Shown: positions 1 through 64,000, counted from the stretch's first letter. The stretch is DNA of 64,000 nt from Gemmatimonadota bacterium (GCA_039586795.1 JBDHJS010000034.1:1-64000); one strand, 5' to 3'. The notes: a model not told the origin generated them from the sequence alone. Numbers and translations: made by a program.

Positions 1-1262
1 ACCGATACCGGTCGTACCGCCTTGTCGGTGGAGATGAAGACGAAGTGATCGGCGCCGGCAGCCGCCGCGGCCTTTGCCGTGCTCAAGACCCCCAGCACAT
101 TGTTGGCTACCCCCTCACACGGGTTCTCCTCGATCAGCGGAACGTGCTTGTATGCAGCCGCGTGAAACAGAATCTCCGGACGCGTGCGGAGTACGACGGG
201 CTCCACCGATGAGCTGTGGCTCGCGTCGCCCAACATCGATTGCCGCTTGAGCCTCGGGTACCGCTCCTCCAGTTCTCGGTCGATAGCGTACAGGTTGTAC
301 TCGCTTTGTTCGAAAAGAATCAACTCCGCCGGTTCGCATGCGGCGATTTGCCTGCACAATTCTGAGCCTATCGACCCACCGGCACCGGTTACGAAGACGA
401 CCTTTTCACGAACGAATTGGCGGATCCGATCCGGGTCCAGATCCCGGGGCGCCCGCTTCAACAGGTCATCGATGCTGACCTCGTGGAACTGCGTTACGCT
501 GATCCGCCCCTCAATGAGGTCGGCCATTCCGGGGAGAGTCTTGATGCTGATGCCTGGAGCGTCTTGGCCGCAGCGCTCTACAATGCGACGAAGCTCCACG
601 CCACTTGCCGAAGGAATCGCCACAAGGATCTCTTGCACGGCAGCCTCACGGACAACGCGCTGCAAATCGTCCCCCGTGCCCAGCACCGGTCGCCCGTGCA
701 GCGTGCGCCCCTGCTTGCCTGGATCGTCATCGATGAAGCCGACAGGCCAATAGGAGCCGTTTCGGCCAGACATCATCTCCCGCACGACCAGCGCACCCGC
801 GTCGCCTGCACCGTAGACTATCACGGGTATCAGGTCAGCCCGTGCCGCGCGCAGCGGCCCCAGCAGACGGTAGTGCCGGAACCTGGGCAACATCCGAACA
901 CCGCTCAGCGCCAGGAACATGAGCATCCAGTGGATGATCGGAACGCTTCGCGGAAAGCTAGTGCCCCGCCAAAGCAGAAAGATGACAAGGGCGGACAGGG
1001 CAACGGCGACGGTACACGACCGGGCGATGGAAATGAGCGTGTCGAGGCTCGCGTATTTCGGAAGCGAACGGTAGAGCCCCGTGGCAGCGAAACTGATACC
1101 GGCTAACGCCATCACTATGGGCGTCGTTCTAAAGATGATTGGCCAATAGGCCTCATAGAAAACAGGATCGAGGCGGATGAGGTAGGCGCCTACGTATGTC
1201 ACGCCCGCCAACACCACATCAAGGGCGAGCCCCCACGGATGGACCAATCTTTTTATCGGCAT
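1..1262 (-). CDS. Polysaccharide biosynthesis protein, CapD/PglF-type UDP-GlcNAc 4,6-dehydratase (3' end runs off the window)
   Basis: Not in the ORF track. ATG at 1262 (MPIKRLVHPWGLALDVV...) directly follows the upstream TAG. The frame has N-terminal TM segments and reads ...FVFISTDKAVRPVS at the window edge, the CapD signature. Confidence 0.93.
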   Translation of the reverse strand, partial: MPIKRLVHPWGLALDVVLAGVTYVGAYLIRLDPVFYEAYWPIIFRTTPIVMALAGISFAATGLYRSLPKYASLDTLISIARSCTVAVALSALVIFLLWRGTSFPRSVPIIHWMLMFLALSGVRMLPRFRHYRLLGPLRAARADLIPVIVYGAGDAGALVVREMMSGRNGSYWPVGFIDDDPGKQGRTLHGRPVLGTGDDLQRVVREAAVQEILVAIPSASGVELRRIVERCGQDAPGISIKTLPGMADLIEGRISVTQFHEVSIDDLLKRAPRDLDPDRIRQFVREKVVFVTGAGGSIGSELCRQIAACEPAELILFEQSEYNLYAIDRELEERYPRLKRQSMLGDASHSSSVEPVVLRTRPEILFHAAAYKHVPLIEENPCEGVANNVLGVLSTAKAAAAAGADHFVFISTDKAVRPVS

Positions 1263-2375
1263 CTAGAGAAGCGCTCGCAACGCATCGCTTACTTCCTCTA
1301 TTTCACTCTCGCCGAGTCCGGCGAAAAACGGCAGCGCGATCGTCCGTTCTGCCGCACTCTCGGTGACGGGAAACTGACCCGGCTCATAACCCAACGTATC
1401 TCTATACTGAGGCTGCAGGTGGATCGGCGGAAAATAGTTCCGACATCCAATGCCGTTGCCCCTCAATCCCGCTACGATCCGGTCGCGATCTTCACGAGAT
1501 CGATCCTCGGTCAGCCGCACTACATACACAAACCAGCTCAGCGTTACATCGTCACGAACCATCGGCAACTCGACGCCATCGACGTCCGCCAGCCGCTCGC
1601 TGTACCAGGTCGCCACACGCGCGCGCCGCACCATCAGGTCGTCCAGTCGCTGGAGCTGGACGGTACCGATGACGGATGCGATCTCGGATAGTCGGTAGTT
1701 GTACCCGAGACGCTTGTGCTCCAGCCACTCGTCGCCGTCGCTCTCGCGGCCGTGATTCCGGAGACTCTCGCCGAGCGTCGCCAGGCGGTCGTGGTCTGTC
1801 ACCAGCGCCCCACCTTCGCCCGTCGTTATCTGCTTGTTGGGATAGAACCCAAAAACGCCAACATCTGCCAAGCCGCCAGCCGGACGCCCACGGTACGTGC
1901 TGCCGAGTGCCTCGGCCGAGTCTTCGACCGTGTGTAGCCCATGTTCTACGGCTAGCGCGTTCAGGGCATCCCAATCAGCCGGATGACCGAAAACATCCAC
2001 TCCGAGAATCGCCCGAGTCCGCTCGCTTACTGCATCGCTTGCCTGTTCCGCGTCGATGTTCAGCGTGTCGGGCTCGACGTCGACGAAGATCGGCCGCACA
2101 CCCTCGTAGAGGAGGCAGTTGGATGAGGCAATGAAACTGAACGGCGTTGTGATCACCTCATCACCAGGACCGAGCCCAAGCGCGCGCACCGCGATATGCA
2201 GGGCGGCGGTCCCGCTGGAGACAGCGACGGCATGTTGGGTCCCACACCGGCGCGCGAGTGCGGCCTCGAATTCCTCGATACGCGGGCCTATGCTCAGCCG
2301 GCCGGAGGCGAGCACTCCGTCGACGGCCCGTCGCTCCGCCTCGCTGATATCCGGTCGTGCGAGTGGGATTCTCAT
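1263..2375 (-). CDS. DegT/DnrJ/EryC1/StrS family PLP-dependent sugar aminotransferase (PglE-like)
   Basis: SSGTAALH, EDSAEALG, FGFYPNKQITTGEGG (PLP lysine), GYNYRLSE motifs. Confidence 0.95.
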   Translation of the reverse strand: MRIPLARPDISEAERRAVDGVLASGRLSIGPRIEEFEAALARRCGTQHAVAVSSGTAALHIAVRALGLGPGDEVITTPFSFIASSNCLLYEGVRPIFVDVEPDTLNIDAEQASDAVSERTRAILGVDVFGHPADWDALNALAVEHGLHTVEDSAEALGSTYRGRPAGGLADVGVFGFYPNKQITTGEGGALVTDHDRLATLGESLRNHGRESDGDEWLEHKRLGYNYRLSEIASVIGTVQLQRLDDLMVRRARVATWYSERLADVDGVELPMVRDDVTLSWFVYVVRLTEDRSREDRDRIVAGLRGNGIGCRNYFPPIHLQPQYRDTLGYEPGQFPVTESAAERTIALPFFAGLGESEIEEVSDALRALL

Positions 2376-2382
2376 CTATTGG

Positions 2383-2843
2383 CTAGCCTCGACCACCGGA
2401 CGCCACTGGCTTTGCCGGAACGCCAGCCACGGTCACGCGGTCAGCCACATTGCTCACCACGACGGATCCTGCACCCACGGTCGCGCCGGTACCGATTTCG
2501 ATACCGGGGATGATGGTGGCCCCCACGCCCACGAGTGACCGGTCGCCGACTCTGACGTTGCCTGTATGGCTATCGCGAGCCCAAACCCGGACTCCATGAC
2601 CTTCGCCGTCGACACGGCTCGCAACTCGCCGTCACCTATCGCCACCACTATCTCGACAGCGCCACCGAACGCGTTGCTGCCCAGCAAGGCAACGGGATAC
2701 CCGCAGAACTGGGTGCCGACGCGTGTCGCATCATCATCTGCAAAGCCCACGACCTGTCGACCGCTTCGCTCGAGGGCGTCGAGGACGACCTTGCCGTGGC
2801 CGCCTGCACCGTAGATCACGACTGCAGCTTCTTCTCCGCTCAT
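2383..2843 (-). pseudogene. PglD/NeuD-family sugar N-acetyltransferase, frameshifted by an internal deletion
   Basis: The N-terminal domain (IYGAGGHGKVV...VVAIGD) is in one frame. After ...AIAIQ at ~2563 the hexapeptide C-terminus (GNVRVGDRSLVGVGATIIPGIEIGTGATVGAGSVVVSNV...VAGVPAK) continues in another frame to TAG at 2383-2385. The central IINT..HDC segment is missing. Confidence 0.85.
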
Positions 2844-2846
2844 TCG

Positions 2847-3458
2847 CTATCGGAAATCCGGGTTCACGCCATCCCTGCCATAGAGCCCATCACGCACCAC
2901 AAAAGCCAGCCAGAACGTCTTCAGCAGAATCCTCAGGTCCAACCAGAGCGTTGCGTTATCGACGTACCAGACATCCAGCTCGATACGTTCCGGCCAGTCT
3001 ATGGCGTTGCGGCCATTGATCTGCGCCCAGCCCGTTATGCCAGGACGAACTTCGAGGCGACGACGCTGGAAGTCGTCATAGAGCTCGACCTGATAGTCGA
3101 AAGTGGGGCGCGGCCCCACCAAACTCATCTGTCCAGCGAGCACGTTCCAAAGTTGAGGAAGTTCATCCAGTGCCCACCGTCGGAGGAATCCGCCAACTCT
3201 CGTGACTCGATCGTCCGCTTCACTCACAGTCGTTCCGAGCCCGCGCTCCATTGCCCCCTCGACCATCGTGCGAAACTTGAGCGGCACGAACATTGTCCCG
3301 CCACGACCGACCCGCGGATGGCGAAACAGGACCGGCCCACGGGAATCGAGCTTGATCGCGAGCCCAATCAGTCCGAGAGGGACAGCCAGAACGACCAGTC
3401 CTACGCCGCTCAGCGCGATGTCCAGACCTCTCTTGATGGCCTTCTGCCACTCGGGCAT
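2847..3458 (-). CDS. Bacterial sugar transferase (PglC-like phosphoglycosyl transferase)
   Basis: KRGLDI, KFRTM, RVGGFLRRWALDELPQLWNVLAGQMSLVGPRP, PGITGWAQINGRN. Confidence 0.95.
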   Translation of the reverse strand: MPEWQKAIKRGLDIALSGVGLVVLAVPLGLIGLAIKLDSRGPVLFRHPRVGRGGTMFVPLKFRTMVEGAMERGLGTTVSEADDRVTRVGGFLRRWALDELPQLWNVLAGQMSLVGPRPTFDYQVELYDDFQRRRLEVRPGITGWAQINGRNAIDWPERIELDVWYVDNATLWLDLRILLKTFWLAFVVRDGLYGRDGVNPDFR

Positions 3459-3510
3459 AGCACTTTAACAGGGGTGAAGCTCAGGGATACCAGGGGCGGA
3501 CATCTGTAAC

Positions 3511-4674
3511 CTACACTTCTATCCCTTTTTCTGCGAGCACCTCGTCATATAATACAGACGTCCGCCTCACCATCCGGTCCACCGTGTACTCCTGCTCTAT
3601 CTTCTTCCGCGCGTTTCGGCCCAGCCGAGAAGCGGCATCCACGCTACTCATCAGTTCCCGCATCGATTCTACGAGCGCCGCTACATCACTCGGCGGTACG
3701 AGCATCCCGTCGACACCCTCAGTGATCGTATCGCCCACGCCGTCGATATCTGTGGCCACGACAGGCAGGCCCATGGCCATCGCCTCGAGCAACACCATCG
3801 GGTGGCCTTCTCGAAGCGATGACAGAACGAACAGGTCGAGGTCACCGAGTAATCCCGGTATATCATCAACAAAACCTGCGAAAATGACGCGCCGCGACAC
3901 ATCCAGCCCAGTGGCGAGCGTCCGCAAATCACCCCACTCCGGTCCATCGCCAGCGATCACCAGGTAGAGATCGGGGTCATCGAGCGCCGCGAGGGCTTTG
4001 ATGAGATCGGGGAATCCCTTTTGCCAGGTCAGTCGCCCCACACCACCGATGAGCGTCGCTCCCGCCGGTACCCCGAGTCGCTCGCGCCAGGCCCCTCTGT
4101 TCGGCCGCTCGGGGTCATACCGATCGATCTCTATACCGTTCGGTATCACCGCCACCCGTGATGCCGGTATACGGTGGCGATCGGTGAGCGCCTCTACAGA
4201 GGCTCTGTTCACGACTATGTAGCGGTCGACCAACCGGTTGGTCGTCAGGTCGATGGCCCGGTAGAGCGCCTTGCGCCAAGACTCCTCCACCTCATACCGG
4301 CTTGAGATCATCGCAGTCGTCGAAAACACAACCGGTACACGTGCCAAGCGCGCCGCCAGTCGACCGAACGGATCACCGCGTCCCTGCGTGTGCACGATGT
4401 GAGGGCGGCGCCGGCGCAATTGGCGCGCCAGGCTGAGTACCGTGTCGAGTCGCCGCCGCCGCCGCATCTCCGCATCGATGACCGGAACGCCCAGATCATG
4501 GAGCCGATCCACGAAGACGCCGCCCGGCGAGCACGCGACAGCCGTCTCGTAGCGGCTGCGAGGCAAGCCACTCACCAGCTGCAGGAAGGTTCGCTCGCCG
4601 CCACGAAAGCTGAGGTTGTCCACCACGTAGACCACGCGGATCTTCCCTGGCGCTTGCCTCCGCTGACTGCTCAT
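3511..4674 (-). CDS. Glycosyltransferase family 4
   Basis: GGER, IPNGI, GRLTWQKG, EGHPMVLLEAMAMGLPVV (EX7E). Confidence 0.93.
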   Translation of the reverse strand: MSSQRRQAPGKIRVVYVVDNLSFRGGERTFLQLVSGLPRSRYETAVACSPGGVFVDRLHDLGVPVIDAEMRRRRRLDTVLSLARQLRRRRPHIVHTQGRGDPFGRLAARLARVPVVFSTTAMISSRYEVEESWRKALYRAIDLTTNRLVDRYIVVNRASVEALTDRHRIPASRVAVIPNGIEIDRYDPERPNRGAWRERLGVPAGATLIGGVGRLTWQKGFPDLIKALAALDDPDLYLVIAGDGPEWGDLRTLATGLDVSRRVIFAGFVDDIPGLLGDLDLFVLSSLREGHPMVLLEAMAMGLPVVATDIDGVGDTITEGVDGMLVPPSDVAALVESMRELMSSVDAASRLGRNARKKIEQEYTVDRMVRRTSVLYDEVLAEKGIEV

Positions 4675-5840
4675 GCCGTCGCGCTCCGTCCCGCCTCAGA
4701 GCGAACCGCTTCATACGCAACGAAGTACTCATCCACCACGGCTTCCCTCGTGAAACGTCGCGCTCGGATGCGAGCCGCAGCTCCCATCTTCGCTGCCAAC
4801 TTCGGGTCATGCAGCAAGCGCAGAGTGTGGTTCGAGACAGCCGCCGGATCACCGTGCGGGACCACGTAACCGGTAACATCCCGTTCGACGATGGTGTTCG
4901 CACCGCGCGTGTTCGTCGCCACGACGGGCTTCCCCATCGCTGACGCCTCGGCCAGGCTCATCCCGAAACCTTCCCGGTCGGAAAGCAGAACCACGACGTC
5001 GGCAGCCGCCATGTATCGGGCGACCTCGTCCCTGAACCCAAGCCAGGAAACCCGGCTAGCGCCCGGTTCGTCGACCTCCGAGAGGAATCGCTCCCTACCG
5101 TAGGCATCCCGATCACCTTCCACGGGTCCACCAATGATGACCAGTTGCGCTGCACGGTCTTGTTCGGCGACCAACCTGAACGCCCGCGCCAGCAGACCCA
5201 TTCCCTTCGCTGCCGTGGTCCGGCCCACGTAGGCCACGACCGGCTGACCGGCCTCGAGGCCGAGCTCTTCACGCCCGGCGGCCTTGAGCCGACCTTCGTT
5301 CTCCTCGGTCAGATAGAACTCTGGCGCTACTCCGGCGCCGCCCGCCGGTAGTACCTGCACTCGAGCTTCGGGGATGCGAGCCAGGCGTACGCAATCCTTC
5401 GCATCATCAGGGTTAACGGTGAATATCCGATCTGTACCGCGTGCATATCGCCGCTCGATCAGCGTGAACATCTTGCCGGCCCCAACCCCTGCTCCCCAGG
5501 CTGAGCCGTGCATGGTGTAGAAGACGCGGACGCCGGCGCCACGCGCAGCCGCCCGCCCCACAACCGCAGCGACCGGCGTGTGGACGTGCACGAGGTCGAA
5601 GCGGCCGTCGCGGAGCAGGCCACGTATTCCTCCCACGGCGTGGAGGTTACGCCAGCCGAACAGGTTGCGTGATATCGGTACGCGGTGAACGGGGAATCCT
5701 TCGGCCTCAACAGCCTCGATGCCGCGACCCGGCCCGCAGGCAAGTTCGACTTCAAAGCCCGACCGTCGCAGCGCCTGCATCAACGGCTCCACGAAGCGCA
5801 AAGCTGTGATAGGAACCGCTGTGACCTGAAGGACTTTCAT
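4671..5840 (-). CDS. Glycosyltransferase family 4
   Basis: VHVHTP, GRTTAAKG, EGFGMSLAEASAMGKPVV; 4-nt overlap with the next gene. Confidence 0.92.
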   Translation of the reverse strand: MKVLQVTAVPITALRFVEPLMQALRRSGFEVELACGPGRGIEAVEAEGFPVHRVPISRNLFGWRNLHAVGGIRGLLRDGRFDLVHVHTPVAAVVGRAAARGAGVRVFYTMHGSAWGAGVGAGKMFTLIERRYARGTDRIFTVNPDDAKDCVRLARIPEARVQVLPAGGAGVAPEFYLTEENEGRLKAAGREELGLEAGQPVVAYVGRTTAAKGMGLLARAFRLVAEQDRAAQLVIIGGPVEGDRDAYGRERFLSEVDEPGASRVSWLGFRDEVARYMAAADVVVLLSDREGFGMSLAEASAMGKPVVATNTRGANTIVERDVTGYVVPHGDPAAVSNHTLRLLHDPKLAAKMGAAARIRARRFTREAVVDEYFVAYEAVRSEAGRSATA

Positions 5841-5876
5841 CCACCGCCCCTTGTTACCACCGTGCGCGGCTGCTGC

Positions 5877-7091
5877 CTACGTCCGACCAGAGCCCGCCAC
5901 CTCATTCAGAAAGCGACGGAGATGTTCGGCCTGGATCTTCCAATCGAACCCGCCCACCGCACGTTGCCGCCCGTTGCGGCCCATGCCTTCTGCGAGCTCC
6001 CGATCCTCCAACAGACGAATCGCCGCCTCGGCCACCGCCTCGGGGTCATTCTGATCAACCCTAAGACCGGTTTCCCCATCGAGAATCGACTCATCCGTGC
6101 CACCGCCGAGACCGCCGATTACGGGCTTCCCGCAGGCGCTCGCTTCCATATAGACGATCCCGAAGCCTTCAACCGGGAGGTCGTCGCGAAATTCACGACT
6201 GGGGACAACCATCAGATCAGCAGCGCAGTAGTAGGACGGCAACTCGCTCTCCGGCACAAATCCGGCGAACGAAACGACTCCCTCGAGGTCGTGCTTATTC
6301 ACCAGTTGCTTCAGCGCTTCGCGATACGGCCCTTCACCCACAATCAGGAGGGCAGCATCGGGCACAGCTTCGCGAACGCTTCGCATGGCCCGGATTACCA
6401 CGTCCTGACCCTTCCACTCAACAAGCCGGGCGACAGATAGCAGCAACGGCCTGTCGCCCAGTCCATGACGGCGCCGAACCGCTACTGGGTCACCCACATC
6501 CGGTCGGAATCGGTTCGTGTCGACGCCCGGATTGACCTTGCAGAACTGTTGGTCCTCACGCACGCCCCGCTCCAGGTACTGCCGGCGCGTGAAGTCACTG
6601 TTAACAACGAGAAAGTCGGCGAGGTTCAGAGCCCGAAGCGCGCGACGCTGCACAGGAGCCAGTCCCATGTAGCGGTGCAGCTCAGAGCCGTGAAGGATGA
6701 TTCCGTATGGGAGTCCAGTCGAGCCCCGCAAGCGGGGGCCCAACGGCCCGAGATAGAGGTGACCGATGAGCGCGACATCGAGACCGTTCTCATCGATCAA
6801 CTGGTGACCGTACCGGTAGAAGCGTGCCCACTGAGTAGCCGCGATGTAGGCGCGCCGTGGCCAGCGCAAGAACCCAATCCGACTCCGGCGCATGAAGGAA
6901 GTCGGGACGATCGGGATCCTTCTTCGGTGGGTGGTAAACGGCTGTGAGGCATCGAACTCCGCGGTGCCGTCGCCATCCGGCGCCAGTACAGAAACGGAGT
7001 CTCCAAGGCAGCGGCTGAGATGATAGTAGTACATAGAGATCCCGCCGGAAAGCACGGGCGGGAAATCTTGGGCGAGCAGTAGCGCCCTCAA
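5877..7091 (-). CDS. Glycosyltransferase family 4 (PimB-like)
   Basis: DFPP..GG, HGSEL, ARLVEWKG, EGFGIVYMEASACGKPVIGG. Confidence 0.93.
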   Translation of the reverse strand: MRALLLAQDFPPVLSGGISMYYYHLSRCLGDSVSVLAPDGDGTAEFDASQPFTTHRRRIPIVPTSFMRRSRIGFLRWPRRAYIAATQWARFYRYGHQLIDENGLDVALIGHLYLGPLGPRLRGSTGLPYGIILHGSELHRYMGLAPVQRRALRALNLADFLVVNSDFTRRQYLERGVREDQQFCKVNPGVDTNRFRPDVGDPVAVRRRHGLGDRPLLLSVARLVEWKGQDVVIRAMRSVREAVPDAALLIVGEGPYREALKQLVNKHDLEGVVSFAGFVPESELPSYYCAADLMVVPSREFRDDLPVEGFGIVYMEASACGKPVIGGLGGGTDESILDGETGLRVDQNDPEAVAEAAIRLLEDRELAEGMGRNGRQRAVGGFDWKIQAEHLRRFLNEVAGSGRT

Positions 7092-8428
7092 GCCGCCACC
7101 TCTTCCTCCAAGTCAGCCGCCTCCCGCGCACGCACGACCTTGACGGCCGCGATCACAAGGGCAGCCAGGAACCAGTAGACCTGACGGACACGAACGGCGA
7201 CGAACGGGCTTCCCGCAAAGCCGGCGATCGCCAACCCGATTGTTGCCGCAAGCCAGGCAAGTGCAAGTCCTTTTGCGTCACCCGTCAGCTCATGATAGGA
7301 CAGATACGAGGTGCGAACGGCAGCGGCCAACAGCCATAGAAAAGCAGCCAGCCCTAAGAGGCCCGTGTAGTAGAGCGTGAGCAAGTACTGGTTATCCAGG
7401 AAACCTGGGGGCAAAGCCGCCGGCCCAAAGCCGAGCAGTGGACGCTGGGCCATAACCTCCGGCGCCCTCCGCTGAATCGCTCTCACTCTCGTACCATACG
7501 GACGTCGGCCGGTCGCTGGGTCCGGCGCGTTGGTCACGATCGACGTCGCTCTCTGTTCGACCATGTCGGGTGCGGCGAACGGAAGCGCCAGAACCGCCAG
7601 CATAGCGGGTAAGATCAACCAGCGATTGCGCACCCACGAAAGAGTCACGACCGCAGCTGCCGCACCGACGTAGCTTTGGCGCGAGAAAGTGTTCATCAGG
7701 GAATAGATGACCGGTAACGCGGCGACGACTATTAGGACGCGCTCAGCTCGAGTTCTCCTGGTTACCAGGAGGCTGGCCAAGACGGCCAGCAAAACGACGA
7801 AGGTCAAGCCTAGCAGACTGTATCCGCCATGGCCCGCAGGTCCGGTAATGGCTTCGCCAACACTTCCCGATCCGTACTCGATCACACCCCAGACTCCGAG
7901 CGCTGCGGCTGAAGCAACAAAGACATAAGTAAACAACCGCACATCCCGCTCGTCACGAATCGCGTAGACCACCATGAAGTACAGGAGGGCGACCTCGATG
8001 GTTTTCAGAAAGAAAAACGAAGAGCTGTAGAGCTCGGTCGAGAGCTCCGCGCTGCCTCTCATCACCCCGAACACGAGCGAAGCGAACTCCACGAGGATCA
8101 CAGCGAAGATCGGCCAGTTGAGCGGGGTACGTGGCCAAGGATCGCGAGTTACGGCAAGTCGCAACAGCCACGCTGCGGTCAGCGGGGCCATCAACAGGTC
8201 TTCCGTGCGCAGGGGAATCGCGAGTGGGAGCTCCGGAAGGAGGATCATCACAGGGATGATCGCCACCAACGTCACACGAAGATCAAGGAAAGCGCCTGCG
8301 GCAATAGCGAGCCCGACAAGGCCGATCGCGCCAAATACGCCCCAGCTCGCCACAGTCAGGCCGGCAAAAACAGCAAGCGCCGCAGCCCCGATGGCTACTG
8401 ATATGGTATGTCGACTAATCGTTGCCAC
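7088..8428 (-). CDS. O-antigen ligase/Wzy_C-family polytopic membrane protein (polymerase or ligase)
   Basis: Many TM helices; TFSRQSY, PLLGFG, DNQYL..LYYTGLLG motifs. Likely GTG start at 8428, because the longer ORF to 8671 overlaps the divergent gene. Confidence 0.82.
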   Translation of the reverse strand: MATISRHTISVAIGAAALAVFAGLTVASWGVFGAIGLVGLAIAAGAFLDLRVTLVAIIPVMILLPELPLAIPLRTEDLLMAPLTAAWLLRLAVTRDPWPRTPLNWPIFAVILVEFASLVFGVMRGSAELSTELYSSSFFFLKTIEVALLYFMVVYAIRDERDVRLFTYVFVASAAALGVWGVIEYGSGSVGEAITGPAGHGGYSLLGLTFVVLLAVLASLLVTRRTRAERVLIVVAALPVIYSLMNTFSRQSYVGAAAAVVTLSWVRNRWLILPAMLAVLALPFAAPDMVEQRATSIVTNAPDPATGRRPYGTRVRAIQRRAPEVMAQRPLLGFGPAALPPGFLDNQYLLTLYYTGLLGLAAFLWLLAAAVRTSYLSYHELTGDAKGLALAWLAATIGLAIAGFAGSPFVAVRVRQVYWFLAALVIAAVKVVRAREAADLEEEVAA

Positions 8429-8602
8429 GTTCCCCCAGCATCTGAGCAGGCGCGGCAGGATCGGTGGAACGGAGCGGAGGGCTAAGTCTAAGATCGGTGG
8501 GATGGTGGGCCGCGTCAACGGCACCGCGGAGAGGTTGCGGGCAGACGGCCCGAGAGTTCTTTTGTGAGCGATCCCCCTGCCCGGCCGCCCGCACGGGCCT
8601 CT

Positions 8603-9715
8603 ATGAAGATAGCCATTCTCACAGAGTACTATCCGGACCACCGGGACCCGGCCAGCGGTGTTTACGTGCACCTACGATCCGTTGGATACCACCAGGCCGG
8701 TCACGAAGTCCGGGTGTATCGAGTTCGGCCTATATCGCTGGAATCAATCGCGTACGATGAAGTGCCGCTCGTGACAGGCGAACACGAGTCGCTCTGGGCC
8801 GATATCGAGTCTTTCGCCCCTGAAGTCGCTGCCGTACACACGCCGTACCCTGGTACCGGCCACGTCGTCCTCGCAGAGTCGCTGAAGATACCTCGCGTCT
8901 ACTGGATCCATGGCTACGAGGCGATGTTCACGACGTTTCACGGCTACCACAGAGGACTCAACCGTATTCTTTCTCTGCTTCATGACATCAGAAAGCTCAG
9001 GCAACTACGTCGATCGATGCGCGGCGCTGCTGCAGTCGTATACGTCTCGGAGTGGATGCGTCAAACGGCCGAACGGAGTACTGGCTACCGTCACCCGCAG
9101 ACAGCAGTGATACCAAACCCGGTAGACACCGAACGCTTCCGCCCGGAACCAGAGCGCCGACCTCGGAACAGCCTGCTTCGCGGTCTGGCCCTGAGAGGAT
9201 TGAGTGCCAAATACGGACTTGACCTGGCAATCACCGCATTCACACAGACCGCGAACACAGAGCTCACGATCGTCGGGACCGGGCCAGACGCTGACCGTAT
9301 CCGAAGGCAAATCGAGGTGTCCGAAGCCGCCGTGAATCTTGAAGAGCGAATGGTGCCGCACGAAGATGTTCCAGAGCTCATCAGGGCTCATGACTACTTC
9401 GTTGCGCCCGCCCGAACGGAGGCGCAGGGCGTCGCAATGTGCGAAGCGATGGCCTGCGGTCTACCCGTCGTCGCTACCCGTGCCGGAGGCATACCTGAGT
9501 TCGTCCGCGACGGCACGGACGGCCTTCTCACATCGCCGGGCAACGCAGCGGAACTGAGAGATGCTGTAATTCAGATTGTGGGCGATCCGGAACGAGCGGT
9601 GCAGATGGGCCAAAGCGCCCGCGAGAACATCCAAGCCAAATGCTCAGCCAACATCATCATACCTCAAGAGCTGGAGTTAATGTCTAGAGTCACGAGGCGT
9701 GTGTCATCGAGCTGA
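8603..9715 (+). CDS. Glycosyltransferase family 4
   Basis: MKIAILTEYYP start at 8603; IPNPVD, EAQGVAMCEAMACGLPVV. Confidence 0.92.
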   Translation: MKIAILTEYYPDHRDPASGVYVHLRSVGYHQAGHEVRVYRVRPISLESIAYDEVPLVTGEHESLWADIESFAPEVAAVHTPYPGTGHVVLAESLKIPRVYWIHGYEAMFTTFHGYHRGLNRILSLLHDIRKLRQLRRSMRGAAAVVYVSEWMRQTAERSTGYRHPQTAVIPNPVDTERFRPEPERRPRNSLLRGLALRGLSAKYGLDLAITAFTQTANTELTIVGTGPDADRIRRQIEVSEAAVNLEERMVPHEDVPELIRAHDYFVAPARTEAQGVAMCEAMACGLPVVATRAGGIPEFVRDGTDGLLTSPGNAAELRDAVIQIVGDPERAVQMGQSARENIQAKCSANIIIPQELELMSRVTRRVSSS

Positions 9716-11117
9716 CCGAGTGAGAGAGACAAGCGACAGAAGCCACGGCATCGATGAAGAACCGGCGCGTCGAACGGGCACGCTCGCTCGCGGAGCTACG
9801 CTAACGCTAGCAGCACGACTCATCGCCCTCTTCGTCGGCATTGGCAGTTCGATCATCGTTGCCCGCGCCCTTGGCCCTGCTGGAAAGGGCCAGTACGCAC
9901 TTGTGGTCCTAATACTTGCACTGTTCCAATTGACCGGCGGCCTGGGGCTCGACCAAGCTGTAACGTATTTCGTAGCGAGGCGCCGAAGCGAAGCCCGAGC
10001 CGTCGGTCTCACTCTAGCACTGCTATCGGCTCTGATCGGCCTTCTGCTCGTCGGCGCGTATGCCGGAATCTCCTCTTTGTCCTTCTACTCCAGGCTGCTG
10101 GAGAGAATGGCCGTCGAACCCGGCCTCGTGTGGCTGCTGATCGTTCTGCTCCCAGGCGTGCTTCCCACGCAGACCTTGAACGCTGCCACACTGGGATTGG
10201 AACGCTACCGCGAATACAACATCGCCACCCTCATCACGCCTGTTGCCAATATCTTGATGCTAGTCGTGTTGGTGTTGGTCATGAAGCTGGGTGTAAGAGG
10301 AGCCGTTCTCTCGTTCGGCGGGTCGATACTGCTAGGCACCGCTGTCGCCGCCACCATCTTCTTCAACTCGGCGTCGGGGCCGGTCCATTTCGCCGGCAAG
10401 ATGGTCGGCGCCGCGTTCGGCTACGGGATACGTGCGCACGTCGCCAATCTGGCCTGGTTCCTCCACTATCGAGCCGACATGTTCCTCATCGGCTATATCG
10501 CCGGCCCGGCGGCCCTCGGCTTCTACACGACCGCCGCGAACGTGGCAGACAGTCTCTACCTGGCGCCAAGCGCGCTAGGGACCGTCCTGTTCCCTCGCGT
10601 CGCCGCTGGCCCGGACGAGGCCAGAGCTATTACACCCGTGGCCTGCCGTCACGCGTTCTGGCTGACGCTTGGACTCGGCACGGTTCTGGCGATCGTCGCC
10701 TGGCCATTCATCTTTGTGCTCTATGGAGAGCGCTTCTTGCCAGCAGTCTTGCCGCTCTGGCTTCTGCTGCCTGGCGTGATCAGCTTATCGATCGGTCGCG
10801 TGTTGAGCGCGGACTTCAACGGACGCCGAATGCCTGGCGTCGTGGCGAGGATGAACGGCTCCATGCTCGTGCTCAACCTGGCACTGAACATCTGGTGGAT
10901 TCCGATCTGGGGAGCGGCAGGCGCAGCTGCGGCAACATCGATATCGTACACGGCAGCCGTCTTCCTCCTGGGGCGACGCTACTGCCGCCTCTCGGGCGCC
11001 GCCTGGCGTGAACTACTCTGGCTTACCCGGGAGGACCGTACGCGGATCGGATCCAGCATGAGAACGATCCTACGACACTTGGGTCTAAAGAACAAAGCGG
11101 GAGATCCCGGCACGTGA
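9699..11117 (+). CDS. Wzx/MurJ-like oligosaccharide flippase
   Basis: About 12 hydrophobic segments; ARALGPAGKGQY, RADMFLI, LGFY, IPIWGAAGAAAATSISY. Confidence 0.9.
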   Translation: MCHRADRVRETSDRSHGIDEEPARRTGTLARGATLTLAARLIALFVGIGSSIIVARALGPAGKGQYALVVLILALFQLTGGLGLDQAVTYFVARRRSEARAVGLTLALLSALIGLLLVGAYAGISSLSFYSRLLERMAVEPGLVWLLIVLLPGVLPTQTLNAATLGLERYREYNIATLITPVANILMLVVLVLVMKLGVRGAVLSFGGSILLGTAVAATIFFNSASGPVHFAGKMVGAAFGYGIRAHVANLAWFLHYRADMFLIGYIAGPAALGFYTTAANVADSLYLAPSALGTVLFPRVAAGPDEARAITPVACRHAFWLTLGLGTVLAIVAWPFIFVLYGERFLPAVLPLWLLLPGVISLSIGRVLSADFNGRRMPGVVARMNGSMLVLNLALNIWWIPIWGAAGAAAATSISYTAAVFLLGRRYCRLSGAAWRELLWLTREDRTRIGSSMRTILRHLGLKNKAGDPGT

Positions 11118-12286
11118 GCCGCGACGTTAGTCTCTACGCGTTCGAACCCGGTTCGCCCGGCGTACCCGCCGGCTCGGGAACGGGGCTCTTCGTTTCCAGT
11201 CTGGTTAACCTGTTGAGAGCTCCGACCAGCGGGCTCGAGGTCCGAACTCGATGGCTGCGTCATGCCGATCCGAATGATCCCGCCCGCTTCGGAGAGTTCG
11301 GTCGAGCTGCCAGCTGGCTGACCGGAGAACTCCGCCGGATGCTCGGGGACAGGTCCCAGACCTTGATCTTCATCTATCCAAAAGTTCCGGTCCTCGCGCA
11401 CGTCAATGAGCCGATGATGCTGGCGATCGCCGCTCGCACCTATCGCATGCTGGCGACGCGATCACGCCTGCGACGCCAGAGAATTGTCGTGATCGTCGAG
11501 GATCTACCTATCGAACTCGCGGAGGGACGTGCCAAGGCGGGGAGCCCCACTCCGGACCTGCCAGAGAAACAGATACGCCAGATCGAACAGACGCTGTTCC
11601 GGTCTGCGCACCTACTCGTCGTGCCCACCGGCTTCGCTCAGCCGATACGGGATAGATATGAAGTCCCCAACGAGCGCATCCGTTTGTTTAGACGGAATGT
11701 CTACCTGCCGGACGCTTACCCCGAACCGGAAGCGCCACCTGAGTTCGACTCAGGAGCCGTCAATTTCTTCTACGCCGGAGCCGTGGACAGTCACGTGGCG
11801 CCCGGTTTCAGGGAAGTCCTTCGCTCGATTCGTAACGCGCCGGATACTCGGCTACACGTGTGTGGACCCGGAAGAGATGCGGTTGAGGAGTGGTTGCAGG
11901 AACTCGATGCGCCCAACGTGCGGCACTATGGACAACTCAGCATCGCCGAACACGACTGGCTGGCCGCACGCTGTGATATTGGCTTGATCCTCTACCCCAC
12001 GGACAACCCATACAACCACCTCACTCCAACCATGAAGTATTCATCCTACCTGGCCAACGGCCTGGCCATACTCAGCACCGATCTGCGCTGCGTTGCGGAG
12101 AACATAAGAGAGGACGGAGTTGGCCAGGCGATGCCGATCCGCGAATTGGCGTTGGAGCTGATGCGATGGGCGACTCGACCGAGCCTTTGGACCGATCACA
12201 AGGCACGCGCCGAAGAACAATCTGCGATGATACGGTCAGGGGCAGAGATGAGTTCGTGGGTCGAAGAGCTCGCCACTGAGTCATGA
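11114..12286 (+). CDS. Divergent GT-B glycosyltransferase
   Basis: FFYAGAV and C-terminal TMKYSSYLANGLAIL (PxKxxxY.A.G.P-type motif); coupled to the flippase and a GT4. Confidence 0.7.
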   Translation: MSRDVSLYAFEPGSPGVPAGSGTGLFVSSLVNLLRAPTSGLEVRTRWLRHADPNDPARFGEFGRAASWLTGELRRMLGDRSQTLIFIYPKVPVLAHVNEPMMLAIAARTYRMLATRSRLRRQRIVVIVEDLPIELAEGRAKAGSPTPDLPEKQIRQIEQTLFRSAHLLVVPTGFAQPIRDRYEVPNERIRLFRRNVYLPDAYPEPEAPPEFDSGAVNFFYAGAVDSHVAPGFREVLRSIRNAPDTRLHVCGPGRDAVEEWLQELDAPNVRHYGQLSIAEHDWLAARCDIGLILYPTDNPYNHLTPTMKYSSYLANGLAILSTDLRCVAENIREDGVGQAMPIRELALELMRWATRPSLWTDHKARAEEQSAMIRSGAEMSSWVEELATES

Positions 12287-13587
12287 ACGAGCTACGACGC
12301 GTCCTCGTCGTCTCGTACTTCTTTCCACCCGATCCGGCGGTGGGCGGCCTCAGGATCTCGAAGTTCGCAGAGTACCTGCCGGAATTCGGCTGGCAACCGA
12401 CAATCCTCACGGCACATACTGTCGACGGCGATGATCCAGGCAAGCACGTGTACGCCACTCCCTATTTCTCACCCTGGAAACGCCGGCAAGCGGCGAAGCC
12501 CGATTCCGACGCACACCAGCCCTTCACACCATCGCTGCGCGACCGTACCCGACGTGGCCGTGTCAGCCAGGCAACGTACTCTGCTCTACGGCACGTTCTA
12601 CCGATGAGCTCGGTCCGAATGCCCGACGCGACGCTCGGCTGGGTGCCGTACGCCGTGTCCCAAGGAAAGCGACTTCTCGGCGATCACTCCTTCGCGGCCA
12701 TCTTCAGTTCGGCCGGACCGCCAAGCTCCCACATCGTCGCCGCCCGCCTGCAGCGAGCCAGCGGCTTGCCCTGGATCGCCGACTATCGTGACCTCTGGTC
12801 GGATAACCATTGGGATACCCGCATCGGTGTATTTCGCCGCGTCGAGCGGCTATACGAACGGAGAACGCTCCGAAACGCAGCGATGCTCACCTCCGTCGGA
12901 CCCGCATGGGCACAACGACTCGCCGCCCTGCACGACAAGACGACGGAGGTCATTTACAATGGCTTCGATCCGGCCGACTACCCAGCGGCGAGACCCCAAG
13001 TCGACGACTTCGTCATCACATACGTTGGGTCCCTCTACTACCCGAATCAGATGCCGGAGCCATTCTTCGAGGCGCTTTCGCTCCTGAATGACGGCGGAAC
13101 CGCGTGGCCGCCGAACTTCAAAGTCCGCTTCCTCGGCACCGAGCCCGGTACCGTGAATCAACTGGCTCAGCGCTACGGACTCGAACGCTGGGTCGACATC
13201 GCTCCTCCGGTCCCTCACTCAAAGAGCCTCGCGCTTCAAGCTCTCTCCACCGCCTTGCTCTACGTCGGCTGGTGTGATCCCGCCGAAGGCTTCATCAGCG
13301 CCAAGATCTTCGAGTACATGGGAACCGGTCGCCCCGTGCTCGCCGTCGGTCCACCGGGCGGCAGCATCTCTGAGATCCTACGTGAATGCGGGATCGACGA
13401 CCTATCCGACAACCCGGCCGAGATCGCCGCACGTCTGGAAAGCTGGATCGAGGAGTTCAAGAACCACCGTAGACTGAGCCCCCAGAGCGACAGGAACGCC
13501 GCGGCGAAATACACTCGCCGGGCCCAAACCGAGCGCCTGGCCAGGCTGCTCGACCGCGTCGCGAAGCACGACCCCCCATCGAGTTAA
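12283..13587 (+). CDS. Glycosyltransferase family 4
   Basis: SYFFPP..GG.R..KF, WIADYRDLW, IYNGFD, SAKIFEYMGTGRPVL. Confidence 0.9.
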   Translation: MNELRRVLVVSYFFPPDPAVGGLRISKFAEYLPEFGWQPTILTAHTVDGDDPGKHVYATPYFSPWKRRQAAKPDSDAHQPFTPSLRDRTRRGRVSQATYSALRHVLPMSSVRMPDATLGWVPYAVSQGKRLLGDHSFAAIFSSAGPPSSHIVAARLQRASGLPWIADYRDLWSDNHWDTRIGVFRRVERLYERRTLRNAAMLTSVGPAWAQRLAALHDKTTEVIYNGFDPADYPAARPQVDDFVITYVGSLYYPNQMPEPFFEALSLLNDGGTAWPPNFKVRFLGTEPGTVNQLAQRYGLERWVDIAPPVPHSKSLALQALSTALLYVGWCDPAEGFISAKIFEYMGTGRPVLAVGPPGGSISEILRECGIDDLSDNPAEIAARLESWIEEFKNHRRLSPQSDRNAAAKYTRRAQTERLARLLDRVAKHDPPSS

Positions 13588-13596
13588 CGCCGTTAA

Positions 13597-13650
13597 AAAC
13601 AAGCGTTTACGGCCGGCGCTACCCTCGATTCAGGCTGGCACACTCCTCGC
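13597..13650 (+). promoter_or_regulatory. Putative sigma54 (-24/-12) promoter with an upstream IHF-like site
   Basis: TGGCAC-ACTCC-TCGC at 13636-13650 (GG-N10-GC); AAACAAGCGTTTA at 13597-13609 resembles the IHF consensus WATCAANNNNTTR. Confidence 0.45.
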
Positions 13651-14001
13651 CCCATCGGTGTGTATGAGAGCCGGCCAGCGCGCTGGCCAGCTATCTCGAA
13701 ACGGGGACTATAAACCAAGCGATAACAAGGACTTACAAGAGAGACAGTCCCGATGTTACCCGCCCCGAGCAAGCCAAGATTCGGTCAGATCTTCCGGGCA
13801 CAACCGGAAGGTATGACCGGTTCGGCCACCGCGAGGGGCGGTATTGCATCGGGTCAGTTGTTCCTCACCCCCGACCGTTACTCGTATTTCCGGATCACTC
13901 AACCCCCCGGCCCACAGCACGTGGGTCGGCTCCTGCACACCTACCGGACCTACCGAGAACTCATACCCTGGGCAGCGGTGTCACGGTCGGCGGACGCCCC
14001 A

Positions 14002-14029
14002 AAGGCGCGGGTCGGAAGGCCCGCGCCTT
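14002..14029 (+). terminator. Strong stem-loop (possible terminator or RNA 3' end)
   Basis: AAGGCGCGGGTC-GGAA-GGCCCGCGCCTT: 12-bp stem with one G-U and a GNRA loop; the U-tail is weak. Confidence 0.5.
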
Positions 14030-14108
14030 CACATTTCAGGAATGGTGGACGATCATGAAGATAGACGGCACACCATGTCACTCGCGCGTGCGGAATGGGA
14101 GGTACGGG

Positions 14109-14252
14109 ATGAGGTCCGCGTTTCTGCTGTCCGTGGTTTCGGTTGTCGTACTTGGCCTATTCGGTCTGGTGCGGTCGACGCCGCAAGAAACAGACACGAA
14201 GCAGCCTGATGAGAAGATGAGTGACGAGGAGAGCACTCTCTTCGTAGGATAG
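14109..14252 (+). CDS. Small (47 aa) single-pass membrane or exported protein
   Basis: GGAGGT SD just upstream of ATG 14109; MRSAFLLSVVSVVVLGLFGLVR hydrophobic helix, acidic tail ending LFVG. Confidence 0.65.
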   Translation: MRSAFLLSVVSVVVLGLFGLVRSTPQETDTKQPDEKMSDEESTLFVG

Positions 14253-14284
14253 CTTCTGCTTGACGAGAAGATTTTGCAGGTTGG

Positions 14285-15094
14285 CTAGGCCGGGTCAGTT
14301 CCGGCACGGCTGGAATCCGCGTGGTCACGGCACAACCTCGCGAAACGATCAGCAAGATCCTCGGTGGTCACCGACCAACGCATCTCGGTCGGTGTGATAC
14401 CGAGGATCTTTCTTACATGCGCCCAGAAATTCGGCGGCGCGCTGTAGCTCATGCGAACGGTGACATCCTCGACAGAGGCGCCAGGATCGCTCAATGCCTT
14501 CGCAGCGTAGAGCAGCCTCAGCCATTGCAGGCAGGTTTTCGGTGTAGGGAGCCCGGCGTCAGCGAAGAGCCTGTAAAGCCGGCGCCGCGACATGCCGGAT
14601 GCCTCGCACCACTGCTCTACCGTCTGCAGTCGAGTCGCCTCGTAGAGCCCGATCCGAAGCAGGCTGCGGACTCCATCATCGAGATTTGGCAGCTCCGTCT
14701 CCAGAGCCAGCAACACCTGTTCGGCTGCCGATCTGCCGCCGGCCATACTCACCAGCCGGCGCATGTCCCACTCGCTGTCGTTCTGGTCGAGAAACGCGAC
14801 GCCACAGGCGCCGGCGTCGCCCCAGGCCAGAAGCGACTCGGCGAGCATGGCTTGGAATTCCGTATAGATGACGACTGGTACGGAGGGGTATCGCTCACAT
14901 AGCCGACAGACCGGTTCTCGCTCGGCGCGCCCTGTGTGGGCGGGGTCAACGACGATCACATCGACCGCCATCATCCTCACCAGATGCTCTATCTCGTCCC
15001 AGTCTTTCGCCCAGGCAATGGCGTACTCCGATCCGACGGCTCGGTGAAGCCGCAATCGCGCTCGACGCTCGGGTAGACAGGCTACTAGCTGCAT
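14285..15094 (-). CDS. AraC-family transcriptional regulator with an N-terminal receiver-like domain
   Basis: N-term DVIVVDP...PVVIYT (REC-like); C-term double HTH SGMSRRRLYRLF...SVEDVTVRMSYS...ILGITPTE. Confidence 0.88.
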   Translation of the reverse strand: MQLVACLPERRARLRLHRAVGSEYAIAWAKDWDEIEHLVRMMAVDVIVVDPAHTGRAEREPVCRLCERYPSVPVVIYTEFQAMLAESLLAWGDAGACGVAFLDQNDSEWDMRRLVSMAGGRSAAEQVLLALETELPNLDDGVRSLLRIGLYEATRLQTVEQWCEASGMSRRRLYRLFADAGLPTPKTCLQWLRLLYAAKALSDPGASVEDVTVRMSYSAPPNFWAHVRKILGITPTEMRWSVTTEDLADRFARLCRDHADSSRAGTDPA

Positions 15095-15239
15095 ATGCTG
15101 CGCAAGGTAATCCGCCTCAGCTTATCCTGTATGGGCCTCCACGCTTGCCCTCTGGCCGCAACGGATCCAGTTTGGCCCACTGAAAGCTAGAGGGCGACCT
15201 CTGATTTTGGAACCACCCACGAAACTCCAGGAGGCGAGG

Positions 15240-15986
15240 CTGAGCGGGGAGGGCCACGAGCGCGAGAAGCTCATCTGCACCGTTATCCGGCATGTAGAGA
15301 TCGAGGATCTGGGCTACCTCGGACTCGGCCTGCAGCAGAATGGCATTGCGTTCGAGTACATCGATGCCCAGACACCCAACCTCGAACAGCTGCCGTTAGA
15401 CCGACCGCTCATCGTTCTCGGCGGACCGATGAGCGCCTACGAAGCTGATGCCTATCCGTTTCTGCAAACCGAGATCGATTTTATCCAGCGTTATCTCGAT
15501 GCTGCTCGCCCCGTTCTCGGAATCTGTTTGGGGGCACAGCTGATTGCAGCGGCCGCATCTGCAGCCGTCTACCCCGGCGCTCACGGCAAAGAAATCGGTT
15601 GGGCGGACGTGCAACTCACCGATGCTGGTTCCGCTGATCCCATATGGGCCGGCTTCCCGAATCGTTTCGCCACGTTCCACTGGCATAGCGATTCTTTCGA
15701 CCTGCCAGACGGCGCTGTGCTGCTCGGTACCAGCGATAGATACCCGCAGGCCTTTCGCCTCGGCGCAAACGTCTACGCCGTCCAATTCCATCCGGAGGTC
15801 GTACCCCCTGAACTCGAGTCATGGATCCAGGCGTACCACCTGGAACTCGAGCGGGAGAGACTTACTTCCGAACACGTGCTAGCGGTGCCTGACGCAGAAG
15901 AGCATCGGCGGATGGCATTCCTATTTGGAGAGAACATAGCGCGCTGGCTGAACTCACGACCACCTACAGTCGAGGACCACTCATGA
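15240..15986 (+). CDS. Type 1 glutamine amidotransferase (GMP-synthase-like GATase1)
   Basis: LGGPMS, GICLGAQ (Cys), FHWHSD, QFHPE (His/Glu). The SD AGGAGG precedes an in-frame CTG at 15240; TTG 15207 is the alternative start. Confidence 0.9.
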   Translation: MSGEGHEREKLICTVIRHVEIEDLGYLGLGLQQNGIAFEYIDAQTPNLEQLPLDRPLIVLGGPMSAYEADAYPFLQTEIDFIQRYLDAARPVLGICLGAQLIAAAASAAVYPGAHGKEIGWADVQLTDAGSADPIWAGFPNRFATFHWHSDSFDLPDGAVLLGTSDRYPQAFRLGANVYAVQFHPEVVPPELESWIQAYHLELERERLTSEHVLAVPDAEEHRRMAFLFGENIARWLNSRPPTVEDHS

Positions 15987-18166
15987 TCAGGCGTTCTCTA
16001 GTAGTCCTTAGCGCACTCGTCATCGCTTCGACGAGCATGGCGCAGGAGCCCGAACTCAGCATCCAGGGGATCTATGGATCGAACGAATTCGGCTCCCAGC
16101 TCGTTGCCGTGAACTGGATGGATGATGGACGCAGCTTCACGGTCGTAGAGCGAGAGGATGGTCTCGCAGATCTTTTCCGCGTCGACGCAGTCTCCGGTGA
16201 ACGCGAGCTTCTAGTCAGCGGGGCCGACCTCGTTCCGAGCGGCAGCGATACTCCGATCCGACTGGGAAGCTACCGGTTCTCCGCCGACGGATCGAAGCTT
16301 CTCATCATGACGGATGCGCAGCGCATTTGGCGACGTAGTTCGGCGGGAACGTTCTACGTCTGGGATTTCGATACGAAGACCCTCACGCCTGTCAGTCTCC
16401 AGCCCGGTCTTCAGCAGTACGCCAAGCTGTCTCCCGACAACCGCAGGGTGGCGTTTGTGCGGGATAACAACATCTACCTCTCGGACCTGGCAGCCGGCGA
16501 TGAGATCGCGCTGACAACGGACGGCGGCGGAGACATCATCAACGGAACCACCGACTGGGTCTACGAGGAAGAGTTGAGCCTGGTCGATGGGTTCCGATGG
16601 AGTCCCGATGGAGCTCGCATCGCGTTCTGGCGCTTCGACCAGAGCGCGATCCCGAGTTTCTATCTGAGCGACCAGATGTCCCTGTATCCGGATCAAGTCC
16701 CGGTTCGGTACCCAAAGGCAGGCACCGAGAATTCGAAAGTAAGACTCGGAGTCGTCGAGATCGAATCGGGAAGTACAACATGGATCGACACCGGATCCGA
16801 CCAGGAGTACTACCTGGCACGCATGGATTTCGCCGATTCGCCTCACGAGATCTGGTTGCAGAGACTCAATCGTCACCAGAACCGAATGGACCTCATGTTG
16901 GCTGATGTCAGAAGCGGGGCCGCGCGGACTATCATGACCGACACCGATGAAGCCTGGCTTGACATCGATTTCAACGATCTCATCTGGATAGACGACGGTC
17001 GGAAATTCTCCTACACAAGCGAGCGGGATGGATACGCGCACATCTACCTGTTCAATCGCGACGGAACGCTCGACCGGCAGCTGACCCGTGGGGAATGGGA
17101 GGTACTCGGGGTTTACGGCGTCGATGAGGAGCGCGGTTACGTCTATTTCACCGCCTCCACCGAGGGGCCTTTGTACCGACCGCTCTATCGCGTCGGCCTC
17201 GACGGTGATGGGCTAGAACGGCTGAGCGGCGCCACTGGCTCCCATCGCGTCAGCTTCGACCCCACTTTTACCTACTACGTCGATACCTACTCGGAAGCGG
17301 GCATCCCGCCCACCCAAACGCTGAGGACAGCGGACGGCGATCCGGTTCGGACACTGGCGGACAATTCCGAGCTCATGAGTGGTGTGGAGGCGCTGAACCT
17401 CGCTCGCCCGGAATTCATCACCGTACCCGCAGCAGATGGAACCGATCTGAACGCTTGGATCATCAAACCGCCATCGTTCGACCCTTCGCAAACCTATCCG
17501 CTGCTCATGTACGTATACGGGGGGCCCGGGTCTCAAACGGTCAACGACTCGTGGGGCGGCTCCCGCTACCTCTGGCATCAGTTGCTGGCCAGCAAGGGCT
17601 ACATAGTGGCTAGCGTTGACAACCGCGGTACGGGCGCGAGAGGCGCGAAATTCAAGAAGGTCACCTATCTAAATCTCGGGAAGTACGAAGTCGCTGATCA
17701 GATCGCTGCGGCAACACACTTTGCCTCGTTGCCCTACGTCGATGCAGAGCGTATCGGGATATGGGGGTGGAGCTACGGCGGCTATATGGCGTCGTTCTCG
17801 ATTCTCAAAGGCCATGGCGTCTTCAAGGCAGCGATCGCTGGAGCACCTGTCACGGATTGGCGGCTCTACGATACGATCTACACCGAACGCTACATGCGCA
17901 CACCACAAGAAAACCCCGACGGCTACGCGGAGAGCGCGCCTCAGGCTTTCGCGGACCTGCTGGAAGGAAACCTCCTGATCGTCCACGGCACCGGCGACGA
18001 CAACGTGCATCCGCAGAACACTTACCAGCTGGTCGAAGAGCTGATCCAGGCGAACAAGCAGTTCCAACTGCGGCTCTATCCCAACCAACCGCACGGTTTC
18101 CGCGGGACCGTCAGACGCGTGAACCTCTATACGATGATGACGAATTTCTTGCTGGAAAACCTGTAG
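15983..18166 (+). CDS. Dipeptidyl peptidase IV (S9B), exported
   Basis: Signal peptide; DWVYEEE, YPKAG, GWSYGG (Ser), DDNVH (Asp), PHG (His). Confidence 0.95.
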   Translation: MIRRSLVVLSALVIASTSMAQEPELSIQGIYGSNEFGSQLVAVNWMDDGRSFTVVEREDGLADLFRVDAVSGERELLVSGADLVPSGSDTPIRLGSYRFSADGSKLLIMTDAQRIWRRSSAGTFYVWDFDTKTLTPVSLQPGLQQYAKLSPDNRRVAFVRDNNIYLSDLAAGDEIALTTDGGGDIINGTTDWVYEEELSLVDGFRWSPDGARIAFWRFDQSAIPSFYLSDQMSLYPDQVPVRYPKAGTENSKVRLGVVEIESGSTTWIDTGSDQEYYLARMDFADSPHEIWLQRLNRHQNRMDLMLADVRSGAARTIMTDTDEAWLDIDFNDLIWIDDGRKFSYTSERDGYAHIYLFNRDGTLDRQLTRGEWEVLGVYGVDEERGYVYFTASTEGPLYRPLYRVGLDGDGLERLSGATGSHRVSFDPTFTYYVDTYSEAGIPPTQTLRTADGDPVRTLADNSELMSGVEALNLARPEFITVPAADGTDLNAWIIKPPSFDPSQTYPLLMYVYGGPGSQTVNDSWGGSRYLWHQLLASKGYIVASVDNRGTGARGAKFKKVTYLNLGKYEVADQIAAATHFASLPYVDAERIGIWGWSYGGYMASFSILKGHGVFKAAIAGAPVTDWRLYDTIYTERYMRTPQENPDGYAESAPQAFADLLEGNLLIVHGTGDDNVHPQNTYQLVEELIQANKQFQLRLYPNQPHGFRGTVRRVNLYTMMTNFLLENL

Positions 18167-18206
18167 ATCGATGCGACGAAGCCCAAAACACTCAAACTAG
18201 AAATCT

Positions 18207-18243
18207 GGGGCATCGGGGGAACAGAACAACTCCCCGATGCCCC
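18207..18243. terminator. Inverted repeat between convergent peptidase genes
   Basis: GGGGCATCGGGG...CCCCGATGCCCC, perfect 12-bp stem. Confidence 0.65.
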
Positions 18244-18256
18244 CGTACTCTGCGAA

Positions 18257-20359
18257 TCAAAACACCGTCTCATCCAAGTCGTATTCCACTCTCCACGGCG
18301 GGACCTCCGTCTTACCCTCCTTCAAGAACCAATCGAACCACCGCAGCATGCGTAGACTGTAGTCATATCTCGCTGCGGCTCGACGGTTACCGTGGCCTTC
18401 GCCCGGATACAGCACCAGCCGCACAGGAACATCAGTCACGGTCTTGAGTGCGCGGTACAACTCCCGTGACTGGCCCGGGTTCACGCGTGGATCCTCTTTG
18501 CCGTGCAAAATGAGTAGCGGAGTTTGCGCATTCTTGACGTACATGACCGGACTACGCTCGAGAAACAGTTCCGGATCATCATACGGGTTCGAAAGCCAGT
18601 GAACGAGTTCCATCTCTTTCGGGATATCGCTCGTGCCTGTCTTCGAGATCTGGTCGGAGATGCCGACGAACATGACGCCGGCTGCGAACCGCTCGCTGTG
18701 GCGCGTGGAGCCCCAGGCCGTAGCGTACCCTCCATACGAGCCGCCCGTTATCCCGACCTTGTCTCTGTCCGTCAGGCCCCGGTCGATCAGGTAGTCAATC
18801 CCGGCGAGCACGTCGTCGAACTCGGCTCCCATCCCATCGCCCTGGTCCGCTTTCGCGTAGGCAACGCCTCTGCCCGTGCTGCCGCGGTAGTTCGGATAGA
18901 GCACCGCATAGCCTCGTGCCGCGGCCATCTGGCCGGGCATTGAATAGCTGGACAGCCAGCCGTTTCTATAGTGGGACTCCGGGCCTCCGTGAACGACGAC
19001 GATGGTGGGAGCCCTCAAGTTCCCTGAGCGCTCGAGCGGGTGAATCAAGAGCCCCTCGATCTCCAGCCCATCTTCCGCCGTCCATCGAACGATCTCTTGC
19101 CGAGCCAGCGACAAATCGGCCAGCCACGGATTGGAATCGGTAAGCCGAGCAGGCTGAGCGTTCCGCTCAGCGGCCAGGGCAAAGACTTCGCCCGGGTGCG
19201 ACGGCGAGGCTCCCACCAAGGCGACTGCCCTGCCACGTGAGTCCAGGCTGAGTCCTGTAAAGACCGGCTCCGTCCCCTCGTAGTAGACTTCGTCCTCGCC
19301 ACCGTTCGTTCGTGCTCGTGCGATCCTGCTTCCAACCCCTATGCTGGCCATGTAGACGATCCGGTTGTTGGATGCGAAGCCAAAGGCGTCAACATGTCCT
19401 TCCAGGTCGGGCAGCACGTCTCGTAGTTCTCCGCCATCGGAGGAGGCGACCATTAACCGCCCCTCGCGGGGATCGTTGATGTCGATACCCGAGATAAGCG
19501 CGACCGTCCTTCCGTCCGGTGAAAACGCGAAAGCGCCCAACTTCCCCGGATTCTCTAACCGGGCCAAGACGTCGCCCGTCTCAGCATTGACCACGTGGAG
19601 CCGACGATACATGTAGCGGTCGTCTACAAGCGGAGTCGGCGATAGATCCGTCAACAAGCGGGCCCCATCTGGGCTCCAAACCACGCTCCAGGGCTGGCCC
19701 GGCACCTCGACCGTCCGGGGCGTGCCAGCCGGGCCATTCGCTCCCGTCGGCAAGTCCAACACATACAGGCGACGCGCAAGCCAGTCTTCTTCGTAAATCT
19801 CCTGGTTGAATCCCTGGCTTCTCAGTCCGGCCAGGTCGTCGGGTACCGTCTCGCTGGCCACAAAGGCAATCGCTCCGCCGTCGGGCCGCCAGTCGAACGC
19901 GAGGATGTTGGTTTCGTGCTGGTACAACCGCCCGGACTCACCCGCCTGGATCGGGATTACATATATAGACGTGCGATCATCGCCTTCGCGTCGCGCCAGG
20001 TAGCTGAGGAACTGACCATCCGGGCTCCAGCGCAGATGCGACACATTCACCTCCCCACCGACGAACGTCCGCTCATTGGTGCCGTCGAACGACACGACAT
20101 GCAGTCGCGTCCAAGCAGCGCCGTTAGCCTCACGGCCCATCTCTCTCGGTACCGATACCGTATAGGCGACAGCCGAACCGTCGGGTCGAATGGCCACCTG
20201 GCCTACCGATCGCAACCGCGCTACGTCCTTCGGCGTCAGAACTCGCGCCTCGGTCGCCGCATCTTGAGCCCGGAGAATCGGTACAGCCGTCAGATCCGCC
20301 GGCCGTGCCGCCAATGCAATGAGGAATGTCAGTGATACGACCGAACCCCGGCACTTCAT
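18257..20359 (-). CDS. S9 family (S9C, acylaminoacyl-peptidase-like) peptidase with beta-propeller, exported
   Basis: Signal peptide; WSPDG repeats; VHGGP, NYRGSTG, GGSYGG (Ser), EDPRV (Asp), EGHG (His). Confidence 0.94.
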   Translation of the reverse strand: MKCRGSVVSLTFLIALAARPADLTAVPILRAQDAATEARVLTPKDVARLRSVGQVAIRPDGSAVAYTVSVPREMGREANGAAWTRLHVVSFDGTNERTFVGGEVNVSHLRWSPDGQFLSYLARREGDDRTSIYVIPIQAGESGRLYQHETNILAFDWRPDGGAIAFVASETVPDDLAGLRSQGFNQEIYEEDWLARRLYVLDLPTGANGPAGTPRTVEVPGQPWSVVWSPDGARLLTDLSPTPLVDDRYMYRRLHVVNAETGDVLARLENPGKLGAFAFSPDGRTVALISGIDINDPREGRLMVASSDGGELRDVLPDLEGHVDAFGFASNNRIVYMASIGVGSRIARARTNGGEDEVYYEGTEPVFTGLSLDSRGRAVALVGASPSHPGEVFALAAERNAQPARLTDSNPWLADLSLARQEIVRWTAEDGLEIEGLLIHPLERSGNLRAPTIVVVHGGPESHYRNGWLSSYSMPGQMAAARGYAVLYPNYRGSTGRGVAYAKADQGDGMGAEFDDVLAGIDYLIDRGLTDRDKVGITGGSYGGYATAWGSTRHSERFAAGVMFVGISDQISKTGTSDIPKEMELVHWLSNPYDDPELFLERSPVMYVKNAQTPLLILHGKEDPRVNPGQSRELYRALKTVTDVPVRLVLYPGEGHGNRRAAARYDYSLRMLRWFDWFLKEGKTEVPPWRVEYDLDETVF

Positions 20360-20605
20360 GAGACCTCCTCCTGTTGCCGCTCGTTTCGTTCGGCGGTTGA
20401 CGTTATCTTTGGTCTGGCAGCAAGAACGTACCCCCCGTTCGCCCCCGCCGCCAATGCGGCTTCAGAACTGGATTCCCTTGACGAGTCGGCTAGCTTCCCG
20501 GTCCGAAACACGGTAACGAAACCGACCCGTGATGGGAGATTCAAGATGATAACCGGGTTCAGCTTGGCACACCACGATGATAGTCCACGGTCCTGAAGAC
20601 GATTG

Positions 20606-22957
20606 ATGAAGCGAATTTCCTTCTTGCAGCGCCTTCGCGCACTGATCGCTGGCGGACGTAAGCCAGGAACGGGAGAGATTAGCGGTCCCGAGTCGCGTTA
20701 CCGCCGACTGTTCGATGGTCTACCGCTGGGCCTATATCTGACTTCTCCTGACGGCACGATCATCGACGTGAATACCGCTGCGGTTCAGCTGCTGGGCTAC
20801 CCAGACCGCGAAGCCCTCATGAAGGCCAACGCCTTCGACATATTCGCCGACCGCGGTATGCGTGCCGACCAGGTGAAAGCCCTTGAAGAAGAAGAGCTGA
20901 TACGCGGCTATGAAGTCCAGCTGCGCTGCTACGATGGGACCCTAATCTGGGCCCTCGACTATGCGCGGACGGTGAAGGACTCCCTTGGGCGGGTGAAGTT
21001 CTATGAGGGCGCGCTCGAGGATATCACCGAACGCAAGGCTGCCCGCGAGCAGCTGAAGGAAACGAACGAGACGCTTCAGGCGCTCGTTGGCGGTTCGCCG
21101 CTGGCCATCATCTCGCACGATCTCGATGGGAATGTCTTGAGCTGGAATCAAGCCGCCGAGTCGATCTTCGGCTGGTCGCAGCAGGAGGTAGCCGGGAAGC
21201 CACTCCCAATCGTCCCTGACCACGAGTGGGACGACTTTGTGCGAATGATGCGACTGGTTGCACAAGGCGAGACGATTACGGCCTCGGACCTCCACCGCAA
21301 GCGGAAGGACGGGTCGACCGTAATCACTTCAGTAAGCGCGGCGCCGCTGCGAAATGAGGACGGGAGCGTAGCGGGCGTACTCGGCATGTTCGCCGACCTC
21401 ACCAAGCGAAGAGAAGCCGAGGAAACTCAACGGCGACTGGCCGAGATCCTCGAGGGCACGCCCGACCTGGTAGGCATCGCTTCGATCGATGGACACGGCA
21501 TATATCTGAACCCAGCCGGATGCCGTATGCTGGGCGTGGAGTTAGAAGAGAGTACGGACCCGAAACTGGTCTGGGAGTATCATCCGCCGGAGTACGCGGA
21601 ACTGATTCGCAACGTGGCTCTCCCTAGTGCGATCAGCGATGGCTCGTGGACCGGCGAAGTCGTCTTCGCGTCGGCCGACGGTCGCGAGATACCGACGTCG
21701 ATGGTGATGATCGCACATCGAACCGATGACATAGCAGACTATATTTCCGTAATCGCTCGTGACCTCACAGAGCAAAAGTGGCTGGAGGATCGCGTTCGTC
21801 AGGCTCAGACGATGGACGCCATCGGGCGGCTGGCCGGCGGAATCGCGCACGACTTCAACAATCTCCTGACAACGATCATCGGTCACAGCGACCTGCTGCT
21901 TCGCTTTCTCGCGGATGAGCAGGCGCGTGACGATGTAGCATCGATAAAGGAAGCCGGTCAGCGTGCCGCGACTCTGACAAGTCAACTGCTGGCGTTCAGT
22001 CGGCGACAGGTCCTGCAGCTAAAACCACTGGATCTCAACAGCGTCATAGGCGATATCGGCTCTCGACTCAAGGAGATGGTGGGCAGCAACATCGAACTGG
22101 CAACGGTTCTCGACGGGACAATCGGCCGCGTCAAAGCAGACAGCGTGCAGATGGAGGAAGTCATCTCGGCATTGGTTGAGAACGCCTGTGAAGCAATGCC
22201 AGACGGCGGGGTACTCACGCTCGAGACCGCCGATGTCGAGTTAGCTCGCGATTCGGCCAAGCACCTCGGTGTCGCGCAGCCCGGGCGTTACGCTGTGCTA
22301 TCCGTCACTGACACCGGTCTCGGGATGGATGAGGAGACAAAGGCAAGGATCTTTGAACCGTTCTTCTCGACCAAGAAAGAGGTCAAGGGGACCGGTCTCG
22401 GCCTCCCTACCGTGTACGGGATCATCAAACAGAGCGGCGGCGAGATCTGGGTCTCCAGCGAACCGGCCAGCGGTACGACTGTCAGCATCTATCTCCCGGT
22501 TATCGTCGCCGAACGCGATGCGCAAACCACCGGCGTGCCCGTTATCGACGGCCAACTCGACTACGACCGCGAGACCATCCTTCTCGTGGAAGACGAACCC
22601 GCCGTTCTCAATCTTGCAGGCCGCGTACTACGCGCCCACGGCTTTTCCGTGATCGAAGCACACGATGGCGTCGAGGCACTCGAAGCTCAAAGGAACTACG
22701 ACGGAACCATCGATCTGCTCATCACCGATGTCGTCATGCCGAGGATTGGCGGCCCGGAATTGGCCACACGGATGATCGGGCTGCGGCCGGAATTGCGCGT
22801 TATCTACATGTCAGGCTACACCGACAATAAGACGGTCCGCGAAATGATGGCCGACCGAAGTACATTCTTCCTGCAGAAACCGTTCACTCCCTCAGCTCTC
22901 GCCGCTATCACGAAACGCGTGCTCGAGAACGATGTCGAGGATAGCAAGGCCGGCTAA
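20606..22957 (+). CDS. Cytoplasmic hybrid sensor histidine kinase (3x PAS - HisKA - HATPase - REC)
   Basis: Three PAS/PAC units; GGIAHDFNNLL, DTGLGM, FEPFFSTK, GTGLGL; REC LLVED...DVVMP...KPF. Confidence 0.95.
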   Translation: MKRISFLQRLRALIAGGRKPGTGEISGPESRYRRLFDGLPLGLYLTSPDGTIIDVNTAAVQLLGYPDREALMKANAFDIFADRGMRADQVKALEEEELIRGYEVQLRCYDGTLIWALDYARTVKDSLGRVKFYEGALEDITERKAAREQLKETNETLQALVGGSPLAIISHDLDGNVLSWNQAAESIFGWSQQEVAGKPLPIVPDHEWDDFVRMMRLVAQGETITASDLHRKRKDGSTVITSVSAAPLRNEDGSVAGVLGMFADLTKRREAEETQRRLAEILEGTPDLVGIASIDGHGIYLNPAGCRMLGVELEESTDPKLVWEYHPPEYAELIRNVALPSAISDGSWTGEVVFASADGREIPTSMVMIAHRTDDIADYISVIARDLTEQKWLEDRVRQAQTMDAIGRLAGGIAHDFNNLLTTIIGHSDLLLRFLADEQARDDVASIKEAGQRAATLTSQLLAFSRRQVLQLKPLDLNSVIGDIGSRLKEMVGSNIELATVLDGTIGRVKADSVQMEEVISALVENACEAMPDGGVLTLETADVELARDSAKHLGVAQPGRYAVLSVTDTGLGMDEETKARIFEPFFSTKKEVKGTGLGLPTVYGIIKQSGGEIWVSSEPASGTTVSIYLPVIVAERDAQTTGVPVIDGQLDYDRETILLVEDEPAVLNLAGRVLRAHGFSVIEAHDGVEALEAQRNYDGTIDLLITDVVMPRIGGPELATRMIGLRPELRVIYMSGYTDNKTVREMMADRSTFFLQKPFTPSALAAITKRVLENDVEDSKAG

Positions 22958-24165
22958 CTCGTCCGCAGGGCTATCTCATCCAATACAAACTCGGCAAACG
23001 GAATCGCACACGTAAAGGCGGGTGATACCGCATTCAGTATGTGGAACGAGCGGTCATCGCCCTCGACCACGAAATCGGTCACCAACTTGTAGTTCTCGAT
23101 GTCTACGAGCTGGGCACGAATACCCGCTGGCCCCCAGCGACGGAACTGACCGGGCCACACGCCGTCCACGAGCGACCCTGCACGCCTCACGAGATACCGT
23201 TTGTAGTACTTGGGTAGCTCACGCAACGCCACGCTGCGGAATTTTGCCCGGTTGCCCACGAACATGCGGCCTTCCAAGCGCGCGATCTGTACGAATTCAC
23301 CCGCGTTGAAACCCTGCAGACCGCTATACTGTTCGCGCCACAGCGCCGGTACCGCAGTAGGCCCAACCGTCACCGCGCCATCAACCTTCACCGTGAAATG
23401 CACACCTAAGAACGGCATCGCCAGGTCCGGGACCGGGTAGACGTTCGTACGCAATGGCGGCGCGCTCGGGTCAGCGTACAGATAGAGCCCCTTGAAAGGC
23501 AAGATGTGATAGCGTTCGGAGAATCCGAATGCGCGTGCGAGCTGGTCGGCGTACAGTCCGCCAGCGTTGACGACGTAGCCCGCCTCCATACTCCCCGCGC
23601 TCGTCTTGACCGTACTCCCGTTCCGACCCAAGTACGCTACACCAGTTCGAACCTCCACCCCAATACGCCTCGCATCGTCAACAAAAGCGCCAACCACCTG
23701 GGAAGGATCGACCGTAGCCGTTGAAGGCGAATAGAGAGCATACTCGTGCGTTCGAACGCGAGGTTCTATCTCGCGAGCCTCGGCAGCCGTGATCCGCTGC
23801 AGCTCAACTCCGTTGACCTTACCACGCTGAAGCAACTCGTCCAACACCGGCACTTCATCTGCATCACGTGCGACCACCAGCTTGCCGCACCGATTGATGC
23901 TCAAGTCCCCTTCATCGCAGTAGTCTTGAAGTCGCGCGTTGCCATCACGCGTGAAACGAGCCTTGAAGCTATCGGCGTCGTAGTAGAACCCCGCGTGCAG
24001 GACGCCGCTGTTGCGCCCGCTTGCGTGTATGCCGCAGCGCTCTTCCTTCTCGAGAAGGACCACGCTGCAGTCAGGGTGGCGTCGCTTGGCCTCAATGGCG
24101 ATCCGCAGGCCGATTACGCCGCCACCAACGATCAGAAAATCAGGTGAACACTGAACACTGGACAT
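22954..24165 (-). CDS. lhgO: L-2-hydroxyglutarate oxidase (FAD-dependent)
   Basis: IVGGGVIG, HASGRNSGVLHAG.YY, PFLGVHFT, AGIRAQ, NAVSPAFT. Confidence 0.88.
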   Translation of the reverse strand: MSSVQCSPDFLIVGGGVIGLRIAIEAKRRHPDCSVVLLEKEERCGIHASGRNSGVLHAGFYYDADSFKARFTRDGNARLQDYCDEGDLSINRCGKLVVARDADEVPVLDELLQRGKVNGVELQRITAAEAREIEPRVRTHEYALYSPSTATVDPSQVVGAFVDDARRIGVEVRTGVAYLGRNGSTVKTSAGSMEAGYVVNAGGLYADQLARAFGFSERYHILPFKGLYLYADPSAPPLRTNVYPVPDLAMPFLGVHFTVKVDGAVTVGPTAVPALWREQYSGLQGFNAGEFVQIARLEGRMFVGNRAKFRSVALRELPKYYKRYLVRRAGSLVDGVWPGQFRRWGPAGIRAQLVDIENYKLVTDFVVEGDDRSFHILNAVSPAFTCAIPFAEFVLDEIALRTS

Positions 24166-24238
24166 TAGGCATGGAACGTTGAAGTAACTGCCAACGGTGA
24201 ACTGGCTAAACCTCTAACATCTGGCGCCGTGGGGCAAC

Positions 24239-24269
24239 AAGAAAGGGCGCTGCCGAAAAGCAACGCCCT
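24239..24269 (-). terminator. Rho-independent terminator downstream of cstA
   Basis: Minus strand AGGGCGTTGC-TTTTCG-GCAGCGCCCT-TTCTT. Confidence 0.7.
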
Positions 24270-24279
24270 CGCAAATCTC

Positions 24280-24314
24280 TCAATGTCCCATGCTCAGTGC
24301 TCAGTGCTCAATGT
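24280..24314. repeat. Degenerate heptamer tandem repeat overlapping the cstA stop
   Basis: tcaatgt cccatgc tcagtgc tcagtgc tcaatgt. Confidence 0.6.
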
Positions 24315-26035
24315 TCCCCTGCCATCGCTTGCTTGAGCGTCACTGGCTCCGGTCCCACTTCTTCCAGCCAAAACGCCCGCGCCGCCTCGATCGACAGCAT
24401 CAGACCCAGTGCAAACAGCGCGATCGAGATGCCGCGAATGATCATCGGACCCTCTTGAAGGGTTAGCATGACCAGGGCGCTCATCGTCATCGCCAGCATG
24501 AAGGCCATCGGCAGGCCAGCGAACAGCCAGGTACGCCCGGTCCGCTTGAGCCACACCGTTACTGCCAACAGCGCAAGCGCTGCCAGCAGCTGATTCGTCG
24601 CTCCAAACACCGGCCACACCGCGCGCCAGGCCGGCTGTACTGCACCCGTAACGGGGTCGGTGTACTGCACGAAAACCATGAAGGCCGGCAGTAATAGCGT
24701 TAGAACCGTCGCTACCACGCGGCTCCTGGCGTCGTTCTTATCCCACTCGAAGGCCTCCTGAACCACGTAGCGGCCCAGTCGCGTGCACGTATCCAGCGTC
24801 GTGAGCAGGAAAGTCGACAGCGCCAGGAGGCCGAAGTGCGCCCCAAACCGGGCGGGGATACCCAGGGTCGATAGAAACTCTCCAATGCCGCCGGCGTAGA
24901 TCGTGATCGGTGTCTGGCCGAACGCGTTTGCACCCCAGGGCAGGATGACCACCGTCGCCAGGGCGATCACCGCCACGACACCTTCGATGAGCATTGCTCC
25001 GTAGCCGACGCGCTTCGTGTCCGTCTCACACTGCACCTGCTTCGACGTCGTTCCGCTCGCCACGATCGAGTGGAAACCAGAGCACGCACCGCACGCCACG
25101 GTGATGAAGAGGATAGGGAACAGCGGCCCAAGGTGCGCCACACCCAGTCCCGTCACTTCGCTCGGCGCCACCAGCGCCGGCCATTTATGAGAGACCGCAA
25201 CAGCTCCCGTAATCCCACCGATCAGCAGGCCCAAGCCCGCGCCCAGCACCGAGAGGTAGAGCAACCAGCTCGACAGGTAATCACGAGGCTGCAAGAGGAT
25301 CCACACCGGCGTGATCGCCGCGATCAGGCAATAGAATAGAAGGACGACGTTCCACGAGTTCTTCTCGGCGCCAGCGATCCCCGGCAACAACCCGCCCTCC
25401 ACGGCGGTCAAGTCGCCGATCCAGATCGCCAGCAGGAGAAGCGGCAGAAAGACGAACGTCGCGGCCTTTATGCCCAGACCCCGGCGGTACGTCATGTATC
25501 CCATCGCCAGGGCGAGCGCCACGAAGATGATGGCCGAGATCGCGACGCCACTGCCGTTCATCTCCGCGTTGACGAATGTCGCCGCCGTCAGATCCATGAA
25601 AACGACGATGACGTAGATCAGAGCCAGCCAGATGAACGCGAGGAACAACTTGTAGGCCCGGGGCGTGATGTACTTGCGGGCCAACTCGGCCACCGATCGG
25701 GCTTTGTGCCGAACCGATGCGACCGTCGAGCCAAAGTCGTGCACACCGCCCACGAAAACCGAGCCCGCGACGATCCAGATCAGCGCCGGGATCCAGCCGA
25801 AGAACAACCCCGCCAGGATCGGACCCACGATCGGCCCCGCCCCGGCGATCGACGAGAAGTGATGGCCCAACAGCACCGGCGTCCGGGTCGGTACGTAGTC
25901 CACCCCGTCGTATTGGCCCTCCGCCGGCACCAGGTGGCGGTCGTCCAGACCGAACACCCGGCCCATCCACCCCCCGTAAACCCGGTAGGCGACAAGAAAC
26001 AGGATGATTACGGCGATCAGAATCCCTGCGAGCAT
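24308..26035 (-). CDS. cstA: Carbon starvation protein A family transporter
   Basis: DGVDYVP, GHHFSSIAGAGPIVGP, LLQPRDYL, ACGACSGFHS, WPVFGATNQLLA. Confidence 0.95.
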   Translation of the reverse strand: MLAGILIAVIILFLVAYRVYGGWMGRVFGLDDRHLVPAEGQYDGVDYVPTRTPVLLGHHFSSIAGAGPIVGPILAGLFFGWIPALIWIVAGSVFVGGVHDFGSTVASVRHKARSVAELARKYITPRAYKLFLAFIWLALIYVIVVFMDLTAATFVNAEMNGSGVAISAIIFVALALAMGYMTYRRGLGIKAATFVFLPLLLLAIWIGDLTAVEGGLLPGIAGAEKNSWNVVLLFYCLIAAITPVWILLQPRDYLSSWLLYLSVLGAGLGLLIGGITGAVAVSHKWPALVAPSEVTGLGVAHLGPLFPILFITVACGACSGFHSIVASGTTSKQVQCETDTKRVGYGAMLIEGVVAVIALATVVILPWGANAFGQTPITIYAGGIGEFLSTLGIPARFGAHFGLLALSTFLLTTLDTCTRLGRYVVQEAFEWDKNDARSRVVATVLTLLLPAFMVFVQYTDPVTGAVQPAWRAVWPVFGATNQLLAALALLAVTVWLKRTGRTWLFAGLPMAFMLAMTMSALVMLTLQEGPMIIRGISIALFALGLMLSIEAARAFWLEEVGPEPVTLKQAMAGEH

Positions 26036-26195
26036 GCGCTTCCTCCGGGTCGAGATCGTCTAGACGGATTGAAAAAGGTGCCGCTCTCAGACGCCAGCGA
26101 CAACCCCCTGTTCCCCAACAGACGCCGAATCGGCCAAGTTCCCAAGCCGCATAGGCTTGCGCCTCGAAATGTGGTGCCAATCCCACAACTTCTGC

Positions 26196-26224
26196 TTGAC
26201 ACCCCAAGCGGTTCCCAATATCAT
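26196..26224 (+). promoter_or_regulatory. Near-consensus sigma70 promoter for the 26349-28392 operon
   Basis: TTGACA-N17-TATCAT. Confidence 0.7.
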
Positions 26225-26348
26225 GAGGGTCACTTTCCTGTCCGGGGGGAGGTCTCCCCCCTTTCTGAGTATTTCCCCGTTGCTGTCCGAAACCGCGCCC
26301 CTAAAGGGCTTACCGGTTGTATTACGTCACATACTAGGACGGTGAACC

Positions 26349-27596
26349 ATGTTTGATGCTGTTATCGCCACGCTACCCGAAGAGTGGCAGATGGTCGCCA
26401 TGATCGCGACGTTTCTCGTCAACTGGATTCCCGATGCGCAGGCGGCGCTGGTCTCCTACGTGTGGAATCTGGGTTCGGGGAGCGGCACGCTGATGAGCCG
26501 CATCCTTCTCCTGCTCCCAGCCCTGCTGGTGGTCGTTGGGATCTGGTCCACGATGGTGGCGATGTACACCCTGCCCTTCCGCTCACACCGCCGGGAGTTC
26601 ATGACGGCGCTAGTGATGCTGTGGTGGGAAGTCGGACGCAGCATCTGGCTGTTCTGGGTGGGCTTCGTTCGCTTCGCCTGGATGCTCGTCGGCTGGCTCT
26701 GGGGGCTGGTGAAGCTGACGCTCTCTCTGTCTTTCAAGGCGATCCGCTACGTGTTCCTCACGCCGTTCGCCTTCATGGATTGGCTGGGCCGCAAGTACTT
26801 CAAACCTGGCGTCCCGTGGTTCGCCTTCGTGCTGACGATTGCGTGGTGTGCCCTCGAGTCGCTGATCTTTACGTACGCGTTGCTGCCCCTCGTCTCGGAG
26901 GTCTTCTACGACCTATCCGGCGTCGAGGCCAGGAACGTCATCGCGCCGATTCTGTTCTTCTTCCTGTTCGCGGTGATCACCGGCAGTTACGCGATGGTGC
27001 AGGCGCTGTCTGACGCCATGCGGGACAAGGACTACAAGGCGCTGGTGCAGCTCGTGATCGTCGAGTTCTCGGTGATGTTCTTCGAGGTCATCTTCCTGTA
27101 CCGCGAGCTCATCGATGCGCTCACGCCCTGGATTGCCTCGCAGACCGGCGTACGTCTCGGATTCGTGTCCACGCTCGCCTTCGCCTCGATCGGATGGATC
27201 GGCATTCGGGCGATGACCTGGTTCTTCTTCGCGCGTTATGGCACGCCCGCCCTGCTCGCAGTCGTAGCACGACAGACGATCGGCGTGGAAAGCTCGGGCA
27301 TTGAGCCACGACCGCAGGCGCCGGAACCGGATTGGTGGCGCGGGCCGATCAACGCCCTCAAGGCGGAGCGCGAATGGTTCCGCGAGAGCTCTCGTGAGCT
27401 CCTCGAGCTTCTCTCGCTTCCCGTCCTCCAGATTCTGGCCTGCGCCATCAACTGCGCGACGACCGTCATCACCTCACAGACGGCGTTCAAGCTGCCGTTC
27501 ACGAGGCTGGATGAAGTGATGATCCAGGACTCGCTAGCGCAGATACTCAAAGTCCGACGGCCGTTTGCGACTCAGGCCGAGCACGGCAACCGTTAA
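26349..27596 (+). CDS. Uncharacterised polytopic, Trp-rich membrane protein
   Basis: 415 aa, about 7-9 hydrophobic segments, strong GC3 codon bias, AGGA SD-like motif; no family motif recognised. Confidence 0.85.
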   Translation: MFDAVIATLPEEWQMVAMIATFLVNWIPDAQAALVSYVWNLGSGSGTLMSRILLLLPALLVVVGIWSTMVAMYTLPFRSHRREFMTALVMLWWEVGRSIWLFWVGFVRFAWMLVGWLWGLVKLTLSLSFKAIRYVFLTPFAFMDWLGRKYFKPGVPWFAFVLTIAWCALESLIFTYALLPLVSEVFYDLSGVEARNVIAPILFFFLFAVITGSYAMVQALSDAMRDKDYKALVQLVIVEFSVMFFEVIFLYRELIDALTPWIASQTGVRLGFVSTLAFASIGWIGIRAMTWFFFARYGTPALLAVVARQTIGVESSGIEPRPQAPEPDWWRGPINALKAEREWFRESSRELLELLSLPVLQILACAINCATTVITSQTAFKLPFTRLDEVMIQDSLAQILKVRRPFATQAEHGNR

Positions 27597-27615
27597 CCGA
27601 ACGCGGGTGATAGCC

Positions 27616-28392
27616 ATGAATGTTCGTAATAGACTGCGTGCCCGGCGATTCGCGGTTCCAGCGGCAGCCATGCTCCTGCTGCTCGCCAGCGCCTGCGTGC
27701 CGGAAGGTGCGAACCAGGAGCCGCGGATGGTTCTCTTCGTCGGCATCGATGTGAGTGGCTCGTTCCAGAACACCGGGAACTACAACGACGCGCTGCGTTT
27801 CACCGCTCACTACATCTACGGCCACCTCGAGAACATGGGCGACCTCGAGGAGCCGGCGGTTCTGTTCGTTGGTTCGATCGGTGGAGAGCGGCCCGGCCAG
27901 ACCAAGTCGTTCCATCCGGTCCACGACTTCGCGGGCAAGACGGTGGATGAGATCGACGCGGATCTCCACAGCTGGTTCGAGCCCGACGACGCGTTCACCG
28001 ACTTCAATGTCTTCTTCGACCGCGTCGCGGATTTCGTACAGCGACAGAACTTGACGCTGAAGCCGATCACGATACTCGTGGTCAGCGACGGCGTGCCCGA
28101 CGTCACATCACGCGCTGACGCTGACGACCGCTACCGAACCATCAACCTCGAGCCTCTCGAGTACCTCTCGAGGAACGTGACCGTGAGGCTGATCTATCCC
28201 AATCCAGAGGTCGCCGTGCGCTGGGAGCAGGACATCCCACGCAAGCGCGTGCGCATGTGGACGGTGGATGACGAGGTGATGGTCGGCTGGCGCTCCCAGG
28301 TCACTCTGGGTCTGCCGGTCGAGGAGCAGGATCTGCTCTGGCAGTGGATCAAGGAAAACGTGGACTTCAGAGTGCGGCGTAGCGTGCTCTAG
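27616..28392 (+). CDS. Lipoprotein with a vWA-like MIDAS motif
   Basis: Lipobox LLASA-C; LFVGIDVSGS (DxSxS), AFTDF (T), ILVVSDG (D). Confidence 0.8.
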   Translation: MNVRNRLRARRFAVPAAAMLLLLASACVPEGANQEPRMVLFVGIDVSGSFQNTGNYNDALRFTAHYIYGHLENMGDLEEPAVLFVGSIGGERPGQTKSFHPVHDFAGKTVDEIDADLHSWFEPDDAFTDFNVFFDRVADFVQRQNLTLKPITILVVSDGVPDVTSRADADDRYRTINLEPLEYLSRNVTVRLIYPNPEVAVRWEQDIPRKRVRMWTVDDEVMVGWRSQVTLGLPVEEQDLLWQWIKENVDFRVRRSVL

Positions 28393-28422
28393 CCGCACAG
28401 ACTACATGATGGGCCGCGTGGC

Positions 28423-29670
28423 TCAGTCGGGTCCGCTAGGAGCCGCTGCGCCCGCGGCCTCCATCATCGTGGGAGCAGGCTGTCGGAGCTTCAGCGTCAG
28501 AAGAAAGGCCAGAGCAACGCCGGCCGAGGCGGTAAAGAACGGCGCCGAGGCGCCCGAGAAGTCGAAGGCCGCCGCCCCCCACAAAGGCCCAACCACCCGC
28601 GCCACGCCCCCAAAGAACTGGTTGATCCCCAGCGTGCTGCCCTGAACTTCCGGCGCCGTTGATCGTGAGATCAGTGCCGCTAACGGCGGGAAAAGCGTTC
28701 CAGTACCGCCGGCGATGAAGGTTAGTGCAAACGCCAACGAGACCCAGTCGTCGGTGAACGCAGCGATGACCAGGCCGACGCCTAAACTCACGCCACCGAT
28801 TCGGGCCACCCCCGTCTCGCCCAGCCGCCGCACCAGCGGACCCACCGTGATCCCCCGCACCAGCATCGAGACCATGCCCACGTATACAAACACGTAGCCG
28901 ACGTTCGTCTCATCGATCCCGAACCGCTGATTGAGAAACAAAGGGAAGATGGCCGTGATCGAAGTAAAAGCGCCTATCCCCAGGAAGTAGATCGCGATCA
29001 TGATATTGATCGGCTCCCGCATCGCCGTCCTCATGACCTCACTGAGCGGCGGTACCGAGAGACTCGCCGCGGCGTTCGCGGCCCGTTGCACCTTCGGTTC
29101 GGGCAGAAACCGCAGCGCCAGAACCAGGTTGACCAGGCAGAGCCCGGCCGCCACGAAGCCCGGCGCCCGGTGACCGCCCCATTGAAAGGCCCACGAGCCG
29201 ATCGCCGGGCCCACCATGAACGCCGCCCCTGTAGCCGCGGACAGCCAGCCCAAGACTTGAGCGCGTTTCTCTGGCGCCGTCGTATCCGCCACGTAGGCCT
29301 GTGCGACGGCGATGGTTCCACCCGACGCGCCCTGCACGATCCGCGAGATGAACAGCACGGCGACCGTCGTAGCCAGCCCGAACAGGACGTACGAGACGGC
29401 TGAGAACGCCAGCCCGGCGAGGATGAGCGGCCGACGACCGTAGTGATCCGAGATCTTGCCCCAAAACGGCGTGGAGAGCAGCTGGGCAAACGAAAAGGAA
29501 GCGATCAGCGGGCCCACCATCCAATCCCCTGCTCCGAACTCGACGGCGTAGAACGGGAGGAGCGGCAAAACGATGCCGAACCCAATCATGTCCACCAGCA
29601 TGGTGCCGATCAATACGAACACCGATGCCAGGTCGATATCAGGTCTTTCTGGTTTGACGTATGCGCTCAG
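28423..29670 (-). CDS. MFS transporter, DHA1/TetA-like
   Basis: DMIGFGIVLPLLP, GKISDHYGRRP (motif A), AYVADTT...R. The frame extends to a CTG at 29670; GTG 29622 is the alternative start. Confidence 0.92.
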   Translation of the reverse strand: MSAYVKPERPDIDLASVFVLIGTMLVDMIGFGIVLPLLPFYAVEFGAGDWMVGPLIASFSFAQLLSTPFWGKISDHYGRRPLILAGLAFSAVSYVLFGLATTVAVLFISRIVQGASGGTIAVAQAYVADTTAPEKRAQVLGWLSAATGAAFMVGPAIGSWAFQWGGHRAPGFVAAGLCLVNLVLALRFLPEPKVQRAANAAASLSVPPLSEVMRTAMREPINIMIAIYFLGIGAFTSITAIFPLFLNQRFGIDETNVGYVFVYVGMVSMLVRGITVGPLVRRLGETGVARIGGVSLGVGLVIAAFTDDWVSLAFALTFIAGGTGTLFPPLAALISRSTAPEVQGSTLGINQFFGGVARVVGPLWGAAAFDFSGASAPFFTASAGVALAFLLTLKLRQPAPTMMEAAGAAAPSGPD

Positions 29671-29876
29671 CGTTCGGCTTCCCGAGGGTCATAGCACCCA
29701 TAAAGACGCGGGGCTGGACCCCGCTCTAGACTCTCACGCGTCATGTTATAGTCGGATTGTATCGGGCGGGAAAGCCCGTAGGCCTAGGCAAAACTCCTCA
29801 ACGTCTATTCAACACGCACCCACCACCAAACGTTGAGGAGTCTGCAAGAGCTACGGAATTCTCCTTGAGGTGTGTG

Positions 29877-31274
29877 TCAGGCGTCCAGTCCGGCCAACGA
29901 CCCGCCGCCGTGCCGCGCCCAAATCGGCTGTCGTGGCGCCTGTCTCTCGAAGAAGAAATGCCGCTCACCAAACGCCGGCTCCAGGTCGTCCAGCCACGTG
30001 GCCTCAGGGTCGAAACGGGCGAAGAACGGCTTCCCCACCCATTCCGGGATACGGGCCTGCAAGAACCTCAACACAAACACCCGCTCCCCGTGCACCGGCG
30101 CCACGCCTTCGACCAGCACCTTACCCGGCAGCGACGACATCGTTGGCCCACGAACCGAGCGTCCCAGTCCTGATTGCCGGCGGTACGCTCCGTTGAAGAT
30201 CTCCAATGCTTGCGTCAACGGAACCTCGAAGTACCGCTTCGGGCCGGTGTCTCGCTCGACGAACATGTAGTACGGGACGGCACCCAACCGCTCCTGGCTT
30301 CTCCACAGCTGGACCCACACCCCAACCGAGTCATTGACGTGCCGAATCAAGGGGGCCTGGCAACGAATCACGGCTCCCGCATCCTGGATCCGGCGAATCG
30401 CCGCCTCGGCGATCGGCGTCTCCAACTCCCTCGGATGACTGTAGTGCGCCATGAACGCCACGTGCCGGCCGGCTTTCCTCACATCCTGGAACAGCTGCAG
30501 AACATCGTCCGCGTCATCGTCCGTGACGAACCGTTGCGGCCAGTATGCCGTCGACTTGCTGCCTATGCGGATGCTCTCGATGTGTGACAGAGCCGGGTCC
30601 AGCAGCGGTTCGATGTAGCGCCGCAAGACCGTCGACTTCATCACCATCGGGTCGCCCCCCGTCAACAGCACGCTCCTGACTTCCGGGTGGTTTTTCAGGT
30701 AGGCCACCCAGCCGGCGGATTCGCGACCCGCAAACTTCAACTCCTCGATCCCCACGAACTGCGCCCAGCGGAAGCAATAGCTGCAATAGGCGTGACACGT
30801 CTGGCCCGGCGCCGGAAACAGCAGCACCGTTTCCCGATACTTGTGCTGAACCCCCGGTAGCGGCTCGTCCTTCACGGTCGGCACATTCAGATCCATCTGG
30901 CCCGCCGGGTGCGGGTTCAGCCTCGACTGAATGTCCCGCGCCGCCGCCCGAATCTCCTTCTCGGACGCGCCGCGCCGAATCAGCCGGAACATGCGTGAAA
31001 AATCACGCAGGCCCAACATCTCGGGCTGCGGGAATGTGAGCTGGTAGATCGGATCGGCGGGGATGTTCGACCAGTCGATGAGTTCTTCAACTACGTAGTT
31101 GTTCACCCGGAAAGGCAGCACGGCAGACACCGCCTTCATCGCGTCCCGATCCCCCTGCGACAACCCCTGAAGCTGTGGAAGTCCGTCGATGTCCTTCCGA
31201 GAATACGCCCGATACTTGCGGGCTACCGTCCGATCGATAGCGCTCCTCCTCTCTGGTGTAGCGCGATAGAACAT
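29877..31274 (-). CDS. KamA-family radical SAM/PLP 2,3-aminomutase (substrate uncertain)
   Basis: HKYRETVLLF, CHAYCSYCFR (CxxxCxxC), LLTGGDP, IRIGSK, C-terminal PGK PLP lysine. Confidence 0.92.
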   Translation of the reverse strand: MFYRATPERRSAIDRTVARKYRAYSRKDIDGLPQLQGLSQGDRDAMKAVSAVLPFRVNNYVVEELIDWSNIPADPIYQLTFPQPEMLGLRDFSRMFRLIRRGASEKEIRAAARDIQSRLNPHPAGQMDLNVPTVKDEPLPGVQHKYRETVLLFPAPGQTCHAYCSYCFRWAQFVGIEELKFAGRESAGWVAYLKNHPEVRSVLLTGGDPMVMKSTVLRRYIEPLLDPALSHIESIRIGSKSTAYWPQRFVTDDDADDVLQLFQDVRKAGRHVAFMAHYSHPRELETPIAEAAIRRIQDAGAVIRCQAPLIRHVNDSVGVWVQLWRSQERLGAVPYYMFVERDTGPKRYFEVPLTQALEIFNGAYRRQSGLGRSVRGPTMSSLPGKVLVEGVAPVHGERVFVLRFLQARIPEWVGKPFFARFDPEATWLDDLEPAFGERHFFFERQAPRQPIWARHGGGSLAGLDA

Positions 31275-31901
31275 GAGCCTGCCCTCTTCGGTTATCAGCC
31301 ATCCTGTTCGGGGTTCTCCAACGGGCGCCCATCCGGCGCCTCGCTTTGCGTCTGCCCGACAGGCTGGGCTTCGAACCGTTTGACCCGGGTGGTCTCCCGG
31401 CGCTCACGCAGCCTGGCGGCGCCAACCCGGTTCTCAACGACGACACTCCATGTGAGCTGCACTACATTGGCAGCCTCAGAGCGGCGCAGGGGCTAATCCT
31501 CCCCTGGGCCCGCGTCAGCTCGCTGGCCATTCACACCGCGCCGGTTCTCACTGTGAACTGTCACAAATTTACGGCCCCAAACGCTTCCAAGCAAAGGGCG
31601 GCACCCCCCGTCTTGGGGAGCCTGTCTGGGAACGCCGCGCTCCTCGAAACGCCCTATGGGCTGAAAAGCCAGCAATGGTGCGGGAAACCAGCGAAAGCGC
31701 GGTTGTCCCGGTAAAGCCCCCGCTTGTGACTTTCTGTCCCGAGGCGGCCCTCTGTAGGCGTAGCGCCAACGAACGTAACTCACTATAATAAAACAAGTTA
31801 GACAGTCCTGGCTTCAAGGCCTGGAAGATGCTCAACGTGTTTAAGTCAGTCGTTTTTCCCATACGATCAGCGTCATCGACCGGAGATGAGGGAAATAAGA
31901 C

Positions 31902-33263
31902 ATGAGCAACGAGAGTCAGAAGAAGCAGGGCGGTGAGGACCTGAATCCGTTCCACATCGCTCAACAGCAATTCGACACCGCGGCACGCTACATCCCGGAC
32001 CTGAAAGCGGGTCTGGTGGGTTTCCTGAAGGCGCCGAACCGAATGATCACGGTGGAGTTCCCCATCGAGACCGAGGAAGGCGAAGTGCGGAACTTCGTCG
32101 GATACCGTTGCCTGCACAACAAGGTGCGTGGTCCGGGCAAAGGCGGTATCCGCTACCATCCAGACGTCTCGGCGGACGAGGTACGGGCGCTGGCCTCCTG
32201 GATGACGTGGAAGTGCGCGGTCCTCGATGTGCCCTTCGGCGGAGCCAAGGGCGGGATCATCTGCAACCCGAAGGAGCTCGCACAGGACGACGTCCGCAAG
32301 ATCACACGCCGCTTCATCTCCGAGCTAGGCGACTCGATCGGCCCGTACACGGATATTCCGGCACCCGACGTGAATACGAACCCGCAGACGATGGCGTGGA
32401 TCTACGACACCTACGACATGATGCACAAAGGTAAGAACAACCTGGGTGTCGTGACCGGCAAGCCCGTCAACATGGGCGGATCGTTGGGTCGTAACGAGGC
32501 GACATCTCGTGGCTGCCTGTTCTGCACCGAGAAGGCGATTGAGCTCGGCGTAGTTCCGGGGCTCACCTCGTTGAAGGGCGCCACCGTGGTAGTCCAGGGA
32601 TACGGCAACGCCGGCGCGATCGCCGCGCACCTGTATCACGAGCAGGGCGCCAAGATCATCGCGGTCAGCGACTCCCGAGGCGGCATTGTGAACCCCGAGG
32701 GCCTCGATCCCGACGCCGTGATCGAGCACAAGAAGAAGACGGGCTCGGTCCTCGGCTTCCCGGGTACAAAGGAAGTGAGCAACGACGAGCTGCTGACCAT
32801 CGAGTGCGACGTCCTGATTCCGGCCGCACTGGAGAACGTGATCCGTGGCGACAACGCGGCGGAAATCAACACCAAGGTGATCGCCGAGGCCGCCAACGGT
32901 CCGACGACACCGGCAGCCGACAAGATCCTGTTCGATCGTGGCATCCCCGTGCTGCCCGACATCCTGGCCAACGCCGGTGGGGTGACGATCAGCTACTTCG
33001 AGTGGGTGCAGAACAACGAGAACGAGCAGTGGGAAGAAGACGAAGTCAACGGCAAGATGAAGGCGAAGATGCTCAAGTCAACCGAGGCGGTTGTTGAGAC
33101 GCAGAAGCGGATCAACGCCTCGTTGGCCGAGCTGGACGCCGCCCGCAAGCAGCGCGGCCTCGACGGCGACAAACTGGTCGAGATCGACCTGCGAACCGCC
33201 GCCTACGTGCTGGCGATCAGCCGTGTGGCAGAGGTGACGCTCGAGCGTGGCATCTGGCCGTAA
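31902..33263 (+). CDS. gdhA: Glu/Leu/Phe/Val dehydrogenase, glutamate-dehydrogenase type
   Basis: GPGKGGIRYH, MTWKCA, PFGGAKGG, DIPAPDVNT, QGYGNAG, EAANGP, NAGGVTISYFEW. Confidence 0.92.
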   Translation: MSNESQKKQGGEDLNPFHIAQQQFDTAARYIPDLKAGLVGFLKAPNRMITVEFPIETEEGEVRNFVGYRCLHNKVRGPGKGGIRYHPDVSADEVRALASWMTWKCAVLDVPFGGAKGGIICNPKELAQDDVRKITRRFISELGDSIGPYTDIPAPDVNTNPQTMAWIYDTYDMMHKGKNNLGVVTGKPVNMGGSLGRNEATSRGCLFCTEKAIELGVVPGLTSLKGATVVVQGYGNAGAIAAHLYHEQGAKIIAVSDSRGGIVNPEGLDPDAVIEHKKKTGSVLGFPGTKEVSNDELLTIECDVLIPAALENVIRGDNAAEINTKVIAEAANGPTTPAADKILFDRGIPVLPDILANAGGVTISYFEWVQNNENEQWEEDEVNGKMKAKMLKSTEAVVETQKRINASLAELDAARKQRGLDGDKLVEIDLRTAAYVLAISRVAEVTLERGIWP

Positions 33264-33278
33264 ATCAGCAAACATTAA

Positions 33279-33360
33279 TCAGTAGCCAGTCGTCGGTGAT
33301 CGGTAGGTGGGGTCTTCCCCGCCTACCGATTACTGGCTACCGATCACCGGTCACCGACTA
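33279..33360. repeat. Heptamer-periodic palindromic intergenic element
   Basis: tcagtag ccagtcg tcggtga tcggtag gtgggg-tctt-ccccgc ctaccga ttactgg ctaccga tcaccgg tcaccga. Confidence 0.75.
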
Positions 33361-33371
33361 GGGCAGGCACT

Positions 33372-34774
33372 ATGGCAAACACGAAGACAAAGGACAGACC
33401 AAAGCCGTATCTCTTCCCGGAGTTCTGCAAAGCCTGTGGGCGCTGTATCTCGGCATGCCCAAAAGGCTGTATCGCCATGGGGACGGAGATCAACCCGGCG
33501 ACGGGCTTCACGCCGGTGGTTCTGAACCTCGACGTCTGCAACGGCTGTGGACTGTGCTTAAGCGCTTGTCCCGAGCCCTACGGGCTCATGCCGGCTCCCG
33601 AACAGGTGGATTTCGAGCTGCTCGATCCAGCTTCCATGTTCGGTGAGCGGGTGACGACGGCTCCAACGCCGACCGCCATCGACGATGAACGTATTCCGTT
33701 ACCGCAACTCGAACCGCTGATCCTGAAGGGCAACCACGCCTCGGCCGTCGGCGCACTGCTCTCCGGCTGCCGCCATTTCTTCGGCTACCCCATTACCCCG
33801 TCCACCGAGGGCGCCGAGCTGCTGGCTCGGCTGCTTCCCCAAGTGGACGGAGTATTCCTGCAAGCGGTCAGCGAAGTCGCCGCGGTAAACATGATGTACG
33901 GGTGCGGCGGTGCGGGGATGCGATCCATGACTTTCACCTCCTCACCGGGATTCAGCCTGATGTTGGAGGGTATCTCCTACATGGTCGGGTCCGAGGTGCC
34001 GGGCGTCTTCTTCAACGTCATGCGCGGCGGTCCCGGGCTCGGCAACATCGGACCGGAACAGGCCGACATCAAACTCGTCTGCCGCGGCCTCGGCCACGGC
34101 AACACGCACGCGCTCGTGCTGGCGCCTTCGACGCCGCAGGAGATGCTCGACCTCACCATGGATGCCTTCGACCTGACCTTCAAATACCGCAACCCGGTGA
34201 TTATGGTCAGCGATGGCTACCTCGGCCAGATGACCGGGCGCGTCGAACTGCCCTCCTACATGGTCAAACCCGGCCTGCCCGAATGGGCGGTCTACGGCGA
34301 CGAGATGCACCGCGGCAATCTGATTTGCTCGATCATTCTCAACGAGCCGGACCTTGAGAAGCACAACATCCACCTGAACGAGAAGTACGATCGCATAGCC
34401 GCAAACGAACAGCGTGCCGACCTCTTCTACTGTGATGATGCCGACTGGGTGATCATCGCCTGCAATACGCCGGCGCGCATGGCGAAGGGCGCCGTACAGC
34501 AACTGCGTGATCAAGGCGTGCCCGTCGGCCTCTTCCGGCCGGTCTCGCTCTGGCCCTTCCCCATCGATGCGCTGCTTCCGGTAGTCGAGCGAGCCAAAGG
34601 GCTGATCATTGTCGAAGCCAGCGCCGGACAACTGGAAGATGAGGTACGATTGGCACTCAGCCACGCTGGTGTCCAATCGCTGCCGCCGATTGAGAGAGTA
34701 CAACGCTACGGCGGAATTCTCCCGCTGCAGGCCGAGATCGTGGATGCCGTCACCGCGACCGTTGGGGGTGCCGC

Positions 34775-34778
<4 letters not shown>
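33372..34778 (+). CDS. 2-oxoacid:ferredoxin oxidoreductase, ferredoxin(delta)-alpha fusion (Vor-like)
   Basis: Two CxxCxxCxxxCP motifs, then KGNHA, FGYPITPSTE, TSSPGFSL, MRGGPGLG. Confidence 0.93.
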
Positions 34779-36202
<1,424 letters not shown>

Positions 36203-36314
36203 AACCGGTCCTTTGGCCAGGACCCCGTAGTCTACCCGGCGGGCCCATCTTCCCATCGCTCGCCTCGCATCTTTCTCTTTACAGTCCCGGATAGACTCAT
36301 TGGAGGACGTACCG

Positions 36315-37439
36315 ATGTTCATCGGAGTACCACGCGAAACCCACCGATACGAGAACAGAGTAGGGCTTTCGCCATACGCCGTCTCTCGGTTGACGCACTA
36401 CGGGCATACCGTAGTCGTCGAGAATGAAGCTGGCGCGGCGGCGAAGTTCTCGGACCAGGAATACGAGGCGGCCGGAGCTCAGATCGTATACAGCACCGAG
36501 GAAGCCTATAAGCGAGCCGATATCGTCTGCCGGGTCGGCCTCCTTTCTTCCGAAGAGCTGGACCTGCTGAAGCCGGGCTCAACGATTTGCGCCTTCCACC
36601 ACCTGGCCGTTTGTCCGCACGAAAACGTCGAGCGATTGATGGAGCTCGAAACGACGATCATCGGGTACGAGATCATCGAGGACATTCACGGCGATCACCC
36701 GGTCCTCGCGCCGATGAGCGAGATGGCCGGGCAGATGGCTATGCACCTGGCCTCCCACTACATGCAAACGTCCAAGGGCGGCAGAGGAACGTTACTGGGA
36801 AGCGTAGCCGGTGTCGCGCCGCCGACCGTACTCATCCTCGGGGCTGGCTCCGTCGGCTGCAGCGCCGCCCGGCGCGCCGTCGCGTCCGGCGTCCACGTGA
36901 TCATCGTCGACGAGGACCTTCGCAAGCTGAGATCGTTGAGCCGTGAGTTCTCCGGGCAGGTGGTGACGGTCGTCGCCGGCATGGCGCAACTGGAGCGTCT
37001 CACCTCGATCGCCGACGTGATCATCGGCTCGATCCTGATTCCCGGCGCCCACGCGCCTATCCTCGTAACCGAGGAGATGGTGAAAGCGATGAAGCCGGGC
37101 AGCGTGATAGTCGACGTATCCATCGACCAGGGCGGCTGCGTGGAGACCAGCCGCCCCACGACGCTGGATGGGCCGACGTATGTCATGCACGACGTGGTGC
37201 ACTATTGCGTGCCCAACATGACGGCGAATGTCCCGCGGACGGCCTCGCGGGCGCTCGCCAACGCCGTCCTGCCGATTCTCAAAGAGATCATGCGCAATGG
37301 CGTGGCCGGCGCGCTTCAAGACGACCCGGGCTTGAGGGCCGGCGTCTACCTGTACCAGGGCCAGATGGTGAACGAGAAGGTTGGGGGAATCCTCAACATA
37401 CCCACTGTATCGCTAGAGACACTCGTTGAGGGAAAGTGA
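36315..37439 (+). CDS. ald: Alanine dehydrogenase-like protein (divergent)
   Basis: GGAGG SD; IGVPRE..ENRV, LAPMSEMAG, LGAGSVG, DVSIDQGGC.ETS, HYCVPNM. Confidence 0.85.
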   Translation: MFIGVPRETHRYENRVGLSPYAVSRLTHYGHTVVVENEAGAAAKFSDQEYEAAGAQIVYSTEEAYKRADIVCRVGLLSSEELDLLKPGSTICAFHHLAVCPHENVERLMELETTIIGYEIIEDIHGDHPVLAPMSEMAGQMAMHLASHYMQTSKGGRGTLLGSVAGVAPPTVLILGAGSVGCSAARRAVASGVHVIIVDEDLRKLRSLSREFSGQVVTVVAGMAQLERLTSIADVIIGSILIPGAHAPILVTEEMVKAMKPGSVIVDVSIDQGGCVETSRPTTLDGPTYVMHDVVHYCVPNMTANVPRTASRALANAVLPILKEIMRNGVAGALQDDPGLRAGVYLYQGQMVNEKVGGILNIPTVSLETLVEGK

Positions 37440-37445
37440 CGATAG

Positions 37446-38685
37446 ATGAACTGGCTCGATGACTATAAATCCAAGCTGAGGAGTCCGGCCGAAGCCGTCT
37501 CCGTTATCGACAGCGGCGACCGCGTCTACTACGCCGGTAACGCCGCCATACCGCAGACCCTCGTCCAGGCGCTCGCCGACCGCAAGGACGAGCTGACAGA
37601 CGTCCAGGTCAACCACGTGTTGCTGGTCGGCAAAGACCCGCTGTCCGCCCCGGAGATGGAGGGTCACTTCAGGCATAACTCGCTGTTCGTCGGACCGGCG
37701 GACCGCAAGGCCGTGAACGAGGGGCGTGGCGACTACGTCCCCATCTTCCTCTATATGATCCCGCGGTTCTTCCGCGAGCGCATCGTGCCCGTCGACGTCG
37801 CGATGATCCAGTGCTCACCGCCGGACGAACATGGGTTCATCAGCATGGGCGTCGAGACGCTGGCTTCCGCCGCCGCCTGCCAGATGGCGAAGACGGTGAT
37901 CGCCCAGGTCAATGACAAGATGCCCCGCGTGCTGGGCGACTCCTTCATGCACGTCAATCGTGTGGACGCCATCGTCGAGGCCACCGAACCGCTACCCGAA
38001 CTGCAGCCCCGGCCGGCCACCGACATCGAGAAGTCGATAGCCGCCAACGTCATCCCGCTCATCGAGCCGGGGGCGACGATCCAGATGGGGATTGGCGGGA
38101 TTCCGGACTCGGTCTGGGAGTCGATGGAGGGCAATCTAGAGCTCGGTATCCACACCGAGATGATCTCCGACGGCGCGATGCGCGCCATCCAGCGCGGGGT
38201 CGTCACCGGCACACGGAAGAACCTGCATCCCGGAAAGGTCGTGATCACGTTCGCCCTGGGAAGCGGGGAGCTCTACGACTACCTCGACAACAACCCGTTC
38301 ATCGAGGCCCACCCGGTCGACTACGTCAACGATCCGTTCATCGTCGGCCAGAACGACAACATGGTGGCCGTCAACTCGGCGATCGAGGTGGATCTGACCG
38401 GACAAGTCTGCTCCGACTCGATAGGTCCGTACATCTACTCGGGCTTCGGGGGGCAGGTCGATTTCATCCGCGGCGCGGCGCGGTCCAAGGGTGGCAAGCC
38501 CGTCATCGCGCTCCCCGCCACAGCCAAGGGCGGCGAGATGTCCCGCGTGGTGCCGTTCCTGAAGGAAGGCGCCGGAGTCGTGCATGAACCTCCGCGAGCG
38601 AGCCGAGGCGTTGATCGGCATCGCGGACCCCAAGTTCCGCGAAGAGCTGGAGTACGCGGCGAAACAGCGCGGCTTATTGACTTAG
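37446..38685 (+). pseudogene. Acetyl-CoA hydrolase/4-hydroxybutyrate CoA-transferase family, frameshifted near the C-terminus
   Basis: QMGIGGIP, GIHTEM (catalytic Glu), SGFGGQVDFIRGA. After GAGVV (38582) the conserved tail MNLRERAEALIGIADPKFREEL... is in the +1 frame, with TAG at 38683-38685. The T.R.DV..VVTEYG segment is missing. Confidence 0.85.
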
Positions 38686-38762
38686 CAACTCAGAAGTCGG
38701 ACGTTGAGTCCGGACGCCACCGCGTTCATGCCTTCAACTCCGCAAAACACAGAGGATGACGA

Positions 38763-39716
38763 ATGAGGAGAATCCTCGTCACAGGTGCACTAGGCCAGAT
38801 CGGTGCCGAGCTGGTTCCAGCGCTGCGCGCGAAGCTCGGCAATGACAACGTCGTCGCATCGGACATCCGCATGCCCGCCGACCCGCCCAAACCAGACGAA
38901 CCTTTCGAATACATCGACTGTACCGTCCGGCGAATGATCGACGAGGTCGTCCACAAATACGACATCGGAACGGTCTATCACATGGCCTCGCTTCTTTCGG
39001 CCGTGGCCGAGGAGAAGCCGCAGGTGGCCTGGGACGTCAACATGGGCGGCCTCTACCGGACGCTGGAAGTCGCGCGAGAGAACAGCTGTTCCGTCTTCTT
39101 CCCCAGCTCGATCGGCGCCTTCGGCCCAACAACGCCGCCTGACAACACGCCCCAGGACACGCTCCAGCGACCCAACACCATGTACGGCGTGACGAAGGTG
39201 GCCGGCGAGCTGCTCTGCGACTACTACTTCAAGCGCTTCGGAATCGATACCCGCGGTCTTCGCTATCCCGGACTCATCTCTTACGTCGCGCCAGCCGGCG
39301 GCGGCACCACCGACTACGCTGTCGAGATCTTCTACGAGGCGATCCGTCACAAGCGCTACACCTGCTTCCTGGCGCCCGACGCTTGCCTCGACATGATGTA
39401 TATGCCCGACGCCGTGAAGGCATCTATCGACCTGATGGAAGCCGACCCGGACCGCCTGGTTCACCGCAACGCCTTCAACGTCACGTCCGTAAACTTCACG
39501 CCGGAACAGCTGGCGGAAGAGATACGCAAGCATATCCCGGACTTCACGATCTCCTACGAGGTCGATCCGGTCAGACAGGCGATCGCCGACTCGTGGCCGA
39601 ACTCGCTGGACGACAGCGCGGCAAGGAACGAGTGGGGTTGGGAGCCGGAATACGACCTCGAGATGATGACCCGGGACATGTTGGAGAATCTCGAGAAGAA
39701 GCTGACGAGGGATTAA
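38763..39716 (+). CDS. L-threonine 3-dehydrogenase, extended-SDR type
   Basis: VTGALGQIG, PSSIGAFG, YGVTK, GGGTTDYAV, MMYMPDA, RQAIADSWP. Confidence 0.88.
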   Translation: MRRILVTGALGQIGAELVPALRAKLGNDNVVASDIRMPADPPKPDEPFEYIDCTVRRMIDEVVHKYDIGTVYHMASLLSAVAEEKPQVAWDVNMGGLYRTLEVARENSCSVFFPSSIGAFGPTTPPDNTPQDTLQRPNTMYGVTKVAGELLCDYYFKRFGIDTRGLRYPGLISYVAPAGGGTTDYAVEIFYEAIRHKRYTCFLAPDACLDMMYMPDAVKASIDLMEADPDRLVHRNAFNVTSVNFTPEQLAEEIRKHIPDFTISYEVDPVRQAIADSWPNSLDDSAARNEWGWEPEYDLEMMTRDMLENLEKKLTRD

Positions 39717-39718
39717 AG

Positions 39719-40069
39719 ATGATCAAGCTAAGCCGCGCCGCTGTCGCCAACACACTCGCGCTGGGCGGCGTCGTCATCATATTGCTCGTGGCACTCGAGA
39801 TTGTTGAGAGCCGGATGCAGCTCGGCCTGGTCATCGCCGGCATCATCATCAATCAGATCGGTGTCTGGGGGCTCGCCGGCAGGCTGCTGCCGGAGCGCCG
39901 CTCTTTTCTTCAGCTGCGCCGCGAAGCGGATCGCTTCATCGACATGGTTCGGCAACTCAACAGCCAGGCCGTTCAGGGCGATGAAGCCGGAGTCGAACAG
40001 ACGAAGACGGCGATGTATGGCCTAGTGGACAGGATGGCCGAGGTCGCCGCGATCGAATCCGACGATTGA
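39719..40069 (+). CDS. Small membrane protein (2 TM + helical C-terminus), unknown function
   Basis: ATG 2 nt after the upstream stop; two hydrophobic helices, then ERRSFLQLRREADRFI. Confidence 0.7.
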   Translation: MIKLSRAAVANTLALGGVVIILLVALEIVESRMQLGLVIAGIIINQIGVWGLAGRLLPERRSFLQLRREADRFIDMVRQLNSQAVQGDEAGVEQTKTAMYGLVDRMAEVAAIESDD

Positions 40070-40119
40070 TAGCCAACTTCTAACGCCCGGGTGATCTCCC
40101 CCCGCCCGGTGCGTTTGTG

Positions 40120-40899
40120 TCACCGCTCGGTGGCGACGATAGAGTTTCGCAGAATACCCACTTTCTCCAGCTCGACCTCCACCTCATCGCCTGGGCGCAT
40201 CGCCTGTGTGGAGCCCGGCGTACCCGTGAAGATCAGGTCTCCAGGCTTCAGCGTTAAGTAACGGCTGATAAAGCTGACCAGGGTATCGACACCGAAGATC
40301 AGGTCCTGCGTCCGCGTCGACTGGCGCACCTCTCCGTTCAGTCTCGTCTCGAGTGCCAGGTTGCTGTAGTCCACTCCCGTGACGATCGCCGGGCCGACGG
40401 GACCAAAGGTGTCCGACCCCTTCGCCCTCACCCATTGCAGATCGTTACGCTGCCAATTCCGCTCGCTCACATCGTTGCCGGCCGTCACGCCAAAGACGTG
40501 TTCGTGCGCCTGACCAATCGACACGTTGCGTGTCTCTTTTCCGATGACGACGACGAGCTCGCCCTCGTAGTGTACCTCCTTCGCATCGGCAGGGATCACT
40601 ATCGGCTGGCCGTGACCGATCAAGCTCGAAGGAAATTTCGCGAACAGCCCCGGGTACTCCGGCTCCGGCCGATCGCGCAGATGGCTGCGGTAGTTGAGGC
40701 CCACCGCGATGACCTTGGACGGTTCACTCGGAGGGAGAAGTGTCACCGCGTCGTACGCCACGCTTTGACCGGTTTCCCTCGCGCTAGCGAACAGGTCGCC
40801 CTCCAGCACCTTCACGACCTCGCCCTCCAACCGACCGTAGGACACTTCGCTGCCTAGCTTGAAACGGATATACCGCGCCTTTTCACTCATCGTCATCAC
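40120..40899 (-). CDS. Fumarylacetoacetate hydrolase family protein
   Basis: KVIAVGLNY, FAKFPSS, HYEGEL, NDVSER, KGSDTF, GDLIFTGTP. Confidence 0.93.
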   Translation of the reverse strand: MMTMSEKARYIRFKLGSEVSYGRLEGEVVKVLEGDLFASARETGQSVAYDAVTLLPPSEPSKVIAVGLNYRSHLRDRPEPEYPGLFAKFPSSLIGHGQPIVIPADAKEVHYEGELVVVIGKETRNVSIGQAHEHVFGVTAGNDVSERNWQRNDLQWVRAKGSDTFGPVGPAIVTGVDYSNLALETRLNGEVRQSTRTQDLIFGVDTLVSFISRYLTLKPGDLIFTGTPGSTQAMRPGDEVEVELEKVGILRNSIVATER

Positions 40900-40990
40900 G
40901 GATTCCTTTTGCTTCTGGCCAGCGGTTGGGGGCAGAATAATAGGTGTCTGGCCCGCTTTCGATCCAGACGGTCAGCCATTACCCTGACCC

Positions 40991-42226
40991 ATGCGCTATA
41001 TCCTGGTCCCCGTCGGCTCCACAGGCGATGTCCACCCTTTCCTGGGCATCGGGCGGGAGCTCCGCACCCGGGGCCACGACGTCACGCTGGCCGCCGGCGA
41101 ACCGTTCCGCGCCCCCGCCCAGCGCGCCGGCCTCGATTTCCTGCCCACCTGGACGGAGGAGGCCTTCGAGCTCCTCGCCCAGGATCCCGGCCTCTGGCAC
41201 CCGAAACGGGGCCTCCAGGTCGTGCTCGGGGCCGTAAGTAACATGCTGTCAACGACATACGCCGCCCTTCACGAGGCATATCGGCCCGGCGAAACGACTC
41301 TGGTCGGCCACACCCTGGCCCTCCCCGTTCGGCTGCTGGAGGAGAAGTACGGCGCGCCGGCGGCCACGATCCATCTGGCTCCAGGCACGATTCGCTCGAC
41401 TCACCTCGCCCCTGCCCTGCCCCCCGTGCGAGATATCTCGGGCGCACCCGGCTGGTTCAAGCGCGCGCTTTTCTGGGCGATCGACAGGTGGTACATCGAT
41501 CCCTACGTCGCGGGACCGCTCAACGCGTTGCGCTCCGACCTCGGCCTCCCGCCGGTTAGCCGCGTCTTCGAATCCTGGATCCACTCGCCCAACGCGACGA
41601 TCGGGCTGTTTCCCGAGTGGTTCGGGCCGCCGCAGCCCGACTGGCCGAAAAGCATGCGGCTCACGGCGTTCCCGCTATACGATGATGATGACGGGGCTCC
41701 CGACCCGGAGCTCGACGGGTTCCTTGCGGCTGGTGACCCGCCCATCGTTTTCACGCCGGGATCGGCCAACCGTCAGGCGCCGGCGTTCTTCGAAGCTGCG
41801 CTCGACGCGACGACCGTTCTGGGACGACGGGCGTTGTTCCTCACCCGCTATCCTGAGCAGCTACCCGTAGACCTACCCGACACCGTCCGCCATGTCCCGT
41901 GGGTTCCCCTCGCCCGCCTGCTCCCCGACTGTGCCGCGATCGTCCATCACGGCGGAATCGGCACCTGCGCCCAGGGACTCGCCGCCGGAATCCCGCAGCT
42001 GACGATGCCCATGGGCTTTGATCAGCCCGACAACTCTCTGAGGCTGCAGCGGCTAGGCGTAGGCGCCTACCTGGAACCGCATAGGTTCAAGGGCAAGCTG
42101 CTGGCCTCGGCTGTGTCTCGGTTGCTCAACGGTCGGACCGTGGCCGCAGCGTGTGTGAAGTACAGCGACGAGACCCGCAGCGAGGACGGGGTCGGGCTAA
42201 CCTGCGATGCCCTGGAAAGGTTGTAG
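40991..42226 (+). CDS. GT1 family glycosyltransferase (RhlB/sterol-GT-like)
   Basis: GSTGDVHP, FTPGS, VHHGGIGT, MGFDQPDN. Confidence 0.92.
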   Translation: MRYILVPVGSTGDVHPFLGIGRELRTRGHDVTLAAGEPFRAPAQRAGLDFLPTWTEEAFELLAQDPGLWHPKRGLQVVLGAVSNMLSTTYAALHEAYRPGETTLVGHTLALPVRLLEEKYGAPAATIHLAPGTIRSTHLAPALPPVRDISGAPGWFKRALFWAIDRWYIDPYVAGPLNALRSDLGLPPVSRVFESWIHSPNATIGLFPEWFGPPQPDWPKSMRLTAFPLYDDDDGAPDPELDGFLAAGDPPIVFTPGSANRQAPAFFEAALDATTVLGRRALFLTRYPEQLPVDLPDTVRHVPWVPLARLLPDCAAIVHHGGIGTCAQGLAAGIPQLTMPMGFDQPDNSLRLQRLGVGAYLEPHRFKGKLLASAVSRLLNGRTVAAACVKYSDETRSEDGVGLTCDALERL

Positions 42227-42375
42227 GATTGCCGAAGCGTGGCGACGTTAATCCTGTGAGTCCATTTCTTGTGCCCAGTAGGCCATTTTTCTAGATTTGA
42301 TGCCGTTACTCGTGCCCGATTCGCCGACTTCGCCCGACCGGAGGTGGCTGCCGGTCGGCTTTACATTTAGGAGTC

Positions 42376-42951
42376 ATGAACGCCGAAGCGAGCCCCAACC
42401 GCGGCGAAGTGACGCAGCTGCTGGTCGCCATCCGCGACGGCGAGCGCGAAGCGCTCGATCGTCTGCTCCCGCTGGTCTACGAGGAGCTGCGCCGAATGGC
42501 TCAACGCCAGTTGGGCCGCGAACGCGCCGACCACACGCTGCACGCCACCGCCCTCGTCCACGAAGCCTACCTGAAGCTGGCCGGCGGTTCACTTAACGCC
42601 GTTGACCGTTCTCACTTTCTCGCCATCTCCGCCCGCGCCATGCGACAGGTACTGGTCGAGTACGCGCGACGACGCAACGCCGAGAAACGCGGCGGCGGCT
42701 GGGAGCGCACGACGTTGAACGACGGGGACAACGCCGTCGAGTTCAGCCCCGACGAGCTGCTGTCGCTCGACGCGGCGTTGTCGGAGCTGGAACCGCGTCA
42801 GCGCGAAGTGGTGGAGTACCGCTTCTTCGGTGGCATGGACGAGCAGGAGGTCGCAACGGTGATGGGCATTTCCGATCGGACCGTTCGCCGCGACTGGGTC
42901 AAAGCTCGGGCGTGGTTGTACAAGAAACTCTACCAGGAGTCCGACGCGTAG
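42376..42951 (+). CDS. ECF sigma factor, kinase-associated type (ECF43/TIGR02999-like)
   Basis: EVTQLL, LVYEELRRMA, HTLHATALVHEAYLKL, RQVLVEYAR...KRGG, TVRRDW..ARAWL. Confidence 0.93.
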   Translation: MNAEASPNRGEVTQLLVAIRDGEREALDRLLPLVYEELRRMAQRQLGRERADHTLHATALVHEAYLKLAGGSLNAVDRSHFLAISARAMRQVLVEYARRRNAEKRGGGWERTTLNDGDNAVEFSPDELLSLDAALSELEPRQREVVEYRFFGGMDEQEVATVMGISDRTVRRDWVKARAWLYKKLYQESDA

Positions 42952-42978
42952 CGCCGCCCGCCAGATGACATTCGTGCC

Positions 42979-45900
42979 ATGACACCCGAGCGTAGAAAGG
43001 AAATCGAGGCGCTTTTCGAGGAAGCGCTGGATCTTCCGCAAGCTGACCGCGATGCGTGGCTCGCCGACGCTTGCGAAGGCGATGAAGAGCTGCGCCGGGA
43101 GGTCATGGCCCTCCTCAAGGCACACGACCGGGCCGACGGACTGCTGGACGGCGACGCCGTCGCGATGGCCGCCTCAGTTATCGACCGGGAGGTCACTCAC
43201 GAGCGCATCGGTCCCTACCGTATCGACACTGTGCTGGGCCGCGGCGGTATGGGCATCGTCTACCTGGCGGAGCGGGACGACGGCCAGTTCAGGCGCCAGG
43301 TCGCAATAAAGCTGATCCGCGGCGGTACGGAGCTCTCCGAACTCCATCGCCGCTTCGAGGTCGAGCGACAGGTGCTCGCATCTCTCGATCACCCCAACAT
43401 CGCGCGCTTGCTGGACGGCGGCATCACTGAGGACGGTCTTCCGTACCTCGTGATGGAATACGTCGACGGCCTGCCGATCGACGACTACTGCCGGGCGAAC
43501 AACCTCGATATCGATGACCGGCTCGAGCTGTTCCGCACAGCGGCCCGTGCCGTTCAGCATGCCCATCGGAACCTCGTCGTTCACCGGGACCTCAAGCCAT
43601 CCAACATCTTCGTCACGGCGGACGGCGTGGTGAAGCTGCTCGACTTCGGCATCGCCAAGATCCTCGATCCGACTGTGTTCGGACATTCCAGCACGATCAC
43701 GCGTACCGGCGCGCGGCTGATGACGCCGGCCTACGCCAGCCCCGAGCAGATCACCGGCGATCCGATCACGACGGCGACCGACGTCTATGGCCTCGGCGTG
43801 GTCCTTTACCAGTTGCTCACCGAGCGGCTCCCGTTCAGCCTCGACGGCTGTTCGCCCGGCGAGTGCGAACGCATCATCTTGAGTGACGAGCCGGCACGGC
43901 CAAGCTCTGTGGTCATCCAGCCAATCGCGCGAGACCAGGCGCCCACCGTGGTGCCCGAAGATCCGAGCGCGCCCGGCCTCGCCCTCGACGCCACCGCACC
44001 CATCCCGGTTCCTGACGCCGCGTTGACGATGCCTTTGCTTCACCACGCTCAGCGTCTCCGCCGTCGACTGAGGGGCGATCTCGACCGTATCGTGCTGCAG
44101 GCGCTTCGCAAGGAACCCGAACGACGATACGCTTCCCCCGCTGAGCTGGCGGAAGACATCGATCATCACCTGAAGGGCTTGCCGGTCAGCGCCCGGGCCG
44201 ATTCGAGAGCGTACCGCGCTCGGAAGTTCGTCTATCGCCATCGTTGGGGCGTAGCCGTCTCCGCCGTCGTTGCCATCACGCTCATCGCCGGCGCCCTCGC
44301 CACCGCGTGGCAGGCGCGTCGCGCGTCGCGACAGGCGGCGATAGCATCCGCGCAGCGAGACCGCGCCACCAGCGAAGCAGAGAAGGCGGCGCGCGTCGCC
44401 GGCTTGATGCTCGACCTCTTCCGCCTCTCCGACCCCACGCAGACGCTGGGCGATACCGTCACGGCCCGGGAGGTTCTCGATCAGGGGGCCGAGCGAATCG
44501 AGCGCGAGTTCCGCGACCAGCCGGAGGTGCAGGCGGACTTGCTCTCCGAGGTGGCCCGCGTCTACGGCAACCTGGGTCTCCTCGACCGCTCCGAGTCACT
44601 AGTGCGCCGCTCGCTGCAGTTGCGGGAGGACCTGTTCGGCCCGACCAGCCTCGAGGTCTCGGCCAGCCTGGGTCAGCTCGGGCAAATCCTGGCGGCGGAA
44701 GGCCGGCGCGATGAAGCGATAACCCACCTGCGCCGCGCCGTGGAGATCCGTCAAGCTTCGCTCGAAGCCCCGGACTCGATGCTCGCCCAAATGCAGACCG
44801 ATCTGGCCTGGGAGGTTCGCGCGGCCGGACAGCACGAAGAGGCCGCCGAGCTGTTCCGTCGGGCGCTGAACACACAGATCAATCAGCTGGGCGACGAATC
44901 GCCGCTGGTCGCCACCACGATGTTCGGCCTCGCCTCTGCGTACCACGATCGCGGAAGCTTCGATGAGGCCGAGGCGCTCTTCCAGCAGGCTCTGGAACGC
45001 TACGACGCGGACATCGCCCGCCCGCACCCTATGGCGGCAACGGCTCTACTCAACATCGGAATGCTGCGCCGTTTAAAGGAGGAGTACCTCGCCGCCGAAC
45101 CGATGCTCGAGTCGGCGTTGGCCATGCGGCAGGCGCTCTACGATCCGGACCACTACATGGTGATCGAGGCGCTGAGCGAGTACGGACAACTGATGTATTA
45201 CCTGGGTCGCTACGACGAAGCATACCGCGTTCTTCTCGATGGCACGGAAAGAGCTAATCGCATCCTCGGACCCGAGCACGACAAGACGATCACGCTGCGG
45301 GAAGCGCTGGCAATCAGTTTGTCGCTGTCCGGCCGCTACTCAGAGGCTCTGGCGCGTCACGACACGGCTCTCGCAATCAAGCGCGAGGAAGGCGCGGGGG
45401 CGAGCCTGCTCGCATCGATCATGCGATCGGGCCGCGTGCTCCTGGAGATGGGGCGCCTGCAAGAGGCCGGCGCTCGTTTCGACGAGGGGCTCGCCATGAC
45501 CGAGCCGACCAGCGTCTACCGAATTCTGGCCCTACGCGGCTCAGCGCAGGTAGCGCAGCGGCAAGGTCGTTACGCCGAAGCGGAGCGCATGCTGAACGAG
45601 GGCTTGGCCATCGCTACGGAACGTCTGCGACCGACGCATCGCTACACGCTGGGCACACAGCGGGCCATGGCCTGCCTGATGATCGAGACCGGTCGCTACG
45701 CGGATGCCGCAACACTTCTGGAGGGCGTCCTCGCTGCCGAGCGCACCAAATTCCGCGAGCCGCATCCGGAGATCGGCCACACGCTCCACCACCTCGGCGC
45801 GGCGTACCTGGGGCTCGCTGACTACGGTCGCGCCGACGGTACGCTCCGCCTGGCCCTCGCCAATTACGCAGCTCTGCCCAGCACTCACTGGCAGGTCGGA

Positions 45901-46050
45901 GATGCGACCAGCCTGTTGGGCGCCTCCCTGCTCGCCCAGGGGCAAGATCCCGTCGCCCGGCAGCTTCTTGAAGACGGGCAGCGTATCGTGCGCAACCATG
46001 TTGGGCCCGATACTTGGCAGGCTCGAAGGGTCCAGGCACGCCTGCAGTAA
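42979..46050 (+). CDS. Ser/Thr protein kinase with TM helix and extracytoplasmic TPR repeats
   Basis: GRGGMGIVY, VAIK, HRDLKPSN, DFG, YASPEQ; TM WGVAVSAVVAITLIAGALA; TPR-like repeats. Confidence 0.95.
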   Translation: MTPERRKEIEALFEEALDLPQADRDAWLADACEGDEELRREVMALLKAHDRADGLLDGDAVAMAASVIDREVTHERIGPYRIDTVLGRGGMGIVYLAERDDGQFRRQVAIKLIRGGTELSELHRRFEVERQVLASLDHPNIARLLDGGITEDGLPYLVMEYVDGLPIDDYCRANNLDIDDRLELFRTAARAVQHAHRNLVVHRDLKPSNIFVTADGVVKLLDFGIAKILDPTVFGHSSTITRTGARLMTPAYASPEQITGDPITTATDVYGLGVVLYQLLTERLPFSLDGCSPGECERIILSDEPARPSSVVIQPIARDQAPTVVPEDPSAPGLALDATAPIPVPDAALTMPLLHHAQRLRRRLRGDLDRIVLQALRKEPERRYASPAELAEDIDHHLKGLPVSARADSRAYRARKFVYRHRWGVAVSAVVAITLIAGALATAWQARRASRQAAIASAQRDRATSEAEKAARVAGLMLDLFRLSDPTQTLGDTVTAREVLDQGAERIEREFRDQPEVQADLLSEVARVYGNLGLLDRSESLVRRSLQLREDLFGPTSLEVSASLGQLGQILAAEGRRDEAITHLRRAVEIRQASLEAPDSMLAQMQTDLAWEVRAAGQHEEAAELFRRALNTQINQLGDESPLVATTMFGLASAYHDRGSFDEAEALFQQALERYDADIARPHPMAATALLNIGMLRRLKEEYLAAEPMLESALAMRQALYDPDHYMVIEALSEYGQLMYYLGRYDEAYRVLLDGTERANRILGPEHDKTITLREALAISLSLSGRYSEALARHDTALAIKREEGAGASLLASIMRSGRVLLEMGRLQEAGARFDEGLAMTEPTSVYRILALRGSAQVAQRQGRYAEAERMLNEGLAIATERLRPTHRYTLGTQRAMACLMIETGRYADAATLLEGVLAAERTKFREPHPEIGHTLHHLGAAYLGLADYGRADGTLRLALANYAALPSTHWQVGDATSLLGASLLAQGQDPVARQLLEDGQRIVRNHVGPDTWQARRVQARLQ

Positions 46051-46065
46051 GAGGACTGCTACGCA

Positions 46066-46250
46066 GACATTTCGACAGCCGACAGCCGATGGTCGTCGCT
46101 CATCGTCCGAGTCCTGTTGGGCGACCGACGTTCGACGCTCTACGTACGTCGTTCGACTGCCGGACGATGAACGTCGGGCGTCGGGCGTCGGGCGCTGAAT
46201 AGGACTCGGGAGTCGAGCGGTGGCTGTCCGCTGTCGGCTGTCGAAATGTC
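46066..46250. repeat. 185-bp palindromic element with perfect 21-bp terminal inverted repeats and heptamer periodicity
   Basis: GACATTTCGACAGCCGACAGC (46066-46086) / GCTGTCGGCTGTCGAAATGTC (46230-46250); inner CCGAGTCCT/AGGACTCGG; (cgtcggg)x3. Confidence 0.85.
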
Positions 46251-46336
46251 ACCGCCAGGTGTCCGCTCCCCCACCATTCCTACGCATACCCATACGAGAG
46301 AGGAATTAGGCCCTGACTATCGCAAGGAATAGTGCC

Positions 46337-46759
46337 ATGAACGGCTTGAGAACTATACAGATTCGCAGGGCGGAGACATTCCGGGACACGGCAAGCCGCC
46401 GGGAGCTGAAGCGGCAGCAGATGGCTCCCCGAGCACGCTCGCTGGCCCAGAGCGAACGTATCGCGGCCCGCGTCTCGGAGTTCAGCGTACCGAACGCTTC
46501 AGCCGCCCTTCGTCTGAGCGTCCTCCGCCGGCTGGACCAGTTCGGTTCCCAGGAGGCGAGGGATATCCCCCACGCCTGGCCGGTCACTGGAGCACACGTC
46601 CGGGCGGCGGTCCGCCAACTCCGGGCGGACGGCCTTGTAGAGCTGGACACGACGAGAGCGGGGCGCGCCAATCGTTTGACCGCCCACGGTAGACGCGTGC
46701 TGGACGAGATCGACTGGACCGAGACGGTGCAGTCGATGACCCGCGACGGCGAGCTCTGA
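46337..46759 (+). CDS. Winged-helix (MarR-like) DNA-binding protein
   Basis: C-terminal VRAAVRQLRADGLVE...RLTAHGRRVL pattern; AAGGA SD. Confidence 0.65.
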   Translation: MNGLRTIQIRRAETFRDTASRRELKRQQMAPRARSLAQSERIAARVSEFSVPNASAALRLSVLRRLDQFGSQEARDIPHAWPVTGAHVRAAVRQLRADGLVELDTTRAGRANRLTAHGRRVLDEIDWTETVQSMTRDGEL

Positions 46760-46815
46760 GTCGATGAGCAACGACGTCATCAGGCTCGAACGCAGCGACG
46801 GCGCGAGCTAGAACG

Positions 46816-47586
46816 ATGAAACGGCGGAACGACTCTCCCCGATACCTGGCCTCGTTGATGGATGCCGAAGTCCAGCTTCCCGGAGGTGACGAGGAGCGGT
46901 TCAACGGCTACGGCGTCATGGGCCTGACTTTCGAGACCGGCCACGTGCTGGCGCTCAGGCGTCTCGGCTCCTCCTCGGTCGGCCACGGTTACACTTCCGT
47001 CTGGCACCGCACTCCGGAAGGGATCTGGACGTTCTACGCCGATGTCGCCCCCGGGCAGGGATGCACGCGCTACTTCGGGTCAGCGGTGCACGAGGTCAAG
47101 ATCTCGCAGGTCGAGATCGATTGGATCGGTCCACAAACGCTCAACGTCACCGTCCCCGAGGCCCACCTGGAGTGGTCCATGCGACTGGGGAACACACGGG
47201 CCACCCGGGCACTCAACACCGCGGCCGATCTGATGCCCCGACGTCTCTGGAAGAGCAAGGCGGTGCTGTCGCTTCTGGGCCGTATCACGAGTTGGGCTCT
47301 GGATGTCGGCACTCTCGAACTGCAGGGCTGCGTCCCGAACGGTCAGTACTATATGTCGAATCCGCGAGTTGTATGGTCGATCGAATCAAGCTCCGCCGTG
47401 CTAAACGGTGAGTCGCTCGGTAACCCTGCGCCTCTGGATGAGCAGGCGCGAATCGGCGACTACTGGATCCCCAACCGGGGGATATTCACCTTCGGCCAGG
47501 CCTACTTCGAGCCGTTCAACGACGCGAAGCACTCGTCAGCAACTAAACGCACCGACGATAAGGTCATCGTAGCAGCCGAGATGTAG
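46816..47586 (+). CDS. Hypothetical protein (beta-rich, aromatic)
   Basis: 256-aa ORF with coding-like composition; GYGVMGL.F..GHVLALRR...YTSVWHR...W.FY. Confidence 0.75.
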   Translation: MKRRNDSPRYLASLMDAEVQLPGGDEERFNGYGVMGLTFETGHVLALRRLGSSSVGHGYTSVWHRTPEGIWTFYADVAPGQGCTRYFGSAVHEVKISQVEIDWIGPQTLNVTVPEAHLEWSMRLGNTRATRALNTAADLMPRRLWKSKAVLSLLGRITSWALDVGTLELQGCVPNGQYYMSNPRVVWSIESSSAVLNGESLGNPAPLDEQARIGDYWIPNRGIFTFGQAYFEPFNDAKHSSATKRTDDKVIVAAEM

Positions 47587-47590
47587 CGCC

Positions 47591-47629
47591 AAAGAGAAAC
47601 CGGCCGGCACCTCCTCGATGCCGACCGGT
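47591..47629 (-). terminator. Terminator downstream of the aldehyde dehydrogenase
   Basis: Minus strand ACCGGTCGGCA-N9-TGCCGGCCGGT-TTCTCTTT. Confidence 0.65.
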
Positions 47630-47663
47630 CGTGAGCGCGTGAACGGAGAGACTACCAGGAAAC

Positions 47664-49229
47664 CTAATCTCCGAACTTGATCCCCTGCGCCAGCGGAAGT
47701 TCACCGCTCCAGTTCACGGTGTTCGTCTGACGCCTCATATACGCCTTCCACGAGTCGGACCCCGACTCTCGGCCACCGCCCGTTTCCTTTTCGCCGCCGA
47801 ACGCGCCGCCGATCTCGGCGCCGCTGGTCCCAATGTTCACGTTGGCGATACCGCAGTCGCTGCCACGCGGTGAGAGGAAGCGCTCCGCCTCGAGCACGTT
47901 GTCGGTGAAGATCGACGAAGAGAGGCCCTGCGGCACACCGTTGTGAAGCGCTATCGCCTCCTCGACCTCTCCCACCGCCTGCTGCGGCGTCGACGATGCG
48001 TCGCCGTAGCCTATGATGTAGAGGATCGGCGCGAACGTCTCTTCCTGAACGATCTCGTACTCGTTCTTCGCCGCCGCGATGCACGGCTTGACGTAATGGC
48101 CGCCCGGATAATCCGACCCGTCCAGCGGCTCGCCACCGTAAAGAATCTCGCCGCCTTCCTTCTGAACCCGCTCGATGGCGCCCTGAAGATCCTGCACGGC
48201 ATCCTTCGTCACTAGCGGACCCATCAGGATCTTCGAGTCCCGGGGATCGCCAATCGGGATCCCCTCGTACGCCTTCACCAGGCGGCTCACCAACTCTTCG
48301 CGCTTCGACTCGTGGACGATGATACGGCGCGTTGACGTGCAACGCTGACCGGCCGTCCCGACCGCCCCGAACAGAATCGTTCGAATCGCCATGTCCATGT
48401 TCGCGCTCGGCGTCACGATGACCGCGTTGTTTCCGCCCAGCTCCAGGATCGTACGCCCGAGCCGCTTACCCACCACCGAACCTACCCGGTAACCCATCGT
48501 GCAACTGCCGGTCGCCGATACCAGTGGGATGCGCGTGTCGTGAAGCAGACGGTCGCCAACCGTCGAGCCCTTGCCCACGACCAACGAAAAGATCGCCGGG
48601 TCCACATCGTTCTCGCGGGCCACCTGCTCGGCAATCTTCGTGCACGCGATGGCTGTCAGCGGCGTCTGACTCGACGGCTTCCACAGCACGCTGTCGCCGC
48701 AGACCGCGGCCAGCGCCGTGTTCCAGCTCCATACCGCCACCGGGAAGTTGAACGCGCTGATCACGCCCACCACGCCCAGCGGATGCCACTGCTCGAACAT
48801 GCGGTGATCGGGCCGCTCCGACTGCATCGTCAGCCCGTACAGCTGACGCGACAGACCTGTGGCGAAGTCGCAGATGTCGATCATCTCCTGGACCTCGCCT
48901 TCGCCCTCGGCGATGATCTTTCCCATCTCCAGCGTAACCAGCTGGGCAAGATCGCTCTTGTACTCGCGCAGCCGGTTGCCCAGCTGGCGCACGACCTCGC
49001 CGCGCGCCGGCCCCGGTACCTTACGCCATTCCAGAAACGCCGCGTGCGCCCGAGCGACGATGCCGTCGTATTCGTCTTCCGTGACCTGCTGGACCGTGGC
49101 GATCCGCGACCCATCGATGGGCGTGATCACTTCCAGATCCGGTCCAGAGCCGATCCACTCGCCGCCGAAACCGCCGGGGGTCCTGTCCGAGATACCTAGC
49201 TTCTTGAGAAAGTCTGCGCTTTTGGCCAT
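47664..49229 (-). CDS. amaB: ALDH7/antiquitin-family aldehyde dehydrogenase (piperideine-6-carboxylate dehydrogenase-like)
   Basis: GEGEVQEMIDICDFA.GLSRQL, SAFNFPVAVWSWN, LELGGNN, GTAGQRCT, GAEIGGAFGGEKETGGGRESGSD. Confidence 0.9.
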   Translation of the reverse strand: MAKSADFLKKLGISDRTPGGFGGEWIGSGPDLEVITPIDGSRIATVQQVTEDEYDGIVARAHAAFLEWRKVPGPARGEVVRQLGNRLREYKSDLAQLVTLEMGKIIAEGEGEVQEMIDICDFATGLSRQLYGLTMQSERPDHRMFEQWHPLGVVGVISAFNFPVAVWSWNTALAAVCGDSVLWKPSSQTPLTAIACTKIAEQVARENDVDPAIFSLVVGKGSTVGDRLLHDTRIPLVSATGSCTMGYRVGSVVGKRLGRTILELGGNNAVIVTPSANMDMAIRTILFGAVGTAGQRCTSTRRIIVHESKREELVSRLVKAYEGIPIGDPRDSKILMGPLVTKDAVQDLQGAIERVQKEGGEILYGGEPLDGSDYPGGHYVKPCIAAAKNEYEIVQEETFAPILYIIGYGDASSTPQQAVGEVEEAIALHNGVPQGLSSSIFTDNVLEAERFLSPRGSDCGIANVNIGTSGAEIGGAFGGEKETGGGRESGSDSWKAYMRRQTNTVNWSGELPLAQGIKFGD

Positions 49230-49440
49230 TCCGCTCCTACCTATCTAGCCGTTCAGTTGCCTGAGCTTGCTCTCGAGGGGCCCATCTCGCACCGGGCACC
49301 GGCCATTCTATCATCTGCTATCCGGTGAGGCCAGTCATTAAGCCGTTACCGAAACATCACAGTTTTCGGGCCCGTAGGGCACAAAGACCGACCCTCGTGC
49401 CCCAGTCATAAGCCCCATCCAAAGCACAATCGAGGACCTC

Positions 49441-50604
49441 ATGCCGAGAGCAAGCCTTCGCGCTTCCGCGCGGATCGAAGTGGTGGCGTTCGCAACTCTA
49501 CTGTTGGCCGCGTGCAGCGATCAACCACGCGAGTACCAATGGGGAGTCGATCCAACGTCCCTTCCACAGGTCGTCACCGAGACCGACTTTCCCGAGCTTC
49601 GCCAGGGTTCGGCGGACGCGATCTGGCTACTCGCAGGAAAGGATCTGAGCGACAAAGATCTTCGCCAGTTGTCACTCCCGTTCCTCTCCGCCATGACCTT
49701 CGACCACAACACGCTCTGGCCGGACGCCGCGATGCTGCCCGAAGGTTTCGCGCCAAGTGAATGGACTGAAGTGGCCAAGGACCCCGGCCTAAGTGTTCGC
49801 GACTTGCATCGCCAGGGTATTACCGGAAAGGGAGTGGTCGTTGCCGTCATCGACAAGCCGATCCGCCCCGATCACATCGAGTTCGGTGAGCGCATCCGCT
49901 ACCACGAGGTCTTCGAAGGGGCCAGCCGTGGGTTCAGGCCTCACTTCCACGGCATGGCGTGCGCGTCCATTCTGGTCGGCGAGACCGTGGGCGTGGCGCC
50001 GGAGGCCACCCTGCACTACTTCGCCACGCCCGACATCGGGGAGAATTTCCACTACTACTCCCTCGCCCTCGATCGTGTCATCGAGGTCAACACATCGTTG
50101 CCGGAGGACGAGCGGATCAGACTCGTATCCATATCCGATGGCCTCGGACGAGACAACCCGTTCGCCGATGAATGGGCGGCCGCGCTCGAAAGAGCACGCG
50201 AGGCAAACATCGATATCGTCTACTCGTCGGGCGACAGATTGAACGGCTTTCTTTGGGGCGGTTGCCCACCAGACGCCGACCGCGGCGATGCATCCTGCTA
50301 CAAGCTGGCGCTGTACTTCAAAGGCAGAGACATCTCGAGCGAGAGAGTCCTCATCCCCGGCGACTATCGCACGACAGCGTCTAACATCGGACCCGACACT
50401 TACGTCTACTGGGGAAACGGCGGCTGGAGCTGGGCCATACCCTACGCCGCCGGGCTCGCCGCGCTGGCCTGGCAGATCAACCCGGAGATGACCATCGATC
50501 AGATCGAGGAGGCGCTACGCGAGACGGCCGCGCCTTCCGGCGACGGCCGTTCCGTCATTCAACCCCTGGCCTTCATCGACCAGGTGAGAGCAGGCACCAA
50601 CTAG
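49441..50604 (+). CDS. S8 (subtilisin-like) serine peptidase, lipoprotein
   Basis: Lipobox LLAA-C; GITGKGVVVAVID (Asp), FHGMAC (His), GWSWAIPYAAG (Ser). Confidence 0.85.
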   Translation: MPRASLRASARIEVVAFATLLLAACSDQPREYQWGVDPTSLPQVVTETDFPELRQGSADAIWLLAGKDLSDKDLRQLSLPFLSAMTFDHNTLWPDAAMLPEGFAPSEWTEVAKDPGLSVRDLHRQGITGKGVVVAVIDKPIRPDHIEFGERIRYHEVFEGASRGFRPHFHGMACASILVGETVGVAPEATLHYFATPDIGENFHYYSLALDRVIEVNTSLPEDERIRLVSISDGLGRDNPFADEWAAALERAREANIDIVYSSGDRLNGFLWGGCPPDADRGDASCYKLALYFKGRDISSERVLIPGDYRTTASNIGPDTYVYWGNGGWSWAIPYAAGLAALAWQINPEMTIDQIEEALRETAAPSGDGRSVIQPLAFIDQVRAGTN

Positions 50605-52778
50605 CGGGCAGCGTCGGCAGCCGCCTCCGTCTCGAACAGCTGTCCCGTCTCCAGCTCTTTCACGATCCGGTCGGCGTCGTATACATGATCGAGCGCCGCC
50701 CGGATCGCCCGCACATCGACCATCACGTTTCGTCCGCGCTCCGGCAGATAGATGAAGTCGCGGGAGAGCCCTTCGATGTTGCGATCGAAGTTCAGGCCTA
50801 CCAGCTCCAAGTCCGGCGTCACCGCCGGCGAGCCCGAATTGCCGCCGTAGGTGTCGGCGGTCGACGCGAAGTTCAACGGCGTGCTCAGGTCTAGCCCAGC
50901 TGGCGGGGTCCGCCACCGCTCCGGAAGGTCCCACTCGCTTTCCGGACCGTGAGCGATGAAGCGATCGTACACTCCAAAGAAGGTCGTATAGGGCGGCGCC
51001 AGGGTCCCGTTGTATCGATACCCTTTCACCACCCCGTCGGTGATCCGCGGCGAGAACGTACCATCCGGCGGCACGCTGCGCCCGTACACATCGAAGCGAA
51101 CCCGGCCCAGCTGGCTCTCGAGCCGCTGCTCGTCCTCCGTAAATCCGCCGAACGCCTGCCGATACTCCTGGTACGCCGGCAGAACGGCTGCAATCAGCGC
51201 CAGCGCCGGGTCAGCCATCGACAGGCTGCCGTCCTCGACCGCTGCCGCCGTGCGCTCCGCATCACCCAATGCGGATTCCCGGAGCATCATCGCCGCAGCC
51301 TCCGCCGGCGCTTGCCCCCTTAGAGCCGCCGACGTGATGGCGTTACCGACGCCGAGATAACGTTCGAAGTCCTCGAACCGAACCGTCAGGTAGCCAAGCT
51401 CCAACGACTGTGGGAGGTCGTCGACGGCCAACAAGCGCCCCCTGGCGGCCTGTGCGCTCTGTCCTTCCGCCGAAAGGTACCCGTAAGCCGCCACCGCCCG
51501 TCGAATCAGCGCCGATGAGTAGGTCGGATTGCCCAGTGCGTAGAAGGCGCCGTACGAATCGTATGACGCGCTCTTCCCTGCCTGGATCTCTGTTATGCGG
51601 TTGAAGAGTTCGCTGTACTCCATAAGCTCGGGCCGCGCGGCGATCGAGTCGCGAAGCGCCCGTTCCGCATCCCACTTCCTCCTCATGATGACCGGGTCAT
51701 TCAGAGCGGCCAGCTGTCCGGTCCGCGCCTTCAGCGAATTCGAAAGACCGAACATCATATTGAGGACGTTCATTTCCGCCGCCAGCTCTGGTTCCACATT
51801 TCTGAATCCATCCAGCGCAGCCAGGCGACTCGTGTAGAAGCCCAGTCGAACCGGCACCTCGAAATCCCGCAGATACTCCAGCTGGGCAATCGTACGTAGC
51901 CGGTTGGTCGAACCCGGGTTGCCAATCACGAAAACTACATCGCCTTCCTCGACACCCGCTCGCGGCCACCCTAAGTAGTGATCCGGTTGGTAGGGCTGGC
52001 CCTCTGCGTCGTAGATCCTTAGGAAAGCGAAATCGAGATCGTAACGAGGATAGGTGAAGTTGTCGGCATCGCCGCCGAAGAAACCCATCTGCAATTCCGC
52101 GGCGACGACCAGCCGCACGTCGGTGAACCTTCTGAACACGTAGGCCGAGTAGCGACCGCCGTGATACAGCCCGACGATCTGTACCCAAATCGAATCGACG
52201 CCCGCGTGTATCTCCAGCAGCGATGAGCGAACGGCGTCGAACACGTCCTGTCGCGCGCTGTCTCTGGCTGCCGCATCGCCGATCGGATCGATCGCCTGGA
52301 ACACTTCACGGCTGATGTCCTGAACCTGGATGAGCTGGTCCGCATAGTAGTTTGGAATGCGGCGCTCCTCCTCCAGCGACGCGGCGACGAATCCATCTTC
52401 CAACAACGACTCACCCTCTCGCGTGACTCCCGTTATCGCGCCGCGCACGCAATGATGGTTCGTTGCCACCAGTCCACTCGGCGAAACGAAGGATGCCGAA
52501 CAACCAGGGATCCGCAGCACGGATAGCCGCGCCCGTTCGAACCATTCCTCACTTGCATCGAACTCGTACGTCTCCGTGAAGTACTGAGTCGGCGCATACT
52601 CGAAGGTCCACATCTTCCCGAAATCGAATCGCCCCGCTCGGACCGTATCGAGATCAACTCCTGTCACTTGTGCCGACGTGGCCGTCGGCCACGCCATCGC
52701 GGTCGCTACCAACAGGCCATACAATCCGGTCAGCTTCAGGACCGACCGTCGGTTCACAGAATCTCTCGCTTGATGCAT
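50601..52778 (-). CDS. S46 family dipeptidyl peptidase (DPP7/DPP11 family)
   Basis: GKMW, GCSASFVS..GLVATNHHC, FGGDADNFTYPR, GNPGST, GGNSGSP, GLNFDRN; start between 52757 and 52811. Confidence 0.93.
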   Translation of the reverse strand: MHQARDSVNRRSVLKLTGLYGLLVATAMAWPTATSAQVTGVDLDTVRAGRFDFGKMWTFEYAPTQYFTETYEFDASEEWFERARLSVLRIPGCSASFVSPSGLVATNHHCVRGAITGVTREGESLLEDGFVAASLEEERRIPNYYADQLIQVQDISREVFQAIDPIGDAAARDSARQDVFDAVRSSLLEIHAGVDSIWVQIVGLYHGGRYSAYVFRRFTDVRLVVAAELQMGFFGGDADNFTYPRYDLDFAFLRIYDAEGQPYQPDHYLGWPRAGVEEGDVVFVIGNPGSTNRLRTIAQLEYLRDFEVPVRLGFYTSRLAALDGFRNVEPELAAEMNVLNMMFGLSNSLKARTGQLAALNDPVIMRRKWDAERALRDSIAARPELMEYSELFNRITEIQAGKSASYDSYGAFYALGNPTYSSALIRRAVAAYGYLSAEGQSAQAARGRLLAVDDLPQSLELGYLTVRFEDFERYLGVGNAITSAALRGQAPAEAAAMMLRESALGDAERTAAAVEDGSLSMADPALALIAAVLPAYQEYRQAFGGFTEDEQRLESQLGRVRFDVYGRSVPPDGTFSPRITDGVVKGYRYNGTLAPPYTTFFGVYDRFIAHGPESEWDLPERWRTPPAGLDLSTPLNFASTADTYGGNSGSPAVTPDLELVGLNFDRNIEGLSRDFIYLPERGRNVMVDVRAIRAALDHVYDADRIVKELETGQLFETEAAADAAR

Positions 52779-52912
52779 AGCTTCGGTCTCCGGTTCACCG
52801 ATCATAGACACTCGAGCGCACCCGCACCGATGTGCGCGTAGCCCGAGCTATTTCGTTCTTGATTCCAGGCGCTAGGGTTCAAATTCCATGCCGCCTGGCT
52901 GCCGAGCAGTCG

Positions 52913-54532
52913 TCAGTTCGATCCGCTGGACTGACGCTGAAGATAGGCCCTCAAGTCGCCCACGTCATACCGGCCGTTGTCATTATTGAGCCGATCGAGG
53001 TAGTCCTCTTCGGGCGCGGTGAGGTAATTCGTCTCATCGAGGAGCAGCGATCCTACAAGCCGCAAGATAGAGACTGGGGCAGTCGACAGGATAAGCCGCG
53101 CGCTACCGCCTTCCAGCGTTATCTGGTAGATGTTGATATCCGTCTCCTCGCCCAGCCCGGCGTTGTCGCGGCTCGAAGGGTAGCTTAAGCTGGTCAGCGC
53201 GCCGGCGCCCAGCGCACCGAACGCGTCTCCCGGTTCGCCACGACTGCCGCCTTCCGCGAAGTTCTTCGTCAGACTACTGTCGCCGTCCGCCTCGCGCAGC
53301 ATGACCTTGTAGAGCAGCGGGCTCTGAGCACTGGGGCGGTTGACCGGCAGCGTATCGTTGATCCCATAGATCAGAACGCCGGCGGCGGGAATGTCCCGGT
53401 CAAAACCGATCGTGTCCCGATACTCGATCAGCAGACGCTCGTACTCACTCATCGGTAGCTCGAGAATAGTGCGCCCGGTCTGGACCGGTTCCAGCGTAAC
53501 GTCGAGGATCTCCTCATCGCTCACCACACGGATCTCGTCCAGCCAACCCAGCCGCTTCTTCTCCCAAGCACCAGGGTGCGTCGGTCCCATCCACCCGATC
53601 CGCCCGCCATCGACGGGTCCGCAACCCCAGGAACCCGCCGCCATCAACGACCAGCACCCGACCACCCAGCGTCGTTCCTCAGGGAGCAACCCCTCCGCCC
53701 GGTCGTAGAGGTCCGGCAGACCGAGCATGTGGCCCGCCTCGTGGGCGATGGTCCCGATCGATGCAATCTGGGTTCCGCTGCAGTCGACGATGCTCTGGAT
53801 GAAGTACGGATCGATCTGAATCGGGGATCCATCGGGCCGCTGATCGTCGGTATTGAACCGCGAGCCGGCGGCGGAGCTGAGTCCCCAGAAGTGAGGCCAG
53901 ATTCCCGGTCCCCCGCACGAGGCTGAGACCTCCAGGAAGTAGAACGCGATAGCATCGACGATGCCGTTATCGTCTCCACTGTTCGGGATGTTGTCCGGGC
54001 CATCGTTGTCGAACTGCCCGAAATCGAAGCCCGGGTCGACCTGTGTCAGCGCGTCGACCAGGTACTCCCCAACCCTGGCGTCCCCACCCAACCCGTAGGT
54101 GCTACCGACGACTTCGGCTCTCGTCAGACTGGTTCGAACCCAATCCGTAGCGTCCCCGGCGATGTTGAGACGGCCGCCCGATGCGTCAGCGTAGAACTGT
54201 CTCAACGATTGCGGACCTGTGAATAACACCGCGCGCAGGTCCGCGCCGCTGATCGTCGGATCGGGTGAGTCAGAGAACAGAGCGGTCACGGCAACGATCG
54301 GTAGGTCGCCTTCTACCGCCAGATTCGCGGCCACGCTTTGATTCACCTTGACTGTCCAGCCTCCCAAGGCGAACAGCGCCGTCGGGTCCTGGCGAACACG
54401 CGCATACAATTCCGGGGACAAGCGTCGGGCACTGGGCTCAGGAGGAAGCTCGATGTACTGCGCGAAGCCATCGCCCGGAACGAGGACCGCTCCGACGACC
54501 AGAAGTGCGGCTGAAAAGCGCGACAGCTTCAC
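52913..54532 (-). CDS. M6 (immune inhibitor A)-family metalloprotease, exported
   Basis: Signal peptide; DNDGPD..PNSGDDNGIVD, IWPH, HEAGHMLGLPDLY (HExxHxxGxxD), WSLMAAGSW Met-turn. Confidence 0.92.
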   Translation of the reverse strand: MKLSRFSAALLVVGAVLVPGDGFAQYIELPPEPSARRLSPELYARVRQDPTALFALGGWTVKVNQSVAANLAVEGDLPIVAVTALFSDSPDPTISGADLRAVLFTGPQSLRQFYADASGGRLNIAGDATDWVRTSLTRAEVVGSTYGLGGDARVGEYLVDALTQVDPGFDFGQFDNDGPDNIPNSGDDNGIVDAIAFYFLEVSASCGGPGIWPHFWGLSSAAGSRFNTDDQRPDGSPIQIDPYFIQSIVDCSGTQIASIGTIAHEAGHMLGLPDLYDRAEGLLPEERRWVVGCWSLMAAGSWGCGPVDGGRIGWMGPTHPGAWEKKRLGWLDEIRVVSDEEILDVTLEPVQTGRTILELPMSEYERLLIEYRDTIGFDRDIPAAGVLIYGINDTLPVNRPSAQSPLLYKVMLREADGDSSLTKNFAEGGSRGEPGDAFGALGAGALTSLSYPSSRDNAGLGEETDINIYQITLEGGSARLILSTAPVSILRLVGSLLLDETNYLTAPEEDYLDRLNNDNGRYDVGDLRAYLQRQSSGSN

Positions 54533-55032
54533 GAGCCACCTCCCGCTGGCGAATCCACTCTATAGACCGTCACTGTGATATCGTAGCCCGACAGCGTGCT
54601 CCGCAGGTTGTTGTCACCATCGCCTACTTCGACGATCTGCCACTCCGGAAGGTCGTTCACGTCCTCGACGCCCACTTCTATGCTGATCTCACCCGCCTGA
54701 TCCCTATACGCCACGATCCGGCTGAGCCCGTCGGACCGCAGGTGGAACGCCTCGCCGTTAGCGACGCTGGAAACGGGGATACCACTCACCATGTTCACAT
54801 CGACCAACCCCACGCTGACCACACCTCCGTCCGTCGTCTCCAGAACGACGGCTCCCTCGGCGCCGTTGGGTGATACCAGCGTCAGGAGCACGTCGCCCGG
54901 CACCACCTGCGGAGGGGTCACCTCATCATCACACGCCTCCAATGCGAGGGTAGCCGCCGCAACGATAGCCACCGCTGTACCGATCCGCGTAAAAGCGAGT
55001 GCTCTATTCATATTCTTCAAGATGCTCTTCAA
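54529..55032 (-). CDS. Lipoprotein, predicted beta-sandwich, unknown function
   Basis: Lipobox LEA-C; alternating beta-strand pattern; stop overlaps the M6 start (GTGA); start is TTG 55032 or ATG 55011. Confidence 0.75.
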   Translation of the reverse strand: MKSILKNMNRALAFTRIGTAVAIVAAATLALEACDDEVTPPQVVPGDVLLTLVSPNGAEGAVVLETTDGGVVSVGLVDVNMVSGIPVSSVANGEAFHLRSDGLSRIVAYRDQAGEISIEVGVEDVNDLPEWQIVEVGDGDNNLRSTLSGYDITVTVYRVDSPAGGGS

Positions 55033-55041
55033 CCGATTAGG

Positions 55042-55587
55042 TTAAAAACGGAGAGCCAATCCAACGCCCAGTGGGAACGTCCAGGTATCACTACCCAGGT
55101 CGCTGTCTCCCGACAGGGCAACGTTTACCCCCAGGTCGATCGTTCCCCCCACATGTCGACTGAAATCGTAGACCAGTTTCATTCCGCCGGTCAGCGCGAA
55201 GTACGTCTCGGTCGCTACCTGACCGGACTCCTGGTCGAATCTCGCCCCCCCGGCGCCGGCGTAGAAGATCATCAGACCGTTCATATCCAGCGGGACGGGG
55301 CTATATCCGAGCATCCCCCAGTAGCCCACGTTGTCCCAATTCGGACTCGAGCCGACGCCGCCGTGCCAGCTATACGTGCCGCTGCCCATGATCCAAATAT
55401 GCGGGAGCGGCATCAGGCCCAGCGTGGCGCCCAGCGCGTAGCCGTCTCCGAACGGCAGGCCGCCGCTCGTGGGCACGTAGGCCCAATGGCCCTGGATCAG
55501 CACCCGTCTGGGTGATTGCGCCGACGCGCTCGACGTGCAAAGCAGGACCAGAGCCAGAAGCGCTAGCAGCTTCCCAGCAATCCTCAT
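55042..55587 (-). CDS. Small outer-membrane beta-barrel protein
   Basis: Signal peptide MRIAGKLLALLALVLLCTSSASA; amphipathic Gly/aromatic strands; C-terminal ...LGVGLALRF. Confidence 0.8.
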   Translation of the reverse strand: MRIAGKLLALLALVLLCTSSASAQSPRRVLIQGHWAYVPTSGGLPFGDGYALGATLGLMPLPHIWIMGSGTYSWHGGVGSSPNWDNVGYWGMLGYSPVPLDMNGLMIFYAGAGGARFDQESGQVATETYFALTGGMKLVYDFSRHVGGTIDLGVNVALSGDSDLGSDTWTFPLGVGLALRF

Positions 55588-55759
55588 GGGGTTTCCTTTT
55601 GCGCTGACGTGAACACCGCGGGGGTTACGGTCGGGCGTCGCCAGGTTGCGAACCCCAACAAAATAAGCAGGCAAACCCGTTGGGGACAATCCGCCCCACG
55701 CGGCGGAGATCTGCCGCGACACTGGCCACCGGGGCCGTCGCAAAGCATATTCCGTGGCC

Positions 55760-58018
55760 ATGATAGATCTGAAACAGCGACTCGATCGAGGCCTCGAAGG
55801 CCGATACACACTTGAGCGCGAGCTTGGCCAGGGTGGAATGGCTATTGTCTTTCTCGCTCAAGACCTGCGACATCAGCGCAACGTAGCGCTCAAAGTCTTG
55901 CGACCCGAGGTGGCCACGGAAATCGGAGCCGACCGCTTTCTTCGCGAGATCAAACTCGCCGCCGGGTTGACTCATCCGCATGTCCTGCCGCTCTACGATT
56001 CTGGTGATGTGGACGGCCTGCTGTTCTACGTCATGCCGAACATGGAAGGCAAATCGCTACGCGAGCGGCTAAACAAGGAGAAGCAGCTTTCACTGGATGA
56101 AGCGCTGCGGATCACACGACAAGTAGCCTCCGCCCTCGATTATGCCCACCGACAGAACGTCGTTCACCGCGATATCAAGCCAGAGAATATCCTATTTCAT
56201 GAAGGTTCGGCGTCCGTTGCCGATTTCGGTATTGGGAAGGCGCTCTCCGAAGCGGAAGCCGAGATCACTCAAACCGGTATGATGCTCGGAACACCGGCTT
56301 ATATGAGTCCCGAACAGGCTTCCGGTGAGGCAGACCTCGACGGCCGAAGCGACCTGTATAGCCTTGGCTGCGTATTCTACGAGATGCTCAGCGGCGAGCC
56401 CCCGTTCACCGGGCCAAACACGCAGGCGATCATCACGAAGCGTTTCATCGCTCCCATCCCCCAGGTTCGCGCTGTGAGGGATGTCCCGGAATCCATCGAT
56501 GAAGTGACGACGCGCGCTCTCGCCCGCACTCCCGTCGATCGGTTCCCCACCGCGGCCGAATTTGCCGAAGCCTTGGCCGAGATCCAGGAGACGGGTTCGA
56601 CGCCTCCTGGCGCATCGCCTGCGGTCAGCAAGCCCGTGCCGCCGAAACAGTCGATCGCCGTTCTTCCGCTGACGAATATGAGCGCCGATCCGGAGAACGA
56701 GTATTTCAGCGACGGCATGACCGAGGAGATCATTAACGCGATCGGCAAACTGCCCGAGATGCAGGTTGCGTCACGCACATCGTGCTTCGCTTTCAAAGGG
56801 AAGGAAGTCGATGTCCGTCAGGTCGGCGAGAAGCTCGGGGTCGCGCATGTCCTGGAGGGGAGTGTCCGCAAAATCGGCAACCGAATTCGCCTCAGCGCCC
56901 AGTTGATCGACGTGGCGACGGGCTACCACCTCTGGTCAGAAGCATACGACCATCAACTCGAGGACGTATTTGCCATTCAGGACGAGATATCGCGGGCCAT
57001 CGTCGACGCACTCAAAGTTCAGCTCGGCGGCGAAACCGAACAGCTCGTCGCGCCGACGACCGACAATATAGAGGCTTACACGCTCTACCTAAGAGGACGG
57101 TACTTCCTAAACAAGTCGTTTTCCGAACCGGACCTGAGAAAGGGACTCGACTACTTCGATCAAGCTCTTGCCAAGGATCCCGGCTACGCGAGAGCACACT
57201 CGGGGATCGCCGATATCTGGAGCACACTGGCGGACGATTGGGTCGTTCCGGAAGAAGCCTACCCTCAAGCGATGGAAGCGGCGAACAAGGCTCTCGAGCT
57301 CGACCCGACGTTGGCGGAGCCCCTTGCTTCCGTCGGAAAAGTCCTCGCCTGGTACGAGTGGGATTTCGACGGCGGGCAGGCCGCACTGACCAAGGCTATC
57401 GAGTTGAATCCAAACTATGCGGAGGCTCACTTCGTCCTCGGTAGCGTGCTGCCATCTATCGGCCGACTTGATGACGCGATCGAAGAGATGCGTAAGGCCC
57501 TCGTGCTCGACCCGCTGGCCCCACACCACGGTCGCTGGCTTGGCCGACTTCTGCTGTACGCGAAGAGATACGAAGAGACTATCGAGCAGAGCCAGAAGAC
57601 CCTCGAGCTGGAACCCACCTACTTCCAATCTTGCCACGACGTGGGAACCGCCCACCTGCAACTGGGGCATGCGGAAGAAGCGATGAAGTGGTACCGCAAG
57701 GCCCAATCGATGGAAACTTCCGTGCGCTCCTACGATGCCTTTCTGGTCCGCGCCCTGGCTGCGATGGGCGAACGGGAAGAGGCCACCGCGATCATGGAAC
57801 GCCTCGCTGAAGAGGCGCAGCAGCACTATGTAAGAGCGGAGATAATGGCCATGGGCTACGCCGCCCTCGGCGACAAAGACAACGCCTTCGCCTGCCTGAA
57901 AGAGGCCCTGGACGCTCACTCAGCCGGGCTCGTCTACCTTCACATCGATCCTGGGTATGAGCCCCTTCGGTCGGACCCCCGCTACGACGACCTGGTGTCC
58001 AAGATCGGGCTGAAGTAA
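55760..58018 (+). CDS. Ser/Thr protein kinase - TolB-like - TPR protein (cytoplasmic)
   Basis: GQGGMAIVF, HRDIKPEN, DFG, GTPAYMSPEQ; SIAVLPL.NMS.D.ENEYFSDG.TEE; TPRs; LRSDPRY. Confidence 0.95.
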   Translation: MIDLKQRLDRGLEGRYTLERELGQGGMAIVFLAQDLRHQRNVALKVLRPEVATEIGADRFLREIKLAAGLTHPHVLPLYDSGDVDGLLFYVMPNMEGKSLRERLNKEKQLSLDEALRITRQVASALDYAHRQNVVHRDIKPENILFHEGSASVADFGIGKALSEAEAEITQTGMMLGTPAYMSPEQASGEADLDGRSDLYSLGCVFYEMLSGEPPFTGPNTQAIITKRFIAPIPQVRAVRDVPESIDEVTTRALARTPVDRFPTAAEFAEALAEIQETGSTPPGASPAVSKPVPPKQSIAVLPLTNMSADPENEYFSDGMTEEIINAIGKLPEMQVASRTSCFAFKGKEVDVRQVGEKLGVAHVLEGSVRKIGNRIRLSAQLIDVATGYHLWSEAYDHQLEDVFAIQDEISRAIVDALKVQLGGETEQLVAPTTDNIEAYTLYLRGRYFLNKSFSEPDLRKGLDYFDQALAKDPGYARAHSGIADIWSTLADDWVVPEEAYPQAMEAANKALELDPTLAEPLASVGKVLAWYEWDFDGGQAALTKAIELNPNYAEAHFVLGSVLPSIGRLDDAIEEMRKALVLDPLAPHHGRWLGRLLLYAKRYEETIEQSQKTLELEPTYFQSCHDVGTAHLQLGHAEEAMKWYRKAQSMETSVRSYDAFLVRALAAMGEREEATAIMERLAEEAQQHYVRAEIMAMGYAALGDKDNAFACLKEALDAHSAGLVYLHIDPGYEPLRSDPRYDDLVSKIGLK

Positions 58019-58128
58019 CCCGACCCGATCACTGGCACCCACGTTTGAACTCGCCGGCTCGTAGTCAATTCTCCGGGGTATTAGAATAGAGCGGTGGCTC
58101 TCCCCTATTGCCATGGAGGGAGGACACC

Positions 58129-58329
58129 ATGGCTAAACAGTTTAGGTGTAAGGACCTGGGTATCGGATGCGACATAGTGATCGAAGCGACTTCAGAGGAA
58201 GAGCTGGTGGCGAAAGCTCTGCAGCACATCCTCTCGGTCCACGGTCTCGACATGAGCGAACAGCCGATGCTCGATTACCTGAAGGCAGCAATAACCAGCC
58301 GGGGTAAGGCGTCGCCGACTTTCCGCTAG
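58129..58329 (+). CDS. DUF1059-like small metal-binding protein
   Basis: GGAGG SD; F.C.D.G..C.....A..EEE......H...H pattern. Confidence 0.8.
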   Translation: MAKQFRCKDLGIGCDIVIEATSEEELVAKALQHILSVHGLDMSEQPMLDYLKAAITSRGKASPTFR

Positions 58330-58479
58330 AGCCGCGGCTGTAACCCACCCCTTTGCCTGCCGACGCGCAGTTGATTGGCCACCCAGAGGCCGATACGTTG
58401 TTCGCCGACCGTTACCCCTCTCCGTCCAACAACCTCGAGAGAGCCCTTTCTCTCTGTTTGCAGACGAGGTCAGCGAACC

Positions 58480-59382
58480 ATGAAGACCATCGTGATTCTC
58501 CTCCTGGCGCTCACACTGGCCGCATGCGGCAGCGATTCGAGCGACTACACGCCAACCGCCGCCAGCTCGCCTTCTACCGACATCTTTCTTGGAGACCTGA
58601 CACTTGACGGCGATCGGCTGGAAGTCGGAGGGCTGGTTAACGTCACGGATCGTGATGGGTACGATAATCAACCATACTTCACGCCCGACGGAGCGGCCCT
58701 TCTCTATGCGTCGGCTCGTGATACTCTGCAGACAGACATCTACCGGTACGACCTGGCGCGCGGAGCGACCACGCAAGTGACGAACACTACTGCGAGCGAG
58801 TATTCGCCCACTGTGATGCCGGGTGGAACGCAGTTCTCTACGATCCGCGAGGAAAGGTCGCGCCAACAGTTGTGGCGTTACGGGATGGACGGGAGCGACG
58901 CCGGCGGTCTGCTCGATGCAGTTCAGCCTGTGGGCTACCACGCCTGGGGCGACGAGACTACCGTCGCGATGTTCGTTCTCGGTGACTCCCTGAAACCCAA
59001 TACACTACAGGTTGCCGATCTGGAATCCGGCGAGGTCTCCATCGCCGCCGAGAACATCGGTCGTTCATTGCACCGAATCCCGGGACGACACGCGATCAGT
59101 TTTGTACACAAGGTCTCCGAGAATGAGTGGTTGATCAAAGCCATCGACCTGGACGCGGGATCGATTTCGACGATCGCCGCTACGATCGCGGGCCGAGAGG
59201 ACTATGTCTGGCTCCCCGATGGATCGATCCTGATGGGTGATGATGCGACTCTTCATCGCTGGTCCCGAGAGGGCTGGGAGATGGTCGCGGACCTGTCCGA
59301 ATTCGGCGTGCGAGGGATCACACGCCTCGCGGTCACCAGCGGCGGAGACCGAATCGCCGTCGTCGGCCAGCGGGGTGAGTAG
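58480..59382 (+). CDS. TolB-like (WD40/PD40) beta-propeller lipoprotein
   Basis: Lipobox LAA-C; GYDNQPYFTPDG, SEYSPT, PVGYHAW. Confidence 0.82.
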   Translation: MKTIVILLLALTLAACGSDSSDYTPTAASSPSTDIFLGDLTLDGDRLEVGGLVNVTDRDGYDNQPYFTPDGAALLYASARDTLQTDIYRYDLARGATTQVTNTTASEYSPTVMPGGTQFSTIREERSRQQLWRYGMDGSDAGGLLDAVQPVGYHAWGDETTVAMFVLGDSLKPNTLQVADLESGEVSIAAENIGRSLHRIPGRHAISFVHKVSENEWLIKAIDLDAGSISTIAATIAGREDYVWLPDGSILMGDDATLHRWSREGWEMVADLSEFGVRGITRLAVTSGGDRIAVVGQRGE

Positions 59383-59403
59383 ACCGCATAGCTCAAGGAG
59401 CAG

Positions 59404-59973
59404 CTACGGCTCGGCGGGTCCCCTCTGCTGAGTCAACTGGAAATCCTGGTGGGAGAATCCCTGCTCGTACAGAAGCGCCAGTATCCGATCCAGGCTGGCG
59501 TCGTCGAGCGCGTGGCTGCGAGCCAGCACCCAGCCGTACTTACGGTCCGGCGACCCGACGATGACCCACTGGTAATCCTCATCTAATTCCATGATCCAGT
59601 AGTCGCCCCAAATCGGCCGCCAGCCCAGAACGCTGAAGAAGCTCACTTTGAGCTTTGAGTTCGTTGCTGCGTCCTCGATGCGAGCCAGCCCTTTCGCCTC
59701 ATCCAGCTTCCCGTCGCTCTTGTAGCAACGGTTGATGACGTCGATCCTGCCGTCGTCGCGCAGCGAATACTCAGCTGTCACGCCCCAAACGCATTGGTCC
59801 TGGAATCCATTCGGTATCCTGGCGATCTCGTACCAGGTCCCGGCATAGCGTGAAAGATCTACGTATGCTACTGTCGTCGGCGGGGCCTGCTCCTGGGCAG
59901 GGGCCTTTTCCGTATACGTGACACAAGCTGCCACCACTACTGCGCCGACAAACACAGCCTCTTGCAATCGCAT
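59404..59973 (-). CDS. blc: Bacterial lipocalin (Blc-like) lipoprotein
   Basis: Lipobox VAA-C; VDLSRYAGTWYEIAR, KLKVSF, GDYWI..LD.DY, WVLAR. Confidence 0.9.
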   Translation of the reverse strand: MRLQEAVFVGAVVVAACVTYTEKAPAQEQAPPTTVAYVDLSRYAGTWYEIARIPNGFQDQCVWGVTAEYSLRDDGRIDVINRCYKSDGKLDEAKGLARIEDAATNSKLKVSFFSVLGWRPIWGDYWIMELDEDYQWVIVGSPDRKYGWVLARSHALDDASLDRILALLYEQGFSHQDFQLTQQRGPAEP

Positions 59974-60082
59974 CGATTCAGTCCTTAGTTGCGGTTTCAT
60001 CGCTCGCGTGCGAGTGTATCCAGTTGCGATGATCACAGACTAACGCGTTCGGGGGTCCGCGTGATCCCGATTCCCAAGGGCC

Positions 60083-60108
60083 GAAACCGCCGATCGAAGG
60101 CCGCCGTA
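60083..60108 (+). promoter_or_regulatory. Putative ECF-sigma promoter
   Basis: GAAAC-N17-CGTA upstream of the ADOP permease. Confidence 0.35.
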
Positions 60109-60152
60109 GTGGGAAGCGCGACGCCCCGTTAGACCAAGGAATACGAGAAATC

Positions 60153-62624
60153 ATGGATCAGCTCTTCCACGACGTGAAGTTCGGGCTCAAACTCCTTTGG
60201 AAGGAGAAGGCGCTCAGCCTGACCGTGCTGTTGACCCTGGCCGTATGCGTTGGCGCGAATACGGCAATCTTCAGCGTCGTCAACACCGTGCTCCTAGATC
60301 CGCTCCCCTTCGCGGAGCCGGACCGCCTGGTCCGGGTGTTCAACAGCTACCCGAATGCCGGAGCGGAGCGGGCTTCAAACGCCGCCCCTGACTACTTCTA
60401 CCGCCGCGAACGTGTGGAAGCGTTCCATAACGTGGCGGTCTATCAGCCCTGGGGCCATACCGTCGGCGAGGCTGGAAGCCCCGAGCAACTGCTGAGCATG
60501 CGTGTTACTCCATCTTTCCTCCCGACCCTCGGAGTCAGTCCGCTCCTCGGGCGGAACTTCAGCGAGGAGGAGATGGACGTCGGGAACGAACAGGTCGTGA
60601 TTCTCGACTACGGCTTCTGGCAGGAGCGCTACGCCGGCGATCCGGGCGCTCTTGGGCAGAGCCTTCGCATCAACGGTCTTCCCTACACAATCATCGGCGT
60701 GCTCCCCGAGTTCTACAACTTCCTCGGTCAGCGTGAATCGCGATTCTACGTGCCGATTCCATTTTCGCCGGAAGATCGAACGCCCGAGCAGCTGCACAGC
60801 AACAGTTACCAGATGATCGCACGACTGGCCCCCGGCGCCACGATCGAACAGGCCGTGGCCCAGATCGACGTGCTCAACGCAGAATTGACCGAGCTCATCC
60901 CGGTCCCCAATATCGCCCAGATGTTGGCCGACGTCGGTTACCACGTTCGGGTCGTCAACCTGCAGCAGGATCTGGTGCGCGACATCCGGCCCACCTTCAT
61001 CATGCTCTGGGTCGGCGTCGCGTTCGTGTTGCTCATCGGATGTCTCAACATCATCAACCTGATGCTGGCTCGGTCGAACGTCCGCCTGCGCGAGATCGCG
61101 ACCCGCATCGCCGTAGGCGCCGACCGGGCGCGCATCGGCCGTCAAATGCTCACCGAGGCGGTATTGGTCGCCGTGATCGGCGGCCTTCTCGGTCTGGTGG
61201 TTGGCGCGGGCGGACTGCAACTGCTGGATACGCTCGGTGTCGAAGATCTGCCCCGCGGTGCCCAGGTCGGTATCGATAGTACGGTCGTCGCGTTTACGCT
61301 GGGCATCGCCATTATCGCTGGTATACTGTTCGGCCTGCTCCCACTGATCCACATCTTCCGCTCCGATCTGAACGCGGTCTTCCGATCCGAGAGCCGCACC
61401 GGGTCGGCCAGCCGCGGCGCGGTGATGCTCCGCAGCGCTCTGGTCACCGGACAAGTCGCCATCGCGTTCATCTTGCTGATCGGGGCCGGGTTGATGTTTG
61501 CCAGTCTGCGCGCCGCGCTGAACGAGGACGCGGGCTTTGAGCCAAGCTCCATATTGACCGGCTTCGTCTCGTTACCCGACGCGCGCTACCCCGACGACGT
61601 CGAGCGCGGCCAGTTCATCGACGAGATGCTTCGCGACATAAAGGCGCTGCCCGGAGTGACGGCCGCCAGCATCACGACGCAGCTACCGTTTGGCGGCAGC
61701 AACAGCTCCACCGTCATCCTGCCCGAGGGATACGTCCCGGAGGCCGGCGAGTCGTTGCTTGCGCCGCTAAGAACGGCGGTCGGCCCCGACTACTTTGAGA
61801 CGCTGGGCATCCCGCTCATCGCCGGTCGCTTCTTCGATGAGAGCGATACCGATGAAACGATGAACGTCATCATTCTCGACGAGTGGTTGGCCCACCGCTA
61901 TTTCCCGGACGAGAGTCCCCTGGGTCGGCGCATGCTGGTGGGAGCCGTGCCTGGCTCCGAAGAAGCAACGGAAGAAGAGAATCTATTCACCGTTATTGGC
62001 GTCGTCGGACAGATCAAACACAACGACCTCACCGAGAGCGAGCACGTCGGCGCCTACTACTTCACCTACAAGCAGGCCGTCCCCGCATTCATGACCCTGA
62101 CCGTGAGAACGGCGGTGGAGCCGACCAGCCTGACCCAGCCCATCCGAACCGCCGTCGCCGGGATCGATCCGGACATGCCGTTCTTCTACCCCGAGACGCT
62201 GGACGAGCGTATCGCCGAGTCACTGGCAACTCGTCGAACGCCGATGCTCTTGCTCATGATCTTCGCCGGCGTGGCCCTCTTTCTCGCCGCCGTGGGCATC
62301 TACGGCGTGCTCGCCTACACCGTCACGCAGCGCACCCGTGAGCTGGGGATTCGCATGGCGCTGGGCAGCAGCCCCGATAAGGTCTTTCACCTCGTCATAA
62401 GGCAGGGACTCCGGGTCGTAGTGATTGGCCTGGTGATCGGCGCTCTCGGGAGCCTCGGACTGGTGCAGCTCATACAGGCGCTGCTTTACGGTGTGAGTCC
62501 GACGAACCCCATCGTGCTTCTCAGCGTGGCCGCGTTGCTGGCGGCCGCCGGTATCGTCGCGTGCCTGCTTCCGGCACGACGCGCGACCCGGATCGATCCG
62601 GTTGTGGCCTTGAACACGGAGTAG
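60153..62624 (+). CDS. ABC-type permease, duplicated MacB/FtsX (ADOP-like)
   Basis: DVKFGLKLL, TLAVCVGANTAIFSVV, LLIGCLNI.NL.LAR...REIA.R.AVGA, GIYGV.AY.V.QRTRE.GIRMALG, PARRATRIDP. Confidence 0.95.
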   Translation: MDQLFHDVKFGLKLLWKEKALSLTVLLTLAVCVGANTAIFSVVNTVLLDPLPFAEPDRLVRVFNSYPNAGAERASNAAPDYFYRRERVEAFHNVAVYQPWGHTVGEAGSPEQLLSMRVTPSFLPTLGVSPLLGRNFSEEEMDVGNEQVVILDYGFWQERYAGDPGALGQSLRINGLPYTIIGVLPEFYNFLGQRESRFYVPIPFSPEDRTPEQLHSNSYQMIARLAPGATIEQAVAQIDVLNAELTELIPVPNIAQMLADVGYHVRVVNLQQDLVRDIRPTFIMLWVGVAFVLLIGCLNIINLMLARSNVRLREIATRIAVGADRARIGRQMLTEAVLVAVIGGLLGLVVGAGGLQLLDTLGVEDLPRGAQVGIDSTVVAFTLGIAIIAGILFGLLPLIHIFRSDLNAVFRSESRTGSASRGAVMLRSALVTGQVAIAFILLIGAGLMFASLRAALNEDAGFEPSSILTGFVSLPDARYPDDVERGQFIDEMLRDIKALPGVTAASITTQLPFGGSNSSTVILPEGYVPEAGESLLAPLRTAVGPDYFETLGIPLIAGRFFDESDTDETMNVIILDEWLAHRYFPDESPLGRRMLVGAVPGSEEATEEENLFTVIGVVGQIKHNDLTESEHVGAYYFTYKQAVPAFMTLTVRTAVEPTSLTQPIRTAVAGIDPDMPFFYPETLDERIAESLATRRTPMLLLMIFAGVALFLAAVGIYGVLAYTVTQRTRELGIRMALGSSPDKVFHLVIRQGLRVVVIGLVIGALGSLGLVQLIQALLYGVSPTNPIVLLSVAALLAAAGIVACLLPARRATRIDPVVALNTE

Positions 62625-62663
62625 CGGGAACGAATAACACTCCAGCAGCTAGGGTGGCAGCCT

Positions 62664-63230
62664 ATGGAACCCGTCACCTACTCGATCTCCGCATTAGCGG
62701 TGCTGGGCATCGCATTCATCGTCTTCCGGATTCTGGTGCGCCGTGATTACCAGCGGTCAGGCCGGCTGACTTTGCTCTCCACTCTTCTCGAATACCTGGC
62801 GATCTTCGCCTGGGTCGCCCACGGTTGGCTGAACCGCCCCAGCGACTGGCCGGCAATTCACGTCGGCCCGGTCCTCGAGGTTGCCGGTTGGACTCTGTTT
62901 ATTGGTGGATTCGGACTCGTGCTGATTGGCATCGCCTGGCTGGGCATCCGCCGCTCACATGGTCTTCAGGTCAACAGTCTGAAGCAGACCGGCCTCTACG
63001 CCGCGAGTCGAAATCCGCAGGTCGTCGTGTTCGTCCTTGGCATCATCGGCTACACGATACTCTGGCCATCCTGGCGCAATGTCGGAGTCGTGGTGCTCGC
63101 CGCGTTGCTCAGCCACATGATGGTGCTCTCCGAGGAGGAGCACCTGAGCGATGTATTCGGCGCGGAGTATGATCGGTACCGCGCAACGGTTCCGCGCTAT
63201 CTGGGTTTTAAGCCCCAGCGCGACGCCTAA
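62664..63230 (+). CDS. Isoprenylcysteine carboxyl methyltransferase/PEMT-family membrane protein
   Basis: TGLYAASRNPQ, EEEHL..FGAEYDRYRATVPR. Confidence 0.85.
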   Translation: MEPVTYSISALAVLGIAFIVFRILVRRDYQRSGRLTLLSTLLEYLAIFAWVAHGWLNRPSDWPAIHVGPVLEVAGWTLFIGGFGLVLIGIAWLGIRRSHGLQVNSLKQTGLYAASRNPQVVVFVLGIIGYTILWPSWRNVGVVVLAALLSHMMVLSEEEHLSDVFGAEYDRYRATVPRYLGFKPQRDA

Positions 63231-63288
63231 CAATGCAAGGTATAGTATCACTATCTCCTTATCATCATTGGCTTTTGCCCCGATTTGT

Positions 63289-63315
63289 TGCAACCTTGTT
63301 GCCTGTCCGACCGTC
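63289..63315 (+). promoter_or_regulatory. Putative ECF-sigma promoter
   Basis: TGCAAC-N17-CGTC upstream of the second ADOP permease. Confidence 0.4.
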
Positions 63316-63400
63316 CAACCTTATGATTGGCCAATAGAAGACAGGGAGTCGCCCTTTTGCCGCCCAACCAGCGCCGCGTACGGGAATCAAGGAGTACCCC

Positions 63401-64000
63401 ATGCTGACCTCGATCATCCAAGACGCTCGGTTCGCGTTGCGGACACTCTGGCGCGAACCCGGCTGGACCATCGCCGCAGTCTGCACGCTGGCGTTGGCAG
63501 CCGGCGCGACGACGGCGGTCTTCAGCGTTGTCAACGCCGTGGTATTCCGTCCACTTGGCTACCCTGACGCCAGCCGGGTCGTCGTTTTGGAGTTCGAGCC
63601 TTCCGAGGACAGCGTCCGGGCGGCGTGGGCTACGCTATCCGAACGCGACCGGCTACACCGCCAATCCAGCGTTAACTACGCCACATACGAAGTGTGGCGA
63701 CAGGCGATCGGGGACGAGCTGGAGGGCGTGGCAGCCTACGATGATGCTTGGGACTACAGCGTTCGCCTGGAGGGTGGAACGGAGCGATTTCGGGGAGCCT
63801 TCGTTTCGGCGCACCTGTTTTCGCTGCTGCGAACGAATCCGATAGCGGGACGCAGTTTCACAGAGTCGGACGATGTTCCCGGCTCCCCAGGCACGGCCAT
63901 CCTGAGCTATGAGCTGTGGCAGAGTCGTCTGGGTGGGACCCCAGAGGCGATCGGAAGGGCCATCACGATAAACGAGCTACCGTACACTGTCGTCGGCGTC
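63401..64000 (+). CDS. ABC-type permease, ADOP-like (3' end runs off the window)
   Basis: Not in the ORF track. AAGGAG SD; MLTSIIQDARFALRTLWREPG..IAAVCTLALAAGATTAVFSVVNAV...GRSF...ILSYELWQSRLG. Confidence 0.93.
   Translation, partial: MLTSIIQDARFALRTLWREPGWTIAAVCTLALAAGATTAVFSVVNAVVFRPLGYPDASRVVVLEFEPSEDSVRAAWATLSERDRLHRQSSVNYATYEVWRQAIGDELEGVAAYDDAWDYSVRLEGGTERFRGAFVSAHLFSLLRTNPIAGRSFTESDDVPGSPGTAILSYELWQSRLGGTPEAIGRAITINELPYTVVGV

Follow-up and report, generated by a model that had tools for sequence, protein, structure and literature searches.

In the lysine 2,3-aminomutase (LAM) of Clostridium subterminale, Asp293 and Asp330 are the residues that we take to bind the epsilon-amine of lysine, and glutamate 2,3-aminomutase (Eam) presumably carries a Lys/Asn pair at the corresponding positions. 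BlsG (TIGR04468), an arginine aminomutase, and EpmB (TIGR03821) share the radical SAM/PLP aminomutase core. A further member of this enzyme group is IdnL4, which has been linked to beta-glutamate in papers cited here and below from excerpts. The excerpt of PMC11284099 reports that feeding shows beta-glutamate as an intermediate, that IdnL3 is its decarboxylase and that disruption of idnL4 confirms a role in 3-aminobutyrate supply; according to the same excerpt, the expected IdnL4 activity was not observed in vitro. The IdnL4 assignment is repeated in the excerpts of PMC11350588, where IdnL3 selects beta-glutamate, and of PMC9230918, where feeding results are said to disagree sometimes with the clusters. 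An IdnL4 homologue outside a cluster is mentioned in the part of PMC9169493 that was available.

The window analyzed here is a stretch of 64,000 nucleotides from a Gemmatimonadota bacterium (GCA_039586795.1 JBDHJS010000034.1:1-64000). At 29877..31274 (-) it encodes a protein of 465 amino acids (P0001), an IdnL4-type radical SAM/PLP enzyme of the KamA family and probable glutamate 2,3-aminomutase, referred to below as the window aminomutase. The reading frame has no internal stops, and the alignments of its relatives begin at residue 1. An earlier note on this DNA had described the radical-SAM and PLP motifs as complete, which we could confirm. The KamA-type cluster motif CxxxCxxC (C160/C164/C167) is present at 30774..30797 (-), and a MAFFT alignment places the predicted PLP lysine K385 (30120-30122, (-)) on the LAM GK lysine and the PYY motif in register with KamA-type enzymes. 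R169 (30768..30770, (-)) aligns with the LAM arginine following the cluster motif, which presumably binds the alpha-carboxylate; the roles of R134 and K337 of LAM are assumed likewise.

Sediment metagenomes ranked highest among the DNA data sets containing the region. One DNA-run contig is identical to 30219-31065 (0 differences) and this run may be the source sample, while RNA runs contained short pieces of the region in small shares only.

A Pfam search with the window aminomutase gave zero matches at E 0.001, and the ESM Atlas returned KamA-named clusters only. LAM of C. subterminale (2A5H) was the only significant PDB sequence match (E 2.7e-25). It was also the best structural match of an AlphaFold2 model built from a 20-sequence alignment (mean pLDDT 79.7), with a Foldseek E of 4.5e-15 and, in VIA-align, a Z of 26.5 and an rmsd of 3.5 over 309 residues (the following entry reached Z 12.6); this model cannot judge pocket geometry, since the region of the cluster loop is badly predicted (pLDDT below 50 at residues 161-180). 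The fold, CxxxCxxC, GGD, PYY and the lysine at the PLP position are common to both proteins, whereas the window aminomutase has insertions in the N-terminal region, does not have the GGGGK loop and is 25-32% identical to LAM-type proteins. Because just one cysteine lies outside the cluster motif, it would also lack a zinc site of the type that we assume for LAM.

To place the two substrate-binding positions, we compared several alignments. The block from PYY to F is free of gaps against PDB 2a5h in phmmer and hmmsearch, and likewise when the clade and LAM profiles are aligned with hhalign. HMMER pairs V284-R-P-Y-Y-I-Y-Q-C-D293 of 2A5H with A332-V-P-Y-Y-M-F-V-E-R341, and D342 and F349 with L294 and F301. 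By alignment, R341 (30252-30254), located in the motif PYYMFVERDTG (residues 334-344, 30243..30275, (-)), is the equivalent of Asp293. The Arg that the earlier note had put there by eye was therefore correctly placed; the other possibility it had named, that the D of ERD occupies the Asp293 position, does not apply, as D342 falls on L294. Arg is found in this column in 120/120 closest homologues of the window aminomutase and in 120/120 homologues of the IdnL4-type protein P0122 (115 by regex, 5 read separately), both sets being near relatives and non-independent samples. The loci L001-L080 had been chosen partly by the pattern YYMFVERD and were left out of the motif counts. R341 is retained in members in which E340 is replaced by Ala/Pro or D342 by Asn/Val. 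LAM, EpmB, AblA_like_2 and BlsG rows have Asp in the D293 column; Lys occupies it in 120/120 Eam-like proteins. A literature search on these residue numbers returned nothing relevant.

The Asp330 position lies within residues 368-385 (SGLGRSVRGPTMSSLPGK, 30120..30173, (-)), where the HMMER and hhalign alignments end just short of D330. MAFFT sets T378 (30141-30143, (-)) on the D330 column, which is variable (S/T/V/A). The second candidate, S380 (30135-30137, (-)), is present in 119/120 closest homologues (one regex miss) and in 120/120 P0122 homologues. In the predicted model a strand at 378-381 is followed by a two-residue turn and a strand from 384, so that a hairpin precedes G384-K385. This predicted hairpin and the invariance of S380 make S380 more likely than T378 to be the true Asp330 equivalent. 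With either register the residue at this position is neutral, as the earlier note had read it. That note had used both positions as an argument about the pocket, of which the Arg part stands, but the neutral residue is not diagnostic, because BlsG also has Thr there. In BlsG, moreover, the PLP lysine is preceded by a short loop that resembles the hairpin of the window aminomutase; both BlsG and EpmB differ from it in the Asp retained at the 293 column. The parallel to Eam drawn in the note holds for the combination of a basic and a neutral residue (K/T in Eam-like proteins, Arg and Thr/Ser here) and for the predicted reaction, but not for close kinship: the window aminomutase is 24-26% identical to Eam-like proteins and sits on a separate branch.

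Scores against all six KamA-type NCBIfam models were below the cut-off. For TIGR00238 (KamA family) 114.8 bits were obtained compared to a curated cut-off of 199.2, which places the clade outside the curated model. The other five gave 112.6 bits vs 525 (TIGR03820, lysine 2,3-aminomutase), 107 vs 396 (TIGR03822, AblA_like_2), 91.8 vs 600 (TIGR04468, arginine 2,3-aminomutase), 91 vs 369 (TIGR03821, EpmB) and 86.2 vs 650 (TIGR04368, clostridial Eam). The clade is large: 8000/8000 scored database candidates passed, so it comprises at least 8000 proteins, and among the matches listed at least 594 pattern-matched GTDB stretches (594/599) encode a relative. The 80 GTDB loci that were kept belong to Gemmatimonadota, Acidobacteriota, Planctomycetota, Actinomycetota, Myxococcota, Bacteroidota and Pseudomonadota, with Gemmatimonadota being the closest named relatives among the matches listed.

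A fast IQ-TREE analysis of 53 rows picked by hand, with SH-aLRT support only, combined 31 ER[DN]TG proteins in one group (support 86, long-branch neighbours included) and set off LAM, EpmB, AblA_like_2, BlsG and the Eam-like proteins by a long branch (support 100). Six Eam-like proteins formed a clade of their own (100), placed among LAM and BlsG. The IdnL4-type subclade is nested inside the ER[DN]TG clade on a stem of 0.59 changes per column. Since the IdnL4-type clade and the Eam-like proteins are on separate branches, their Arg and Lys would represent two independent changes, and the basic residue at the D293 column looks convergent. Neither 5 + 301 genomes nor the 11 scanned of 120 homologues yielded a protein exceeding the Eam cut-off of 650; the Eam-like references themselves reach 573-632 bits (11 scanned 573-613; seed 632). 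Members of the Eam-like clade (L144, L145, P0244-P0363) have Lys/Thr at 293/330 and are often named lysine 2,3-aminomutase. The Eam-like gene of L144 is located, as judged by eye, between ATP-grasp-like and M20-peptidase-like open reading frames.

To connect the clade with IdnL4, we used a published 3-aminobutyrate cluster of Planomonospora parontospora JCM 3093 (BMQD01000040.1:18142-26977; PMC10662134, supplement 4), which according to the excerpt was selected with cblaster by the requirement for IdnL2, IdnL3 and IdnL4 matches. In this genome the window aminomutase matches contig 40:24085-25332, and an open reading frame of the stretch ends exactly at 18142. The genes of the stretch code for an AMP-binding protein, the aminomutase, a class I/II PLP enzyme, VinK and an AMP-binding protein. 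The stretch has a single KamA-type ORF, which shares 55.7% identity with the window aminomutase and reads PYYMFVERDTG. Among 33 pocket and cofactor positions, chosen by us according to their presumed roles in LAM, 32 are shared by the two proteins, the sole difference being position 378. A Streptomyces plasmid carries a comparable cassette with the order PKS, proline iminopeptidase, aminomutase (55.7%), PLP enzyme, AMP-binding protein and PKS, which by analogy is arranged like a starter cassette for a beta-amino acid. The PLP enzymes of the two cassettes are 66% identical. P. parontospora has three copies of the clade.

Outside the IdnL4 subclade, too, a clade member has an IdnL3-like gene (49%) beside it, on a plasmid of Amycolatopsis sp. 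AA4 (L088). The clade member follows genes for a Leu/Trp-dehydrogenase-like protein, a CoA-ester lyase, a MaoC hydratase and a PapA5-like acyltransferase (10984-17500) and is convergent with the IdnL3-like PLP enzyme; no PKS was present within the fetched stretch. The dehydrogenase was considered as a second link to glutamate dehydrogenase and rejected, as it is Leu/Trp-DH-like and not GDH.

The window aminomutase belongs to the same clade as the cassette aminomutases, is 54-57% identical to them (IdnL4 itself, from Streptomyces sp. ML694-90F3, was outside this comparison) and has the IdnL4-type motifs ER[DN]TG, RGPxMS...GK, HKY and CFRW. It differs in that its gene is outside the actinomycete subclade and stands alone, head-to-head with a glutamate dehydrogenase gene and without IdnL1/L2/L3/L6/L7, a PKS or an adenylation cassette beside it. 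An IdnL3 orthologue was not found in the window genome, where the best matches are 27-29% identical compared to 66% between true cassette members. Judged by sequence, the enzyme clade of IdnL4 is shared and the pathway is not. This existing link of the clade to glutamate had been missed in the earlier note.

Based on these comparisons we consider it likely that the window aminomutase interconverts L-glutamate and beta-glutamate (3-aminoglutarate) as a predicted radical-SAM/PLP enzyme of the IdnL4 type. The LAM fold, the cluster cysteines, the Arg at the Asp293 column, clade membership and gene context were observed. Glutamate chemistry is suggested because Arg occupies the D293 column in 240/240 homologues and Lys does so in 120/120 Eam-like proteins, because the clade holds the aminomutases of two beta-glutamate-using cassettes, and because the IdnL3-like gene is paired with a non-subclade member as well. 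The preference for an acidic substrate over lysine stated in the earlier note is borne out by the alignment, the IdnL4-clade link and the separate KamA with both aspartates described below, and can be narrowed to glutamate. The connection to IdnL4 runs via a cblaster match and the clade has no demonstrated in vitro activity; the substrate is a prediction, and the window gene is probably a new member of the IdnL4-type glutamate 2,3-aminomutases. By analogy with LAM chemistry, glutamate would form an external aldimine with PLP at K385, R169 would hold its alpha-carboxylate and R341, aided by S380, its gamma-carboxylate. The 5'-deoxyadenosyl radical would then abstract the C3 hydrogen, and the PLP-imine would shift from C2 to C3 in a LAM-type radical 1,2-imine shift.

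The gene is divergent from a glutamate dehydrogenase gene (gdh), as the earlier note had observed. This gene, at 31902..33263 (+), was assigned to the Glu/Leu/Phe/Val dehydrogenases of the archaeal-GdhA type (best NCBIfam model GdhA_Arch, 522 bits, below the cut-off of 750). Downstream of gdh, two genes of a 2-oxoacid:ferredoxin oxidoreductase (Vor/Kor type, best match VorB; 33372..36202, (+)) are followed on the same strand by alanine dehydrogenase-like, acyl-CoA:acetate CoA-transferase-like and NAD-dependent epimerase/dehydratase-family genes (36300..39716, (+)). A GG-N10-GC motif resembling sigma-54 promoters, whose function is predicted, points toward gdh at 31818..31832 (+). It is present in 16/16 aligned family intergenic regions, 88-130 bases from the gdh end in each copy, and rpoN is present in the window genome; on the aminomutase strand no motif of this kind is conserved in the aligned copies. 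An imperfect palindrome containing TGTGAC is conserved about 90 bases upstream of GG-N10-GC and could be an activator site. The window copy has a second palindrome, TGTGA-N4-TCACA-like; the two were seen at 31725-31740 and 31552-31565. Rfam detected no riboswitch in 28000-33500, c-di-AMP and Na+ types included, but merely a chance miRNA match (E 0.25). A sigma-70 scan gave 0 promoters, and one terminator-like hairpin (29708-29724) was found vs 2.1 expected by chance.

Downstream of the aminomutase, an MFS transporter gene on the same strand (28423..29622, (-)) adjoins it in most family genomes. Genes for an L-2-hydroxyglutarate oxidase, which scores over the cut-off, and a CstA-family transporter (22954-26035, (-)) are kept near the aminomutase in some relatives. 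An orthologue (67-77% identity) was detected in 22 of the 24 other family genomes; of the remaining two, one gave a LAM-type match only and the other nothing. In the sister family 0/16 genomes gave an aminomutase match, and a sample of 300 genomes of the phylum, from which the family of the window genome was excluded, contained 7 matches at E <= 1e-100. Because the ORF caller missed some known genes, the counts of neighbours are to be read as minima. With this reservation, gdh is divergent in 19/20 family genomes with enough upstream DNA (two more are cut by contig ends), and is present in the close Gemmatimonadota relatives L001, L002 and L046 among the GTDB loci. It was found in 0/77 GTDB loci outside this close group (flanks up to 8 kb) and in 0/7 phylum loci outside the family (1.5-kb flanks). 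Because the MFS gene is about equally well kept, the gdh link may be plain inherited synteny. Elsewhere the neighbours are mixed and include NRPS clusters, a Na+/H+ exchanger and the IdnL3-like gene. The argS gene is near the aminomutase in about 30 actinomycete loci (lower bound; e.g. L050:2640-4373, in Streptosporangiales-type genomes) and an MscS-type channel gene in 4/80 GTDB loci (lower bound).

If the enzyme acts on glutamate, net synthesis of beta-glutamate is about an even bet, salvage is somewhat less likely and other uses have a slight chance. In the window there is no nearby PKS cassette and the genome has no IdnL3 orthologue, so that beta-glutamate would most likely be a free end product here. 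It would be a stored anionic solute, and the reversible reaction could return glutamate to the adjacent dehydrogenase. Nocardiopsis halophila accumulates beta-glutamate according to the excerpt of PMC1224877, and the aminomutase gene is present in at least six Nocardiopsis loci, of species other than N. halophila. In the available part of PMC9337991, eam is described as a gene for osmoprotection that is associated with Na+ riboswitches.

Within the glutamate reading, the reaction might instead be the entry step for beta-glutamate catabolism under sigma-54 control, in which beta-glutamate would be converted to L-glutamate, by GDH to 2-oxoglutarate, by the oxidoreductase to succinyl-CoA, and then used in CoA transfer. 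We regard this as a tentative possibility. It is favored by the head-to-head gdh in 19/20 assessable family genomes, which heads a run of amino-acid catabolic genes behind the GG-N10-GC motif (16/16), and by the L-2-hydroxyglutarate oxidase and CstA-family transporter genes nearby in the window and in relatives. One family genome (G013) keeps gdh, but not the oxidoreductase genes, with the aminomutase; sediment metagenomes are the best DNA holders. However, the aminomutase strand has no conserved sigma-54-like motif among the aligned regions, gdh is found in 0/84 loci outside the family group, and another family genome (G017) keeps the aminomutase with gdh absent within 7 kb. In addition, a second GDH, 73% identical, is encoded elsewhere in the genome, and the substrate range of the oxidoreductase is putative, with VorB as best match. 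beta-Glutamate is presumably abundant in sediments, but our literature search for this found no supporting paper. In its full form, the salvage reading would make the locus a pathway of sediment bacteria with an Arg-type aminomutase run backwards, independent of clostridial Eam, feeding an environmental osmolyte into a sigma-54-controlled GDH/oxidoreductase/CoA-transferase operon. We hold this to be a little more doubtful again.

It is distinctly unlikely that the window aminomutase acts on another acidic or polar substrate (2-aminoadipate, glutamine or a modified glutamate) and that only the actinomycete IdnL4 subclade is glutamate-specific. The substrate of the IdnL4 subclade may differ, since its stem is long (0.59) and identity to the window aminomutase is only 54-57%. 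Position 378 differs consistently (V in 115/120 IdnL4-type proteins, S in 109/120 close homologues), and gene neighbourhoods are very mixed. Against this, the remaining 32 of the 33 chosen positions are identical, position 378 is variable and probably faces away from the pocket, and the IdnL3-like gene is paired with a non-subclade member. Aspartate is excluded as substrate, because a 2,3-migration returns aspartate for reasons of symmetry.

The window genome is 97.8% complete and contains two KamA-type genes. The second one (L081, G000:C20:5292-9227) encodes 363 amino acids, has kept both aspartates and scores 439 bits vs the TIGR03820 cut-off of 525. It is located between a D-Ala-D-Ala-ligase-like ATP-grasp gene and a GNAT gene, and most family genomes have orthologues. 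As the earlier note had stated for the window, neither efp nor epmA adjoins the window aminomutase, in which it differs from EpmB; efp is on contig C49, away from the aminomutase, and no EpmA over the cut-off was detected in the genome (the highest score, from a 510-aa frame, was 244 bits vs 287). BKACE was not found in this genome, with the positive control detected; PF09043 gave no match, and its control was equally silent. A lysine 2,3-aminomutase whose pocket is rearranged so that E340 or D342 would bind the epsilon-amine is highly improbable. In its favor, relatives go by the name "lysine 2,3-aminomutase" in databases, R341 has an acidic residue on either side and LAM is the only solved structural match. 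However, the scores are far below the LAM and EpmB cut-offs (113 bits vs 525, 91 vs 369), E340 and D342 are replaced in some members while R341 is constant, EpmA over the cut-off and BKACE are missing from the genome, which has a separate Asp/Asp KamA, and the partner decarboxylase of the macrolactam cassettes is, in the excerpts, beta-glutamate-specific.

The probable glutamate activity concerns a large cross-phylum clade that is filed as "lysine 2,3-aminomutase" or "KamA family", lies under every curated cut-off and is probably not lysine-acting. The clade already has a published glutamate assignment through IdnL4, biochemically unproven as far as the excerpts go; what is new here is the genomic setting, a head-to-head arrangement with gdh in the genomes of one family, and not the chemistry. 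IdnL4, the only functional anchor of the clade, is without in vitro activity in the excerpt, and stand-alone members offer alternative assay targets. Should glutamate activity be true, glutamate 2,3-aminomutases would have arisen a second time in bacteria, by convergence, and a gene would be assigned to bacterial beta-glutamate production or use. Should salvage be true as well, the clade of at least 8000 proteins from many phyla would be the principal means by which bacteria make and turn over beta-glutamate. Literature joining the aminomutase, Gemmatimonadota, beta-glutamate and GDH consisted of one preprint on synthetic carbon fixation (10.1101/2025.11.21.689712), whose excerpt names the enzyme as a needed, poorly known step; most subscription journals were outside the scope of the search, so the clade may be described there.

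Other KamA-like types and genes of the window were also noted. L130, from a Rhizobium etli plasmid, encodes an aminomutase of a sister type, 30% identical, in which Arg likewise occupies the Asp293 column; this type is common on rhizobial plasmids and in L130 lies near ectoine synthase and ATP-grasp genes. A third, long KamA-like type (730-800 aa) is represented by L138 (G044:C49) and absent from the matches of the window genome, with weak matches in G006, G008, G010, G012, G013, G016, G017, G018, G019, G021 and G024. The L138 protein carries Lys in the Asp293 column; it is a candidate for a further aminomutase of the glutamate type. In the CoA-transferase-like ORF at 37446-38759 (+), homologues align to residue 379 only, the Pfam C-terminal domain ends at position 110 of 154, and about 55 residues at its end appear to be in the wrong frame, possibly due to a frameshift, a deletion or an assembly error. 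At 26349-28392 (+), adjacent genes for a 415-aa membrane protein and a 275-aa predicted lipoprotein-like protein, both without a Pfam/NCBIfam match, are kept together in relatives at 66-70% identity.
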